32,000 bases of DNA from Cupriavidus necator (GTDB lineage: Bacteria > Pseudomonadota > Gammaproteobacteria > Burkholderiales > Burkholderiaceae): contig NZ_CP066018.1 in assembly GCF_016127575.1 (NCBI RefSeq), positions 1,440,001 through 1,472,000 on the forward strand, written 5' to 3'. The notes beneath the pieces were generated by a model that worked only from the letters and a program-made list of their open reading frames with translations, was not told the origin of the DNA and made no database searches. How positions within the stretch are numbered: position 1 is the first letter of the stretch; the number at the start of each line of letters is the position of its first letter. The translations under genes and the position numbers were made by a program. This document shows, one piece after another, positions 1 through 32,000 of the stretch.

Positions 1-30
1 CGCAGGAGGGGTACGTGGTGGTCGTGGGGT

Positions 31-60
31 AAAAGCAGAACGGGCCCCGCATGGGGCCCG
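31..60 (-). terminator. Rho-independent terminator after dbpA, probably bidirectional
   Basis: Perfect 8-bp GC stem CGGGCCCC (41-48) / GGGGCCCG (53-60) with a GCAT loop, 5 nt past the dbpA stop (65-67). On the minus strand it is followed by TTCTGCTTTT (40-31), on the plus strand by TCTTTC. Confidence 0.6.
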
Positions 61-64
61 TCTT

Positions 65-1474
65 TCACTCCGTCAGCATCCGCACCTTCACCTTCTTGCC
101 CTTGACCTTGCCGGCATTGAGCCGCTTCACCGCCTCGCGCCCGATGCTGCGCTCCACCGCGATATAGGTCGACATCTCCAGCACATTGATCTTGCCGATC
201 TGCTCCTTGGTGAAGCCTGCCTCGCCGGTGAGCGCGCCCAGGATGTCGCCGGGGCGGATCTTCTCCTTGCGGCCACCCAGCATCTGCAAGGTCACCATCG
301 GCGGCAGCAGGCGTTCATTGCTGGCGGGCCTCAGGTCGGCCAGCGGCTGCCATTCGAATTCGCCGCCGTGGTGCTGTTCCAGGTTGCCCACGCGGCCCAT
401 CTCGTCCATGCTGACCAGGCTGAAGGCCCAGCCTTCCTGGTCGGCGCGGCCGGTGCGGCCGATGCGGTGCACGTGCACCTCAGGATCGGGCGTGATCTCG
501 ACATTGATCACGGCCTCGAGCTGCGCGATATCCAGCCCGCGCGCGGCCACGTCGGTTGCCACCAGCACCGAGCAGCTGCGGTTGGCAAACTGCACCAGCA
601 CCTGGTCGCGCTCGCGCTGCTCCAGTTCGCCGTGCAGCGCCAGCGCCTGGTAGCCCTGCGCGCGCAGCAGTTCCACCAGCTCGCGGCAGCGCGCCTTGGT
701 ATTGCAGAAGGCCAGCGTGCTGACCGGGCGGAAGTGGTCCAGCAGGCGCCCCACCGTGTTCAGGCGCTCGCCTTCCTCGACCTCATAGAAGCGCTGGCGG
801 ATGGTGGTGTTGTCGTGCGTAGCCTCCAGCTTGACCGACTGCGGGTTGCGCAGGAAACGGTGGCTGAGCTTGTCGATGCCGGGCGGATACGTGGCCGAGA
901 ACAGCAGCGTCTGCCGGTCCTTCGGGCAGCGGCTGGCCACATAGGCGATGTCGTCGAAGAAGCCCATGTCGAGCATGCGGTCGGCCTCGTCCAGCACCAG
1001 CGTGTTGATGCCGGACAGATCCAGGCTGCCGCGGTCGATGTGATCCAGGATGCGGCCGGGCGTGCCCACCACGATATGTGCGCCATGGATCAGGCTGTCG
1101 ACCTGCGGCCGCATCGGCGAGCCGCCGCACAGTGTCAGCACCTTGATGTTCTCTTCGGCGCGCGCCAGGCGGCGGATTTCCTGCGTGACCTGGTCGGCCA
1201 GCTCGCGCGTGGGGCACAGCACCATCGCCTGCACATCGAAGCGGCGCGGATCGAGCCGGTGCAGCAGCGCCAGCCCGAAGGCGGCGGTCTTGCCGCTGCC
1301 GGTCTTGGCCTGCGCCACCAGGTCCTGGCCTGCCAATGTGATCGGCAGGCTGGCCGCCTGGATCGGCGTCATTTCGTCATAGCCAAGCTGCGCCAGCGTG
1401 GCGAGCATGGTGGGCGACAGCGGCAGGTTGGAAAAAGCGGTGCCGGCTTGCGGCTGGGCGGGGGTCGAGTTCAT
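65..1474 (-). CDS. dbpA: ATP-dependent DEAD-box RNA helicase DbpA
   Basis: 469-aa ORF with Q-motif/TPIQ, Walker A AKTGSGKT, DEAD (LVLDEADRM), SAT, HRIGRTGRA, and a C-terminal DbpA-type RNA-binding domain (GGRKEKIRPGDILGALTGEAGF...GKINV). Confidence 0.92.
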   Translation of the reverse strand: MNSTPAQPQAGTAFSNLPLSPTMLATLAQLGYDEMTPIQAASLPITLAGQDLVAQAKTGSGKTAAFGLALLHRLDPRRFDVQAMVLCPTRELADQVTQEIRRLARAEENIKVLTLCGGSPMRPQVDSLIHGAHIVVGTPGRILDHIDRGSLDLSGINTLVLDEADRMLDMGFFDDIAYVASRCPKDRQTLLFSATYPPGIDKLSHRFLRNPQSVKLEATHDNTTIRQRFYEVEEGERLNTVGRLLDHFRPVSTLAFCNTKARCRELVELLRAQGYQALALHGELEQRERDQVLVQFANRSCSVLVATDVAARGLDIAQLEAVINVEITPDPEVHVHRIGRTGRADQEGWAFSLVSMDEMGRVGNLEQHHGGEFEWQPLADLRPASNERLLPPMVTLQMLGGRKEKIRPGDILGALTGEAGFTKEQIGKINVLEMSTYIAVERSIGREAVKRLNAGKVKGKKVKVRMLTE

Positions 1475-1507
1475 GCGCGATTATAGCGATCCAGGGATGT
1501 CGATCCG

Positions 1508-2413
1508 TCAGTCATCGGCCGGCGGCGTCCAGTCCAGCCGCTCCAGCAGCGCCTGCGCCGCGGCCGGCGCGCGTTCCTTGGCGCCGTTGATAAAGAAGAC
1601 AAAGACTTCGCGCTTGCGCGCGGCGGTCTTGCGGTCTTCCACCGTCGGCAGGTCGTCCGGCTGGTGGCCCTGCGCCCACGTGCGCACCCGCGCAGCCCAC
1701 GCATCCAGGTCCCTGGGCGCATAGCCGGCCTTCAGCTTCGCGCTGCTGGCCATCAGCCGTGCATAGACAAAGTCTGCCGTGAGATCCGCCATCGACGGAA
1801 ACTTGGGCGAATCGGTAAAGACCGTGGCGGCCTTGTACTTGCGCGCGAGCTTGAGGTAGTCCGGCGACTGGAAGCTGTCGTGCCGCACCTCCAGCACGTG
1901 GCGCAGCTTCACGCCTTCCACCGAATCCGGCAGCAGCTGCAGGAAGGCCTCGAAGTCCTCCGCATCGAACTGCTTGGTGGGCGCGAACTGCCACACCACC
2001 GGCCCCAGCTTGCGGCCGAGCTCGGCAATGCCGCTGTCGATGAAGCGTTCGATCGATTCGCCGGACTCGGCCAGCACGCGCCGGTTGGTGGCAAAGCGCG
2101 AGGCCTTCACCGCGAACACAAAATCATCCGGCGTGTCGTCGCGCCATTTGGCGAACGAGGTGCGCTTCTGCGTGCCGTGGTACGTGCTGTTGATTTCGAT
2201 CGCGCTGAGGTGGCGGCTGGCATAGGCCAGCTCACGCGCCTGTGCCAGGCCGGCGGGATAGAAGTTGTCGCGCCACGGGGCGAAATTCCAGCCACCGATG
2301 CCAACCCGCACCGGCTCGGTGGACGTGGCGGCTTTGCGTGACCTGGCCTTGGGTGTGGCCTCTGAGGTTGCTGCAGTCCTGGATGCGGCCTTCGCCGCGG
2401 TGCGTGCTGCCAT
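1508..2413 (-). CDS. DUF72 (YecE-like) family protein with a Lys/Ala/Thr-rich N-terminal extension
   Basis: 301-aa ORF. The core starts VRVGIGGWNFAPWRDNFYP, with later SAIEINSTYHG and FVFAVKASRF segments typical of DUF72. It lies only 33 nt upstream of dbpA on the same strand. Confidence 0.85.
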   Translation of the reverse strand: MAARTAAKAASRTAATSEATPKARSRKAATSTEPVRVGIGGWNFAPWRDNFYPAGLAQARELAYASRHLSAIEINSTYHGTQKRTSFAKWRDDTPDDFVFAVKASRFATNRRVLAESGESIERFIDSGIAELGRKLGPVVWQFAPTKQFDAEDFEAFLQLLPDSVEGVKLRHVLEVRHDSFQSPDYLKLARKYKAATVFTDSPKFPSMADLTADFVYARLMASSAKLKAGYAPRDLDAWAARVRTWAQGHQPDDLPTVEDRKTAARKREVFVFFINGAKERAPAAAQALLERLDWTPPADD

Positions 2414-2497
2414 GGCGCGATCTCCCGAAACGCGAGACTGGCAGTCTAGCGGGAAACTGCGCCAGGCGGTGGCGGCGCAAACACGCCCCTGGCCAAC

Positions 2498-2534
2498 AAA
2501 AAAAGCCGGAAGAGGGCCAGGCCCCCTTCCGGCT
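2498..2534 (-). terminator. Rho-independent terminator of the DUF4382 lipoprotein gene
   Basis: GCCGGAAG (2505-2512) pairs with CTTCCGGC (2526-2533), with inner GGGCC/GGCCC pairing. On the minus strand the hairpin is followed by a run of 7 T (plus-strand A run 2498-2504). It lies 20 nt past the stop at 2555. Confidence 0.75.
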
Positions 2535-2554
2535 CCGTTCCCGGTCCCCCGGAA

Positions 2555-3724
2555 TCAGAACGAGAAATTCACCAGGGCGTCGGCAGCGCTCACGTCCGCC
2601 GGCTGGGTCTGCACCGCACCCGTGGCGCTGGTGGCCTGCACGCTGTACTTGCCCGCGGCAGCGCCATCCGGCTGCAGCGGAATCGGCAGCGCGGCCTGGT
2701 AGGTGCCGATCACCGGAGCGGCCACCGGCAGCGCCGGTTCGGTGGCAAACATGCTGTAGGCGCCGGTATCGCTGGCGGCAGCCGTCGCCGCAATCTCGAA
2801 ATTGCCGCCATTGACCAGTTGCAGCGCGCGCAGGGTCGCTTCCGCCGAAACCGGCGTGACCGAACCCGAAACCCGGCGATAGGTCGACGCCGGCAGCGAC
2901 ATCGGTGCCGCCGCGGTCGAGATCGCCGTGGGCGTGCCCACCACCACCGGCACGGCGCGCACGATGCCCGCCGCCTTGCCATTGGCAGAACCCGGCACCA
3001 CCACCACGTCAACTGGACCGGCCGTGCTGCTCTGCTCGATCGGTGACAGCTTGAAGTTGCCGTTGGCGTCCGCCACCGTCGACTTCACCACCACGCCGTT
3101 GCGCTCGGCATAGACGCGCGCACCCGGTGCCCCGCTGACCACGCCGTTCACTTCACCGCTGACGGTCATCGGGATCGCCGTCACCACCGGCTTCAGGCCA
3201 AAGGTGCCATTGCCGCGCGTGACCACCGACTTGCACGCGTCAAAGTCCAGCACCAGGTCGGTCAGCGTACCCGCTGCCACGGTGAACGGCCGATTGATCT
3301 TGATGCCCGACTGCACCGCGCTAGGCGTATCCAGCGTCTGCTCAGTGCCGCCGATGGGCACCACCGAGTTGGCCAGCGCACCGGCGCCGCCGCCACGGTT
3401 GGCATCGAGCACCAGGCGCACCTGCTGGTAGTTGCCGGCAGGCAGCGCGGCCTGGCCCAGCACCGTCATCACGCCGTTGGTCAGCGACAGCAGGTCGATC
3501 TTGCGCGCGGGCACGACGTCGATATCGACCCAGCCCCCGGCGCTCGTCTCGGCGCTGGCGCTGCTGTGCACGCGCACCTTGTTGACGGTCACGAAGACAT
3601 TGTTGAAGCCACAGGCCGGCGCATCGGTCATCGAGACCTTGAGCGTGCCCTGCCCGCCGCCATCATCGCCACCACCACCGCAGGCGGCCAGCGCCAGGGC
3701 ACCGCTCAAAGCAAGCACGCGCAT
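2555..3724 (-). CDS. DUF4382-domain lipoprotein with a carboxypeptidase-regulatory-like beta-sandwich region
   Basis: I moved the start to the internal ATG at 3724, giving MRVLALSGALALAAC-GGGG, a signal peptide plus LAAC lipobox. It is followed by GTLKVSMTDAPA...VFVTVNKVRVH...IDLLSL...NYQQVRLVL, typical of DUF4382. The ORF-track start at 3892 adds 56 residues without a signal peptide. Confidence 0.8.
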   Translation of the reverse strand: MRVLALSGALALAACGGGGDDGGGQGTLKVSMTDAPACGFNNVFVTVNKVRVHSSASAETSAGGWVDIDVVPARKIDLLSLTNGVMTVLGQAALPAGNYQQVRLVLDANRGGGAGALANSVVPIGGTEQTLDTPSAVQSGIKINRPFTVAAGTLTDLVLDFDACKSVVTRGNGTFGLKPVVTAIPMTVSGEVNGVVSGAPGARVYAERNGVVVKSTVADANGNFKLSPIEQSSTAGPVDVVVVPGSANGKAAGIVRAVPVVVGTPTAISTAAAPMSLPASTYRRVSGSVTPVSAEATLRALQLVNGGNFEIAATAAASDTGAYSMFATEPALPVAAPVIGTYQAALPIPLQPDGAAAGKYSVQATSATGAVQTQPADVSAADALVNFSF

Positions 3725-3989
3725 CGGCGCGGAAGTCAAGGAAAGGACTGACACGGTAGGCTCTCCGTTTGGGTTATTTGTGAGTTGATCGGAGGATATG
3801 TTGCCGATCGCATAACGGCTGTAAGTCTTTGTAATACGTTGTGAAAAAGTCGTTAGCTTGTCTGATGACTGATCAGAAAGGCTTGACGACATATGTGATC
3901 CCGCCCAAGCCGCCGTCGGATGCGCTGCGGCAAGCGTTCTGCTGCGGCTGCCGTCATGCCCATGAACGCCGTATCAACATCATCGCTGC

Positions 3990-4016
3990 ATTGCAACGCC
4001 GCTTGTATTGCAACGC
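3990..4016. repeat. Direct repeat ATTGCAACGC x2 in the divergent intergenic region
   Basis: ATTGCAACGC occurs at 3990-3999 and again at 4007-4016 (17-bp period), inside the 560-bp non-coding spacer between the lipoprotein and MCP genes. Confidence 0.6.
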
Positions 4017-4285
4017 ATCCGATTTGGCGTTTGATCAGGCCGAAACCCGCTCCCACCCGCTCCTGCGTGTGTTCGCGTTACGAATGCAGATCCACCAGCG
4101 CGCATTCCCGAACCGCGCAAGCGCACTATCGTGCACCAACTTGGCGTGTTGTGTCGTCAACCTGATCACATTCGACAGGGTTTCTCCTGTCGGCCTCAAG
4201 TCGGGCGCACCCGCTCCGTATACAGCGGGGTGGAAATCCCACACACAAACGCCCCCAAACGATTCCCTACGAAGGATCTCCCCTG

Positions 4286-6085
4286 ATGTTCACTACCATC
4301 CGTGCGCGGATCGTGGCCCTGTGCGTGGCCATCGTCATCGCCGCGCTCGCCATCAATACGGCGCTGAACCAGTTCGTCGCCAACCGCTATAACGAAGACG
4401 CCATCGACAGTAGCCTCGCGGCAGTGCAGAGCGGCCACGCCAGCGCCATCGCCGACTGGGTGGCCTCGCACAGCCAGATGATCCAGTCGCTGCAGGACGC
4501 CATGCTGCAGCCCGAACCCGATGCTGCGCTCAGGCAGATTGCCGACGCCGGCGGCTTCACCAACGTCTACGTCGGCTACGCCGACAAGACCGCGAAGTTC
4601 TCCAACCCGCAAGGCATCCCGCCCGGCTACGACCCGACAGGCCGCCCCTGGTACCAGCAGGCTGCCACGGCCGGCAAACCCGTGGTCACGCCGCCCTATG
4701 TCGATGCCGGCACCGGCAAGCTGGTGGTGGCATTTGCCGCGCCAGTGGTGCGCGACGGCGGCGTCAAGGCCGTGGTGTCCGGCGATGTGGCGATGGACAG
4801 CGTGATCGCCAACGTCAAGGCGATCCACCCCACGCCGGCAAGCTTCGGCATGCTGGTGGCCAGGAACGGCGACATCGTCGCCCACACCGACGACAAGCTC
4901 ACGCTCAAGCCGGTGACGGAACTCGCGCCTGCGCTGAACGCCGACAAGCTCGCCGCACTGGCCGGCGCAAAGACGCCGCTGGAAGTCGAAGTCGGCGGCA
5001 GCGCCAAACTGCTCGGCGCGCGCGCCATCCCCGGCACCGACTGGATGGTCATCGTCGCCCTGGACAAGGCCGAGGCCACCGCCGGCATGCGCTCAGTGCT
5101 GATCGCATCGGTGATCGCAATGGTACTGATCGCAGGCATGGCCGCCGCCGTAGTGTGGGGCGTGGCAACGATGTCGTTGCGCGGCCTGTCCACCGTGCGC
5201 GATGCCATGGACGCCATCGGCTCCGGCGACGGCGACCTGACCCAGCGCCTGCCCGCCGACGGCAACGACGAAGTCGCGCAGATCGCGCGCGCCTTCAACA
5301 CCTTTGCCGACAAGCTCTGCACCATCATGCGCCAGATCCGCGACGCCAGCGAATCGGTGCGCGCCGCCTCCGACGAGATCGCCGCCGGCAACACGGACCT
5401 GTCGCGCCGCACCGAATCCGCCGCCGCCAGCCTGCAGCAGACCGCGGCCTCGATGGAAGAAATCACCGCCACCGTCAGCCAGTCGGCCAGCTCGGCCCAG
5501 CACGCCAACGAATCCGTCACCGCGGCCTCGCGCGTGGCCGCCGACGGCGGCGTCGTGATCGGCGAAGTCATCACCACCATGGGCCAGATCGAGAACGCCT
5601 CGGTCAGGGTCTCCGACATCATCGGCGTGATCGAAGGCATCGCCTTCCAGACCAACATCCTGGCGCTCAACGCCGCGGTCGAAGCCGCCCGCGCCGGCGA
5701 CCAGGGCCGCGGCTTCGCCGTGGTGGCGGGCGAAGTGCGCGCGCTGGCCCAGCGCAGCGCCCAGGCCGCCAAGGAGATCAAGACCCTGATCGAATCCACC
5801 GTAGGCGGCGTCAGCTCCGGCTCCGGCCAGGTCCGCCGCGCCGGCGACACCATGAGCGAGATCGTCAGCAACGTCTCCAGGGTGACCGGCATTATTTCCG
5901 AGATCACTCAAGCAGCCATGGAACAGACCCGCGGTATTCAAGAGGTGAATATGGCGGTGAGCCAGCTGGATCAGATGGTGCAGCAGAATGCGGCGCTGGT
6001 TGAGCAATCCACGGCGGCTGCCGCGGCGCTGCAGACGCAGGCCGGGAGCCTGGCGGGGGCGGTGGGGCAGTTCAGGTTGGGGTGA
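4286..6085 (+). CDS. Methyl-accepting chemotaxis protein with dCache_1 sensor, HAMP and MCP signalling domain
   Basis: 599-aa ORF with an AAGGA RBS. It has an N-terminal TM, a periplasmic Cache region, a second TM ([24 protein letters not shown]) and HAMP. The conserved hairpin tip is [41 protein letters not shown]. Confidence 0.92.
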
Positions 6086-6108
6086 GATTGGCTCCATCCT
6101 TAAGCTAA

Positions 6109-6172
6109 TCTCCGCAAATTCTGCGGAGAATGGCCCCGCCAGACTCCGCAGAGACCAAAAAAGGGGCCATTC
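6109..6172. terminator. Nested inverted repeats in the convergent MCP/MerR spacer (possible bidirectional terminator)
   Basis: TCTCCGCA (6109-6116) pairs with TGCGGAGA (6122-6129) across an AATTC loop. A third copy CTCCGCAG lies at 6144-6151. An outer stem GAATGGCCCC (6128-6137) pairs with GGGGCCATTC (6163-6172), enclosing an A6 run. There is no classical U tract after the first hairpin. Confidence 0.35.
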
Positions 6173-6196
6173 GAAACGCTTGTTCAGGGCGGAACG

Positions 6197-6631
6197 TCAG
6201 TCCATTGGAAGCCCGTGGGCATGCTTCCTTCCACCAATCGCCCCCGACGCCGCCGCCCGCAGGATCCGCTGGAACGTCGGGCACTCCATATGCCTTGGCG
6301 CCGGACAAACCGCCGCATGCCGCAGTCCGTCGCGCATCGCCGTCAGCTTGCGGATGGTCCGGTCCAGCTCATCCGCCTTGGCCGCCAGCACCTGCCGGTC
6401 GATGTTCGGCTGGCCCTGTGGCGAGAACATCCGTGCGATGTCATCCAGCGAGAAACCGGCGGCACGCCCCAGTGCGATCAGCGCCAGCCGCTCCAGCACG
6501 CCGGCATCGAACACGCGCCGCATCCCGCGCCGGCCGATGGACGCGATCAGCCCCTTTTCCTCGTAGTACCGCAGCGTCGAGGCCGGCACGCCAGCCTGCC
6601 GGGCCACTTCCGCAATATCCAGGCTTGTCAC
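6197..6631 (-). CDS. MerR-family transcriptional regulator with a CueR-like C-x7-C-P loop
   Basis: 144 aa with a GTG start. It has the N-terminal HTH LDIAEVARQAGVPASTLRYYEEKGLI and a dimerisation helix. This is followed by CPAPRHMECP, placed where the CueR/ZntR metal-binding loop sits. Confidence 0.85.
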   Translation of the reverse strand: MTSLDIAEVARQAGVPASTLRYYEEKGLIASIGRRGMRRVFDAGVLERLALIALGRAAGFSLDDIARMFSPQGQPNIDRQVLAAKADELDRTIRKLTAMRDGLRHAAVCPAPRHMECPTFQRILRAAASGAIGGRKHAHGLPMD

Positions 6632-6634
6632 CGC

Positions 6635-6660
6635 TTGACCTCAAGTCGACTTGAACTGGC
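6635..6660 (+). promoter_or_regulatory. MerR-type promoter/operator: -35 TTGACC plus a 14-bp perfect palindrome in the spacer
   Basis: TTGACC lies at 6635-6640, directly followed by the perfect palindrome TCAAGTCGACTTGA (6641-6654). A 19-nt spacer would place a weak -10 CACAGT at 6660-6665. The site lies between the divergent merR-like gene and the methyltransferase gene. Confidence 0.5.
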
Positions 6661-6705
6661 ACAGTGTAGCTTCCATGCCAGGGCGGCGTGCAAGGAGATA
6701 CGACC

Positions 6706-7596
6706 ATGGGTGAGCAACAGCAGACCAGCAGCAACGGCGGCGACCAGGCCGCACTGTGGAACGGCCCGTCCGGCCATGCCTGGGTCGCGGAGCAGGCGGT
6801 GCTCGACGACATGCTCCGGCCGCTGGAAGGCCGGCTTGTCGATACGGTGGGCAAGACTTCCGCGCAGCATGTGCTCGATGTCGGCTGCGGCACCGGCAGC
6901 ACTACGATCGCGCTGGCGCGCAAGCTCGGCGCGCAAGGCAGATGCACCGGCATCGATATTTCCGAGCCGATGCTCGCCGCTGCACGGGCACGCGCGCAAC
7001 ACAACGGCTCGACCGCCAGCTTTATTCGCGCCGACGCGCAGGACTACGCCTTCGCGCCAGCAAGCTTCGACAGCATCGTGTCGCGCCTGGGCGTGATGTT
7101 CTTCAGCGATCCGGTGCGGGCCTTTGCCAACCTGCGCCGGGCCGCAACACCGGATGCCACGCTCCACTGCATCGCCTGGCGCAGCGCCTCAGAGAATCCG
7201 TTCATGACCACCGCCGAGCGAGCGGCCGCACCGCTGCTGTCCAACCTGCCGCCGCGGCAGCCGGGGGCGCCGGGGCAGTTCGCCTTCGGCGACCGCCAGC
7301 GCGTGCAGGCCATCCTGGAAGAGGGCGGCTGGGGCGGGATCGATGTCGAGCCGATCGACTTCGCCTGCACGCTGCCGGAGCCTGCGCTGGTGGACTACCT
7401 GTCCCGCCTGGGTCCCGTCGGACTGGCCCTGCGCGAGGCCGATGCAAGCACACGCGCCAGCGTCATCGAAACCGTCCGCGCGGCATTCGAGCCTTACGTT
7501 CATGGCGCAACTGTGCGCTACACCGCTGCCTGCTGGATGATCACCGCCCGCGCTGCGGCTTCATCACTGACCGCCGGCGAGTCTGCCCATGCCTGA
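6706..7596 (+). CDS. Class I SAM-dependent methyltransferase
   Basis: I chose the ATG at 6706 because AAGGAGA lies at 6692-6698; the ORF-track start at 6688 is a GTG. SAM motif I is VLDVGCGTGSTT, with downstream acidic and post-I motifs (GIDISEPML, FIRADAQ). Confidence 0.85.
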   Translation: MGEQQQTSSNGGDQAALWNGPSGHAWVAEQAVLDDMLRPLEGRLVDTVGKTSAQHVLDVGCGTGSTTIALARKLGAQGRCTGIDISEPMLAAARARAQHNGSTASFIRADAQDYAFAPASFDSIVSRLGVMFFSDPVRAFANLRRAATPDATLHCIAWRSASENPFMTTAERAAAPLLSNLPPRQPGAPGQFAFGDRQRVQAILEEGGWGGIDVEPIDFACTLPEPALVDYLSRLGPVGLALREADASTRASVIETVRAAFEPYVHGATVRYTAACWMITARAAASSLTAGESAHA

Positions 7597-8092
7597 TACA
7601 GCGGTGGCCCTCCTGCTCAATGCAATCGTGATCGGCACCGGCGCAACGCTGGTGATGGACGCCTGGGCCATCCTGCGCAAGCGGCTGCTGGGCGTCCCTG
7701 CGCTGGACTATGGACTCGTAGGCCGTTGGCTCGCGTGGCTGCCGCGAGGACGCCTTTGCCACCATCCCATCGCCGCATCGCCGCCGGTGCGCGGCGAGCG
7801 CGGGATCGGCTGGATCGCGCATTACCTGACCGGCATCGTGTTCGCGGCCATCCTGCTGGGGCTATGGGGACTCGACTGGGCACATCATCCGACGCTGGCA
7901 CCCGCGTTGATCGTCGGCATCGGCAGTGTGGCGGCACCGTTCCTGCTGATGCAGCCGGCGATGGGTGCCGGCATCGCCGCGAGCCGCACGCCGCGGCCAA
8001 ACGTGGCACGGGTGCATAGCCTGGTGACGCATGCGGTGTTCGGGCTGGGGCTCTATGTGGCGGGTTGGGTCGTGAGCCTGGTAGCGAACTGA
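7589..8092 (+). CDS. DUF2938-family integral membrane protein
   Basis: 167 aa and hydrophobic. It contains GTGATLVMDAWAIL...LDYGLVGRW...GERGIGWIAHYLTGIVFA as in DUF2938. Its ATG overlaps the methyltransferase stop by 8 nt (ATGCCTGA), implying co-translation. Confidence 0.75.
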   Translation: MPDTAVALLLNAIVIGTGATLVMDAWAILRKRLLGVPALDYGLVGRWLAWLPRGRLCHHPIAASPPVRGERGIGWIAHYLTGIVFAAILLGLWGLDWAHHPTLAPALIVGIGSVAAPFLLMQPAMGAGIAASRTPRPNVARVHSLVTHAVFGLGLYVAGWVVSLVAN

Positions 8093-8101
8093 CAAGCGGG
8101 C

Positions 8102-8122
8102 ACAGCGGCAGGCTGCCGTTGT
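8102..8122 (+). terminator. Weak hairpin after the DUF2938 gene
   Basis: ACAGCGGCAG-G-CTGCCGTTGT is an imperfect stem 10 nt past the stop at 8092. There is no T tract. Confidence 0.25.
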
Positions 8123-8316
8123 CAGATCCAAGGCCGAGGAGAAACCTCCGCGGCTTTCCGGATTTATGGCCTCAGCCAGGCATCGGAGACCGCGCCCAAA
8201 GTTTGCCGCCCGCTTCTGTGGGCTATCGAACCGTAGATTGCTGGCGCCGCTCCAGAATAGAAGTCCATCGGCGCCCGCTTCAGCGCCGGACGATCCCCAC
8301 CATCACGGGCGACAGG

Positions 8317-9180
8317 ATGACAAGGCTTTCGGGCCGGCTGGCTGCGTGCATCGCGTTCGGCCTTCTGCTGGCTGCCAGTGCGCAGGCGTCGGATATAGCC
8401 TGCAAGACCACGCTGCGTCCTTCCCGCTGCGACGATCCGCTCGCCGCCGGCACGTCCTGCCTGCATTCAGTGCCACACGCCGCCGACCTGATCTGCGATC
8501 ACGCGATGCTCCATCGCGAACATGAGCGCATCCACGCGGACCAGCAGCGCCGGCTACGCGCCGGCGCGATTCAAGGAAGCGACATCGCCGCCTGGCGGGA
8601 GCGCCGGGACGCCTGCACGTCGGTGGCATGCCTGGACCGGGTCTTTGCCAGCTGGCGGCGGCAGCCAGGCAAGAAACCACCGCGGGCTGCCGCGCCGCAA
8701 CCAACGCCGCCGGCGGCGCGGGCGCGGGAGGTGTCGAGGAACAAGCAGGCTGCGGTCAGGGTCGAGGCCTCGCGGCCAGCGGTCGCGCCACCTTCAGCGA
8801 CGCCAGCGACTCAACCAGCAGCGGAGCAGCTTCCAGCTCCACCACCGTCAGAGCCATTGGCAGAAGCGGGGATTCATGCGCCCCCTGTGGTGATCCAAAG
8901 AGCCTCCGGCCCGACGCTCCAGCAAGCTTCAATTCGTCCGACGCCGGCGCCGCAACCACGCGGCTGGGCATCGCTGGGCACGCTGGCGTGGCTGGGCATG
9001 TGCGGCGCGGGCGTCGCCTGCTGGTCCCGGCGTACGCGCGGCGAGTGGCTGCCGGGGGTCACCCGCCTGCGCGAGCGGACTCGGGATGCGCCGCCCATCG
9101 TGCTGTTGGTGAGCGGACTGCTCGCTTTGAACGGGGTACTGCTGTTGTGCGTCCTGACGGCGAGCCGGCCATTGTCGTGA
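8317..9180 (+). CDS. Hypothetical secreted/membrane-anchored protein (Cys-containing N-domain, Pro/Ala-rich linker, C-terminal TM helices)
   Basis: I moved the start to the ATG at 8317, giving MTRLSGRLAACIAFGLLLAASAQA-SD, a signal peptide with an AQA cleavage site. The Pro/Ala-rich middle reads PPRAAAPQPTPPAARA...PAPPPSEP. There are two hydrophobic C-terminal segments (LGTLAWLGMCGAGVACW and IVLLVSGLLALNGVLLLCVL). I recognised no family. Confidence 0.55.
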   Translation: MTRLSGRLAACIAFGLLLAASAQASDIACKTTLRPSRCDDPLAAGTSCLHSVPHAADLICDHAMLHREHERIHADQQRRLRAGAIQGSDIAAWRERRDACTSVACLDRVFASWRRQPGKKPPRAAAPQPTPPAARAREVSRNKQAAVRVEASRPAVAPPSATPATQPAAEQLPAPPPSEPLAEAGIHAPPVVIQRASGPTLQQASIRPTPAPQPRGWASLGTLAWLGMCGAGVACWSRRTRGEWLPGVTRLRERTRDAPPIVLLVSGLLALNGVLLLCVLTASRPLS

Positions 9181-9182
9181 GC

Positions 9183-9734
9183 TCATGCCGTTGCGCCGTC
9201 CCATGCAGGCGCGGGCGCAGTCTTGCACCAGCAAAGCAGGATGCTCGCCGCCAGGCGCAGGCCGCTGAATGGATGCATCAGGCAATGCCGCACCTGCTCG
9301 CTGCGGCTTTCGCCGTACAGGCACCACATGCAGAAGTGCTCGCAGTTGTTGGTCAGCAGGCGGTAGCAGTCCTCGCCCAACCGTGAGCGGGCGCGGCCGA
9401 CGGATTCAGCGGCACTGTACCGCGCCATGGGCGTGCTCAACACCGTGATGCCATGGCCGGCAGCAAAGGCGGCCAGGCTCAGTTCTTCCACCGGGCCGCG
9501 CTGCTGCCGGTGGCAATAGCCAGCGTAGTGCACCACCATGCCACGCCCGACGTAGATGCCGTGGTGTGCATAGCCATGACGCGGCGTGACCAGGTGTGCG
9601 CCGAGGTGCGGCTCTGCATCGGCGGCGAGGCGCGATGCCAGTACGTGCGGGCTGCGGGTGGCCTGCGCCGTTGTCTTCGTCGTTTCACCGAGGGATGCCA
9701 TCACCGTCTCCATTGCAGGCCTCTGCCGGGCCAT
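9183..9734 (-). CDS. LRAT / NlpC-P60 superfamily (lecithin retinol acyltransferase-like) protein
   Basis: H-box GYAHHGIYVGRGMVVHYAG and the catalytic Cys motif LLTNNCEHFCMWCLYG are present. A hydrophobic C-terminal tail reads LRLAASILLCW. The start is ambiguous (M1 9734, M8 9713 or M12 9701). Confidence 0.75.
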   Translation of the reverse strand: MARQRPAMETVMASLGETTKTTAQATRSPHVLASRLAADAEPHLGAHLVTPRHGYAHHGIYVGRGMVVHYAGYCHRQQRGPVEELSLAAFAAGHGITVLSTPMARYSAAESVGRARSRLGEDCYRLLTNNCEHFCMWCLYGESRSEQVRHCLMHPFSGLRLAASILLCWCKTAPAPAWDGATA

Positions 9735-9878
9735 GCCCTATGACCGCATAGGGCGTGCCAGTGACGGATGAGATCGGCGCCTGGTGGTGCGGGCGTTGCG
9801 TGAAGGGGTGCGAAGAGAAGGATGCGAGACACGGCCCGATGCAGAGCGGCCGCGCATCGCAGAAACAGGGCCCGGCCG

Positions 9879-9898
9879 GTTTGATCAAATGATCAAAC
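9879..9898. promoter_or_regulatory. 20-bp palindrome GTTTGATCA-AA-TGATCAAAC, part of a GATCAA repeat cluster
   Basis: A perfect 9-2-9 inverted repeat, whose 2-nt centre argues for a protein site rather than a hairpin. Exact GATCAA copies lie at 9883, 9891, 9914 and 9923, with CATCAA at 9931. The cluster sits between the MazG-like gene and the LRAT-like gene. Confidence 0.35.
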
Positions 9899-9936
9899 TC
9901 CGAGCACCGCCACGATCAATTGGATCAAAGCATCAA

Positions 9937-9964
9937 GCCGCCGGCAAGGCATCGCGACGGCGGC
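9937..9964 (-). terminator. Possible terminator hairpin after the MazG-like gene
   Basis: GCCGCCG (9937-9943) pairs with CGGCGGC (9958-9964) across a 14-nt loop, 22 nt past the stop at 9986. On the minus strand it is followed by TTGATGCTTTGATCC, which is only moderately T-rich. Confidence 0.3.
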
Positions 9965-9985
9965 GACAAACCTGCGCCGGGCGGC

Positions 9986-10309
9986 TCATTCCGGCAGCGG
10001 GTACTTCCTGGCGTTCATCTCCATCTTGGCGCGGATCGCCGCGTCCAGGTCCACGCCCAGCGCCGTCACCAGCTGCGCCAGGTAGATAGTGATATCGGCA
10101 AGCTCCTGCTCCACATGCTCGCGCTCGTCGGTGGACATGATGGCGCGCGATTCCGCGTCGGTCTGCCACTGGAAGATCTCGACCAGCTCGGACACCTCCA
10201 CGCTCAGCGCCATCGCGAGGTTCTTGGGGCTGTGGTACTTGCCCCAGTTACGGGCCTTGCCGAAGTCTTGGGCGGCTTGCTGGAGGTTCTTGATGTCGAT
10301 CAGGGGCAT
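9986..10309 (-). CDS. MazG-like nucleotide pyrophosphohydrolase (small all-alpha NTP-PPase)
   Basis: Start moved to the ATG at 10309. The product MPLIDIKNLQQAAQDFGKARNWGKYHSPKNLAMALSVEVSELVEIFQW...EQELADITIYL matches the MazG-type EXXE/EXXD helices. The upstream 22 codons of the ORF track look non-coding. Confidence 0.8.
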   Translation of the reverse strand: MPLIDIKNLQQAAQDFGKARNWGKYHSPKNLAMALSVEVSELVEIFQWQTDAESRAIMSTDEREHVEQELADITIYLAQLVTALGVDLDAAIRAKMEMNARKYPLPE

Positions 10310-10454
10310 GATGGTGTGACGAAAGCGGTTCACTGCGCCCCGGCATGCGCCGGCGCAAGACGCAGATTTAATCACGACCCGGCCGTCCTCGACACCCGGG
10401 CCGCCTGAGGCTTACCCTTCGCTTGTGCATCCACCGTCTCAACGGAGGTTCCCC

Positions 10455-11114
10455 ATGCGCCCGACTCCCGGCCTGGCAATTGCCACTCTCGCCGGCACGC
10501 TCGCCTACCTGGCCATCGCGATTGCAGGCTGGGGTGGCATCGCCCCCTTCTTCGCGCACCCGGCGCGCGTGGCCCTGACCCTGGTCCTGTTCGCCCTATC
10601 CATCGCCGCGCTCTTCTCCGGCGGCAATATCAGCAGCGGCATGCGCGAGGACCGCGGCAACCGGTGGGTGCTGGCAGTGTTTGGCGTGCTCGGGCTGCTG
10701 GCGGCGTACCTGCCGCCCTTTACCGACCGCATCGGCTTCTGGACGCTCGATGGCGACACCATGCGCTGGACCGGCGTGGCGCTGTTTGCCGGCGGCGGCG
10801 TGCTGCGGCTGTGGCCGGTGTTTGTGCTGGGGCGGCGCTTCAGCGGGCTGGTGGCGATCCAGCCCGGGCACACGCTGGTGACCACCGGCATCTATGGCGT
10901 GATCCGGCATCCGAGCTACCTCGGCTTCCTGGTCAGTTCGCTGGGATGGGTACTGGCATTCCGCTCCGGCGTGGGCGTGGTGCTGACGCTGCTGATGGTG
11001 CCGGTGCTGGTGGCGCGCATCCGGGCGGAAGAAGCGCTGTTGCGCGACCAGTTTGGCGACGAGTACGCGTCGTACTGCGACCGGACCTGGCGCATGCTGC
11101 CGGGCATCTACTGA
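10455..11114 (+). CDS. Isoprenylcysteine carboxyl methyltransferase (ICMT)/phospholipid methyltransferase-family membrane protein
   Basis: ATG at 10455 preceded by GGAGG (10444-10448). It is a multi-TM protein with the C-terminal signature LVTTGIYGVIRHPSYLGFLVSSLGW...EEALL...FGDEY. Confidence 0.8.
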   Translation: MRPTPGLAIATLAGTLAYLAIAIAGWGGIAPFFAHPARVALTLVLFALSIAALFSGGNISSGMREDRGNRWVLAVFGVLGLLAAYLPPFTDRIGFWTLDGDTMRWTGVALFAGGGVLRLWPVFVLGRRFSGLVAIQPGHTLVTTGIYGVIRHPSYLGFLVSSLGWVLAFRSGVGVVLTLLMVPVLVARIRAEEALLRDQFGDEYASYCDRTWRMLPGIY

Positions 11115-11186
11115 GCACGGGGCAGCGGCGCCCCGCGCACTTGGCGGATCAAATCGCCAGCCACCAAGGGTTATCCCTAGTCATTC

Positions 11187-11227
11187 ATTCCCATTTTCCG
11201 GGACTCAAGGTTTTGATTTATGGGAAT
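11187..11227. promoter_or_regulatory. Inverted repeat ATTCCCAT ... ATGGGAAT upstream of the iclR-type gene
   Basis: ATTCCCAT (11187-11194) and ATGGGAAT (11220-11227) flank a 25-nt AT-richer spacer 22 nt upstream of the ATG at 11249. It could be an operator or a stem-loop. Confidence 0.3.
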
Positions 11228-11248
11228 CAGGTCCTATTCTTGGGCCCT

Positions 11249-12043
11249 ATGTTGAATGCCGTCGACAACCCCACTGCCGTGAAGCCCACGACACCCACGC
11301 CTGCCGAACCCGCCCAGCCCGCGGGCGGTGCCGATCGCGTGCTGTTCGTGCTGGCGGCACTGGCGCAACACGGCGCGCCGATCACGGTACGCGAGCTGGT
11401 TGCCAAAACCGGCCTGCCCAAGAGCACGCTCTACCGGCAACTGATGATGCTCAAGCGCTGGGGCTTCGTGCTGGAGTCCGACGGCGAATACGCGCCGGGC
11501 CCGATCAGCCTGCAACTGGCGCTCGGCTTTGACATGGCCTCGCACCTGGCGCGCGAAGCCTTGCCCGACATGCAGCTGCTGGCGCAGCAGTCCGATGAAA
11601 GCGTAGGCCTGGTCGTCGCCGTCAAGGATCACGTGGTGTGCCTGGAGATGGTGGAGAGCCGCCAGTCGCTGCGCTGCTCGTTCGAGAAGGGCCGCGGCGT
11701 ACCGCTGCGCGCCGGTGCGTCGGCCAAGTCGCTGCTGGCGTTCATGCGCGACGAAGCGCGCGAGCGCCTGGTCCGGGCCCAGTGCGAGCCAGGCGAAGCC
11801 GAACGGCTGCTGGCCGAGCTGGCCGCCATTCGCGAGACCGGCTACGCCGTCAGCGAGGGCGAGGTGGATCCGGGCGTGTGGGGCGTGAGCGCGCCGCTGT
11901 TCTCGCGGCGCAGCAAGGCCGATGCGCTGGGCTCGATCACGCTGATGGTGCCGGCCACGCGGCGGCAAGGGCGCGAGTCCGCGCTGATCGACATGACCGT
12001 GGCAGCGGCGATGCGGATTTCCGCGCGGCTGCAGTCTTACTGA
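11249..12043 (+). CDS. IclR-family transcriptional regulator
   Basis: I trimmed the 459-aa track ORF to the ATG at 11249 (264 aa). The HTH region is RVLFVLAALAQHGAPITVRELVAKTGLPKSTLYRQLMMLKRWGFV, followed by an IclR effector domain (GVWGVSAPLF). The upstream part of the track ORF overlaps the ICMT gene out of frame. Confidence 0.85.
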   Translation: MLNAVDNPTAVKPTTPTPAEPAQPAGGADRVLFVLAALAQHGAPITVRELVAKTGLPKSTLYRQLMMLKRWGFVLESDGEYAPGPISLQLALGFDMASHLAREALPDMQLLAQQSDESVGLVVAVKDHVVCLEMVESRQSLRCSFEKGRGVPLRAGASAKSLLAFMRDEARERLVRAQCEPGEAERLLAELAAIRETGYAVSEGEVDPGVWGVSAPLFSRRSKADALGSITLMVPATRRQGRESALIDMTVAAAMRISARLQSY

Positions 12044-12123
12044 ATACCAAGCAATTCGTTACCGCCGCCGTCGGCAAACCCATGCGACGGCAGATCCCTC
12101 GTTCCCGAGAATAGGAGACTTCC

Positions 12124-12879
12124 ATGAACCTTCGTCGCAAATGCCTGATGGCCGGCCTGGCAACCCTGACCGCCCTGACCCTCGGCACCGCCGCGCAAGC
12201 GCAGGACAATGCCGTGCTGCGCGTGGCCACCGACGCCACCTTCCCGCCGATGGAATTTATCGAGAACGGCAAGCGCACCGGCTTTGACGTGGAGCTGGTG
12301 GAAGCCATGGCCAAGACGATGGGCAAGCGGGTTGAGTGGACCGACATTGACTTCAAGGGCCTGATCCCCGGGCTGGTCTCGCGCCGCTTTGACATGGCAG
12401 TTTCCGGCATCTACATCACACCCGAGCGCCGCAAGGTGGTGGACTTCACCGAGCCGTACTACGTCGGCGGCCTGGTGGCACTGGTCAAGAGCGGCAACAC
12501 CACCGTCCACGCCCCGGCCGACCTGAACGGCAAGAAGGTCAGCGTGCAGGTGGGCACCAAGTCGGTCAGCTTCCTGCGCGACACGTACCCGCAGGTGCAG
12601 CGTGTGGAAGTCGAGAAGAACCAGGAAATGTTCAACCTGGTCGAGATCGGCCGCGCCGATGCCGCCGTGACCGGCAAGCCGGCCGCGATGCAGTACGTCA
12701 AGACCCGCGGCGGCCTGCGCATGGTGGAGCAGCAGCTGACCACCGAGGAATACGGCATGGCCGTGCGCAAGGACACGCCCGAGCTGACCCGCGCCCTCAA
12801 TGCGGCACTCGCCAAGGTGAAGGCCGATGGCACCTACGCCAGGCTGACCCAGAAATGGTTCGGCACGGCCGCCAAGTAA
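12124..12879 (+). CDS. Polar amino-acid ABC transporter substrate-binding protein (family 3)
   Basis: AGGAGA RBS and signal peptide MNLRRKCLMAGLATLTALTLGTAAQA. The body is typical: ATDATFPPMEF...GFDVEL...FDMAVSGIYITPERRKVVDFTEPYY. Confidence 0.9.
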   Translation: MNLRRKCLMAGLATLTALTLGTAAQAQDNAVLRVATDATFPPMEFIENGKRTGFDVELVEAMAKTMGKRVEWTDIDFKGLIPGLVSRRFDMAVSGIYITPERRKVVDFTEPYYVGGLVALVKSGNTTVHAPADLNGKKVSVQVGTKSVSFLRDTYPQVQRVEVEKNQEMFNLVEIGRADAAVTGKPAAMQYVKTRGGLRMVEQQLTTEEYGMAVRKDTPELTRALNAALAKVKADGTYARLTQKWFGTAAK

Positions 12880-12897
12880 GCCGCGCGGATCATCATC

Positions 12898-13566
12898 ATG
12901 GAATTGGATTTTTCTCCTGTCTTTGCCGGCTGGCATGACATTGTCCACGGCGCCGTCATCACCGTGGAGGTGACGGCCTGCGCGCTGGTGCTGGGCTGCG
13001 TCATGGGCCTCTTGGTCGGCATCGGCCGGCTGGACCCGAAGCGCCGCGTCATCTACAGCATCTGCACCGCCTACGTGACCTTCATCCGCGGCACGCCGCT
13101 GCTGGTGCAGCTGTTCCTGCTGTTCTTCGGGCTGCCGCAGTTCAACATCCTGCTGCCGGCCTTTGTGTGCGGCGTGATCGGGCTGGGCATCTATTCCGGC
13201 GCCTATGTCTCGGAAATCGTGCGCGGCGCGATCCAGTCCGTGGACAAGGGCCAGATGGAAGCCGCGCGCTCGATCGGCATGTCGTCCGGCCAGGCCATGC
13301 GCGCGGTGATCCTGCCGCAGGCCATCGTGCGCATGATTCCGCCGCTGGGCAACGAGTTCATCGCCCTCATCAAGAACTCGGCGCTGGTGTCGCTGCTGAC
13401 CATTGCCGACCTGATGCATGAGGGCCAGAAGATCATCAGCGTGTCGTACCGGTCGCTGGAAGTCTATCTGGCGATCGCGCTGGTTTATCTGATCCTGACG
13501 AGCGCGGCCGGGCTGATCCTGCGGCGCGCCGAACAACGGCTGCGCATGGGAGGCATGGTGCAATGA
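12898..13566 (+). CDS. Amino-acid ABC transporter permease (His/Glu/Gln/Arg/opine family)
   Basis: 222-aa membrane protein. It carries the EAA-type loop [38 protein letters not shown]. Confidence 0.9.
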
Positions 13567-14324
13567 GCGATTCCGCAATCATCCGGATCCGGAACCTGGG
13601 CAAATCGTTCGGCAGCCATACCGTCCTGCGCGGCATCGACTTCGATGTGGAGCCGTCGCAGGTCGTGGTCGTGATCGGCCCCAGTGGCTCGGGCAAGAGC
13701 ACCTTCCTGCGCTGCTGCAACGGCCTGGAACAACCCGAGGCCGGCACCATCGACATCGTCGGCAAGCGCCTGGTGACCGACGGCCAGCTGATCGGCGAGC
13801 ACGAGCTGAACCAGCTGCGCACCGAAGTGGGCATGGTGTTCCAGTCGTTCAACCTGTTCCCGCACCTGTCGGTGCTGCACAACGTCACGGTCGGTCCCCG
13901 CATGCTGCGCGGCGCCTCGCGCGAGGAAGCCGAGCGCAAGGCGATGGGCCTGCTTGAGAAAGTCGGCCTTGCGCACAAGGCCCACGCCATGCCCGCCAGC
14001 CTGTCGGGCGGCCAGAAGCAGCGCGTGGCCATTGCCCGCGCACTGGCCATGGAACCGCGCGTGATGCTGTTCGACGAGCCGACCTCCGCGCTGGACCCCG
14101 AGCTGGTGGGCGAAGTGCTGCAGGTGATGAAGGTGCTGGCCGCCGAAGGCATGACCATGGTCGTGGTCACCCATGAAATGGGCTTCGCCCGCGAAGTGGC
14201 CGATGTGGTGGTGGTCATGGATGGCGGCGGCATCATCGAGGCCGGGCCGCCGTCGGTCATCTTCTCGGCGCCGACGCAGGAACGCACGCGCGGCTTCCTG
14301 CAGGCCGTGCTGACGCGGGCATGA
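13563..14324 (+). CDS. Amino-acid ABC transporter ATP-binding protein
   Basis: Walker [11 protein letters not shown]-loop, signature [15 protein letters not shown], Walker [12 protein letters not shown] and H-loop [10 protein letters not shown]. An ATGA start/stop overlap links it to the permease gene. Confidence 0.93.
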
Positions 14325-15271
14325 CGATGGCTCTGACCCAGAACCTCTGGCAGGGCCGTGTCGACGACGGCGAGCGTGGCGACACCACGCGCCTGTTCCG
14401 CATCGTGCACGTGCTGGAAGCAGCGGACGTGACACCGCTCGACGGCGCACCGGTGTTGCTCGGCTTCAATTGCGACGCGGGCGTGCTGCGCAACCAGGGC
14501 CGTCCCGGTGCCGCGCACGGCCCCGACGCCATCCGCCAGGCACTGGCCAACGTGCCGGCGCACGGGCTGCCCGCGCTATATGACGCCGGCAATGTCAGCT
14601 GTGACGACGGCGACCTGGAATCAGCCCAGCTGGCGCTGGCGGGCACCGTGCGCGACGTGCTGGCGCGCGGCGGGCTGCCGCTGGTGCTGGGCGGCGGCCA
14701 TGAAGTGGCCTGGGGCACGTGGCAAGGCCTGCGCGCGCACCTGGATGCGCAGGACGATGGCGGGCGCGTGCTCATCATCAATATCGATGCCCACTTTGAC
14801 TTGCGCACCAGCCGGCCCGCAAGCTCCGGCACGCCGTTCGACCAGATCGCCAACGCCTGCGCCGAGCGCGGGCAGCCGTTCGACTATGTCTGCCTGGGCG
14901 TCAGCCGCCTCAGCAACACGCCGGCGCTGTTCAGCCGCGCGGATGCGCTGGGCGTCTGCTACGTGGAAGACGTGGACATGCAGGAGCGGCACCTGGAATC
15001 GCGCCTGGCCGAACTGGCGGCGCGCATCGATGCCACCGACCACCTGTACCTGACCATCGACCTCGACGCGCTGCCGGCGGCCGTGATGCCGGCCGTGTCT
15101 GCGCCCGCGGCCTGTGGCGTGCCGTTGACGGTGGTGGAGGAAATCGCCATGCTTGCCCGCCACAGCGGCAAGCTGCGCGTGGCCGACCTGGCGGAATACA
15201 ACCCGCAATACGACCGCGACCACCAGGGCGCGCGCGTGGCAGCGCGGTTGGCCTGGCGCCTGTTCGGCTGA
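14321..15271 (+). CDS. Arginase-fold ureohydrolase, formimidoylglutamase-like
   Basis: The N-terminal LWQGRVDD resembles HutG-type formiminoglutamases. Metal-ligand motifs [19 protein letters not shown] and LTIDLDAL are present. An ATGA overlap links it to the ABC ATPase gene. Confidence 0.8.
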
Positions 15272-15335
15272 CAGGCAAGTCACCCCCAGCCGCCCGGCGG
15301 TTGGCACCAGCCGCGCCCGGCTATAGTATTGCCCT

Positions 15336-15351
15336 TCGCTATATTTAGCGA
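15336..15351. promoter_or_regulatory. Palindrome TCGCTA-TATT-TAGCGA in the AT-rich hss upstream region
   Basis: A 6-4-6 inverted repeat about 105 nt upstream of the hss GTG, within the only AT-rich patch (15321-15375) of the 186-nt spacer. Confidence 0.3.
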
Positions 15352-15457
15352 TTCCGATCAGAATTGATAAAGCGAGGCGAGGGCAGTCCTGCGCCGGCGC
15401 GGCCGTCCTGCCGCGCCCCCGGGCCGCCCATCGCCGGTTACGGGCGGAAGGGTCTGC

Positions 15458-16852
15458 GTGATCGAACAAATCGTCATCGTCGGCTTTGGCTGCATCGGCC
15501 AGGCCGTGCTGCCGCTGCTGGAACGAACCTGGCCGCGGGCAGCGATTACCGTGGTGGACCGCGTGCTCGACGGCACGCGCCGGCAACTGGCCGCCCGCCA
15601 CGGGCTGGATGCCATCGACGCCACCATCACGGCCGGCAACTTTGAAGCGATGCTGGGCCCGCTGCTGCGGCCTGGCACTTTCCTGCTGAACCTGGCACCG
15701 TCCGTCTGCAGCCGCGACCTGATCGCGCTGGCGCAAGCGCACGGCGCGTTCTATGTCGATGCCGGCATCGAACCGTGGGACTATGAAGCCGACCCGCAGG
15801 CCTCGCACCTGAGCAACTACGCGCTGCGCCACGAGATGCTGGCCTTCGCCCGCGGCCGTGAGACGCAGCCGACCGCGCTGGTGGCGCACGGCGCCAACCC
15901 TGGGCTGGTCTCGGTGCTGGTCAAGGCCGCGCTGATGGAACTGGCCGGCAATATCGGCTTGAATCAGCCCGAGCCCCACGACCGCGCCGGCTGGGCTGCC
16001 CTGGCGCGCGCACTGGACTTGCGCGTGATCCAGATCGCCGAGTACGACAGCCAGCAAGCCCCCGGCTATCCGCGCGACGGCGAGTTCGCCAACACCTGGT
16101 CGGCCGAAGGCTTTATCACAGAATGCCTGCAGGACGCCGAACTCGGCTGGGGCAGCCATGAGCCCGCGCTGCCGCCCGATGGCTATCGTCACGGCTACGG
16201 CAGCGGCGCGGCAATCGCGCTGGACCGGCCAGGGCATCGCACGCGCGTGCGGTCGTGGTCGCCGGTGCATGGCCCGTTCGATGCGTACCTGATCACGCAC
16301 AACGAATCGATCTCGATCGCCGAATACCTGACCGACCAGTCTGCCGGCCAGCCGCTGCACCGCCCCACCGTCTACTATGCCTATCGCCCGACATCCGCCA
16401 CGCAGACCTCGATGCAATGGCTCGACGAACGCGCCGCCCCGCGCGTGCGCGGCGAACGCATCCTGCGCGACGAGATCCAGTGCGGCGAGGACGAACTGGG
16501 CGTACTGCTGATGAGCGGCCGCCATGGCGCGGTCTGGTACGGATCGCGCCTCTCCACCCAACGCGCGCGTTCGCTGGCGCCGTACAACACCGCCACCAGC
16601 CTGCAGGTGGCATCGAGCCTGATCGCCGGCATGCAGTGGATGCTGGCCAACCCGGCGCGCGGCGTGGTGGAATCGGATGCGCTCGACTTTCGCCCCGTGC
16701 TGGCCGATGCCGCGCACTGGTGGGCACCGCTCAGCGTGCAGTTCTCCGACTGGCTGCCGCGGCCCGGCGCCACGTCGCTCGCCTTCACCGACTTCCTGCT
16801 GGACGATGCCATGACCCAGCCCGATCCATCGCCCCTGACCATGGCCTGCTGA
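15458..16852 (+). CDS. hss: Homospermidine synthase (bacterial HSS, saccharopine-dehydrogenase-like fold)
   Basis: 464 aa with a GTG start. It has a Rossmann IVIVGFGCIGQAVLPLLER and blocks I recognise from bacterial HSS. These are NLAPSV...LIALAQAHGAFYVDAGIEPW, SNYALRHEML, ALVAHGANPGLVSVLVKAAL and NTWSAEGFITECLQDAELGWGSHE. Confidence 0.85.
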   Translation: MIEQIVIVGFGCIGQAVLPLLERTWPRAAITVVDRVLDGTRRQLAARHGLDAIDATITAGNFEAMLGPLLRPGTFLLNLAPSVCSRDLIALAQAHGAFYVDAGIEPWDYEADPQASHLSNYALRHEMLAFARGRETQPTALVAHGANPGLVSVLVKAALMELAGNIGLNQPEPHDRAGWAALARALDLRVIQIAEYDSQQAPGYPRDGEFANTWSAEGFITECLQDAELGWGSHEPALPPDGYRHGYGSGAAIALDRPGHRTRVRSWSPVHGPFDAYLITHNESISIAEYLTDQSAGQPLHRPTVYYAYRPTSATQTSMQWLDERAAPRVRGERILRDEIQCGEDELGVLLMSGRHGAVWYGSRLSTQRARSLAPYNTATSLQVASSLIAGMQWMLANPARGVVESDALDFRPVLADAAHWWAPLSVQFSDWLPRPGATSLAFTDFLLDDAMTQPDPSPLTMAC

Positions 16853-18027
16853 TGCAACGCATCCCCCAGACCCCGCGTCGCAACTGGCCGCGCGAACTCG
16901 AGAAAGTCGGCTTCCACTTCCATTCGCTCGACGAATTCAACGTCCCGCGCGAAGTCGATGACAACACCTTCTTCTACTGGCGCGAAGACGCCGCCTACGC
17001 CTTCAGCAAGCAGGAGGTGGAGACGCTCTACGCCGCCGCGTACGACCTGAACCAGCGCTGCCTGGAAGCCGTGCAGCACGTGATCGACCACGACCTGTTC
17101 GCGCGCCTGGCGATCGACAAGGACTTCGCGCAGCTGATCCGCACCTCCTGGGACCGCGACGAGCCCACGCTGTTCGGCCGCTTCGACATGACGCTGGACC
17201 AGCACGGCGTGCCCAGGATGTACGAGTTCAACGCCGACACCCCGACCTCGCTGATCGAATCCGCCGTCGCACAGTGGTACTGGAAAGACACCGTGCAGCC
17301 GCAGGCCGACCAGTTCAACAGCCTGCACGACGCGCTGGTGGCGCGCTGGCAATGGCTGCGCAAGCACTACCGCAACGCCAGCATGCTGCACCTTGCGTGC
17401 ATGTTCGACAGCCAGGAAGACATCTGCAACACCGAGTACCTGATGGACACCGCGCTGCAGGCCGGCTGGTCCGTCAAGCTGGTCGACCTGCAAGACATCG
17501 GCACCGACGGCCGCGGCAACTTCTATGACGCCGACAACGTGCCGATGGAAGTCGTCTTCAAGCTCTACCCGTGGGAATGGATGGCCACCTCCGACTACCG
17601 CGACCAGCTGGCACACAGCCCCGTGCGCTGGGTCGAGCCGCCGTGGAAGGCCGTGCTGTCCAACAAGGCCATCCTGCCGATCCTGTGGGAGCTCTTTCCC
17701 GGCCACCCGAACCTGCTGGAAGCCAGCTTCGACCCCAGCCACTTCGCCGGTCAGCCGCACGCCAAAAAACCCTTCCTGTCACGCGAGGGCGAGAGCGTGA
17801 CCCTGGCCACCCCGGATGGCGGCCACGTCCACAATCCCGGCGAATACGGCGCCGAAGGCTTCATCTACCAGGCCTACGCCCCGGCGCGTCGCTTTGACGG
17901 CCGCTACACCACGCTGGGCGTATGGATTGTCGACGACGTGCCCAGCGGCCTGTGCGTGCGCGAGGAATCCGGGCCCATCGCCAAGAACACCAGTTTCTTC
18001 GTTCCACACTACTTCATGAACGAGTAA
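16852..18027 (+). CDS. Glutathionylspermidine-synthase-like ATP-grasp ligase (YgiC/YjfC family)
   Basis: I trimmed the 590-aa track ORF to the ATG at 16852 (391 aa). It is collinear with E. coli YgiC as I recall it: MQRIPQTPRRNWPRELEKVGFHFHS, FGRFDM, YEFNADTPTSLIESA, FKLYPWEWM, VRWVEPPWKAVLSNKAILPILWELFPGHPNLL, KKPFLSREGESV. The ATG shares 1 nt with the hss TGA. Confidence 0.88.
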   Translation: MQRIPQTPRRNWPRELEKVGFHFHSLDEFNVPREVDDNTFFYWREDAAYAFSKQEVETLYAAAYDLNQRCLEAVQHVIDHDLFARLAIDKDFAQLIRTSWDRDEPTLFGRFDMTLDQHGVPRMYEFNADTPTSLIESAVAQWYWKDTVQPQADQFNSLHDALVARWQWLRKHYRNASMLHLACMFDSQEDICNTEYLMDTALQAGWSVKLVDLQDIGTDGRGNFYDADNVPMEVVFKLYPWEWMATSDYRDQLAHSPVRWVEPPWKAVLSNKAILPILWELFPGHPNLLEASFDPSHFAGQPHAKKPFLSREGESVTLATPDGGHVHNPGEYGAEGFIYQAYAPARRFDGRYTTLGVWIVDDVPSGLCVREESGPIAKNTSFFVPHYFMNE

Positions 18028-18033
18028 GGACCG

Positions 18034-18759
18034 ATGGCAAAGAAGAACAACAACGGCCGCAAGCCGTCAAAGTACGACAGCCCGTACCAGCCCAAGTCGA
18101 AAGGATCGCCCCGGTCCGCGTGGCAGCCGCAGCCCTATGCGGGCGAGCAGAAACGCAGCTCGCCCGCGCTGTGGATCATCGGCGCCTGCGCCGTGGTGGC
18201 CGGCGTGGCGGCACTCGGCTCCTGCAGCGACGACGCCGACGACGATCCCGGCGTGACCGTACGCCGCGCCAGCTACGCCACGCTGGAAGACTGCGAAGCC
18301 GACTGGAACACCCCCAACGACTGCGAAAGCGTGCCAGTCGACGACCCCAGCACCATCTACAGCTCCAGCCTGAACGCATCCGCCAGCGACGCCGCCACCG
18401 GCGGCTCCGGCACCAGCCACGGCAGCAGCATGTACTACGCGCGCTGGTACGGCCCGTACTACACGTCCAGCGGCACCGTCTACCATCCCAACGGCACCCA
18501 GACCCGGCGCGACATGTCCGCCGGACCGCTGCGCCCGATGAACGTCTACGACAGCACCGGCACGCGCACGCAATCCTTCACCAACGCCACCCCGCACGCC
18601 GCGATGGTGGAAGAAGCCACCGTCCGCCGCAGCTCCCTCAGCGGCGGACGCTCCATGGGCCTGTCCATGCGCGCCGCGGCCGTATCGCGCGCACCGGTGG
18701 TATCGCGCGGCGGCTTCACCAGCCGCTTCGGCAGCTCCGGACGCTCCGGCGGCGGCTGA
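18034..18759 (+). CDS. DUF1190 (YgiB/YjfM-like) membrane-anchored protein
   Basis: AAGGA RBS 6 nt after the ligase stop. It has a basic N-terminus and one TM (ALWIIGACAVVAGVAALGSC). SYATLEDCEADW and the C-terminal VSRGGFTSRFGSSGRSGGG parallel E. coli YgiB (YATREDC ... RGGFG ... SSRSMGG). Confidence 0.7.
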   Translation: MAKKNNNGRKPSKYDSPYQPKSKGSPRSAWQPQPYAGEQKRSSPALWIIGACAVVAGVAALGSCSDDADDDPGVTVRRASYATLEDCEADWNTPNDCESVPVDDPSTIYSSSLNASASDAATGGSGTSHGSSMYYARWYGPYYTSSGTVYHPNGTQTRRDMSAGPLRPMNVYDSTGTRTQSFTNATPHAAMVEEATVRRSSLSGGRSMGLSMRAAAVSRAPVVSRGGFTSRFGSSGRSGGG

Positions 18760-18821
18760 GTGCCGCCTGCCGATCGCCATGTCGTATTCACATCCCTGAC
18801 AACTGACAACGAGTCCAACCT

Positions 18822-19220
18822 ATGGTCAATGCCATGCACCCGGCGCTTGCCTACCTGATCTATATCGTCACCAGCTTTGCCATGCTGGGGCTGTTCCTGC
18901 TGGTCTATACGCGGGTGACGCCGCATCGCGAGTTCCAGCTGATCCGCGAGGGCAATGTTGCAGCGGCGTTGTCGCTGGGCGGGGCGGTGCTGGGGTTCTC
19001 GCTGACGTTGTCGTCGAGCATTCAGCACAACGCTACGTTTGGGATGTTTTTGTTGTGGGCGTTTGGGGCGTTTGCGGTGCAGGTGTTGGCTTATCTGGTG
19101 GTGGCGAGGGCGTTGGGGGGTGTTGGTGAGGCTATTTCCAGCGATAACCGGGGGGTTGGGGCGGTGATGGGGGTGATTTCGTTGGCGGTGGGGGTGGTTA
19201 ATGCGGCTTGTTTGACTTGA
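18822..19220 (+). CDS. DUF350 (YjfL-like) small membrane protein
   Basis: 132 aa with four hydrophobic helices. It contains FQLIREGNVAAALSLGGAVLGFSL, typical of DUF350. An alternative start lies at 18834. Confidence 0.75.
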   Translation: MVNAMHPALAYLIYIVTSFAMLGLFLLVYTRVTPHREFQLIREGNVAAALSLGGAVLGFSLTLSSSIQHNATFGMFLLWAFGAFAVQVLAYLVVARALGGVGEAISSDNRGVGAVMGVISLAVGVVNAACLT

Positions 19221-19263
19221 GGTGATCTTGGGCCGAGGATCGCGAGGTTCCATTAGCAACCAC

Positions 19264-19848
19264 ATGACCAGACCAATGCCCGATCGCCCGCATCAGGAAG
19301 ACCTGACCATCCGACCTGCCACCCAAGCCGATGCGGCTGCGATTTCGGCGGTACATGCGCTTTGCTGGCATCAAGCATATGGCGAGCTGCTTCCCAAAGA
19401 TATGCTTGCGAATGTGACAGCGGAAAGCCGGCTGCCAGCCAGGTATCGCATTCTCGCGGACCCATCGGTAGCCTGTTTCGTCGCGACCAGTGAGGCTGAA
19501 GTCGTCGGCTTTTCCGATTGCGGACCATGTCGCGAAGCAGAGCAGGAATGTCGGGGAGAGGTCTACGCCCTCTACGTACTGGAGGCGTTTCATGACAAGC
19601 GTGTCGGCCTGAGGCTTCTGTCGTGCTGCGCGTCAGCCTTGTTGAGGCGAGGTTCCAGTTCGATGCGCCTGTGGTCACTCGAGGAAAATGCACGGGCGCG
19701 CAGGTTCTACGAACGTGCCGGCGGACGACTGCTAGACCGGCGCGTCTCGACCCGGGGCTCAGTGGTACTAACTGAAGTGGAATATCACTGGGACCTCATT
19801 GGCATGAAGCGGCTCGCAGCGCTCAAGTGGCATTTGTTGTGTAAATGA
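19264..19848 (+). CDS. GNAT-family N-acetyltransferase (lower-GC, probably acquired)
   Basis: I chose the start at ATG 19264. LTIRPATQADAAAISAVH opens a GNAT fold, with motif A-like LYVLEAFHDKRVGLRLL and ENARARRFYERAGG. Codon third positions are visibly less GC-biased than in flanking genes. The last ~7 codons overlap IS-derived sequence on the other strand. Confidence 0.7.
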   Translation: MTRPMPDRPHQEDLTIRPATQADAAAISAVHALCWHQAYGELLPKDMLANVTAESRLPARYRILADPSVACFVATSEAEVVGFSDCGPCREAEQECRGEVYALYVLEAFHDKRVGLRLLSCCASALLRRGSSSMRLWSLEENARARRFYERAGGRLLDRRVSTRGSVVLTEVEYHWDLIGMKRLAALKWHLLCK

Positions 19849-20080
19849 TCTTGCGGATCGCCGGCGGAAAGGCAAAGAGCGGGATCACCTGATCCCAGAC
19901 ACGACGTCAGGACGCGGCGATCGGGGAGTAGTCCTTACCCATTTGTCTTGGTCGAAGGCCTCCAGCTCGGCCAGCGCAGCCTCCGCACTGGGGGCCGCAT
20001 ACACGGGCTTGTGCGCCGCCGCCACGGCGCGGCGCCCCTTGCCGCCGCATCCGGACTGAGGCAAGTCATACAGTCGCCGT
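19829..20080 (-). pseudogene. IS256-family (Mutator-type) transposase remnant
   Basis: The minus-strand translation gives ...RRLYDLPQSGCGGKGRRAVAAAHKPVYAAPSAEAALAELEAFDQDKW, then a 1-nt frameshift, then GKDYSPIAAS, then an in-frame TGA where W is expected. It continues RRVWDQVIPLFAFPPAIRKIIYTTNA. The W..VIP.FAFP..IRK.IYTTNA block is the hallmark of IS256 transposases. Only about 85 codons remain. Confidence 0.65.
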
Positions 20081-20113
20081 CATCCCGTCGGCCCCCAACG
20101 TCGGCCCGGAGCG

Positions 20114-20965
20114 TCAACCAACGCGATCGCCGCGCTCCTCCACAGTAATCCGGTGCAACAGGCGATCATACCCATCATAGCCACCAGTCGCCGCATGATT
20201 CACACATCGGTTATCCCAAACAACAAGCATCCCCTGCGACCACCGATGGCGATACACAAACTCCGGCCTGGCCTGGTGCTCAAACAGCGCACGCAGGATC
20301 GGCGCCGCCTCCTCGTCGCTCATGCCATCGATGCCGATCGTATAGCCCACGCTGACAAACAAGGCTGTGCGCCCGGTTTCGGGATGCTTGCGCGCAATGG
20401 GGTGTAGCTGCGTTGCCATCGCACTGTCCGAATAGCGGATAGCCATCGAGCGTCCCTTGTCCTTCTCACCATATGCGCCCTGTCGCGAATAGCCGCGCCG
20501 CGCGGAATGGACGCCTTGCCTGCCGTCCACCAGTGATTTGAGTTCCGCCGGCAGCGCGTCCCAGGCGGCGTACTGGTCGGCGAACAGCGTGTCACCGCCC
20601 ACTGGCGGAATGACATTGCCGTATAGCACCGTAGCCGCCGGTGGCTGCGCCAGGAAGCTCCAGTCCGAGTGCCAGGACTCGGCAAAGATCGGCGTGCGCT
20701 CGTTGGCATCGCGCCGCACTTGCGCGACATGGGGATGGCCAGGGATGGCGGTGAAATACGGATCGCTGCCGAGCGGGCCGATCGTTGACGCGAAGCGTTC
20801 GATGTCCTCGATGGCCAGGTCCTGGTCGGTGAAGGCAAGGACCTTGTGCTCAAGCCAGTGCCGGCGAATCTCGGCGACTTGCGCATCGGTCAGTGCCTGC
20901 TTCAGGTCCAGGCCCAAGACCAGCGCGCCGCAGGGGGCGTCCTGCGGCAGAACTTGCATTGCCAT
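20114..20965 (-). CDS. TauD/TfdA-family Fe(II)/2-oxoglutarate-dependent dioxygenase
   Basis: AAGGAGA RBS. The facial triad is WHSDWSF (HxD) plus a distal His in VWDNRCVNHAA. The length (283 aa) is typical. Confidence 0.85.
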   Translation of the reverse strand: MAMQVLPQDAPCGALVLGLDLKQALTDAQVAEIRRHWLEHKVLAFTDQDLAIEDIERFASTIGPLGSDPYFTAIPGHPHVAQVRRDANERTPIFAESWHSDWSFLAQPPAATVLYGNVIPPVGGDTLFADQYAAWDALPAELKSLVDGRQGVHSARRGYSRQGAYGEKDKGRSMAIRYSDSAMATQLHPIARKHPETGRTALFVSVGYTIGIDGMSDEEAAPILRALFEHQARPEFVYRHRWSQGMLVVWDNRCVNHAATGGYDGYDRLLHRITVEERGDRVG

Positions 20966-21027
20966 TGCGCGTCTCCTTGATGAGCGTAAGGGAGCGAGTG
21001 GGGCGCACCAGGCGCACAGCGGCGCGC

Positions 21028-21903
21028 TCAGGCTGCCACGCCGACCGGGCGGTCGCCGGCGATGGTTGTGCGATGCAGCTCGCGGTCAAAGCCGTCATAG
21101 TCGTTCATCGCCAGATGCTGCGTGCAGCGGTTGTCCCACACGGCCAGCGCGCCGCGGGTCCAGCGGAAGCGGCAGGTGAATTCGGGGCGGGCGGCGTGGG
21201 CGTAGAGGTATTGCAGCAGCGGCGCGCTTTCTTCTTCGGTCATGCCCTCGAAGCGCATGGTGTAGGTGCTGTTGACGTACAGCGCCTTCCTGCCCGTGGC
21301 GGGATGCACCCGCACCACCGGATGGAGGACCTCGCTGTTGGCGCGGTCATCGGTACGCACGTCCATCTTGTGGGCGGGGTCGCCGTTGTTGACCACGGCG
21401 CCCCTGGCGCCATAGGAACGCACGGGGCTATGTACCGCGCGCAACTTGTCGAGCACCAGCTTTAGCCCATCGGAAAGCGCGTCGTACGCGTGATACATGC
21501 TGGCCCACATGGTGTCGCCACCGTAGGGCGGAATCACGCGCGCATACAAGGCGGACCCCAGCGGCGGGATTTCTGCATAGCTCATGTCCGTGTGCCAGGC
21601 ACCGCCGAAGTTGCGTTTGGTCTGCTCTGCCTTGCCCTTCATCACCGGCAGGATTTCAGCGTGGCCTTCCAGCGCGCGGACGAACGGCACTTCCAGCAGA
21701 TCGCCAAAGCGGGCGCTGAACGCCTTGTGCTGATCCGGCGTCAACTGCTGGTCGCGAAAGAAGATGACCTGATGGTTGTGCAGCGCCGAGCGGATCTCTG
21801 CGAACGTCTCGTCCGGCACCGGCTGGGACAGGTCTACCCCACTGATCTCCGCACCGAGGGCGCCCGCGATGGGCTGGACATCGATGAAACGGTATTGCGA
21901 CAT
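21028..21903 (-). CDS. TauD/TfdA-family Fe(II)/2-oxoglutarate-dependent dioxygenase (paralogue)
   Basis: AAGGAGA RBS. It has WHTDMSY (HxD), GGDTMWAS and VWDNRCTQHLA. Confidence 0.88.
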   Translation of the reverse strand: MSQYRFIDVQPIAGALGAEISGVDLSQPVPDETFAEIRSALHNHQVIFFRDQQLTPDQHKAFSARFGDLLEVPFVRALEGHAEILPVMKGKAEQTKRNFGGAWHTDMSYAEIPPLGSALYARVIPPYGGDTMWASMYHAYDALSDGLKLVLDKLRAVHSPVRSYGARGAVVNNGDPAHKMDVRTDDRANSEVLHPVVRVHPATGRKALYVNSTYTMRFEGMTEEESAPLLQYLYAHAARPEFTCRFRWTRGALAVWDNRCTQHLAMNDYDGFDRELHRTTIAGDRPVGVAA

Positions 21904-21947
21904 GGCTTGCGTTCTCCTTGCTTAAAAAGTGTTAGCGACTGCGAGGG

Positions 21948-22925
21948 TTACTGGACGGTGATGTGGGCGCTGCGCACCAGCGCGCGCCACTTCTGCGTTT
22001 CCGCATCGATAAAGACGCCGAACGCCTCCGGCCCGGCTCCGGAGATGACGCCGCCCATCTCATCGATCTTCTTGCGGACGTCGGGCATCTTCAGCACGGC
22101 TTCCAGCTCTGAATCCAGCCGGGCAACGATGGGCTTGGGCGTTGCTGCGGGCACCAGCACGCCGAACCAGCCTGCAATCTCATAGCCGCGCAGGCCGGCT
22201 TCCGCCATGGTGGGCACATCGGGCAGCAGCGGCGAACGCTGGGCTCCGGTGATCGCCAGCGCGCGCAGCTTGCCGGACTTCACCAGCTGCAGCGCCGACG
22301 GCATGTTGTCGAACATCACCGGAACATGCCCCGCCACGGTGTCGTTCAGCCCCGGCGCGCTGCCTTTGTAGGGAACGTGGGTCATGCGCACGCCGGCGGT
22401 GCTGGCAAACAGCTCGCCCGCCAGGTGCAGCGAGGTGCCGGCGCCCGGCGTTGCATAGGTCAGCGGCGTAGCCTGGCGCTTGCCGTACTGGATCAGGTCC
22501 TTCACGGATTGCACCGGCAGTGCCGTATTCACGACCAGCAGGTTGGGCACCGCCATCAGCATGGTCACCGGCGCGAGATCCTTGCCCGGCTTGTACGGCA
22601 GGTCGGGATAGAGCGAGGGATTGATCGCGATGGGGCCGATATTGCCCATCACGATGGTGTAGCCATCGGCTGGCTGCTTGGTCACGTAGTCAGTGCCGAC
22701 ATTGCCGCCGGCGCCTGCCTTGTTCTCTACCACCACGGGTTGCCCGAGCCGTTCCCCCAGCTTCTGGCCGACGATGCGCGCCAGCATGTCGGTGGATCCA
22801 CCGGGCGGGTAAGGGACAACCCATTTGATCGGCTTGCTCGGCCAAGCATCGCTGGCCCAGGCGGCAGGCCCGGGCATGATTGCAGCCGCGCAGGCCAGCG
22901 CGGCACTGAGAATGGGGCGCTTCAT
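21948..22925 (-). CDS. Bug-family (TctC-like) tripartite tricarboxylate transporter substrate-binding protein
   Basis: Start moved to the ATG at 22925 (GGAGA RBS). Signal peptide MKRPILSAALACAAAIMPGPAAWA, then WPSKPIKWVVPYPPGGSTDMLARIV...VENKAGAGG...PYKGSAP, typical of Bug proteins. Confidence 0.88.
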   Translation of the reverse strand: MKRPILSAALACAAAIMPGPAAWASDAWPSKPIKWVVPYPPGGSTDMLARIVGQKLGERLGQPVVVENKAGAGGNVGTDYVTKQPADGYTIVMGNIGPIAINPSLYPDLPYKPGKDLAPVTMLMAVPNLLVVNTALPVQSVKDLIQYGKRQATPLTYATPGAGTSLHLAGELFASTAGVRMTHVPYKGSAPGLNDTVAGHVPVMFDNMPSALQLVKSGKLRALAITGAQRSPLLPDVPTMAEAGLRGYEIAGWFGVLVPAATPKPIVARLDSELEAVLKMPDVRKKIDEMGGVISGAGPEAFGVFIDAETQKWRALVRSAHITVQ

Positions 22926-22985
22926 GTTGTCTCCTGTGGTGGAGCAGCGAGAATGCTTGCCGCCCACGCTTTCTTGATTTATATT

Positions 22986-23020
22986 GTTCACTTAGTGAAC
23001 GTACATTACACATAGTGAAC
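22986..23020. promoter_or_regulatory. Candidate IclR operator: palindrome GTTCAC-TTA-GTGAAC plus a third TAGTGAAC half-site
   Basis: The perfect 6-3-6 palindrome lies at 22986-23000. TAGTGAAC repeats at 22993-23000 and 23013-23020, 20 bp apart. The site lies in the 97-nt divergent spacer and ends 2 nt before the iclR-type ATG. Confidence 0.5.
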
Positions 23021-23022
23021 GG

Positions 23023-23670
23023 ATGAAGAGTAATAGATCAATCCTCAGGTGTCTAGCCATCCTGCAAGCGTTCCGCCAGAACGGCCGTCCGACCCTGGCC
23101 GAGCTGTCACGCGCGGTGGACTTGCCCCACCCCACGGTGCTGCGATTCCTGCTGACGCTGGAGGAAGAGGGCTACGTGGCGCGCGAGGCAAACCAGTGGC
23201 GGCTCACCACGCGCGTGTTCGAGATCGGATTTGCCGCGATGGAAAGCCTGGGCGTGACCGAAGCGGTGCAGGAGCACCTGCAGCAACTGGCTGACGTGTA
23301 TTCCGGCACGGCGAACCTGGGGGAGATCAACCCGGAAGGCGTCATCATCGTCGGACGCGCAATGGCGCCGGCCGAGCGGCGCCGGCTGGTGGTCATGAAC
23401 TTGCGGGTAGGCAGCGTGCTGCCGCCGGGCAGTGCCCTGGCCATGGCGCTTGCGCTGCCGGTCGGCGAATGGAGCGAGCTGGAATATCCGGAAAGCAATC
23501 AGATGTCGATTGCCGTGCCGCTGCCTGCGGTGGGGTCCAGGCAGCTGTCGCTTGGGATCTCTACGTCAATGGGCGAGGCTACGCCTGCGCGGATCAGGGA
23601 GGAGATGGTGCCTGCGCTGCAGCGGGCTGCGGGGACTGTTAGTCGGATGATTGGGTTGGCGCCGGCTTGA
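23023..23670 (+). CDS. IclR-family transcriptional regulator (short, 215 aa)
   Basis: The N-terminal winged HTH reads [46 protein letters not shown]. The C-terminal effector domain is shorter than usual. No SD is visible upstream. Confidence 0.72.
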
Positions 23671-23774
23671 GGGGGGCGGGAATGCAGGCATTGGAGGTGA
23701 TGGCTCGCTTCAAAACGGCATCGATGTCAGCCCCTCATTGAATGCCTTGAACTTCTTCAAGCCTGCCGCGCTGA

Positions 23775-24557
23775 TCAGCCCTTCATCCCCGCACGCCCCG
23801 CCTTCGCCGCCCGCTTCAAGGGCACCAGCGTGACCGCCGCATCCTCGGTCCTGTCCGTATTGACCAGTACCCCCGCCGAGACAATATAGGCCGCCGCGCT
23901 CTCGATATCCCCGCGCAGCGCCGCGCATGCCGCCGCGCTGTCATGCCTGCGCAGCGCTTCGATCAGATTGTCGTGATGCTTGACCGCGACGCGCTCTTCC
24001 ACGCGGCGCGATCCGGAGCGGAGGTCATGGTTAAGGATCGGGCCGATGCGCAACCACTGCGACTCAATCATCTGCAACAGGATCGGCATGCGCGCCGCCG
24101 CATACACGGCAAAGTGAAAGGCCTGGTTCGCGGCGATGACATCCGCGCCGTCGGGACTGCGCTTCGACATCTCGTCGGCAAACCGGCGGTGCAGTGCCTG
24201 TACCTGCTTCAGTTCCTCATCGGTGATGCGCTCCGCCGCGGTCGCAGTGGCGAGTCCCTCCAGTTCGATCCGGATCTTGGTGATCTCCTCGAACTGGCTG
24301 ACGCTCATCCTCGGCACCCGCAGTGCGCGGTTTGGCGTGAGCTCAAGTGCCTGCTCGGCAACCAGGCGATGCACCGCTTCCCGCACCGGCATGACGCTGA
24401 CGCCCAGTGCGGCGGCAATGTTGCGCAGGGAAATCTGCTCTCCCGGCATCATCTGGCCGCTGATCAGCAGGTCTCGCAACTGCGTGTAGACGTCGCGGCT
24501 GAGCGTCTGGCGGACAAGGGGCGTGACAAGGTCATTCAGGGTCATGCCGCGAAGCAT
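23775..24557 (-). CDS. GntR-family (FadR/FCD subfamily) transcriptional regulator
   Basis: The HTH is ISLRNIAAALGVSVMPVREAVHRLVAEQALE, followed by an all-helical FCD-type C-terminal domain. An alternative start is M5 at 24545. Confidence 0.85.
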   Translation of the reverse strand: MLRGMTLNDLVTPLVRQTLSRDVYTQLRDLLISGQMMPGEQISLRNIAAALGVSVMPVREAVHRLVAEQALELTPNRALRVPRMSVSQFEEITKIRIELEGLATATAAERITDEELKQVQALHRRFADEMSKRSPDGADVIAANQAFHFAVYAAARMPILLQMIESQWLRIGPILNHDLRSGSRRVEERVAVKHHDNLIEALRRHDSAAACAALRGDIESAAAYIVSAGVLVNTDRTEDAAVTLVPLKRAAKAGRAGMKG

Positions 24558-24586
24558 AGCACATAGGGTTATTCTCTATATTTGAT

Positions 24587-24598
24587 CTGTGATCACAG
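24587..24598. promoter_or_regulatory. Candidate GntR operator CTGTGATCACAG
   Basis: A perfect 12-bp palindrome with the GT-N-AC core typical of GntR/FadR operators. It lies in the AT-rich 96-nt spacer between the gntR-type gene and the SDR gene. Confidence 0.5.
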
Positions 24599-24653
24599 TT
24601 TTAATCTTCGTCCGGAAGGCAGGCAGCCGCCTGTCCCCAAGAGGATTGGAATC

Positions 24654-25436
24654 ATGTGGAAGGATGAATCGCTCGCCGGCAAACGCGTACTGGTGACTGC
24701 TGGCGCAGACGGAATCGGCCTGGAGATCACACGGGCGTTTGTGGAGGCGGGCGCCCGCGTTGCGGTTTGCGACGTGGCTGGCGGCAGCCTTGAACGTGTC
24801 TGCGCCGAGTTGCCCGGCGTGGTGGCAGTCAGGGCCGACGTGTCGAAGGAAAGCGACGTCGAGGCGCTGTTCCAGGCAGTGGATGGCGCCTTTGGCGGCC
24901 TGGATGTGCTGGTCAACAATGCCGGGGTTGCCGGCCCGACCGGCGGTGTCGAAACCCTGTCGCTGGCCGACTGGGAGCGCACGCTTGCCGTCAACATCAC
25001 CGGCCAGTTCCTGTGCGCCCGCGCGGCGGTGCCGCGCCTGCGGCAGGGGCGCTCGCCGTCGATCGTCAACCTGTCCTCCGCTGCCGGGCATCTCGGCATG
25101 CCGGGCCGTTCCGCCTACTCCGCATCGAAATGGGCCGTGGTGGGCTTTACCAAATCGCTGGCGCTTGAACTGGGCGCGGATGGCATCCGGGTCAACACGG
25201 TGCTGCCCGGTGCGGTCGACGGCCCGCGTATCCGCGCCGTCATTGCCGCAAAGGCCGAGTCGCTCGGCAAGCCGCTTGAGGAAGTCACGCGCAACTACAC
25301 GTCTCAGGCGGCACTGTGCCGCATGGTGACGATGCGCGACATCGCCAACATGGTGCGCTTCCTCTGCAGCGACCAGGCGGCCAATGTGCACGGCCAGGAA
25401 ATGGTCGTGGACGGCCTGACCCAGGCGCTCAGCTAG
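24654..25436 (+). CDS. Short-chain dehydrogenase/reductase (SDR) family oxidoreductase
   Basis: ATG at 24654 after GAGGA. Cofactor motif VTAGADGIGLEI, NNAG, and catalytic S...YSASK (SAYSASKWAV). Confidence 0.88.
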   Translation: MWKDESLAGKRVLVTAGADGIGLEITRAFVEAGARVAVCDVAGGSLERVCAELPGVVAVRADVSKESDVEALFQAVDGAFGGLDVLVNNAGVAGPTGGVETLSLADWERTLAVNITGQFLCARAAVPRLRQGRSPSIVNLSSAAGHLGMPGRSAYSASKWAVVGFTKSLALELGADGIRVNTVLPGAVDGPRIRAVIAAKAESLGKPLEEVTRNYTSQAALCRMVTMRDIANMVRFLCSDQAANVHGQEMVVDGLTQALS

Positions 25437-25520
25437 CGCGACCAGCGCATTCCGGGGGCCGCCGGATATCCGCGGCCCGCTATCCGCCAAAGCGCGACAA
25501 CACCCGACCAAGGAATCACC

Positions 25521-26453
25521 ATGGCCAAGCGAGCCAAAGCCATCATCACCTGCGCCCCGACCGGCGCCATCCACACGCCCAGCATGTCGCCCCACCTGCC
25601 AGTGAGCGCCGACGAGATCGCAACCGCCGCCATCGACGCGGCGCGCGCAGGGGCCGCCATCCTGCACCTGCACGCCCGCGACCCGAAGGACGGACACCCG
25701 TCGCAGGACCCGGAGCTGTTCCGGCCGTTCCTCGCCAGGATCAGCGCCGAGACCGACGCCGTGATCAATATCACCACCGGCGGCAGCCCGCACATGACGG
25801 TGGAGGAGCGCATGCTGCCGGCCACGACCTTCAAGCCGGAACTGGCCTCGCTGAACATGGGCTCGATGAACTTCGGCCTGTTCCCGATGCTCGACCGCTT
25901 CAAGGAATTCCAGCACGACTGGGAGCGCGAACACCTGGAGAACAGCCGCAACCTGATCTTCAAGAACACCTACCAGGACATCGAGAACATCCTGCGCATC
26001 GGCAATGCCAACGGCACGCGCTTCGAATTCGAGTGCTATGACATCAGCCATCTGTACAACCTGCGGCACTTCCTTGATCGTGGCCTGGTCAGTGGCCCGG
26101 TGTTCATCCAATCCGTCTTCGGCATCCTAGGCGGCATCGGCCCCGATCCCGAGGACCTGATGCACATGCACCGCACCGCCCGGCGCCTGTTCGGCGATCA
26201 GTTCCGCTGGTCGATCCTGGGCGCCGGCCGAGGCCAGCTTCCGCTGGCGACCATCGGCGCGGCAATGGGCGCCAGCGTGCGCGTTGGCCTGGAGGACTCA
26301 CTCTGGATCGGTCCGGGCCAGCTGGCGGCATCGAGCGCCGAGCAGGTCACGCGCATCCGGACCGTGCTCGAAGCCCTGAACATCGACGTGGCCACGCCGG
26401 ACGAAGCCCGCGACATCCTGGACCTCAAGGGCGCGGCAGGCACCGCGTTCTGA
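25521..26453 (+). CDS. BKACE-family beta-keto acid cleavage enzyme (3-keto-5-aminohexanoate cleavage enzyme-like, DUF849)
   Basis: AAGGAA RBS. AIITCAPTGAIHTPSMSPHLPVSADEIATAAIDAARAGAAILHLHARDPKDG and a TIM-barrel-length product (310 aa) match the family. Confidence 0.88.
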   Translation: MAKRAKAIITCAPTGAIHTPSMSPHLPVSADEIATAAIDAARAGAAILHLHARDPKDGHPSQDPELFRPFLARISAETDAVINITTGGSPHMTVEERMLPATTFKPELASLNMGSMNFGLFPMLDRFKEFQHDWEREHLENSRNLIFKNTYQDIENILRIGNANGTRFEFECYDISHLYNLRHFLDRGLVSGPVFIQSVFGILGGIGPDPEDLMHMHRTARRLFGDQFRWSILGAGRGQLPLATIGAAMGASVRVGLEDSLWIGPGQLAASSAEQVTRIRTVLEALNIDVATPDEARDILDLKGAAGTAF

Positions 26454-26576
26454 ACAGGCGGGGCCGCCACGGCCCGGCCCCGCCCAACCCTCGAACACTG
26501 AAGACATCAACCAGGCAGAACGGCTGACACGCGGCCCCAGGGCGTGGCGCCATATCCGCCGATGGAGACTACGCAC

Positions 26577-27884
26577 ATGCAGACCGTACCCGCCTCAGGC
26601 GCGCCGCCGCTGGCCACGCCGACAGACCGCCCGCTGACCGCACTACTGTTCCGCAAGCTCATGCCCTTGCTGGTGCTGTCCTATGTGATCAGCTTTCTCG
26701 ATCGCACCAACATTGCACTCGCCAAGACCCACATCGCTGTCGACCTGAACATCTCCGCCGCGGCCTACGGCCTGGGCGCGGGTCTGTTCTTCCTCAGCTA
26801 TGCCTTGCTGGAAATCCCGAGCAACCTGATCATGCATCGGGTCGGGGCGCGCTTCTGGATCACGCGCATCATGGTGACGTGGGGCCTGCTGTCCGCGGCG
26901 ATGGCCTTTGTCCAGGGCGAGACCTCCTTCTACATCATGCGCGTGCTGCTCGGCGCGGCCGAGGCAGGGCTGTTTCCCGGTGTGATGCTCTATCTCACGT
27001 ACTGGTTCGGCCGCGAGGATCGCGCGCGGGCGGTAGGCTACTTCCTGCTCGGCGTCTGCATCGCCAACATCGTCAGCGGCCCGCTGGGCGGTGCACTGCT
27101 GGGCATGGATGGCATGTGGGGCTTCAAGGGCTGGCAATGGATGTTCGTGCTGGAAGGCCTGCCTGCGGTGTTCCTTGCCGCGGTGGTATGGAAGAAACTG
27201 CCCGACGGCCCCGACAGCGCGCCATGGCTGACGCCAGTCCAGGCGCAGGAAGTCCGCAGCCGACTGGCCGCGGAAGCCGCCGACGCCAGCGCCGGCAAAG
27301 GTGGCCACTCGTTCCTGGGCGCCATGCGTGATCCGCAGGTCTGGCTGGCGATCTTCATCTACTTCTGCCACCAGATCTCGATCTACACGGTGATCTTCTT
27401 CCTGCCGGGTATCATCGGCACGTACGGCAAGCTCACGCCCGTGGAAATCGGGCTGCTCAATTCCCTGCCCTGGATAGCCGCCGCCATCGGGGCCGCATGG
27501 CTGCCCCGACATGCCAACACCCCACGGCGCGGCCGCCGCCTGCTCTGCCTGGGGCTGGTCGTGATGGCAGGCGGCCTGCTGATTGCCGCCTTCGCAGGCC
27601 CGGTGATGGCGCTCGTCGGCTTCTCGCTGACCGCGCTGATGTTCTTCGTGGTGCAGTCGATCGTCTTCCTGTTCCCGTCATCTCGCCTGAAGGGCGTGGC
27701 GCTGGCGGGCGGACTGGCCCTGATCAATACCTGCGGGCTGGTGGGCGGATTCATTGGACCGTCGGTGATGGGCATCATCGAACAGGCGACCGGCAGTACG
27801 CGTAACGGACTGGTGATCATGGCGGGCCTGTTGCTTGTCGCCTGCGCCGTGGCACCGTTTCTGCGGCAGGGGCAGGAACGCTGA
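26577..27884 (+). CDS. MFS transporter, anion:cation symporter (ACS)-like
   Basis: I chose the ATG at 26577 because GGAG lies at 26564-26567; the track start GTG 26544 is also possible. It has 12 predicted TM segments, with SFLDRTNIALAK and GARFWITRIMVTWG motifs typical of ACS-family permeases. Confidence 0.85.
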   Translation: MQTVPASGAPPLATPTDRPLTALLFRKLMPLLVLSYVISFLDRTNIALAKTHIAVDLNISAAAYGLGAGLFFLSYALLEIPSNLIMHRVGARFWITRIMVTWGLLSAAMAFVQGETSFYIMRVLLGAAEAGLFPGVMLYLTYWFGREDRARAVGYFLLGVCIANIVSGPLGGALLGMDGMWGFKGWQWMFVLEGLPAVFLAAVVWKKLPDGPDSAPWLTPVQAQEVRSRLAAEAADASAGKGGHSFLGAMRDPQVWLAIFIYFCHQISIYTVIFFLPGIIGTYGKLTPVEIGLLNSLPWIAAAIGAAWLPRHANTPRRGRRLLCLGLVVMAGGLLIAAFAGPVMALVGFSLTALMFFVVQSIVFLFPSSRLKGVALAGGLALINTCGLVGGFIGPSVMGIIEQATGSTRNGLVIMAGLLLVACAVAPFLRQGQER

Positions 27885-27904
27885 AGGGCTGGAAGGCAGA
27901 AACG

Positions 27905-28114
27905 TCACCATGGCAGAAGTGGTGCTGGCTGTACTCCAGGGGCGGCGCTCGGCAGGCAACGGCCGGCGCCCGGCGCATCTATAACCCATAACTACCCATA
28001 ACCACCCATAAGCCATCCAACCTCGACATTGCGCAACGCGGCCTGGGTCAGTTCGCTGATCCGCAGTCCCGTGGCATAGCCGAAGTCCAGCAGAAAGCGC
28101 AACCGTTGCGTCAT
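27905..28114 (-). pseudogene. Tyrosine recombinase (phage-type integrase) remnant
   Basis: The minus-strand reading from 28114 gives TQRLRFLLDFGYATGLRISELTQAALRNVEV, the box I region with the catalytic Arg (TGLRxSEL). An in-frame TAG follows after about 40 codons, then only degenerate sequence. The core-binding half, the HxxR box and the catalytic Tyr are absent. Confidence 0.6.
27981..28020. repeat. 10-bp tandem repeat (ANNACCCATA x3 plus one degenerate unit)
   Basis: Consecutive decamers are ATAACCCATA, ACTACCCATA, ACCACCCATA and AGCCATCCAA. They lie inside the integrase remnant and contain its premature stop. Confidence 0.85.
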
Positions 28115-29238
28115 ACCGTGACCTCCGTCTGCCGCCGGATCAGGTCCTCCGCCTCGGCTCGGGTCAGGGCGCCCTCGCGCCTGCGCTGCGGCTCCTGCGC
28201 CCACATCCGTTCCAGGTCTTCACGCGACGGTTTGGCATCCGGGCCGCTCGGGACACCGATATAGTCGTCGGCGTAGGGACGGGCATACGGGTCGTTGGGT
28301 GTGGGCTTGCACGCTGCCTCGATCTCGGGCGGCCACACCGGGTCGCCGCACGTGGCCAGTACGAGCCAACGGGCGAATGCATCGAGCAGGGCGAAAGGCG
28401 AGAATATGAAGTCGATCATGGCCCAAAAAGCCCCGGAGAATTTCCCGCCCCGGCAAATCTTGTACCCCTCCCAGAACGTCTCCCGCGGCGGCCAGAAACG
28501 ATAGGGCTCAGGCAGATTGGCGGGGCCGTCCTGCATGTAACGCCGGTAGTATTCCCATTGCGCGTAGATCTCTTCCAGCGTCAGCGCGAACTGGCCGAGC
28601 ACGAAGGCACGTACCACGTTGCCCTCCGCGTCGAGCTGGTAATGGCGGATGTCGTACATGTCATAGGCGCGCGACAGCCCACCCATGCGCCGGTGACCAA
28701 CGCAGAAGAACTCGTCCTCGCTCCATGGGACCTCCCAGATGCCGCCGGGGTCCTTGGTGCGGATGGCGTAGATGCGGCGCGTCTTGCGGTTCAGCCGGAT
28801 CGGGCGGCGTTTCAGCGTGAACATGTTCCGCCGCATCGGATCGAAGGCCAACAAGCCAAAGAAGCCAGTTCCAATGATTCCAACGGTCGTGCCGAGAATT
28901 ACGCCTGCCCAGTTGCCTTTACGAGCCATCACCTCTGCAGTTTCTCGGAATGGGGCGGAAGCAAAGAATACTGTTCCCAGCAACATAAAAATCGTCGCAA
29001 ACGAGCAGATTATCCAGAGCATCCCCACGTTCTGTATCCGCATTTGCGACTCATCGGTGATCTCCAGGCAGGTCGAATCGATGCGATAGACGTTGCCGTA
29101 CTCCACGACTTGCTCACTGACGGGGCGGCGGATGGACAGCCGGTGCTCCAACTCCCACTTCCCCAGTGGCTTGCCTGTCTGCCTAAAATAAAAAGGCGTG
29201 CGCTCATCTTTGGTCGGGAATTTCATCAGCGCCCTCAC
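28111..29238 (-). CDS. Hypothetical 3-TM membrane protein; candidate immunity protein for the upstream MIX effector
   Basis: 375-aa ORF 30 nt downstream of the effector stop on the same strand. GTG 29238 has an AAGGA 6 nt upstream; ATG 29226 is an alternative start. Hydrophobic helices fall at about aa 72-93, 109-132 and 268-295. Composition is lower-GC. I cannot name a family with certainty. Confidence 0.6.
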   Translation of the reverse strand: MRALMKFPTKDERTPFYFRQTGKPLGKWELEHRLSIRRPVSEQVVEYGNVYRIDSTCLEITDESQMRIQNVGMLWIICSFATIFMLLGTVFFASAPFRETAEVMARKGNWAGVILGTTVGIIGTGFFGLLAFDPMRRNMFTLKRRPIRLNRKTRRIYAIRTKDPGGIWEVPWSEDEFFCVGHRRMGGLSRAYDMYDIRHYQLDAEGNVVRAFVLGQFALTLEEIYAQWEYYRRYMQDGPANLPEPYRFWPPRETFWEGYKICRGGKFSGAFWAMIDFIFSPFALLDAFARWLVLATCGDPVWPPEIEAACKPTPNDPYARPYADDYIGVPSGPDAKPSREDLERMWAQEPQRRREGALTRAEAEDLIRRQTEVTV

Positions 29239-29268
29239 TTGGTGTCCTTGAGACCCAGTTGCACGAAC

Positions 29269-31830
29269 TCAAACGATTCCGCCGCTGCTGTAGTGCTCGC
29301 TGGCGGGAGCCTTGCTGAAGCGGCAACGCTTGATCCACTTGAGGGTGGCGGGATCATCCAGAAGCAGGATGCCAACATTCACAGCGAACAGCACGACGAG
29401 GAACGGCCAACTTGGTACGCCGACGAGGAAGGCCAAAAATTCTTCCGAAGCAAGAGGAAGGATTGCAGTGGCAAGTCCAGATCCAGCCGACGTAAAGTAC
29501 AGACCTGAAACAAAATAGTTGCCCTTCCGGCCTTCATCGGCTCCGTGATAAGCGTCCCATCCGACTCCCACAACGGCCCCGGCGAAACCGATCCAGCGGC
29601 CCTTAACCGCCAATTTCTTCCCCGTTTCTGCCCACTCCGCTTTGGATGGCGAACGCATGATGCGCTGAACCAGCGGGTGCGTCGGTGCCTTCTCCAATGC
29701 GACACCCGCTTGCTCTGCGACGGTGCCGGCCATGGCCACCAAGCCGCCCACCAGCTTGGTGCCTTTCTCCACCTCATCGAACTCGCCAGCCGCGCGGAAG
29801 GATTGGGTGGCGTGATAGAGCGCCAGCCCTTGCAGGATGCAGGCAACCGCACCGACGTTCACAAAGCGAGAACCCAAGACTGCCTTAACTTGCCGCACGC
29901 CGGGTACGTCATTTTCCGTGCGCAGCTTGAGCACGCTCAGTTCGGCATTGCTCCCCAGATCCTCGGTCCTGAACCAGACCAGCCTCGCGCTCTGCGCGAG
30001 CTTGCTGCTGGCCCGCCGCGCCCAGGCTGCGGCTTCCTCGCGGCGCTGGGTCCGGCCTAACTGCTTGTAGAGTGCTGGATTGACGGCCTCCAGGTCGCTC
30101 AGCACCGTGGCACGGATCTGCATGACGCTCGCGGTACGGGAAACCAACCGTACGCCGCTGGACAGGCTCATGCCATACAAGGCCAACCGGGCGGACGCCG
30201 ACCCCACCTTGTTGGCCAGGGCAGGAATAACCTCATCGGCAAGTATCCAGGTCAGGCGCGGCACCAGACTCATCTTCGCCAGCGCTTCGGGCAGTGTGAG
30301 GCCCTTTGCCGTGACGTCCATGTTATCGATGCCGCTTTTCAGGATGCCGAAGATCGCCCCGTATCCCTGGTCGGTCGGGTCCGCCACGGTGTCGATGATG
30401 GGCTTGTGATCCAGCATCAGCGCCCGCGCAAGCAGATTATCGTGGCGTACCGGATTCGCATCGTCGAACCAGCGCTTGATTACGCGACGGCACTCCACGG
30501 TATCCAGCGCATTTTCCAGGCATCGGGTCAGCGACTCGTTGTAGACATAGCCATGCGGCAGTTCGAGCTTGTCATGGCGGTACTGCATGTAGGCGGCAAG
30601 CTGGGGGCTCACGAGCCATTGCGCGAGCGACGCCGCAATCGGTGCGAGCACATTCTCGTTGAGCATCTTGAGGCGCGGCGCCAGATTCTGGTGGCGCTTG
30701 CCCGGCGTCAGTTCATCTTCGTAGGGCTTCCATGCGGCGTCGCTGGCGGCCTTCAATCTCTCAAGGCGCGTGGCTTCCCGCGCGGCGTCTTCGCGCTTCC
30801 AGCGCTCGGCGGTCGCTTTGCCATTGAACAGGGCTGACATGAGTTCGTAAGCTGGAAATCCTTCCGGCGTGGTCGCCGTGCGCTCCGCCTCAGCGAGGGC
30901 CGCCTCGGCCTCCTTCGTGTGCTGCGCTTCCGCGTTGGCTCGAATGTTCTTTTCGAGCGTATTCAGGAACAGATCGGTTGCCTTATCCCAGATGACACTG
31001 TTGTTGGCCTTCGGATGCAGCTTCGGATTGGTAAGTTTGCCCAGATCCTCTGCAATGCCAAGCGGATCATTGAAAGCCAGCAGCATGGCATCGCCAGGCG
31101 AGACCCGCTCCATGGCTTCAGACAGGATTGCGCCCGCTGGGCTGCCGATCAGGTCCAGGTGGTCGTCCGCTTTGACGCGCGGCGGCGCGGACAGATACTT
31201 GAACGCCTCGTCCTGATCCTTGGGCGGCATGGCAAACGACGCAACCTGTTTGCCAAGCTCCGTCATCCGTGCCGCATGCGGGGCATTGTGGCCACCCATC
31301 CATGCCTTCACGTCCAGAGACTGCATGTGCTTCTTGCGCAGGTCCGGCTGGTTCTTGTTGTCATTCAGTTGCGCCTGGGTCCACTGGACATGCGAATAGG
31401 CATACCAGACGGTCGTCGCGTCCTTCAGGTTGGGAATCGTGAAGTACATCGACGTATAGCCGTGACCGATTCCCACGCTGCAAAAGAATTCGGTCGGCGT
31501 CTTGGGCGGCGCCGGGCGCTCGGGAATGATTTTCCACAGGTGTCCGCCATTCAGCACGAGATAGCAATCCCAGTGTTGCAAGGCTTCGTGGAACACGTAC
31601 AGAAAGCCCGGACGCATGGCCCGCAGCGTGTACTGCGCACCGCCGCCAAGCTGGGCGGGTGCGTCCACGATCTTGAAGTTCCCGGCCAGGGCCGGCGCCC
31701 CTTGCTTGCCCTCCGGGCCGACCACCGCATAGCGTACCGGCAGCACGGCGAGACCGGGCGGATGGTCGCAAAACGAGCAGCCCTTGACGGACGGTGTGAA
31801 GCGGTCAACAGCAGACGTGGCGTTATCCAT
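29269..31830 (-). CDS. Type VI secretion MIX-type effector (VasX / BTH_I2691-like N-terminus, membrane-inserting C-terminus)
   Basis: 853 aa. After CSFC (aa 18-21), all three MIX motifs are present. They are AVLPVR (aa 28-33, shhPhR), MRPGFLYVF (aa 72-80, hRxGhhYhh) and WYAYSHVQWT (aa 142-151, hhYSxxxWT). The middle is helical. Five hydrophobic Gly/Ala-rich segments lie between aa 656 and 824. There is no signal peptide. Confidence 0.8.
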   Translation of the reverse strand: MDNATSAVDRFTPSVKGCSFCDHPPGLAVLPVRYAVVGPEGKQGAPALAGNFKIVDAPAQLGGGAQYTLRAMRPGFLYVFHEALQHWDCYLVLNGGHLWKIIPERPAPPKTPTEFFCSVGIGHGYTSMYFTIPNLKDATTVWYAYSHVQWTQAQLNDNKNQPDLRKKHMQSLDVKAWMGGHNAPHAARMTELGKQVASFAMPPKDQDEAFKYLSAPPRVKADDHLDLIGSPAGAILSEAMERVSPGDAMLLAFNDPLGIAEDLGKLTNPKLHPKANNSVIWDKATDLFLNTLEKNIRANAEAQHTKEAEAALAEAERTATTPEGFPAYELMSALFNGKATAERWKREDAAREATRLERLKAASDAAWKPYEDELTPGKRHQNLAPRLKMLNENVLAPIAASLAQWLVSPQLAAYMQYRHDKLELPHGYVYNESLTRCLENALDTVECRRVIKRWFDDANPVRHDNLLARALMLDHKPIIDTVADPTDQGYGAIFGILKSGIDNMDVTAKGLTLPEALAKMSLVPRLTWILADEVIPALANKVGSASARLALYGMSLSSGVRLVSRTASVMQIRATVLSDLEAVNPALYKQLGRTQRREEAAAWARRASSKLAQSARLVWFRTEDLGSNAELSVLKLRTENDVPGVRQVKAVLGSRFVNVGAVACILQGLALYHATQSFRAAGEFDEVEKGTKLVGGLVAMAGTVAEQAGVALEKAPTHPLVQRIMRSPSKAEWAETGKKLAVKGRWIGFAGAVVGVGWDAYHGADEGRKGNYFVSGLYFTSAGSGLATAILPLASEEFLAFLVGVPSWPFLVVLFAVNVGILLLDDPATLKWIKRCRFSKAPASEHYSSGGIV

Positions 31831-32000
31831 AGTGTGAGGCGCTTGCGGTTTTCCTGGCGGTTTCCGCCATGATCTTCATGAGTTGCCAATCGTGGGAGGA
31901 CAATTGGGCCAGCGCCTGGCGCAGGGTCATCTCGCCGCTGGCGACGGCGGGCCACAATGCCTGCAACTTCGTGTGGTTCTCGAAGGGCTGGCCAAACGCG
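31823..32000 (-). CDS. Partial CDS (C-terminal 58 codons; 5-prime end outside the window), possible T6SS adaptor by position
   Basis: This ORF is not in the track. The minus-strand frame reads AFGQPFENHTKLQALWPAVASGEMTLRQALAQLSSHDWQLMKIMAETARKTASASHYG-stop and is open to the window edge. Its TAA (31825-31823) overlaps the effector ATG (31830-31828) in ATGGATAA. Confidence 0.45.
   Translation of the reverse strand, partial: AFGQPFENHTKLQALWPAVASGEMTLRQALAQLSSHDWQLMKIMAETARKTASASHYG

What the first reader, a model, noticed from the sequence alone, without database searches (positions are those of the whole stretch)
15336..19220. Homospermidine synthase translationally coupled to an orphan YgiC/YjfC ATP-grasp ligase plus DUF1190 and DUF350
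Seen directly: the hss stop and the ligase start share a nucleotide (cTGATGc at 16850-16854). DUF1190 follows 6 nt after the ligase, and DUF350 follows 62 nt later. The unit has its own AT-rich upstream region with a palindrome.

Established knowledge: in E. coli, ygiB-ygiC and yjfL-yjfM-yjfC link the same three families. YgiC/YjfC resemble glutathionylspermidine synthetase but, as far as I know, have no established substrate.

Inference: physical coupling to the enzyme that makes sym-homospermidine points to homospermidine as the amine substrate of this ligase. The product would be a homospermidine amide conjugate (thiol, peptide or protein C-terminus), handled at the membrane by the DUF1190/DUF350 partners. 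That would give a function to a widespread orphan module.
Basis: partly seen in the sequence, partly recalled or inferred. Interest (0 to 1): 0.65.

Follow-up and report, generated by a model that had tools for sequence, protein, structure and literature searches.

The report
Homospermidine synthase plus polyamine-ligase operon
A Cupriavidus operon joins the enzyme that makes the polyamine homospermidine to an ATP-dependent polyamine-peptide ligase and two membrane proteins; the pairing is real and conserved, but it was already noted in print and its product is still unknown.

Summary
The genes are hss (15458-16852), a YgiC/YjfC-type ATP-grasp ligase (16852-18027, TGATG overlap), a membrane-anchored protein (18034-18759) and DUF350 (18822-19220).

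hss matches solved homospermidine synthases (E about 1e-100) and keeps all published catalytic residues. The third protein fails the Pfam DUF1190 model, but profile-profile comparison marks it as a divergent DUF1190-like protein.

The hss-ligase-DUF1190-like core recurs in Cupriavidus, Paraburkholderia, Trinickia and Robbsia, each time with different flanking genes. In Paraburkholderia graminis the ligase and the third protein are fused. The same four families also sit together in Achromobacter phage Motura and in one metagenome lineage.

The link is clade-specific. Only 1 of 80 more distant ygiC-family loci has hss, and C. gilardii/C. cauae keep hss without the ligase.

The finding is not new. 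Li et al. (PNAS 2023) reported hss-gss clustering in beta-Proteobacteria and suggested glutathionylhomospermidine. YgiC/YjfC are now annotated as peptide-spermidine ligases.

Most likely the cassette makes homospermidine and ligates it to a non-glutathione carboxylate at the inner membrane. That is an inference; no step has been tested biochemically.

The parts
15301..15329 (+). Sigma-70-like promoter candidate (TTGGCA, 17 nt, TAGTAT) in the local AT-rich stretch upstream of hss
   Evidence: 1 site found against 0.6 expected. It is conserved in seven necator-like Cupriavidus loci. This is a consensus match only, with no evidence of function.
15337..15364 (.). Two adjacent small palindromes, CGCTA-TATT-TAGCG (15337-15350) and ATTCCGATCAGAAT (15351-15364), just downstream of the -10 hexamer; a possible operator
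   Evidence: Read directly. The second is a perfect ATTCTGATCAGAAT in six relatives (alignment A1). Neither is conserved in C. basilensis or L017, so conservation may only reflect relatedness.
15458..16852 (+). hss: bacterial homospermidine synthase homologue, 464 aa, GTG start
   Evidence: Pfam PF03435 plus PF16653. Matches PDB homospermidine synthases 2ph5, 6y87 and 4plp at E about 1e-100 over the full length. The catalytic and binding residues listed by Krossa 2016 are all present: E105, N147, E195, W214, E222, H281, E283, Y307, D345.
16850..16854 (+). TGATG: the hss stop and the ligase start share one base (translational coupling signature)
   Evidence: The same 1-nt overlap occurs in L001-L006 and L012. 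L016 and L017 have a 4-nt ATGA overlap. L020, L024 and L027 have 1-11 nt gaps, and L018 has a 339-nt gap.
16852..18027 (+). Stand-alone ATP-grasp acid-amine ligase of the YgiC/YjfC (peptide-spermidine ligase) type, 391 aa
   Evidence: PF03738 E 8e-141, positions 1-371 of 371. YgiC 7uk8 E 2.5e-81 and YjfC 7uk6 E 1.5e-77, against GspS E 1e-25. GspS R316, R538 and R598 are conserved as R110, R311 and R370. GspS C338, D387 and E391 are replaced by S133, M184 and Q188, as in YgiC/YjfC.
18034..18759 (+). Divergent DUF1190-like protein, 241 aa: basic N-terminal tail, one hydrophobic segment (residues 42-66) ending in a lipobox-like LGSC, an acidic Cys-pair domain, and an SRGGF/Gly-rich C-terminus
   Evidence: No Pfam hit. 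Shared motifs with YgiB/YjfM. hhalign 98.9%, E 3.7e-17 against ligase-adjacent DUF1190-like proteins. Charge and hydropathy analysis. Fused to the C-terminus of the ligase in P. graminis P0126/P0127.
18822..19220 (+). DUF350 (YjfL-like) integral membrane protein, 132 aa, four hydrophobic segments
   Evidence: PF03994 E 1e-33. Hydropathy. Synteny among Cupriavidus genomes ends at its stop codon. Present in Cupriavidus-type cassettes, phage Motura and L066; absent from the Paraburkholderia, Trinickia and Robbsia cassettes.

Best explanation
This is a four-gene operon, an instance of the hss-gss cluster of beta-Proteobacteria.

Proposed mechanism (all inferred):
1. HSS condenses two putrescine molecules into sym-homospermidine. 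Putrescine is the abundant diamine of Cupriavidus.
2. The translationally coupled YgiC/YjfC-type ATP-grasp ligase activates a carboxylate as an acyl-phosphate and amidates it with that homospermidine.
3. The acid partner is probably a peptide-like C-terminal carboxylate rather than glutathione.
4. The reaction takes place at the cytoplasmic face of the inner membrane. The ligase is held there by the N-in/C-out (or lipoprotein-type) DUF1190-like partner, with DUF350 as an accessory membrane component in Cupriavidus.

Shown here: gene identities, intact catalytic residues, overlapping stop and start, conservation of the cassette as a mobile unit, the ligase::DUF1190-like fusion, and independent recurrence in a phage.

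Not shown: that HSS supplies the ligase's amine, the nature of the acid, and the role of the membrane partners.
For: - HSS is a full-length homologue of solved homospermidine synthases with all catalytic residues.
- The ligase is a full-length YgiC/YjfC-type enzyme with the three catalytic arginines. That family has peptide-spermidine ligase activity in vitro (RefSeq names).
- The hss-ligase-P3 unit is conserved with unrelated flanks in C. basilensis, L017, L018, Paraburkholderia, Trinickia and Robbsia.
- HSS and ligase identities to the window fall together across loci, from 93/97 to 45/65% in the bacterial cassettes and about 35/43% in Motura and L066.
- The stop/start overlap or a gap of 11 nt or less is seen in all but one locus.
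- The ligase is fused to the DUF1190-like protein in P. graminis. P0126 is read on 23 contigs, and P0127 is a second fusion cluster.
- The same four families cluster in phage Motura and in L066, in a different gene order and with ligases only 43% identical.
- Cupriavidus and Burkholderia are reported to contain putrescine and 2-hydroxyputrescine rather than free homospermidine (PMC10385936). That fits a conditionally made or conjugated product.
- Li et al. 2023 drew the same inference from this clustering.
Against: - There is no biochemical or expression evidence for any step.
- C. gilardii and C. cauae retain hss (76-78% identical, closer to the window than the C. basilensis cassette copy) without the ligase module. 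HSS therefore has a ligase-independent role.
- Sister ligases at 58% identity keep the DUF1190-like partner but have no hss.
- 79 of 80 more distant family members lack hss, so the ligase family as a whole does not depend on homospermidine.
- I found no robust residue signature separating hss-linked ligases. V268/A304/C368 is exclusive to them among 91 sequences, but it is conservative and confounded by phylogeny.
- The acid substrate cannot be read from the locus.
Confidence: 0.5

Rival explanations
1. The product is glutathionylhomospermidine. The ligase would act as a true glutathionylspermidine-synthetase analogue, using glutathione as the acid and homospermidine as the amine. This is the suggestion of Li et al. 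2023.
For: It is the published reading of the hss-gss clustering. The ligase belongs to PF03738 and keeps the catalytic arginines as well as D389 and E392 of the GspS polyamine site.
Against: - The protein is far closer to YgiC/YjfC (E 1e-81) than to GspS (E 1e-25).
- It scores 128.6 bits against the 882-bit cut-off of the GspS equivalog model.
- YgiC/YjfC lack glutathionylspermidine synthetase activity (Sui 2012, as cited).
- GspS C338, D387 and E391 are replaced.
- There is no amidase domain.
Confidence: 0.15
2. The ligase uses another amine (putrescine, 2-hydroxyputrescine or spermidine). HSS is then linked for a different reason. Either it is co-regulated for polyamine homeostasis, or it acts after the ligase and adds an aminobutyl group to a putrescine conjugate.
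For: - Most family members work without hss.
- E. coli enzymes use spermidine.
- The ligase module is also linked elsewhere to other polyamine genes, AdoMetDC and polyamine oxidase (PMC11237479).
- hss survives alone in C. gilardii.
Against: The tight translational coupling and co-inheritance of hss with the ligase across genera, and in a phage, argue for a direct substrate-product relation. The bacterial HSS active site is a narrow pocket selecting free linear diamines (PMC4725965), which makes a bulky conjugate substrate unlikely.
Confidence: 0.2
3. The ligase modifies a protein rather than a small molecule. It would amidate the Gly/Ser-rich C-terminus of its DUF1190-like partner, or of another envelope protein, with homospermidine before export. 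This would resemble RimK or tubulin-tyrosine-ligase type C-terminal modification.
For: - The DUF1190-like protein is the only invariant partner of the ligase, present in bacteria and in both phages, and is sometimes fused to it.
- Family members end in small residues after a conserved SRGGF motif.
- The known in vitro activity is on peptide carboxylates.
Against: - The C-terminal domain is predicted to be periplasmic: positive-inside N-terminus, Cys pair, and classic lipoprotein signals in the short homologues. It would therefore be out of reach of an ATP-dependent cytoplasmic enzyme after export.
- The C-terminal residue is not conserved (G or S).
- There is no direct evidence.
Confidence: 0.1
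4. The adjacency has no functional meaning and is a chance juxtaposition inherited within one lineage.
For: The cassette is missing from C. gilardii and C. cauae, and most ligase homologues lack hss.
Against: The unit recurs with different flanks in at least four genera. It has overlapping or near-abutting reading frames and co-varying divergence. It was also assembled independently, in another gene order, in phage Motura and in L066.
Confidence: 0.03

Closest known systems
hss-gss gene clusters of beta-Proteobacteria and Achromobacter phage Motura (Li et al., PNAS 2023, PMC9992855, Fig. 4B)
   Same: Homospermidine synthase lies next to a glutathionylspermidine-synthetase homologue, with DUF and hypothetical genes alongside. 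The host is a beta-proteobacterium. The inference is the same: a homospermidine conjugate. Motura carries HSS, a DUF1190-like protein, the ligase and DUF350.
   Different: Gene order differs: here it is hss-ligase-DUF1190-like-DUF350, in Motura hss-DUF1190-like-ligase-x-DUF350. I could not confirm that a Cupriavidus locus is among those drawn in the paper. The paper proposes glutathione as the acid, whereas the sequence evidence here points to a YgiC/YjfC-type, non-glutathione enzyme.
E. coli ygiB-ygiC and yjfL-yjfM-yjfC (DUF1190 / DUF350 / peptide-spermidine ligase)
   Same: The same three protein families occur in one operon. The ligase is about 40% identical to YgiC over its full length. 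The DUF350 protein is of the YjfL type.
   Different: The order is reversed: in E. coli the ligase comes last. There is no tolC, and none of PspA (YjfJ), YjfI or YjfK. The DUF1190-like protein is too divergent for the Pfam model. hss is added. E. coli makes spermidine and has no hss.
E. coli GspS/Gss, bifunctional glutathionylspermidine synthetase/amidase
   Same: The same ATP-grasp synthetase domain (PF03738), catalytic arginines, and part of the acidic polyamine site.
   Different: No amidase domain. It scores far below the equivalog cut-off (128.6 against 882 bits). Residues at the GspS positions C338, D387 and E391 differ.
PspA-associated polyamine operons (Ravi et al., mSystems 2024, PMC11237479)
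   Same: An ATP-grasp GSS-like ligase, a DUF350 4-TM protein and a DUF1190 lipoprotein are linked to polyamine-metabolism genes.
   Different: Those operons carry the CesT/Tir-PspA dyad, AdoMet decarboxylase, polyamine oxidase and a K+ channel. This one carries none of them and has hss instead.

Membership tests
Bacterial homospermidine synthase (EC 2.5.1.44, BvHSS/LpHSS type) | Saccharopine-dehydrogenase-like NAD(P)-binding domain and C-terminal domain, with full-length similarity to solved HSS | tested here: met
   PF03435 E 6e-26 and PF16653 E 1e-17. 2ph5 E 1.4e-102, 6y87 4e-102, 4plp 4e-100, covering residues 4-444.
Bacterial homospermidine synthase (EC 2.5.1.44, BvHSS/LpHSS type) | Conserved substrate-binding and catalytic residues: BvHSS N162, E210, W229, E237, H296, E298, Y323, D361, plus E117 | tested here: met
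   Residue list from PMC4725965. Window equivalents are N147, E195, W214, E222, H281, E283, Y307, D345 and E105. The ionic-slide residue D94 is Ser here, but it also varies in Legionella HSS.
Bacterial homospermidine synthase (EC 2.5.1.44, BvHSS/LpHSS type) | Makes sym-homospermidine from putrescine | not testable with these tools
   Needs expression in E. coli and LC-MS, as done for viral HSS in PMC9992855.
YgiC/YjfC peptide-spermidine ligases (stand-alone GSP_synth ATP-grasp) | [quoted passage not shown] | tested here: met
   PF03738 positions 1-371 of 371, E 8e-141. The protein is 391 aa. YgiC 2.5e-81 and YjfC 1.5e-77, against TryS 1e-33 and GspS 1e-25.
YgiC/YjfC peptide-spermidine ligases (stand-alone GSP_synth ATP-grasp) | Catalytic arginines of the acyl-phosphate mechanism (GspS R316, R538, R598) | tested here: met
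   R110, R311 and R370 are conserved, and are invariant in the 15-sequence alignment A3.
YgiC/YjfC peptide-spermidine ligases (stand-alone GSP_synth ATP-grasp) | ATP-dependent ligation of a polyamine to a peptide carboxylate | not testable with these tools
   The activity is known only for the E. coli enzymes. The original paper is not held.
Glutathionylspermidine synthetase/amidase (GspS, NF007801) | Equivalog score, amidase domain, and GspS-type residues at the substrate pockets (C338, D387, E391) | tested here: not met
   128.6 bits against the 882-bit cut-off. No N-terminal domain. The three positions are S133, M184 and Q188.
DUF1190 (PF06693; YgiB/YjfM) | Score above the Pfam gathering threshold | tested here: not met
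   No hit even at E=10. YgiB scores 187 bits and YjfM 64 bits on the same model.
DUF1190 (PF06693; YgiB/YjfM) | Shared architecture and motifs (basic N-terminus, hydrophobic or lipobox segment, Y-A-x-x-x-D-C...C, YGxY, [ST]RGG[FY], Gly/Ser-rich tail) and a position next to a ygiC-type ligase | tested here: met
   Alignment A2 has invariant Y81, C87, C97, G140, G147 and R225-G226-G227. hhalign 98.9%, E 3.7e-17 against a set that includes YgiB, YjfM and Motura. An HMM of that set hits the window protein at E 4e-11. Members of the set give PF06693 as their only hit: one at 5e-35, the others below threshold. Overall this is a divergent relative, not a formal Pfam member.
DUF350 (PF03994; YjfL) | Pfam score above threshold and about four transmembrane segments | tested here: met
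   116.7 bits against a cut-off of 26. Four hydrophobic segments.
hss-gss cluster of beta-Proteobacteria (Li et al. 2023) | hss physically clustered with a gss homologue in a beta-proteobacterial genome | tested here: met
   Overlapping genes in a Cupriavidus window. Published statement.
PspA-linked yjfIJKLMC-type module | PspA/YjfJ, YjfI (CesT/Tir-like) and YjfK encoded in the same operon | tested here: not met
   The flanking genes are a hutG-like gene and a GNAT gene. No PspA-family hit appears among the 30-odd window proteins scanned.

The most novel reading that the evidence does not exclude
The cassette makes a so-far undescribed homospermidine amide of a non-glutathione peptide or of a protein C-terminus, possibly that of the DUF1190-like partner itself. 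The ligase would assemble it while tethered to the inner membrane by that partner, and it would be used in the cell envelope. If so, Burkholderiaceae would offer the first genetic system in which the amine substrate of a YgiC/YjfC-family ligase is fixed by the operon itself. The unknown acid substrate of the whole family would then become directly discoverable by comparing hss and ligase mutants by mass spectrometry.
Probability: 0.3. Interest if true: 0.6.

Novelty: already known. Interest (0 to 1): 0.35.

Why it matters
YgiC/YjfC-type ligases with their DUF1190 and DUF350 partners are widespread, occur in phages, and sit in the tolC operon of E. coli. Their physiological substrates and role are still unknown. 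An operon that hard-wires one polyamine synthase to the ligase narrows the amine substrate. It also offers a tractable route to the acid substrate: compare metabolites of hss and ligase mutants in a genetically amenable host such as Cupriavidus necator.

What this analysis adds to the published one-line observation:
- The enzyme is of the non-glutathione YgiC/YjfC type.
- The DUF1190-like partner is the invariant companion and is physically fused to the ligase in some Paraburkholderia.
- The hss link is confined to one Burkholderiaceae clade plus two independent lineages.
- hss can persist without the ligase.

The practical value is as an entry point for experiments, not as a new kind of system.

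Tried and rejected
- Plasmid collection, megablast with the 4-kb region: no match.
- Rfam scan of 13000-21000 at E up to 1: only two chance-level sRNA hits far below their gathering scores, and no riboswitch upstream of hss.
- Inverted-repeat search upstream: returned only GC-rich chance pairs. The small AT-rich palindromes were read by eye.
- Pfam and NCBIfam on the third protein: nothing. An HMM of the P3 clade against YgiB/YjfM alone was only borderline, E 0.06 and 0.18. The link needed the intermediate ligase-adjacent proteins.
- Word-based homologue search for the third protein: found only Cupriavidus relatives.
Wider sampling had to rely on exact-protein look-ups and one metagenome scan.
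- Primary papers not held: Pederick 2023, Sui 2012 and Pai 2006. Statements about E. coli enzyme activities are second-hand, from a review and from RefSeq names.
- The supplement of Li 2023 did not list the clustered genomes.
- P0094 (Ramlibacter) context: not on record.
- Search for specificity-determining residues in hss-linked ligases: V268/A304/C368 is exclusive to them, but it is conservative and phylogenetically confounded, so I do not rely on it.
- The upstream hutG-like gene and the downstream GNAT gene are not part of the unit. Neither is conserved with the cassette outside close relatives.

Full report
**1. What is in the sequence**

The region holds four same-strand ORFs exactly as described:
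- hss, 15458-16852 (GTG start)
- a ligase, 16852-18027
- a 241-aa ORF, 18034-18759
- a 132-aa ORF, 18822-19220

The hss stop and the ligase start share one base (TGATG at 16850-16854). The next two spacers are 6 nt and 62 nt. No intrinsic-terminator-like site lies on the + strand inside the unit.

Upstream, a stretch of about 60 nt and about 40% GC carries a sigma-70-like TTGGCA-17-TAGTAT (15301-15329). Two small palindromes follow at 15337-15364. The second reads as a perfect ATTCTGATCAGAAT in six related Cupriavidus genomes, but is absent from more distant cassettes. No Rfam family matches.

The window comes from a necator-like Cupriavidus. The closest locus found is C. lacunae, and in C. 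nantongensis the locus lies on chromosome 2.

**2. What the genes are**

*HSS.* The protein has the two saccharopine-dehydrogenase-type domains. It aligns over its full length with the solved homospermidine synthases of Legionella, Pseudomonas and Blastochloris at E about 1e-100. Every residue that Krossa et al. list as binding or catalytic is present: N147, E195, W214, E222, H281, E283, Y307, D345, and also E105 (PMC4725965).

*Ligase.* It matches PF03738 end to end. It resembles YgiC and YjfC (E 1e-81 and 1e-77) far more than GspS (1e-25). It falls far below the GspS equivalog cut-off and has no amidase domain. It keeps the three catalytic arginines. At GspS positions C338, D387 and E391 it carries S, M and Q, following the YgiC/YjfC pattern (residue roles from PMC6272389).

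*DUF350.* The assignment is unambiguous, and the protein has four hydrophobic segments.

*Third protein.* It fails the Pfam DUF1190 model outright, yet several lines tie it to that family:
- It aligns with YgiB/YjfM through a shared series of motifs.
- Its clade matches a profile of ligase-adjacent DUF1190-like proteins at 98.9% probability. That profile includes YgiB, YjfM and the Motura protein.
- Members of that set give PF06693 as their only Pfam hit, mostly below threshold.

I therefore call it a divergent DUF1190-like protein.

Its N-terminal 45 residues carry 10 K/R against 2 D/E. A single hydrophobic segment ends in LGSC, and the following region is acidic with two invariant cysteines. 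This points to a cytoplasmic N-terminus and a periplasmic body. Short homologues carry classic lipoprotein signals.

**3. Is the linkage real?**

Yes.
- The full four-gene cassette is present in all necator-like Cupriavidus loci. It is also in C. basilensis, an unassigned Logan contig and a MAG contig labelled Desulfobulbus, each time with unrelated flanking genes.
- The three-gene core, hss-ligase-DUF1190-like without DUF350, is present in Paraburkholderia sp., Robbsia and Trinickia. In P. graminis the same three functions sit in two genes, hss and a ligase::DUF1190-like fusion.
- HSS and ligase identities to the window fall together: 93/97, 88/94, 73/86, 70/79, 69/78, 64/75, 53/66, 51/70 and 45/65%.
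- In P. graminis and a relative, the ligase and the DUF1190-like protein form one 646- or 624-aa polypeptide. The tail is 45% identical to the window protein, E 3e-38. The first form is read on 23 contigs. This argues for physical association of the two proteins. It also places the ligase on the cytoplasmic side of the hydrophobic segment.
- Achromobacter phage Motura encodes HSS, a DUF1190-like protein, the ligase and DUF350 in a different order.
- Metagenome locus L066 has the Motura-like order, with an HSS that matches solved HSS at E 8.5e-80.
- Ralstonia phage phiRSL1 has a DUF1190-like gene directly upstream of its gsp.

**4. Limits of the linkage**

- I scanned metagenome contigs with a ligase alignment and obtained 80 ygiC-family loci, 41-58% identical to the window ligase. 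DUF350 is adjacent in about 53 and a detectable DUF1190-like gene in about 25, but hss in only one.
- The nearest sister ligases, at 58% identity (P. phosphatilytica and L032), keep the DUF1190-like partner without hss.
- C. gilardii, C. cauae and related MAGs have an hss 76-78% identical to the window gene, which is closer than the C. basilensis cassette copy. A Kelch/He_PIG protein follows it instead of the ligase. This is best read as secondary loss of the ligase module.
- hss also occurs alone in Paludibacterium and Pseudomonas amygdali.

So hss is an add-on to one clade of the ligase module plus two independent lineages. It is not a general property of the family, and HSS has uses of its own.

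**5. What is already known**

- E. coli YgiC lacks glutathionylspermidine synthetase activity, and YgiC/YjfC have peptide-spermidine ligase activity with an unknown physiological substrate (review PMC11762307). RefSeq now names both proteins accordingly.
- Ravi et al. described ATP-grasp GSS-like ligase, DUF350 and DUF1190 operons linked to polyamine genes (PMC11237479).
[quoted passage not shown] They drew such clusters, including that of phage Motura (PMC9992855).

The statement that the family has no established substrate is outdated.

**6. Most likely mechanism**

The steps below are inferred from the shown anatomy.
1. HSS converts putrescine to homospermidine.
2. The translationally coupled ligase phosphorylates a carboxylate and amidates it with homospermidine.
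3. The acid is more likely a peptide-type carboxylate than glutathione, because the enzyme is of the YgiC/YjfC type.
4. The ligase works at the inner membrane, bound to the DUF1190-like protein. DUF350 is an accessory part in Cupriavidus.

Cupriavidus and Burkholderia are reported to contain putrescine and 2-hydroxyputrescine rather than free homospermidine (PMC10385936). That is compatible with conditional expression or with channelling into a conjugate.

I put this at about 0.5. The rivals are:
- glutathionylhomospermidine, 0.15
- another amine, or HSS acting for other reasons, 0.2
- modification of a protein C-terminus, 0.1
- coincidence, 0.03

**7. Verdict**

The finding is an instance of a published gene cluster whose chemistry is still untested. 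Its value is as a practical handle on the unknown substrate of the YgiC/YjfC family. Interest is moderate to low (0.35).

Noticed in passing
window 19222-19848 (+): A GNAT acetyltransferase ORF starts 1-2 nt after the DUF350 stop (an alternative ATG lies at 19265). It sits in a lower-GC stretch (about 0.58, GC3 0.65). It is present only here and, in part, in C. lacunae. Synteny among Cupriavidus genomes ends exactly at the DUF350 stop, so this looks like a strain-specific insertion. A role in polyamine acetylation is possible but not supported by conservation.
   Followed up: partly
window 18822-19220 (+): The DUF350 gene uses G-ending codons (G3 0.57, C3 0.20), whereas all neighbouring genes prefer C-ending codons (C3 0.48-0.65). 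The bias is conserved in every Cupriavidus copy, and GC skew flips to +0.27 across the gene.
   Followed up: partly
L024-L026 (Paraburkholderia graminis and metagenomes), proteins P0126 and P0127: The ligase and the DUF1190-like protein are fused into one 646- or 624-aa protein. P0127 lacks the lipobox cysteine, so at least that form must be a membrane-anchored fusion rather than a cleaved lipoprotein.
   Followed up: yes
L013 (Cupriavidus necator A5-1) 6001-8568: hss and the ligase are each broken into several tblastn segments in different frames. These are either pseudogenes or indel errors in a PacBio assembly.
   Followed up: no
L021 (Paludibacterium paludis) 1-7410: Here hss sits at the end of a cluster encoding two ketosynthases, an ACP, an AMP-dependent ligase, a hydrolase and a phosphopantetheinyl transferase. 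This suggests an acylated homospermidine natural product, which would be a different use of HSS.
   Followed up: no
L022/L023 (Pseudomonas amygdali) 6001-9580: hss is followed 1 nt later by an unannotated 127-aa ORF with no Pfam hit and no similarity to the Motura DUF1190-like protein. An IS element (DDE_Tnp_1) comes next.
   Followed up: partly
L018/L019 (MAG labelled Desulfobulbus sp.): The cassette proteins on this contig are 66-78% identical to the Cupriavidus proteins (40% for the DUF1190-like protein). The contig is probably a misbinned beta-proteobacterial fragment. It is also the only cassette with a long (339-nt) gap between hss and the ligase.
   Followed up: no
ligase alignment of 91 sequences (window residues 268, 304, 368): The combination V268/A304/C368 occurs only in the 11 hss-linked ligases, including phage Motura and L066. 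A304 plus C368 also occur in unlinked relatives, and V268 is a conservative change. It is a weak candidate specificity signature.
   Followed up: partly
window 12124-15271 (+): A polar amino-acid ABC transporter (binding protein, permease, ATPase) is followed by a gene that passes the hutG (formimidoylglutamase) equivalog cut-off, with a stop/start overlap. It travels with hss only in necator-like Cupriavidus and is not part of the cassette.
   Followed up: partly
window 20114-22991 (-): Two tandem TauD/TfdA-family dioxygenase genes sit beside a TctC-type solute receptor, with IclR- and GntR-type regulators further on. No other polyamine-related gene was found in the 32-kb window.
   Followed up: no
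L113 (Ralstonia phage phiRSL1) 2595-4122: The phage gsp gene is directly preceded by a 134-aa ORF whose only Pfam hit is a sub-threshold DUF1190 match (E 0.02). The ligase-plus-DUF1190-like pair therefore also travels in a phage whose hss lies elsewhere in the genome.
   Followed up: partly

Follow-up and report, generated by a model that had tools for sequence, protein, structure and literature searches.

A BTH_I2691-family type VI secretion toxin and its candidate DUF6708 immunity protein in a stranded module of Cupriavidus necator H16

[quoted passage not shown] Export by the T6SS, formation of ion-selective pores, depolarisation and neutralisation by an immunity protein are known only for Tke5, Ptx2 and VasX (PMC13133200, PMC12909789, bioRxiv 10.1101/2025.04.30.651342). 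Tke5 of Pseudomonas putida KT2440 (PDB 9R8G; immunity protein Tki5, adaptor Tap3) forms ion-selective pores and depolarises cells (PMC13133200). [quoted passage not shown] Ptx2 of Pseudomonas aeruginosa (PDB 9QPV; immunity protein Pti2, adaptor Tap6, VgrG6) is a membrane-depolarising toxin active from the periplasm, and is reported to superpose poorly on Tke5. VasX of Vibrio cholerae (immunity protein TsiV2, adaptor VasW) is the founder of Pfam VasX_N; it depends on VgrG and a DUF4123 protein, and damages the inner membrane. In Stenotrophomonas rhizophila CFBP13503, the DUF6708 protein Tsi3a is listed as the immunity protein to a BTH_I2691 effector (PMC13340143).

The locus compared here with these systems was found in a window of 32,000 nucleotides of the C. 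necator genome (NZ_CP066018.1, positions 1,440,001 to 1,472,000), to which all coordinates below refer. The effector gene, H16_A0029 (29269..31830, minus strand), begins with ATG and gives 853 aa on translation, and its product is an exact match to CAJ91181.1 / WP_011614302.1 of C. necator H16, labelled "T6SS effector BTH_I2691 family protein" in RefSeq. An initial annotation, made from the letters alone, had proposed a T6SS effector of the MIX/VasX/BTH_I2691 type; the reading frame and all its motifs lie where it had placed them, and profile searches against Pfam (see below) and NCBIfam bear out the assignment. NCBIfam NF041559 scores 459 bits, the curated cut-off being 150 bits, and aligns aa 16-849 with profile positions 1-845 of 858; the last 13 positions are absent because of a 5-bp deletion described below. 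Since this match runs end to end, the centre of the protein and its glycine-rich C-terminus also belong to the curated family. The same annotation had assigned no function to the toxic domain or to the ~480 residues in the centre and had left the mechanism open, which is superseded by this coverage and by the two cryo-EM structures, the electrophysiology and the domain dissection available for the family (PMC12909789, PMC13133200, bioRxiv 10.1101/2025.04.30.651342). A search with the family gave 1814 representatives at E <= 0.001, and among the 150 best listed, many are 810-950 aa long with end-to-end matches. Some members are described as having no Ig-like domain, which is dispensable for toxicity (PMC12909789), so that on both counts the lack of this domain in H16_A0029 is compatible with family membership. 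H16_A0029 is a short-form member of the BTH_I2691 family. Searching the literature for the locus tags H16_A0028, H16_A0029 and H16_A0030 gave no result.

The N-terminal part of the protein is a MIX domain (31294..31779, minus strand), where Pfam VasX_N (PF20249) matches aa 18-179 over profile positions 1-156 of 156, with an E-value (8.1e-41) far beyond chance. A CxxC (CSFC, aa 18-21) is accompanied by the three MIX motifs: shhPhR as AVLPVR (aa 28-33, nt 31749-31732), hRxGhhYhh as MRPGFLYVF (aa 72-80, nt 31617-31591) and hhF/YSxxxWS/T as WYAYSHVQWT (aa 142-151, nt 31407-31378). Four residues of this domain, R33, R73, G75 and W150, are invariant across the 89 family members aligned. The N-terminal region aligns with the MIX domain of Tke5 and, in the AlphaFold2 model, its alpha/beta fold reaches about aa 255, with beta strands in aa 26-146 at pLDDT >90.

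This model, obtained from the 89-sequence alignment, has an overall pLDDT of 83; 89 sequences were needed, a first model from 12 sequences having reached only 46 and been discarded, and a repeat word-indexed homologue search with the alignment yielded one extra protein only. From aa 256 onward the model is helical to the end, with no beta domain after the helices. The central all-alpha scaffold (about aa 256-640; 29911..31065, minus strand) consists of helices throughout, with pLDDT mostly 80-97; its counterparts by profile and fold match are the Tke5 alpha region and the Ptx2 scaffold domain (PMC12909789). It is followed by a glycine-rich hydrophobic helical region (about aa 645-835; 29326..29898, minus strand), predicted to be a membrane-inserting pore-forming domain. 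Glycine makes up 12.2% of aa 641-853, versus 5.8% of the remainder, and a 19-residue Kyte-Doolittle scan places hydrophobic segments at aa 648-666, 693-711, 740-758, 773-794 and 799-817. The glycine-rich C-terminus with five hydrophobic segments noticed earlier is thereby recovered, with the refinement that the last segment alone is strongly hydrophobic (2.26, versus 1.1-1.6 for the other four). The stretches noted earlier for small-xxx-small spacings are GGLVAMAGTVAEQAG (aa 695-709), GFAGAVVGVG (aa 748-757) and SAGSGLATAILPL (aa 781-793), long helices are modelled at aa 655-680, 686-714, 730-768, 772-793 and 808-824, and the region closes with a conserved W-x3-C-x-F motif.

The toxic domain can be assigned by homology, as positions 563-822 of the family profile align with the TM-containing residues 539-829 of Tke5 (i-Evalue 2.6e-6). 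Convincing matches of this profile in the PDB are limited to Tke5 (E 9e-41, in three stretches including the TM region) and Ptx2 (E 3e-12, residues 147-1007). Likewise, the only significant Foldseek matches of the model are 9r8g_A (E 9e-11) and 9qpv (E 2e-8), with a probability of 1.00 for both and low global TM-scores (0.31-0.36).

The hydrophobic C-terminus could also be that of a resident protein, as implied by the original 2006 annotation as 'putative membrane anchored protein', or of a colicin-type pore former exported by a route other than the T6SS, a short colicin-like stretch being noted in VasX and Tke5 in the literature. We give this next to no credence: besides the full-length match to a curated T6SS effector family, orthologues of H16_A0029 are located in vgrG-tap-effector-immunity operons, and colicins are missing from the Pfam matches at E <= 0.1, from searches of PDB sequences, with the full protein as well as with its C-terminal 206 aa, at E <= 10, and from the 50 best Foldseek matches listed. 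These Pfam, PDB sequence and fold searches lead us to reject a colicin-like C-terminus, and the family match, the operon synteny and the fold search effectively refute the idea of a resident or colicin-type protein as a whole.

The gene encoded 43 nt downstream of the effector, H16_A0030 (28111..29226, minus strand; 371 aa), had been put forward as a candidate for membrane immunity. This is supported by its match to DUF6708 (Pfam PF20455, E 2e-20) and by three hydrophobic segments (aa 70-88, 109-127 and 273-291). A scan of genome contigs gave only more distant relatives, the H16 and C. basilensis loci not being among them. Related loci contain 85 full-length effectors, of which 67 are followed directly by a DUF6708 homologue, 55 lie next to tap and 67 are within 3 kb of vgrG; arrays of 2-7 copies of the immunity gene are also seen. 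As an inhabitant of soil, C. necator is subject to grazing by protists, which would suit a toxin aimed at eukaryotic cells such as amoebae, the role first described for V. cholerae VasX. Dictyostelium killing indeed requires VasX according to work cited in PMC13133200. A eukaryotic target is nonetheless very unlikely for H16_A0029, since the hallmark of antibacterial effectors is a membrane immunity gene of their own immediately downstream, the multicopy immunity arrays of its relatives point the same way, and Tke5, Ptx2 and VasX each act against bacteria and have a cognate immunity protein (PMC13133200).

The 3' end of the effector gene is damaged. DNA alignment with a sister strain (L085) and translation of orthologues locate a deletion of CTGGA (5 bp), with its junction between nt 29284 and 29283, and the frameshifted end (29269..29283, minus strand) encodes GGIV and a stop where the ancestral protein has the 17-residue tail LEAESFEFVQLGLKDTK. 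Orthologues are 866-868 aa long and have a conserved C-terminal tail. In the 89-sequence alignment, at least 13 residues follow the deletion point in all 88 other family members, versus four in H16, the sole tail-less sequence of the set. The length and reading frame of the 853-aa product initially annotated are correct, and its terminal GGIV is to be read as a product of the deletion.

The genes required for delivery are affected too. Upstream, the 3' end of a broken DUF4123 adaptor (tap) gene, H16_A0028, occupies 31823..32000 (minus strand; the remainder is outside the window) and overlaps the start of the effector by 8 nt. Its 227-aa reading frame covers only positions 64-118 of the DUF4123 profile, with a score below cut-off. 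Compared with the 331-aa allele of the sister strain, it has a 1-bp insertion of A, seen in four assemblies, because of which tap is split over two frames, residues 53-93 and 91-303 falling in different frames by tblastn. The first ~87 aa of the tap reading frame are 62% identical to a PAAR-linked protein. The 331-aa allele, present in several C. necator strains, might be regarded as a natural domain swap, with ~87 N-terminal residues from a protein encoded next to a PAAR gene joined to that part of a DUF4123 adaptor which binds the effector. Such a chimera, if functional, could have re-routed a VasX-type toxin from a VgrG spike to a PAAR-linked module. In that case, H16 and its sister strains would represent successive stages of a failed or abandoned rewiring, with the immunity gene retained; we consider such a history highly improbable.

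No vgrG was found within 10 kb upstream of the H16 effector, and T6SS genes are absent from the rest of the window, which encodes a helicase, an MCP, methyltransferases, an ABC substrate-binding protein, arginase, saccharopine dehydrogenase, TauD, TctC, regulators and an MFS protein. The downstream edge of the module is marked by a 40-aa tyrosine-recombinase fragment (27992..28114, minus strand; weak Phage_integrase match, E 0.009), whose start forms an ATGA overlap with the stop codon of H16_A0030. At this site, relatives have a gene of 218/228 aa, with a PAAR gene after it in C. basilensis; in H16 the integrase fragment has taken the place of these downstream accessory genes. The window contains no tRNA genes and therefore no tRNA-linked island boundary was found. 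A promoter and terminator scan of the locus returned sites no more numerous than in shuffled controls, and the locus had no megablast match in the plasmid collection.

With no adjacent vgrG, a chimeric frameshifted tap and a truncated effector 3' end, the H16 module is stranded and decaying. Decay extends to other strains. In a sister strain, the effector has an out-of-frame deletion of ~591 bp, the tap and immunity genes being intact, and other C. necator assemblies encode effector fragments of 347 aa and 536 aa beside 371-aa immunity proteins. The effector is thus broken in the sister strain and, judging by truncated products, in at least one further strain, and immunity is intact in all. 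The sister strain also carries a 75%-identical paralogue and a native vgrG-tap pair (locus L086); if H16_A0030 cross-protected against this paralogue, the retention of the immunity gene would be explained.

The H16 effector could still be a working weapon, expressed and loaded in trans on a non-adjacent VgrG, such as that of the chromosome-1 vgrG at 2.4 Mb, by means of either a different DUF4123 adaptor or the C-terminal adaptor fragment of 227 aa, provided that the 13-residue shortening is harmless. In favour of this, the MIX domain and the entire toxic alpha region are intact and dN/dS is 0.13-0.18. With the alpha region intact and long-term dN/dS at 0.13-0.22, the lesions are recent and the toxin itself may still be active. 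H16 has at least one other vgrG, whose product is 46% identical over its full length to the cognate-type VgrG of a sister strain; a T6SS is reported for H16 (bioRxiv 10.64898/2026.04.04.716520; PMC8356804), and orphan MIX effectors occur in other species (table in PMC13133200). However, the native N-terminus of the adaptor, the main source of contacts in Tap3-Tke5, has been replaced and the gene frameshifted, adaptors are described as effector-specific (PMC12909789), the DUF4123 gene that accompanies the other vgrG is short (190 aa) in a locus that is itself eroded, and the effector is inactivated outright in sister strains. A functional weapon therefore appears rather unlikely to us. We hold it highly probable, for the whole, that H16_A0029 and H16_A0030 are a BTH_I2691 pore-forming toxin and its DUF6708 immunity protein, in a module stranded in H16.

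By homology with Tke5 and Ptx2, the membrane-depolarising action proposed initially is the best inference for H16_A0029. Once the toxin is in the periplasm of the target, the glycine-rich hydrophobic helical region would leave the large all-helical scaffold, the second of the three parts of the protein, and would enter the inner membrane to form an ion-conducting pore there, collapsing the membrane potential. H16_A0030, a DUF6708 membrane protein, would be the cognate immunity protein that neutralises it. As for the history of the module, recombination removed vgrG and swapped the first ~52 residues of the adaptor, whose gene next gained a +1 frameshift; the effector lost its conserved 17-residue tail through the 5-bp deletion. 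Loading onto the T6SS is probably no longer efficient, and the locus presumably persists in H16 mainly owing to its intact immunity gene.

The short form of the family, without the Ig-like membrane-binding domain, is shown by these searches to be common, which fits the toxicity of the alpha region alone. The C. necator lineage provides a clean natural case of an effector-immunity module decaying after the loss of vgrG, and the different effector lesions of H16 and its sister strain, with immunity intact, fit a longer selection for orphan immunity than for the weapon. Where H16 serves as a chassis in industry, this locus is probably no active weapon, and its importance is small beyond annotation.

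Among described systems, Tke5 is the best match of H16_A0029 by both profile and fold. Its MIX motifs (PILPVR, LRPGYVYVF and IGYSPHLWT, versus AVLPVR, MRPGFLYVF and YAYSHVQWT) are those that H16_A0029 most resembles, a resemblance to a clan II protein rather than a clan assignment. The two proteins are alike in their big helical region, with five weakly hydrophobic glycine-rich segments near its C-terminal end and a conserved W...R(C/S)xFG motif past the last hydrophobic helix, and in their downstream membrane immunity gene; a DUF4123 adaptor lies upstream in the loci orthologous to that of H16_A0029. They share only about 16% identity, and the Ig-like beta-rich receptor-binding domain of Tke5 (residues 864-996) is absent from H16_A0029, which ends at aa 853. 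Unlike Tke5, the H16 locus lies outside any T6SS cluster, with a chimeric frameshifted adaptor and an effector deprived of the last 17 family-core residues. Ptx2, which after Tke5 is the sole significant match in the PDB, has the same order of MIX domain, helical scaffold and transmembrane domain, but is larger (1192 aa), carries a C-terminal Ig-like domain, has a MIX clan I domain and shows very low sequence similarity (profile E 3e-12). VasX, whose founding Pfam domain H16_A0029 matches, is likened to it by description only, and differs by its length (1085 aa) and its added anti-amoeba role. The S. rhizophila Tse3/Tsi3a system, a vgrG-tap-effector operon for a MIX and BTH_I2691 effector, is complete, with products detected by proteomics, whereas in H16 vgrG is missing and there is just one immunity gene. 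The DUF6708 immunity gene of S. rhizophila, followed by paralogues, belongs to the same immunity family as H16_A0030 (PMC13340143), and such tandem DUF6708 arrays are likewise seen in the loci related to that of H16.

The effector gene H16_A0029 (29269-31830, minus strand) was translated from the window into 853 codons, and the ORF and sequence features named in the initial annotation were all recovered at their positions: CSFC (aa 18-21), AVLPVR (aa 28-33), MRPGFLYVF (aa 72-80), WYAYSHVQWT (aa 142-151) and three glycine-rich stretches (aa 695-793). Glycine makes up 12.2% of the final 213 residues versus 5.8% elsewhere in the protein, and the same region contains five hydrophobic segments, of which only aa 799-817 is strongly hydrophobic. 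The proposed MIX/VasX/BTH_I2691-type assignment is borne out by two profile matches: Pfam VasX_N, i.e., the MIX domain, is covered in full by aa 18-179 (E 8.1e-41), and NCBIfam NF041559 ("T6SS effector BTH_I2691 family protein") aligns over its positions 1-845 of 858 with aa 16-849, scoring 459 bits where the curated cut-off is 150. Since this second match extends through the central ~480 residues into the C-terminus, these regions are not unassigned, as had been stated, but form the body of a curated family. An exact-sequence look-up identified the protein as CAJ91181.1 / WP_011614302.1 from chromosome 1 of C. necator H16, annotated in 2006 as a "putative membrane anchored protein" and now named a BTH_I2691-family T6SS effector in RefSeq; in the annotation it sits between H16_A0028, of the DUF4123 family, and a DUF6708 protein. 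The effector thus belongs to a known family that has been characterised both structurally and functionally, and is already labelled as such in public annotation.

This family is large. It numbers 1814 representatives (clustered at 50% identity) at E <= 0.001 and 609 at E <= 1e-30, and many of the top matches among the best 150 of the 1814 align end to end and measure 810-950 aa. Scanning a single genome from each species gave 188 relatives, chiefly in Burkholderiales, Halomonadaceae and Xanthomonadales. When a profile built from 89 diverse members was searched against the PDB, it matched the solved toxins Tke5 of Pseudomonas putida (9r8g_A, E 8.9e-41, in three aligned stretches) and Ptx2 of P. 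aeruginosa (9qpv_A, E 3e-12). Profile positions 563-822 align with Tke5 residues 539-829 (i-Evalue 2.6e-6), the part of that toxin in which its five transmembrane segments are predicted. AlphaFold2 modelling of the effector depended on alignment depth, with a pLDDT of 46 from 12 sequences and of 83 (pTM 0.75) from 89. The latter model starts with an alpha/beta N-terminal domain and continues as helices up to the C-terminus, including long ones at aa 655-680, 686-714, 730-768, 772-793 and 808-824, and has no C-terminal beta domain. Its only significant Foldseek matches in the PDB are Tke5 (E 8.9e-11) and Ptx2 (E 2.1e-8), each with probability 1.00. Global TM-scores are low (0.31-0.36). Such values are expected, given that Tke5 and Ptx2 superpose poorly even as experimental structures and that AlphaFold is prone to render the transmembrane domain extended (PMC12909789; bioRxiv 10.1101/2025.04.30.651342). 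A colicin-like reading was rejected, colicins being absent from the Pfam matches, from the top 50 Foldseek matches listed, and from PDB sequence searches with either the whole effector or its C-terminal 206 aa.

The canonical gene order vgrG, DUF4123 adaptor (tap), effector, DUF6708 occurs in C. basilensis, at another locus of a sister C. necator strain (GCA_001481455.1) and in most relatives; across related loci, tap is adjacent in 55 of 85 cases and vgrG lies within 3 kb in 67 of 85. In H16, no vgrG is found in the 10 kb upstream of the effector locus, and the adaptor gene is altered twice. Its first ~87 codons (L001:9012-9260, L001 being the H16 locus on the chromosome, here just past window position 32000) stand in for adaptor residues 1-52 and share 62% identity with the N-terminus of a 204-aa protein (L001:2218-2832, minus strand; weak cell-wall-hydrolase match), which is encoded 7 kb away beside a PAAR gene. 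The adaptor is therefore a chimera that arose when two T6SS accessory modules recombined. In addition, a 1-bp insertion, present in four assemblies, splits the gene relative to the 331-aa allele of the sister strain (99.4% DNA identity), and what is left is a 227-aa ORF whose match to the DUF4123 profile is confined to the last half and scores below the cut-off. The effector itself carries a 5-bp deletion (CTGGA) that puts GGIV in place of its final 17 residues, leaving 4 residues past the deletion point versus at least 13 in all 88 other aligned family members, among which the tail pattern is moderately conserved. Downstream, a 40-aa tyrosine-recombinase (integrase) fragment (27992-28114, minus strand) marks a breakpoint and takes the place of accessory genes: it starts at an ATGA that overlaps the stop codon of the immunity gene, the very overlap at which relatives begin those genes (a 218/228-aa gene and, in C. 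basilensis, a PAAR gene after it). The H16 effector module is stranded and decaying, a state that the initial annotation had no means of revealing. GC3 of the effector and immunity genes (0.75 and 0.77, versus 0.79-0.90 in surrounding metabolic genes) is consistent with horizontal acquisition of the pair.

Lesions also occur in other C. necator strains. At the syntenic locus of the sister strain (L085:7708-9716), the effector gene has a ~591-bp out-of-frame deletion while the adaptor and immunity genes are intact, and other assemblies encode 347-aa and 536-aa effector fragments alongside 371-aa immunity proteins. The lesions are recent, given a long-term dN/dS of 0.13-0.22 in all three genes. 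The sister strain also has a complete paralogous module (L086:4617-12415), comprising vgrG, tap, a gene for an 868-aa effector with 75% identity to that of H16, a DUF6708 gene and a 228-aa gene. The PAAR-linked block upstream of a GGDEF-EAL gene lies on opposite strands in H16 (L001:1700-3389) and the sister strain (L085:1-1919), which suggests an inversion between the two.

A stranded effector could still be delivered in trans by a non-adjacent VgrG. A single T6SS has been reported for H16 (bioRxiv 10.64898/2026.04.04.716520; PMC8356804), and a second vgrG island at about 2.40 Mb on chromosome 1 (L087:10001-14448) encodes a VgrG (816 aa) that shares 46% full-length identity with the cognate-type VgrG found in the sister strain. 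For these two reasons we give such delivery some weight, while judging it unlikely. The island, which further comprises DUF4123 (190 aa), a 92-aa ORF, DUF3304 and a DotU fragment (160 aa), looks eroded too and contains no recognisable effector.

What has been kept is the candidate immunity gene (28111-29226, minus strand, ATG start; DUF6708, E 2e-20), whose 371-aa product has three hydrophobic segments and whose ORF is extendable to a GTG at 29238 in a mechanical ORF list. Among 84 related loci, a DUF6708 homologue lies directly downstream of 67 of 85 full-length effectors, often as 2-7 tandem copies; such arrays are seen, for example, in loci L031, L054, L070 and L076. They match the arrangement in Stenotrophomonas rhizophila, where the DUF6708 protein Tsi3a is listed as immunity to a MIX + BTH_I2691 effector, with many paralogues encoded after it (PMC13340143). 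Another 371-aa ORF in the window (8065-9180, plus strand) lacks a Pfam match, was not retained as a likely gene by the GC3 filter and may be spurious. The novelty here is local only: an orphaned, partly decayed effector copy with its immunity gene retained.

The general idea of a membrane-targeting toxin in the initial annotation was right, while its view of the mechanism as open is out of date, since the family has been characterised structurally and functionally. By homology, the H16 effector probably acts as Tke5 and Ptx2 do: once delivered into the target periplasm, its hydrophobic helices would be freed from the effector scaffold and insert into the inner membrane, which would depolarise the target membrane. 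In Ptx2, transmembrane-domain mutations lower toxicity (bioRxiv 10.1101/2025.04.30.651342). In Tke5, the MIX domain is the binding site for the DUF4123 adaptor Tap3, and the alpha region (residues 239-863), which is also the target of the immunity protein, alone suffices for toxicity; its C-terminal Ig-like domain binds membranes yet is dispensable and is missing from some family members (PMC12909789). The H16 effector, with a MIX domain and alpha region only, is a short form that differs from Tke5 by the extra Ig-like domain of the latter.
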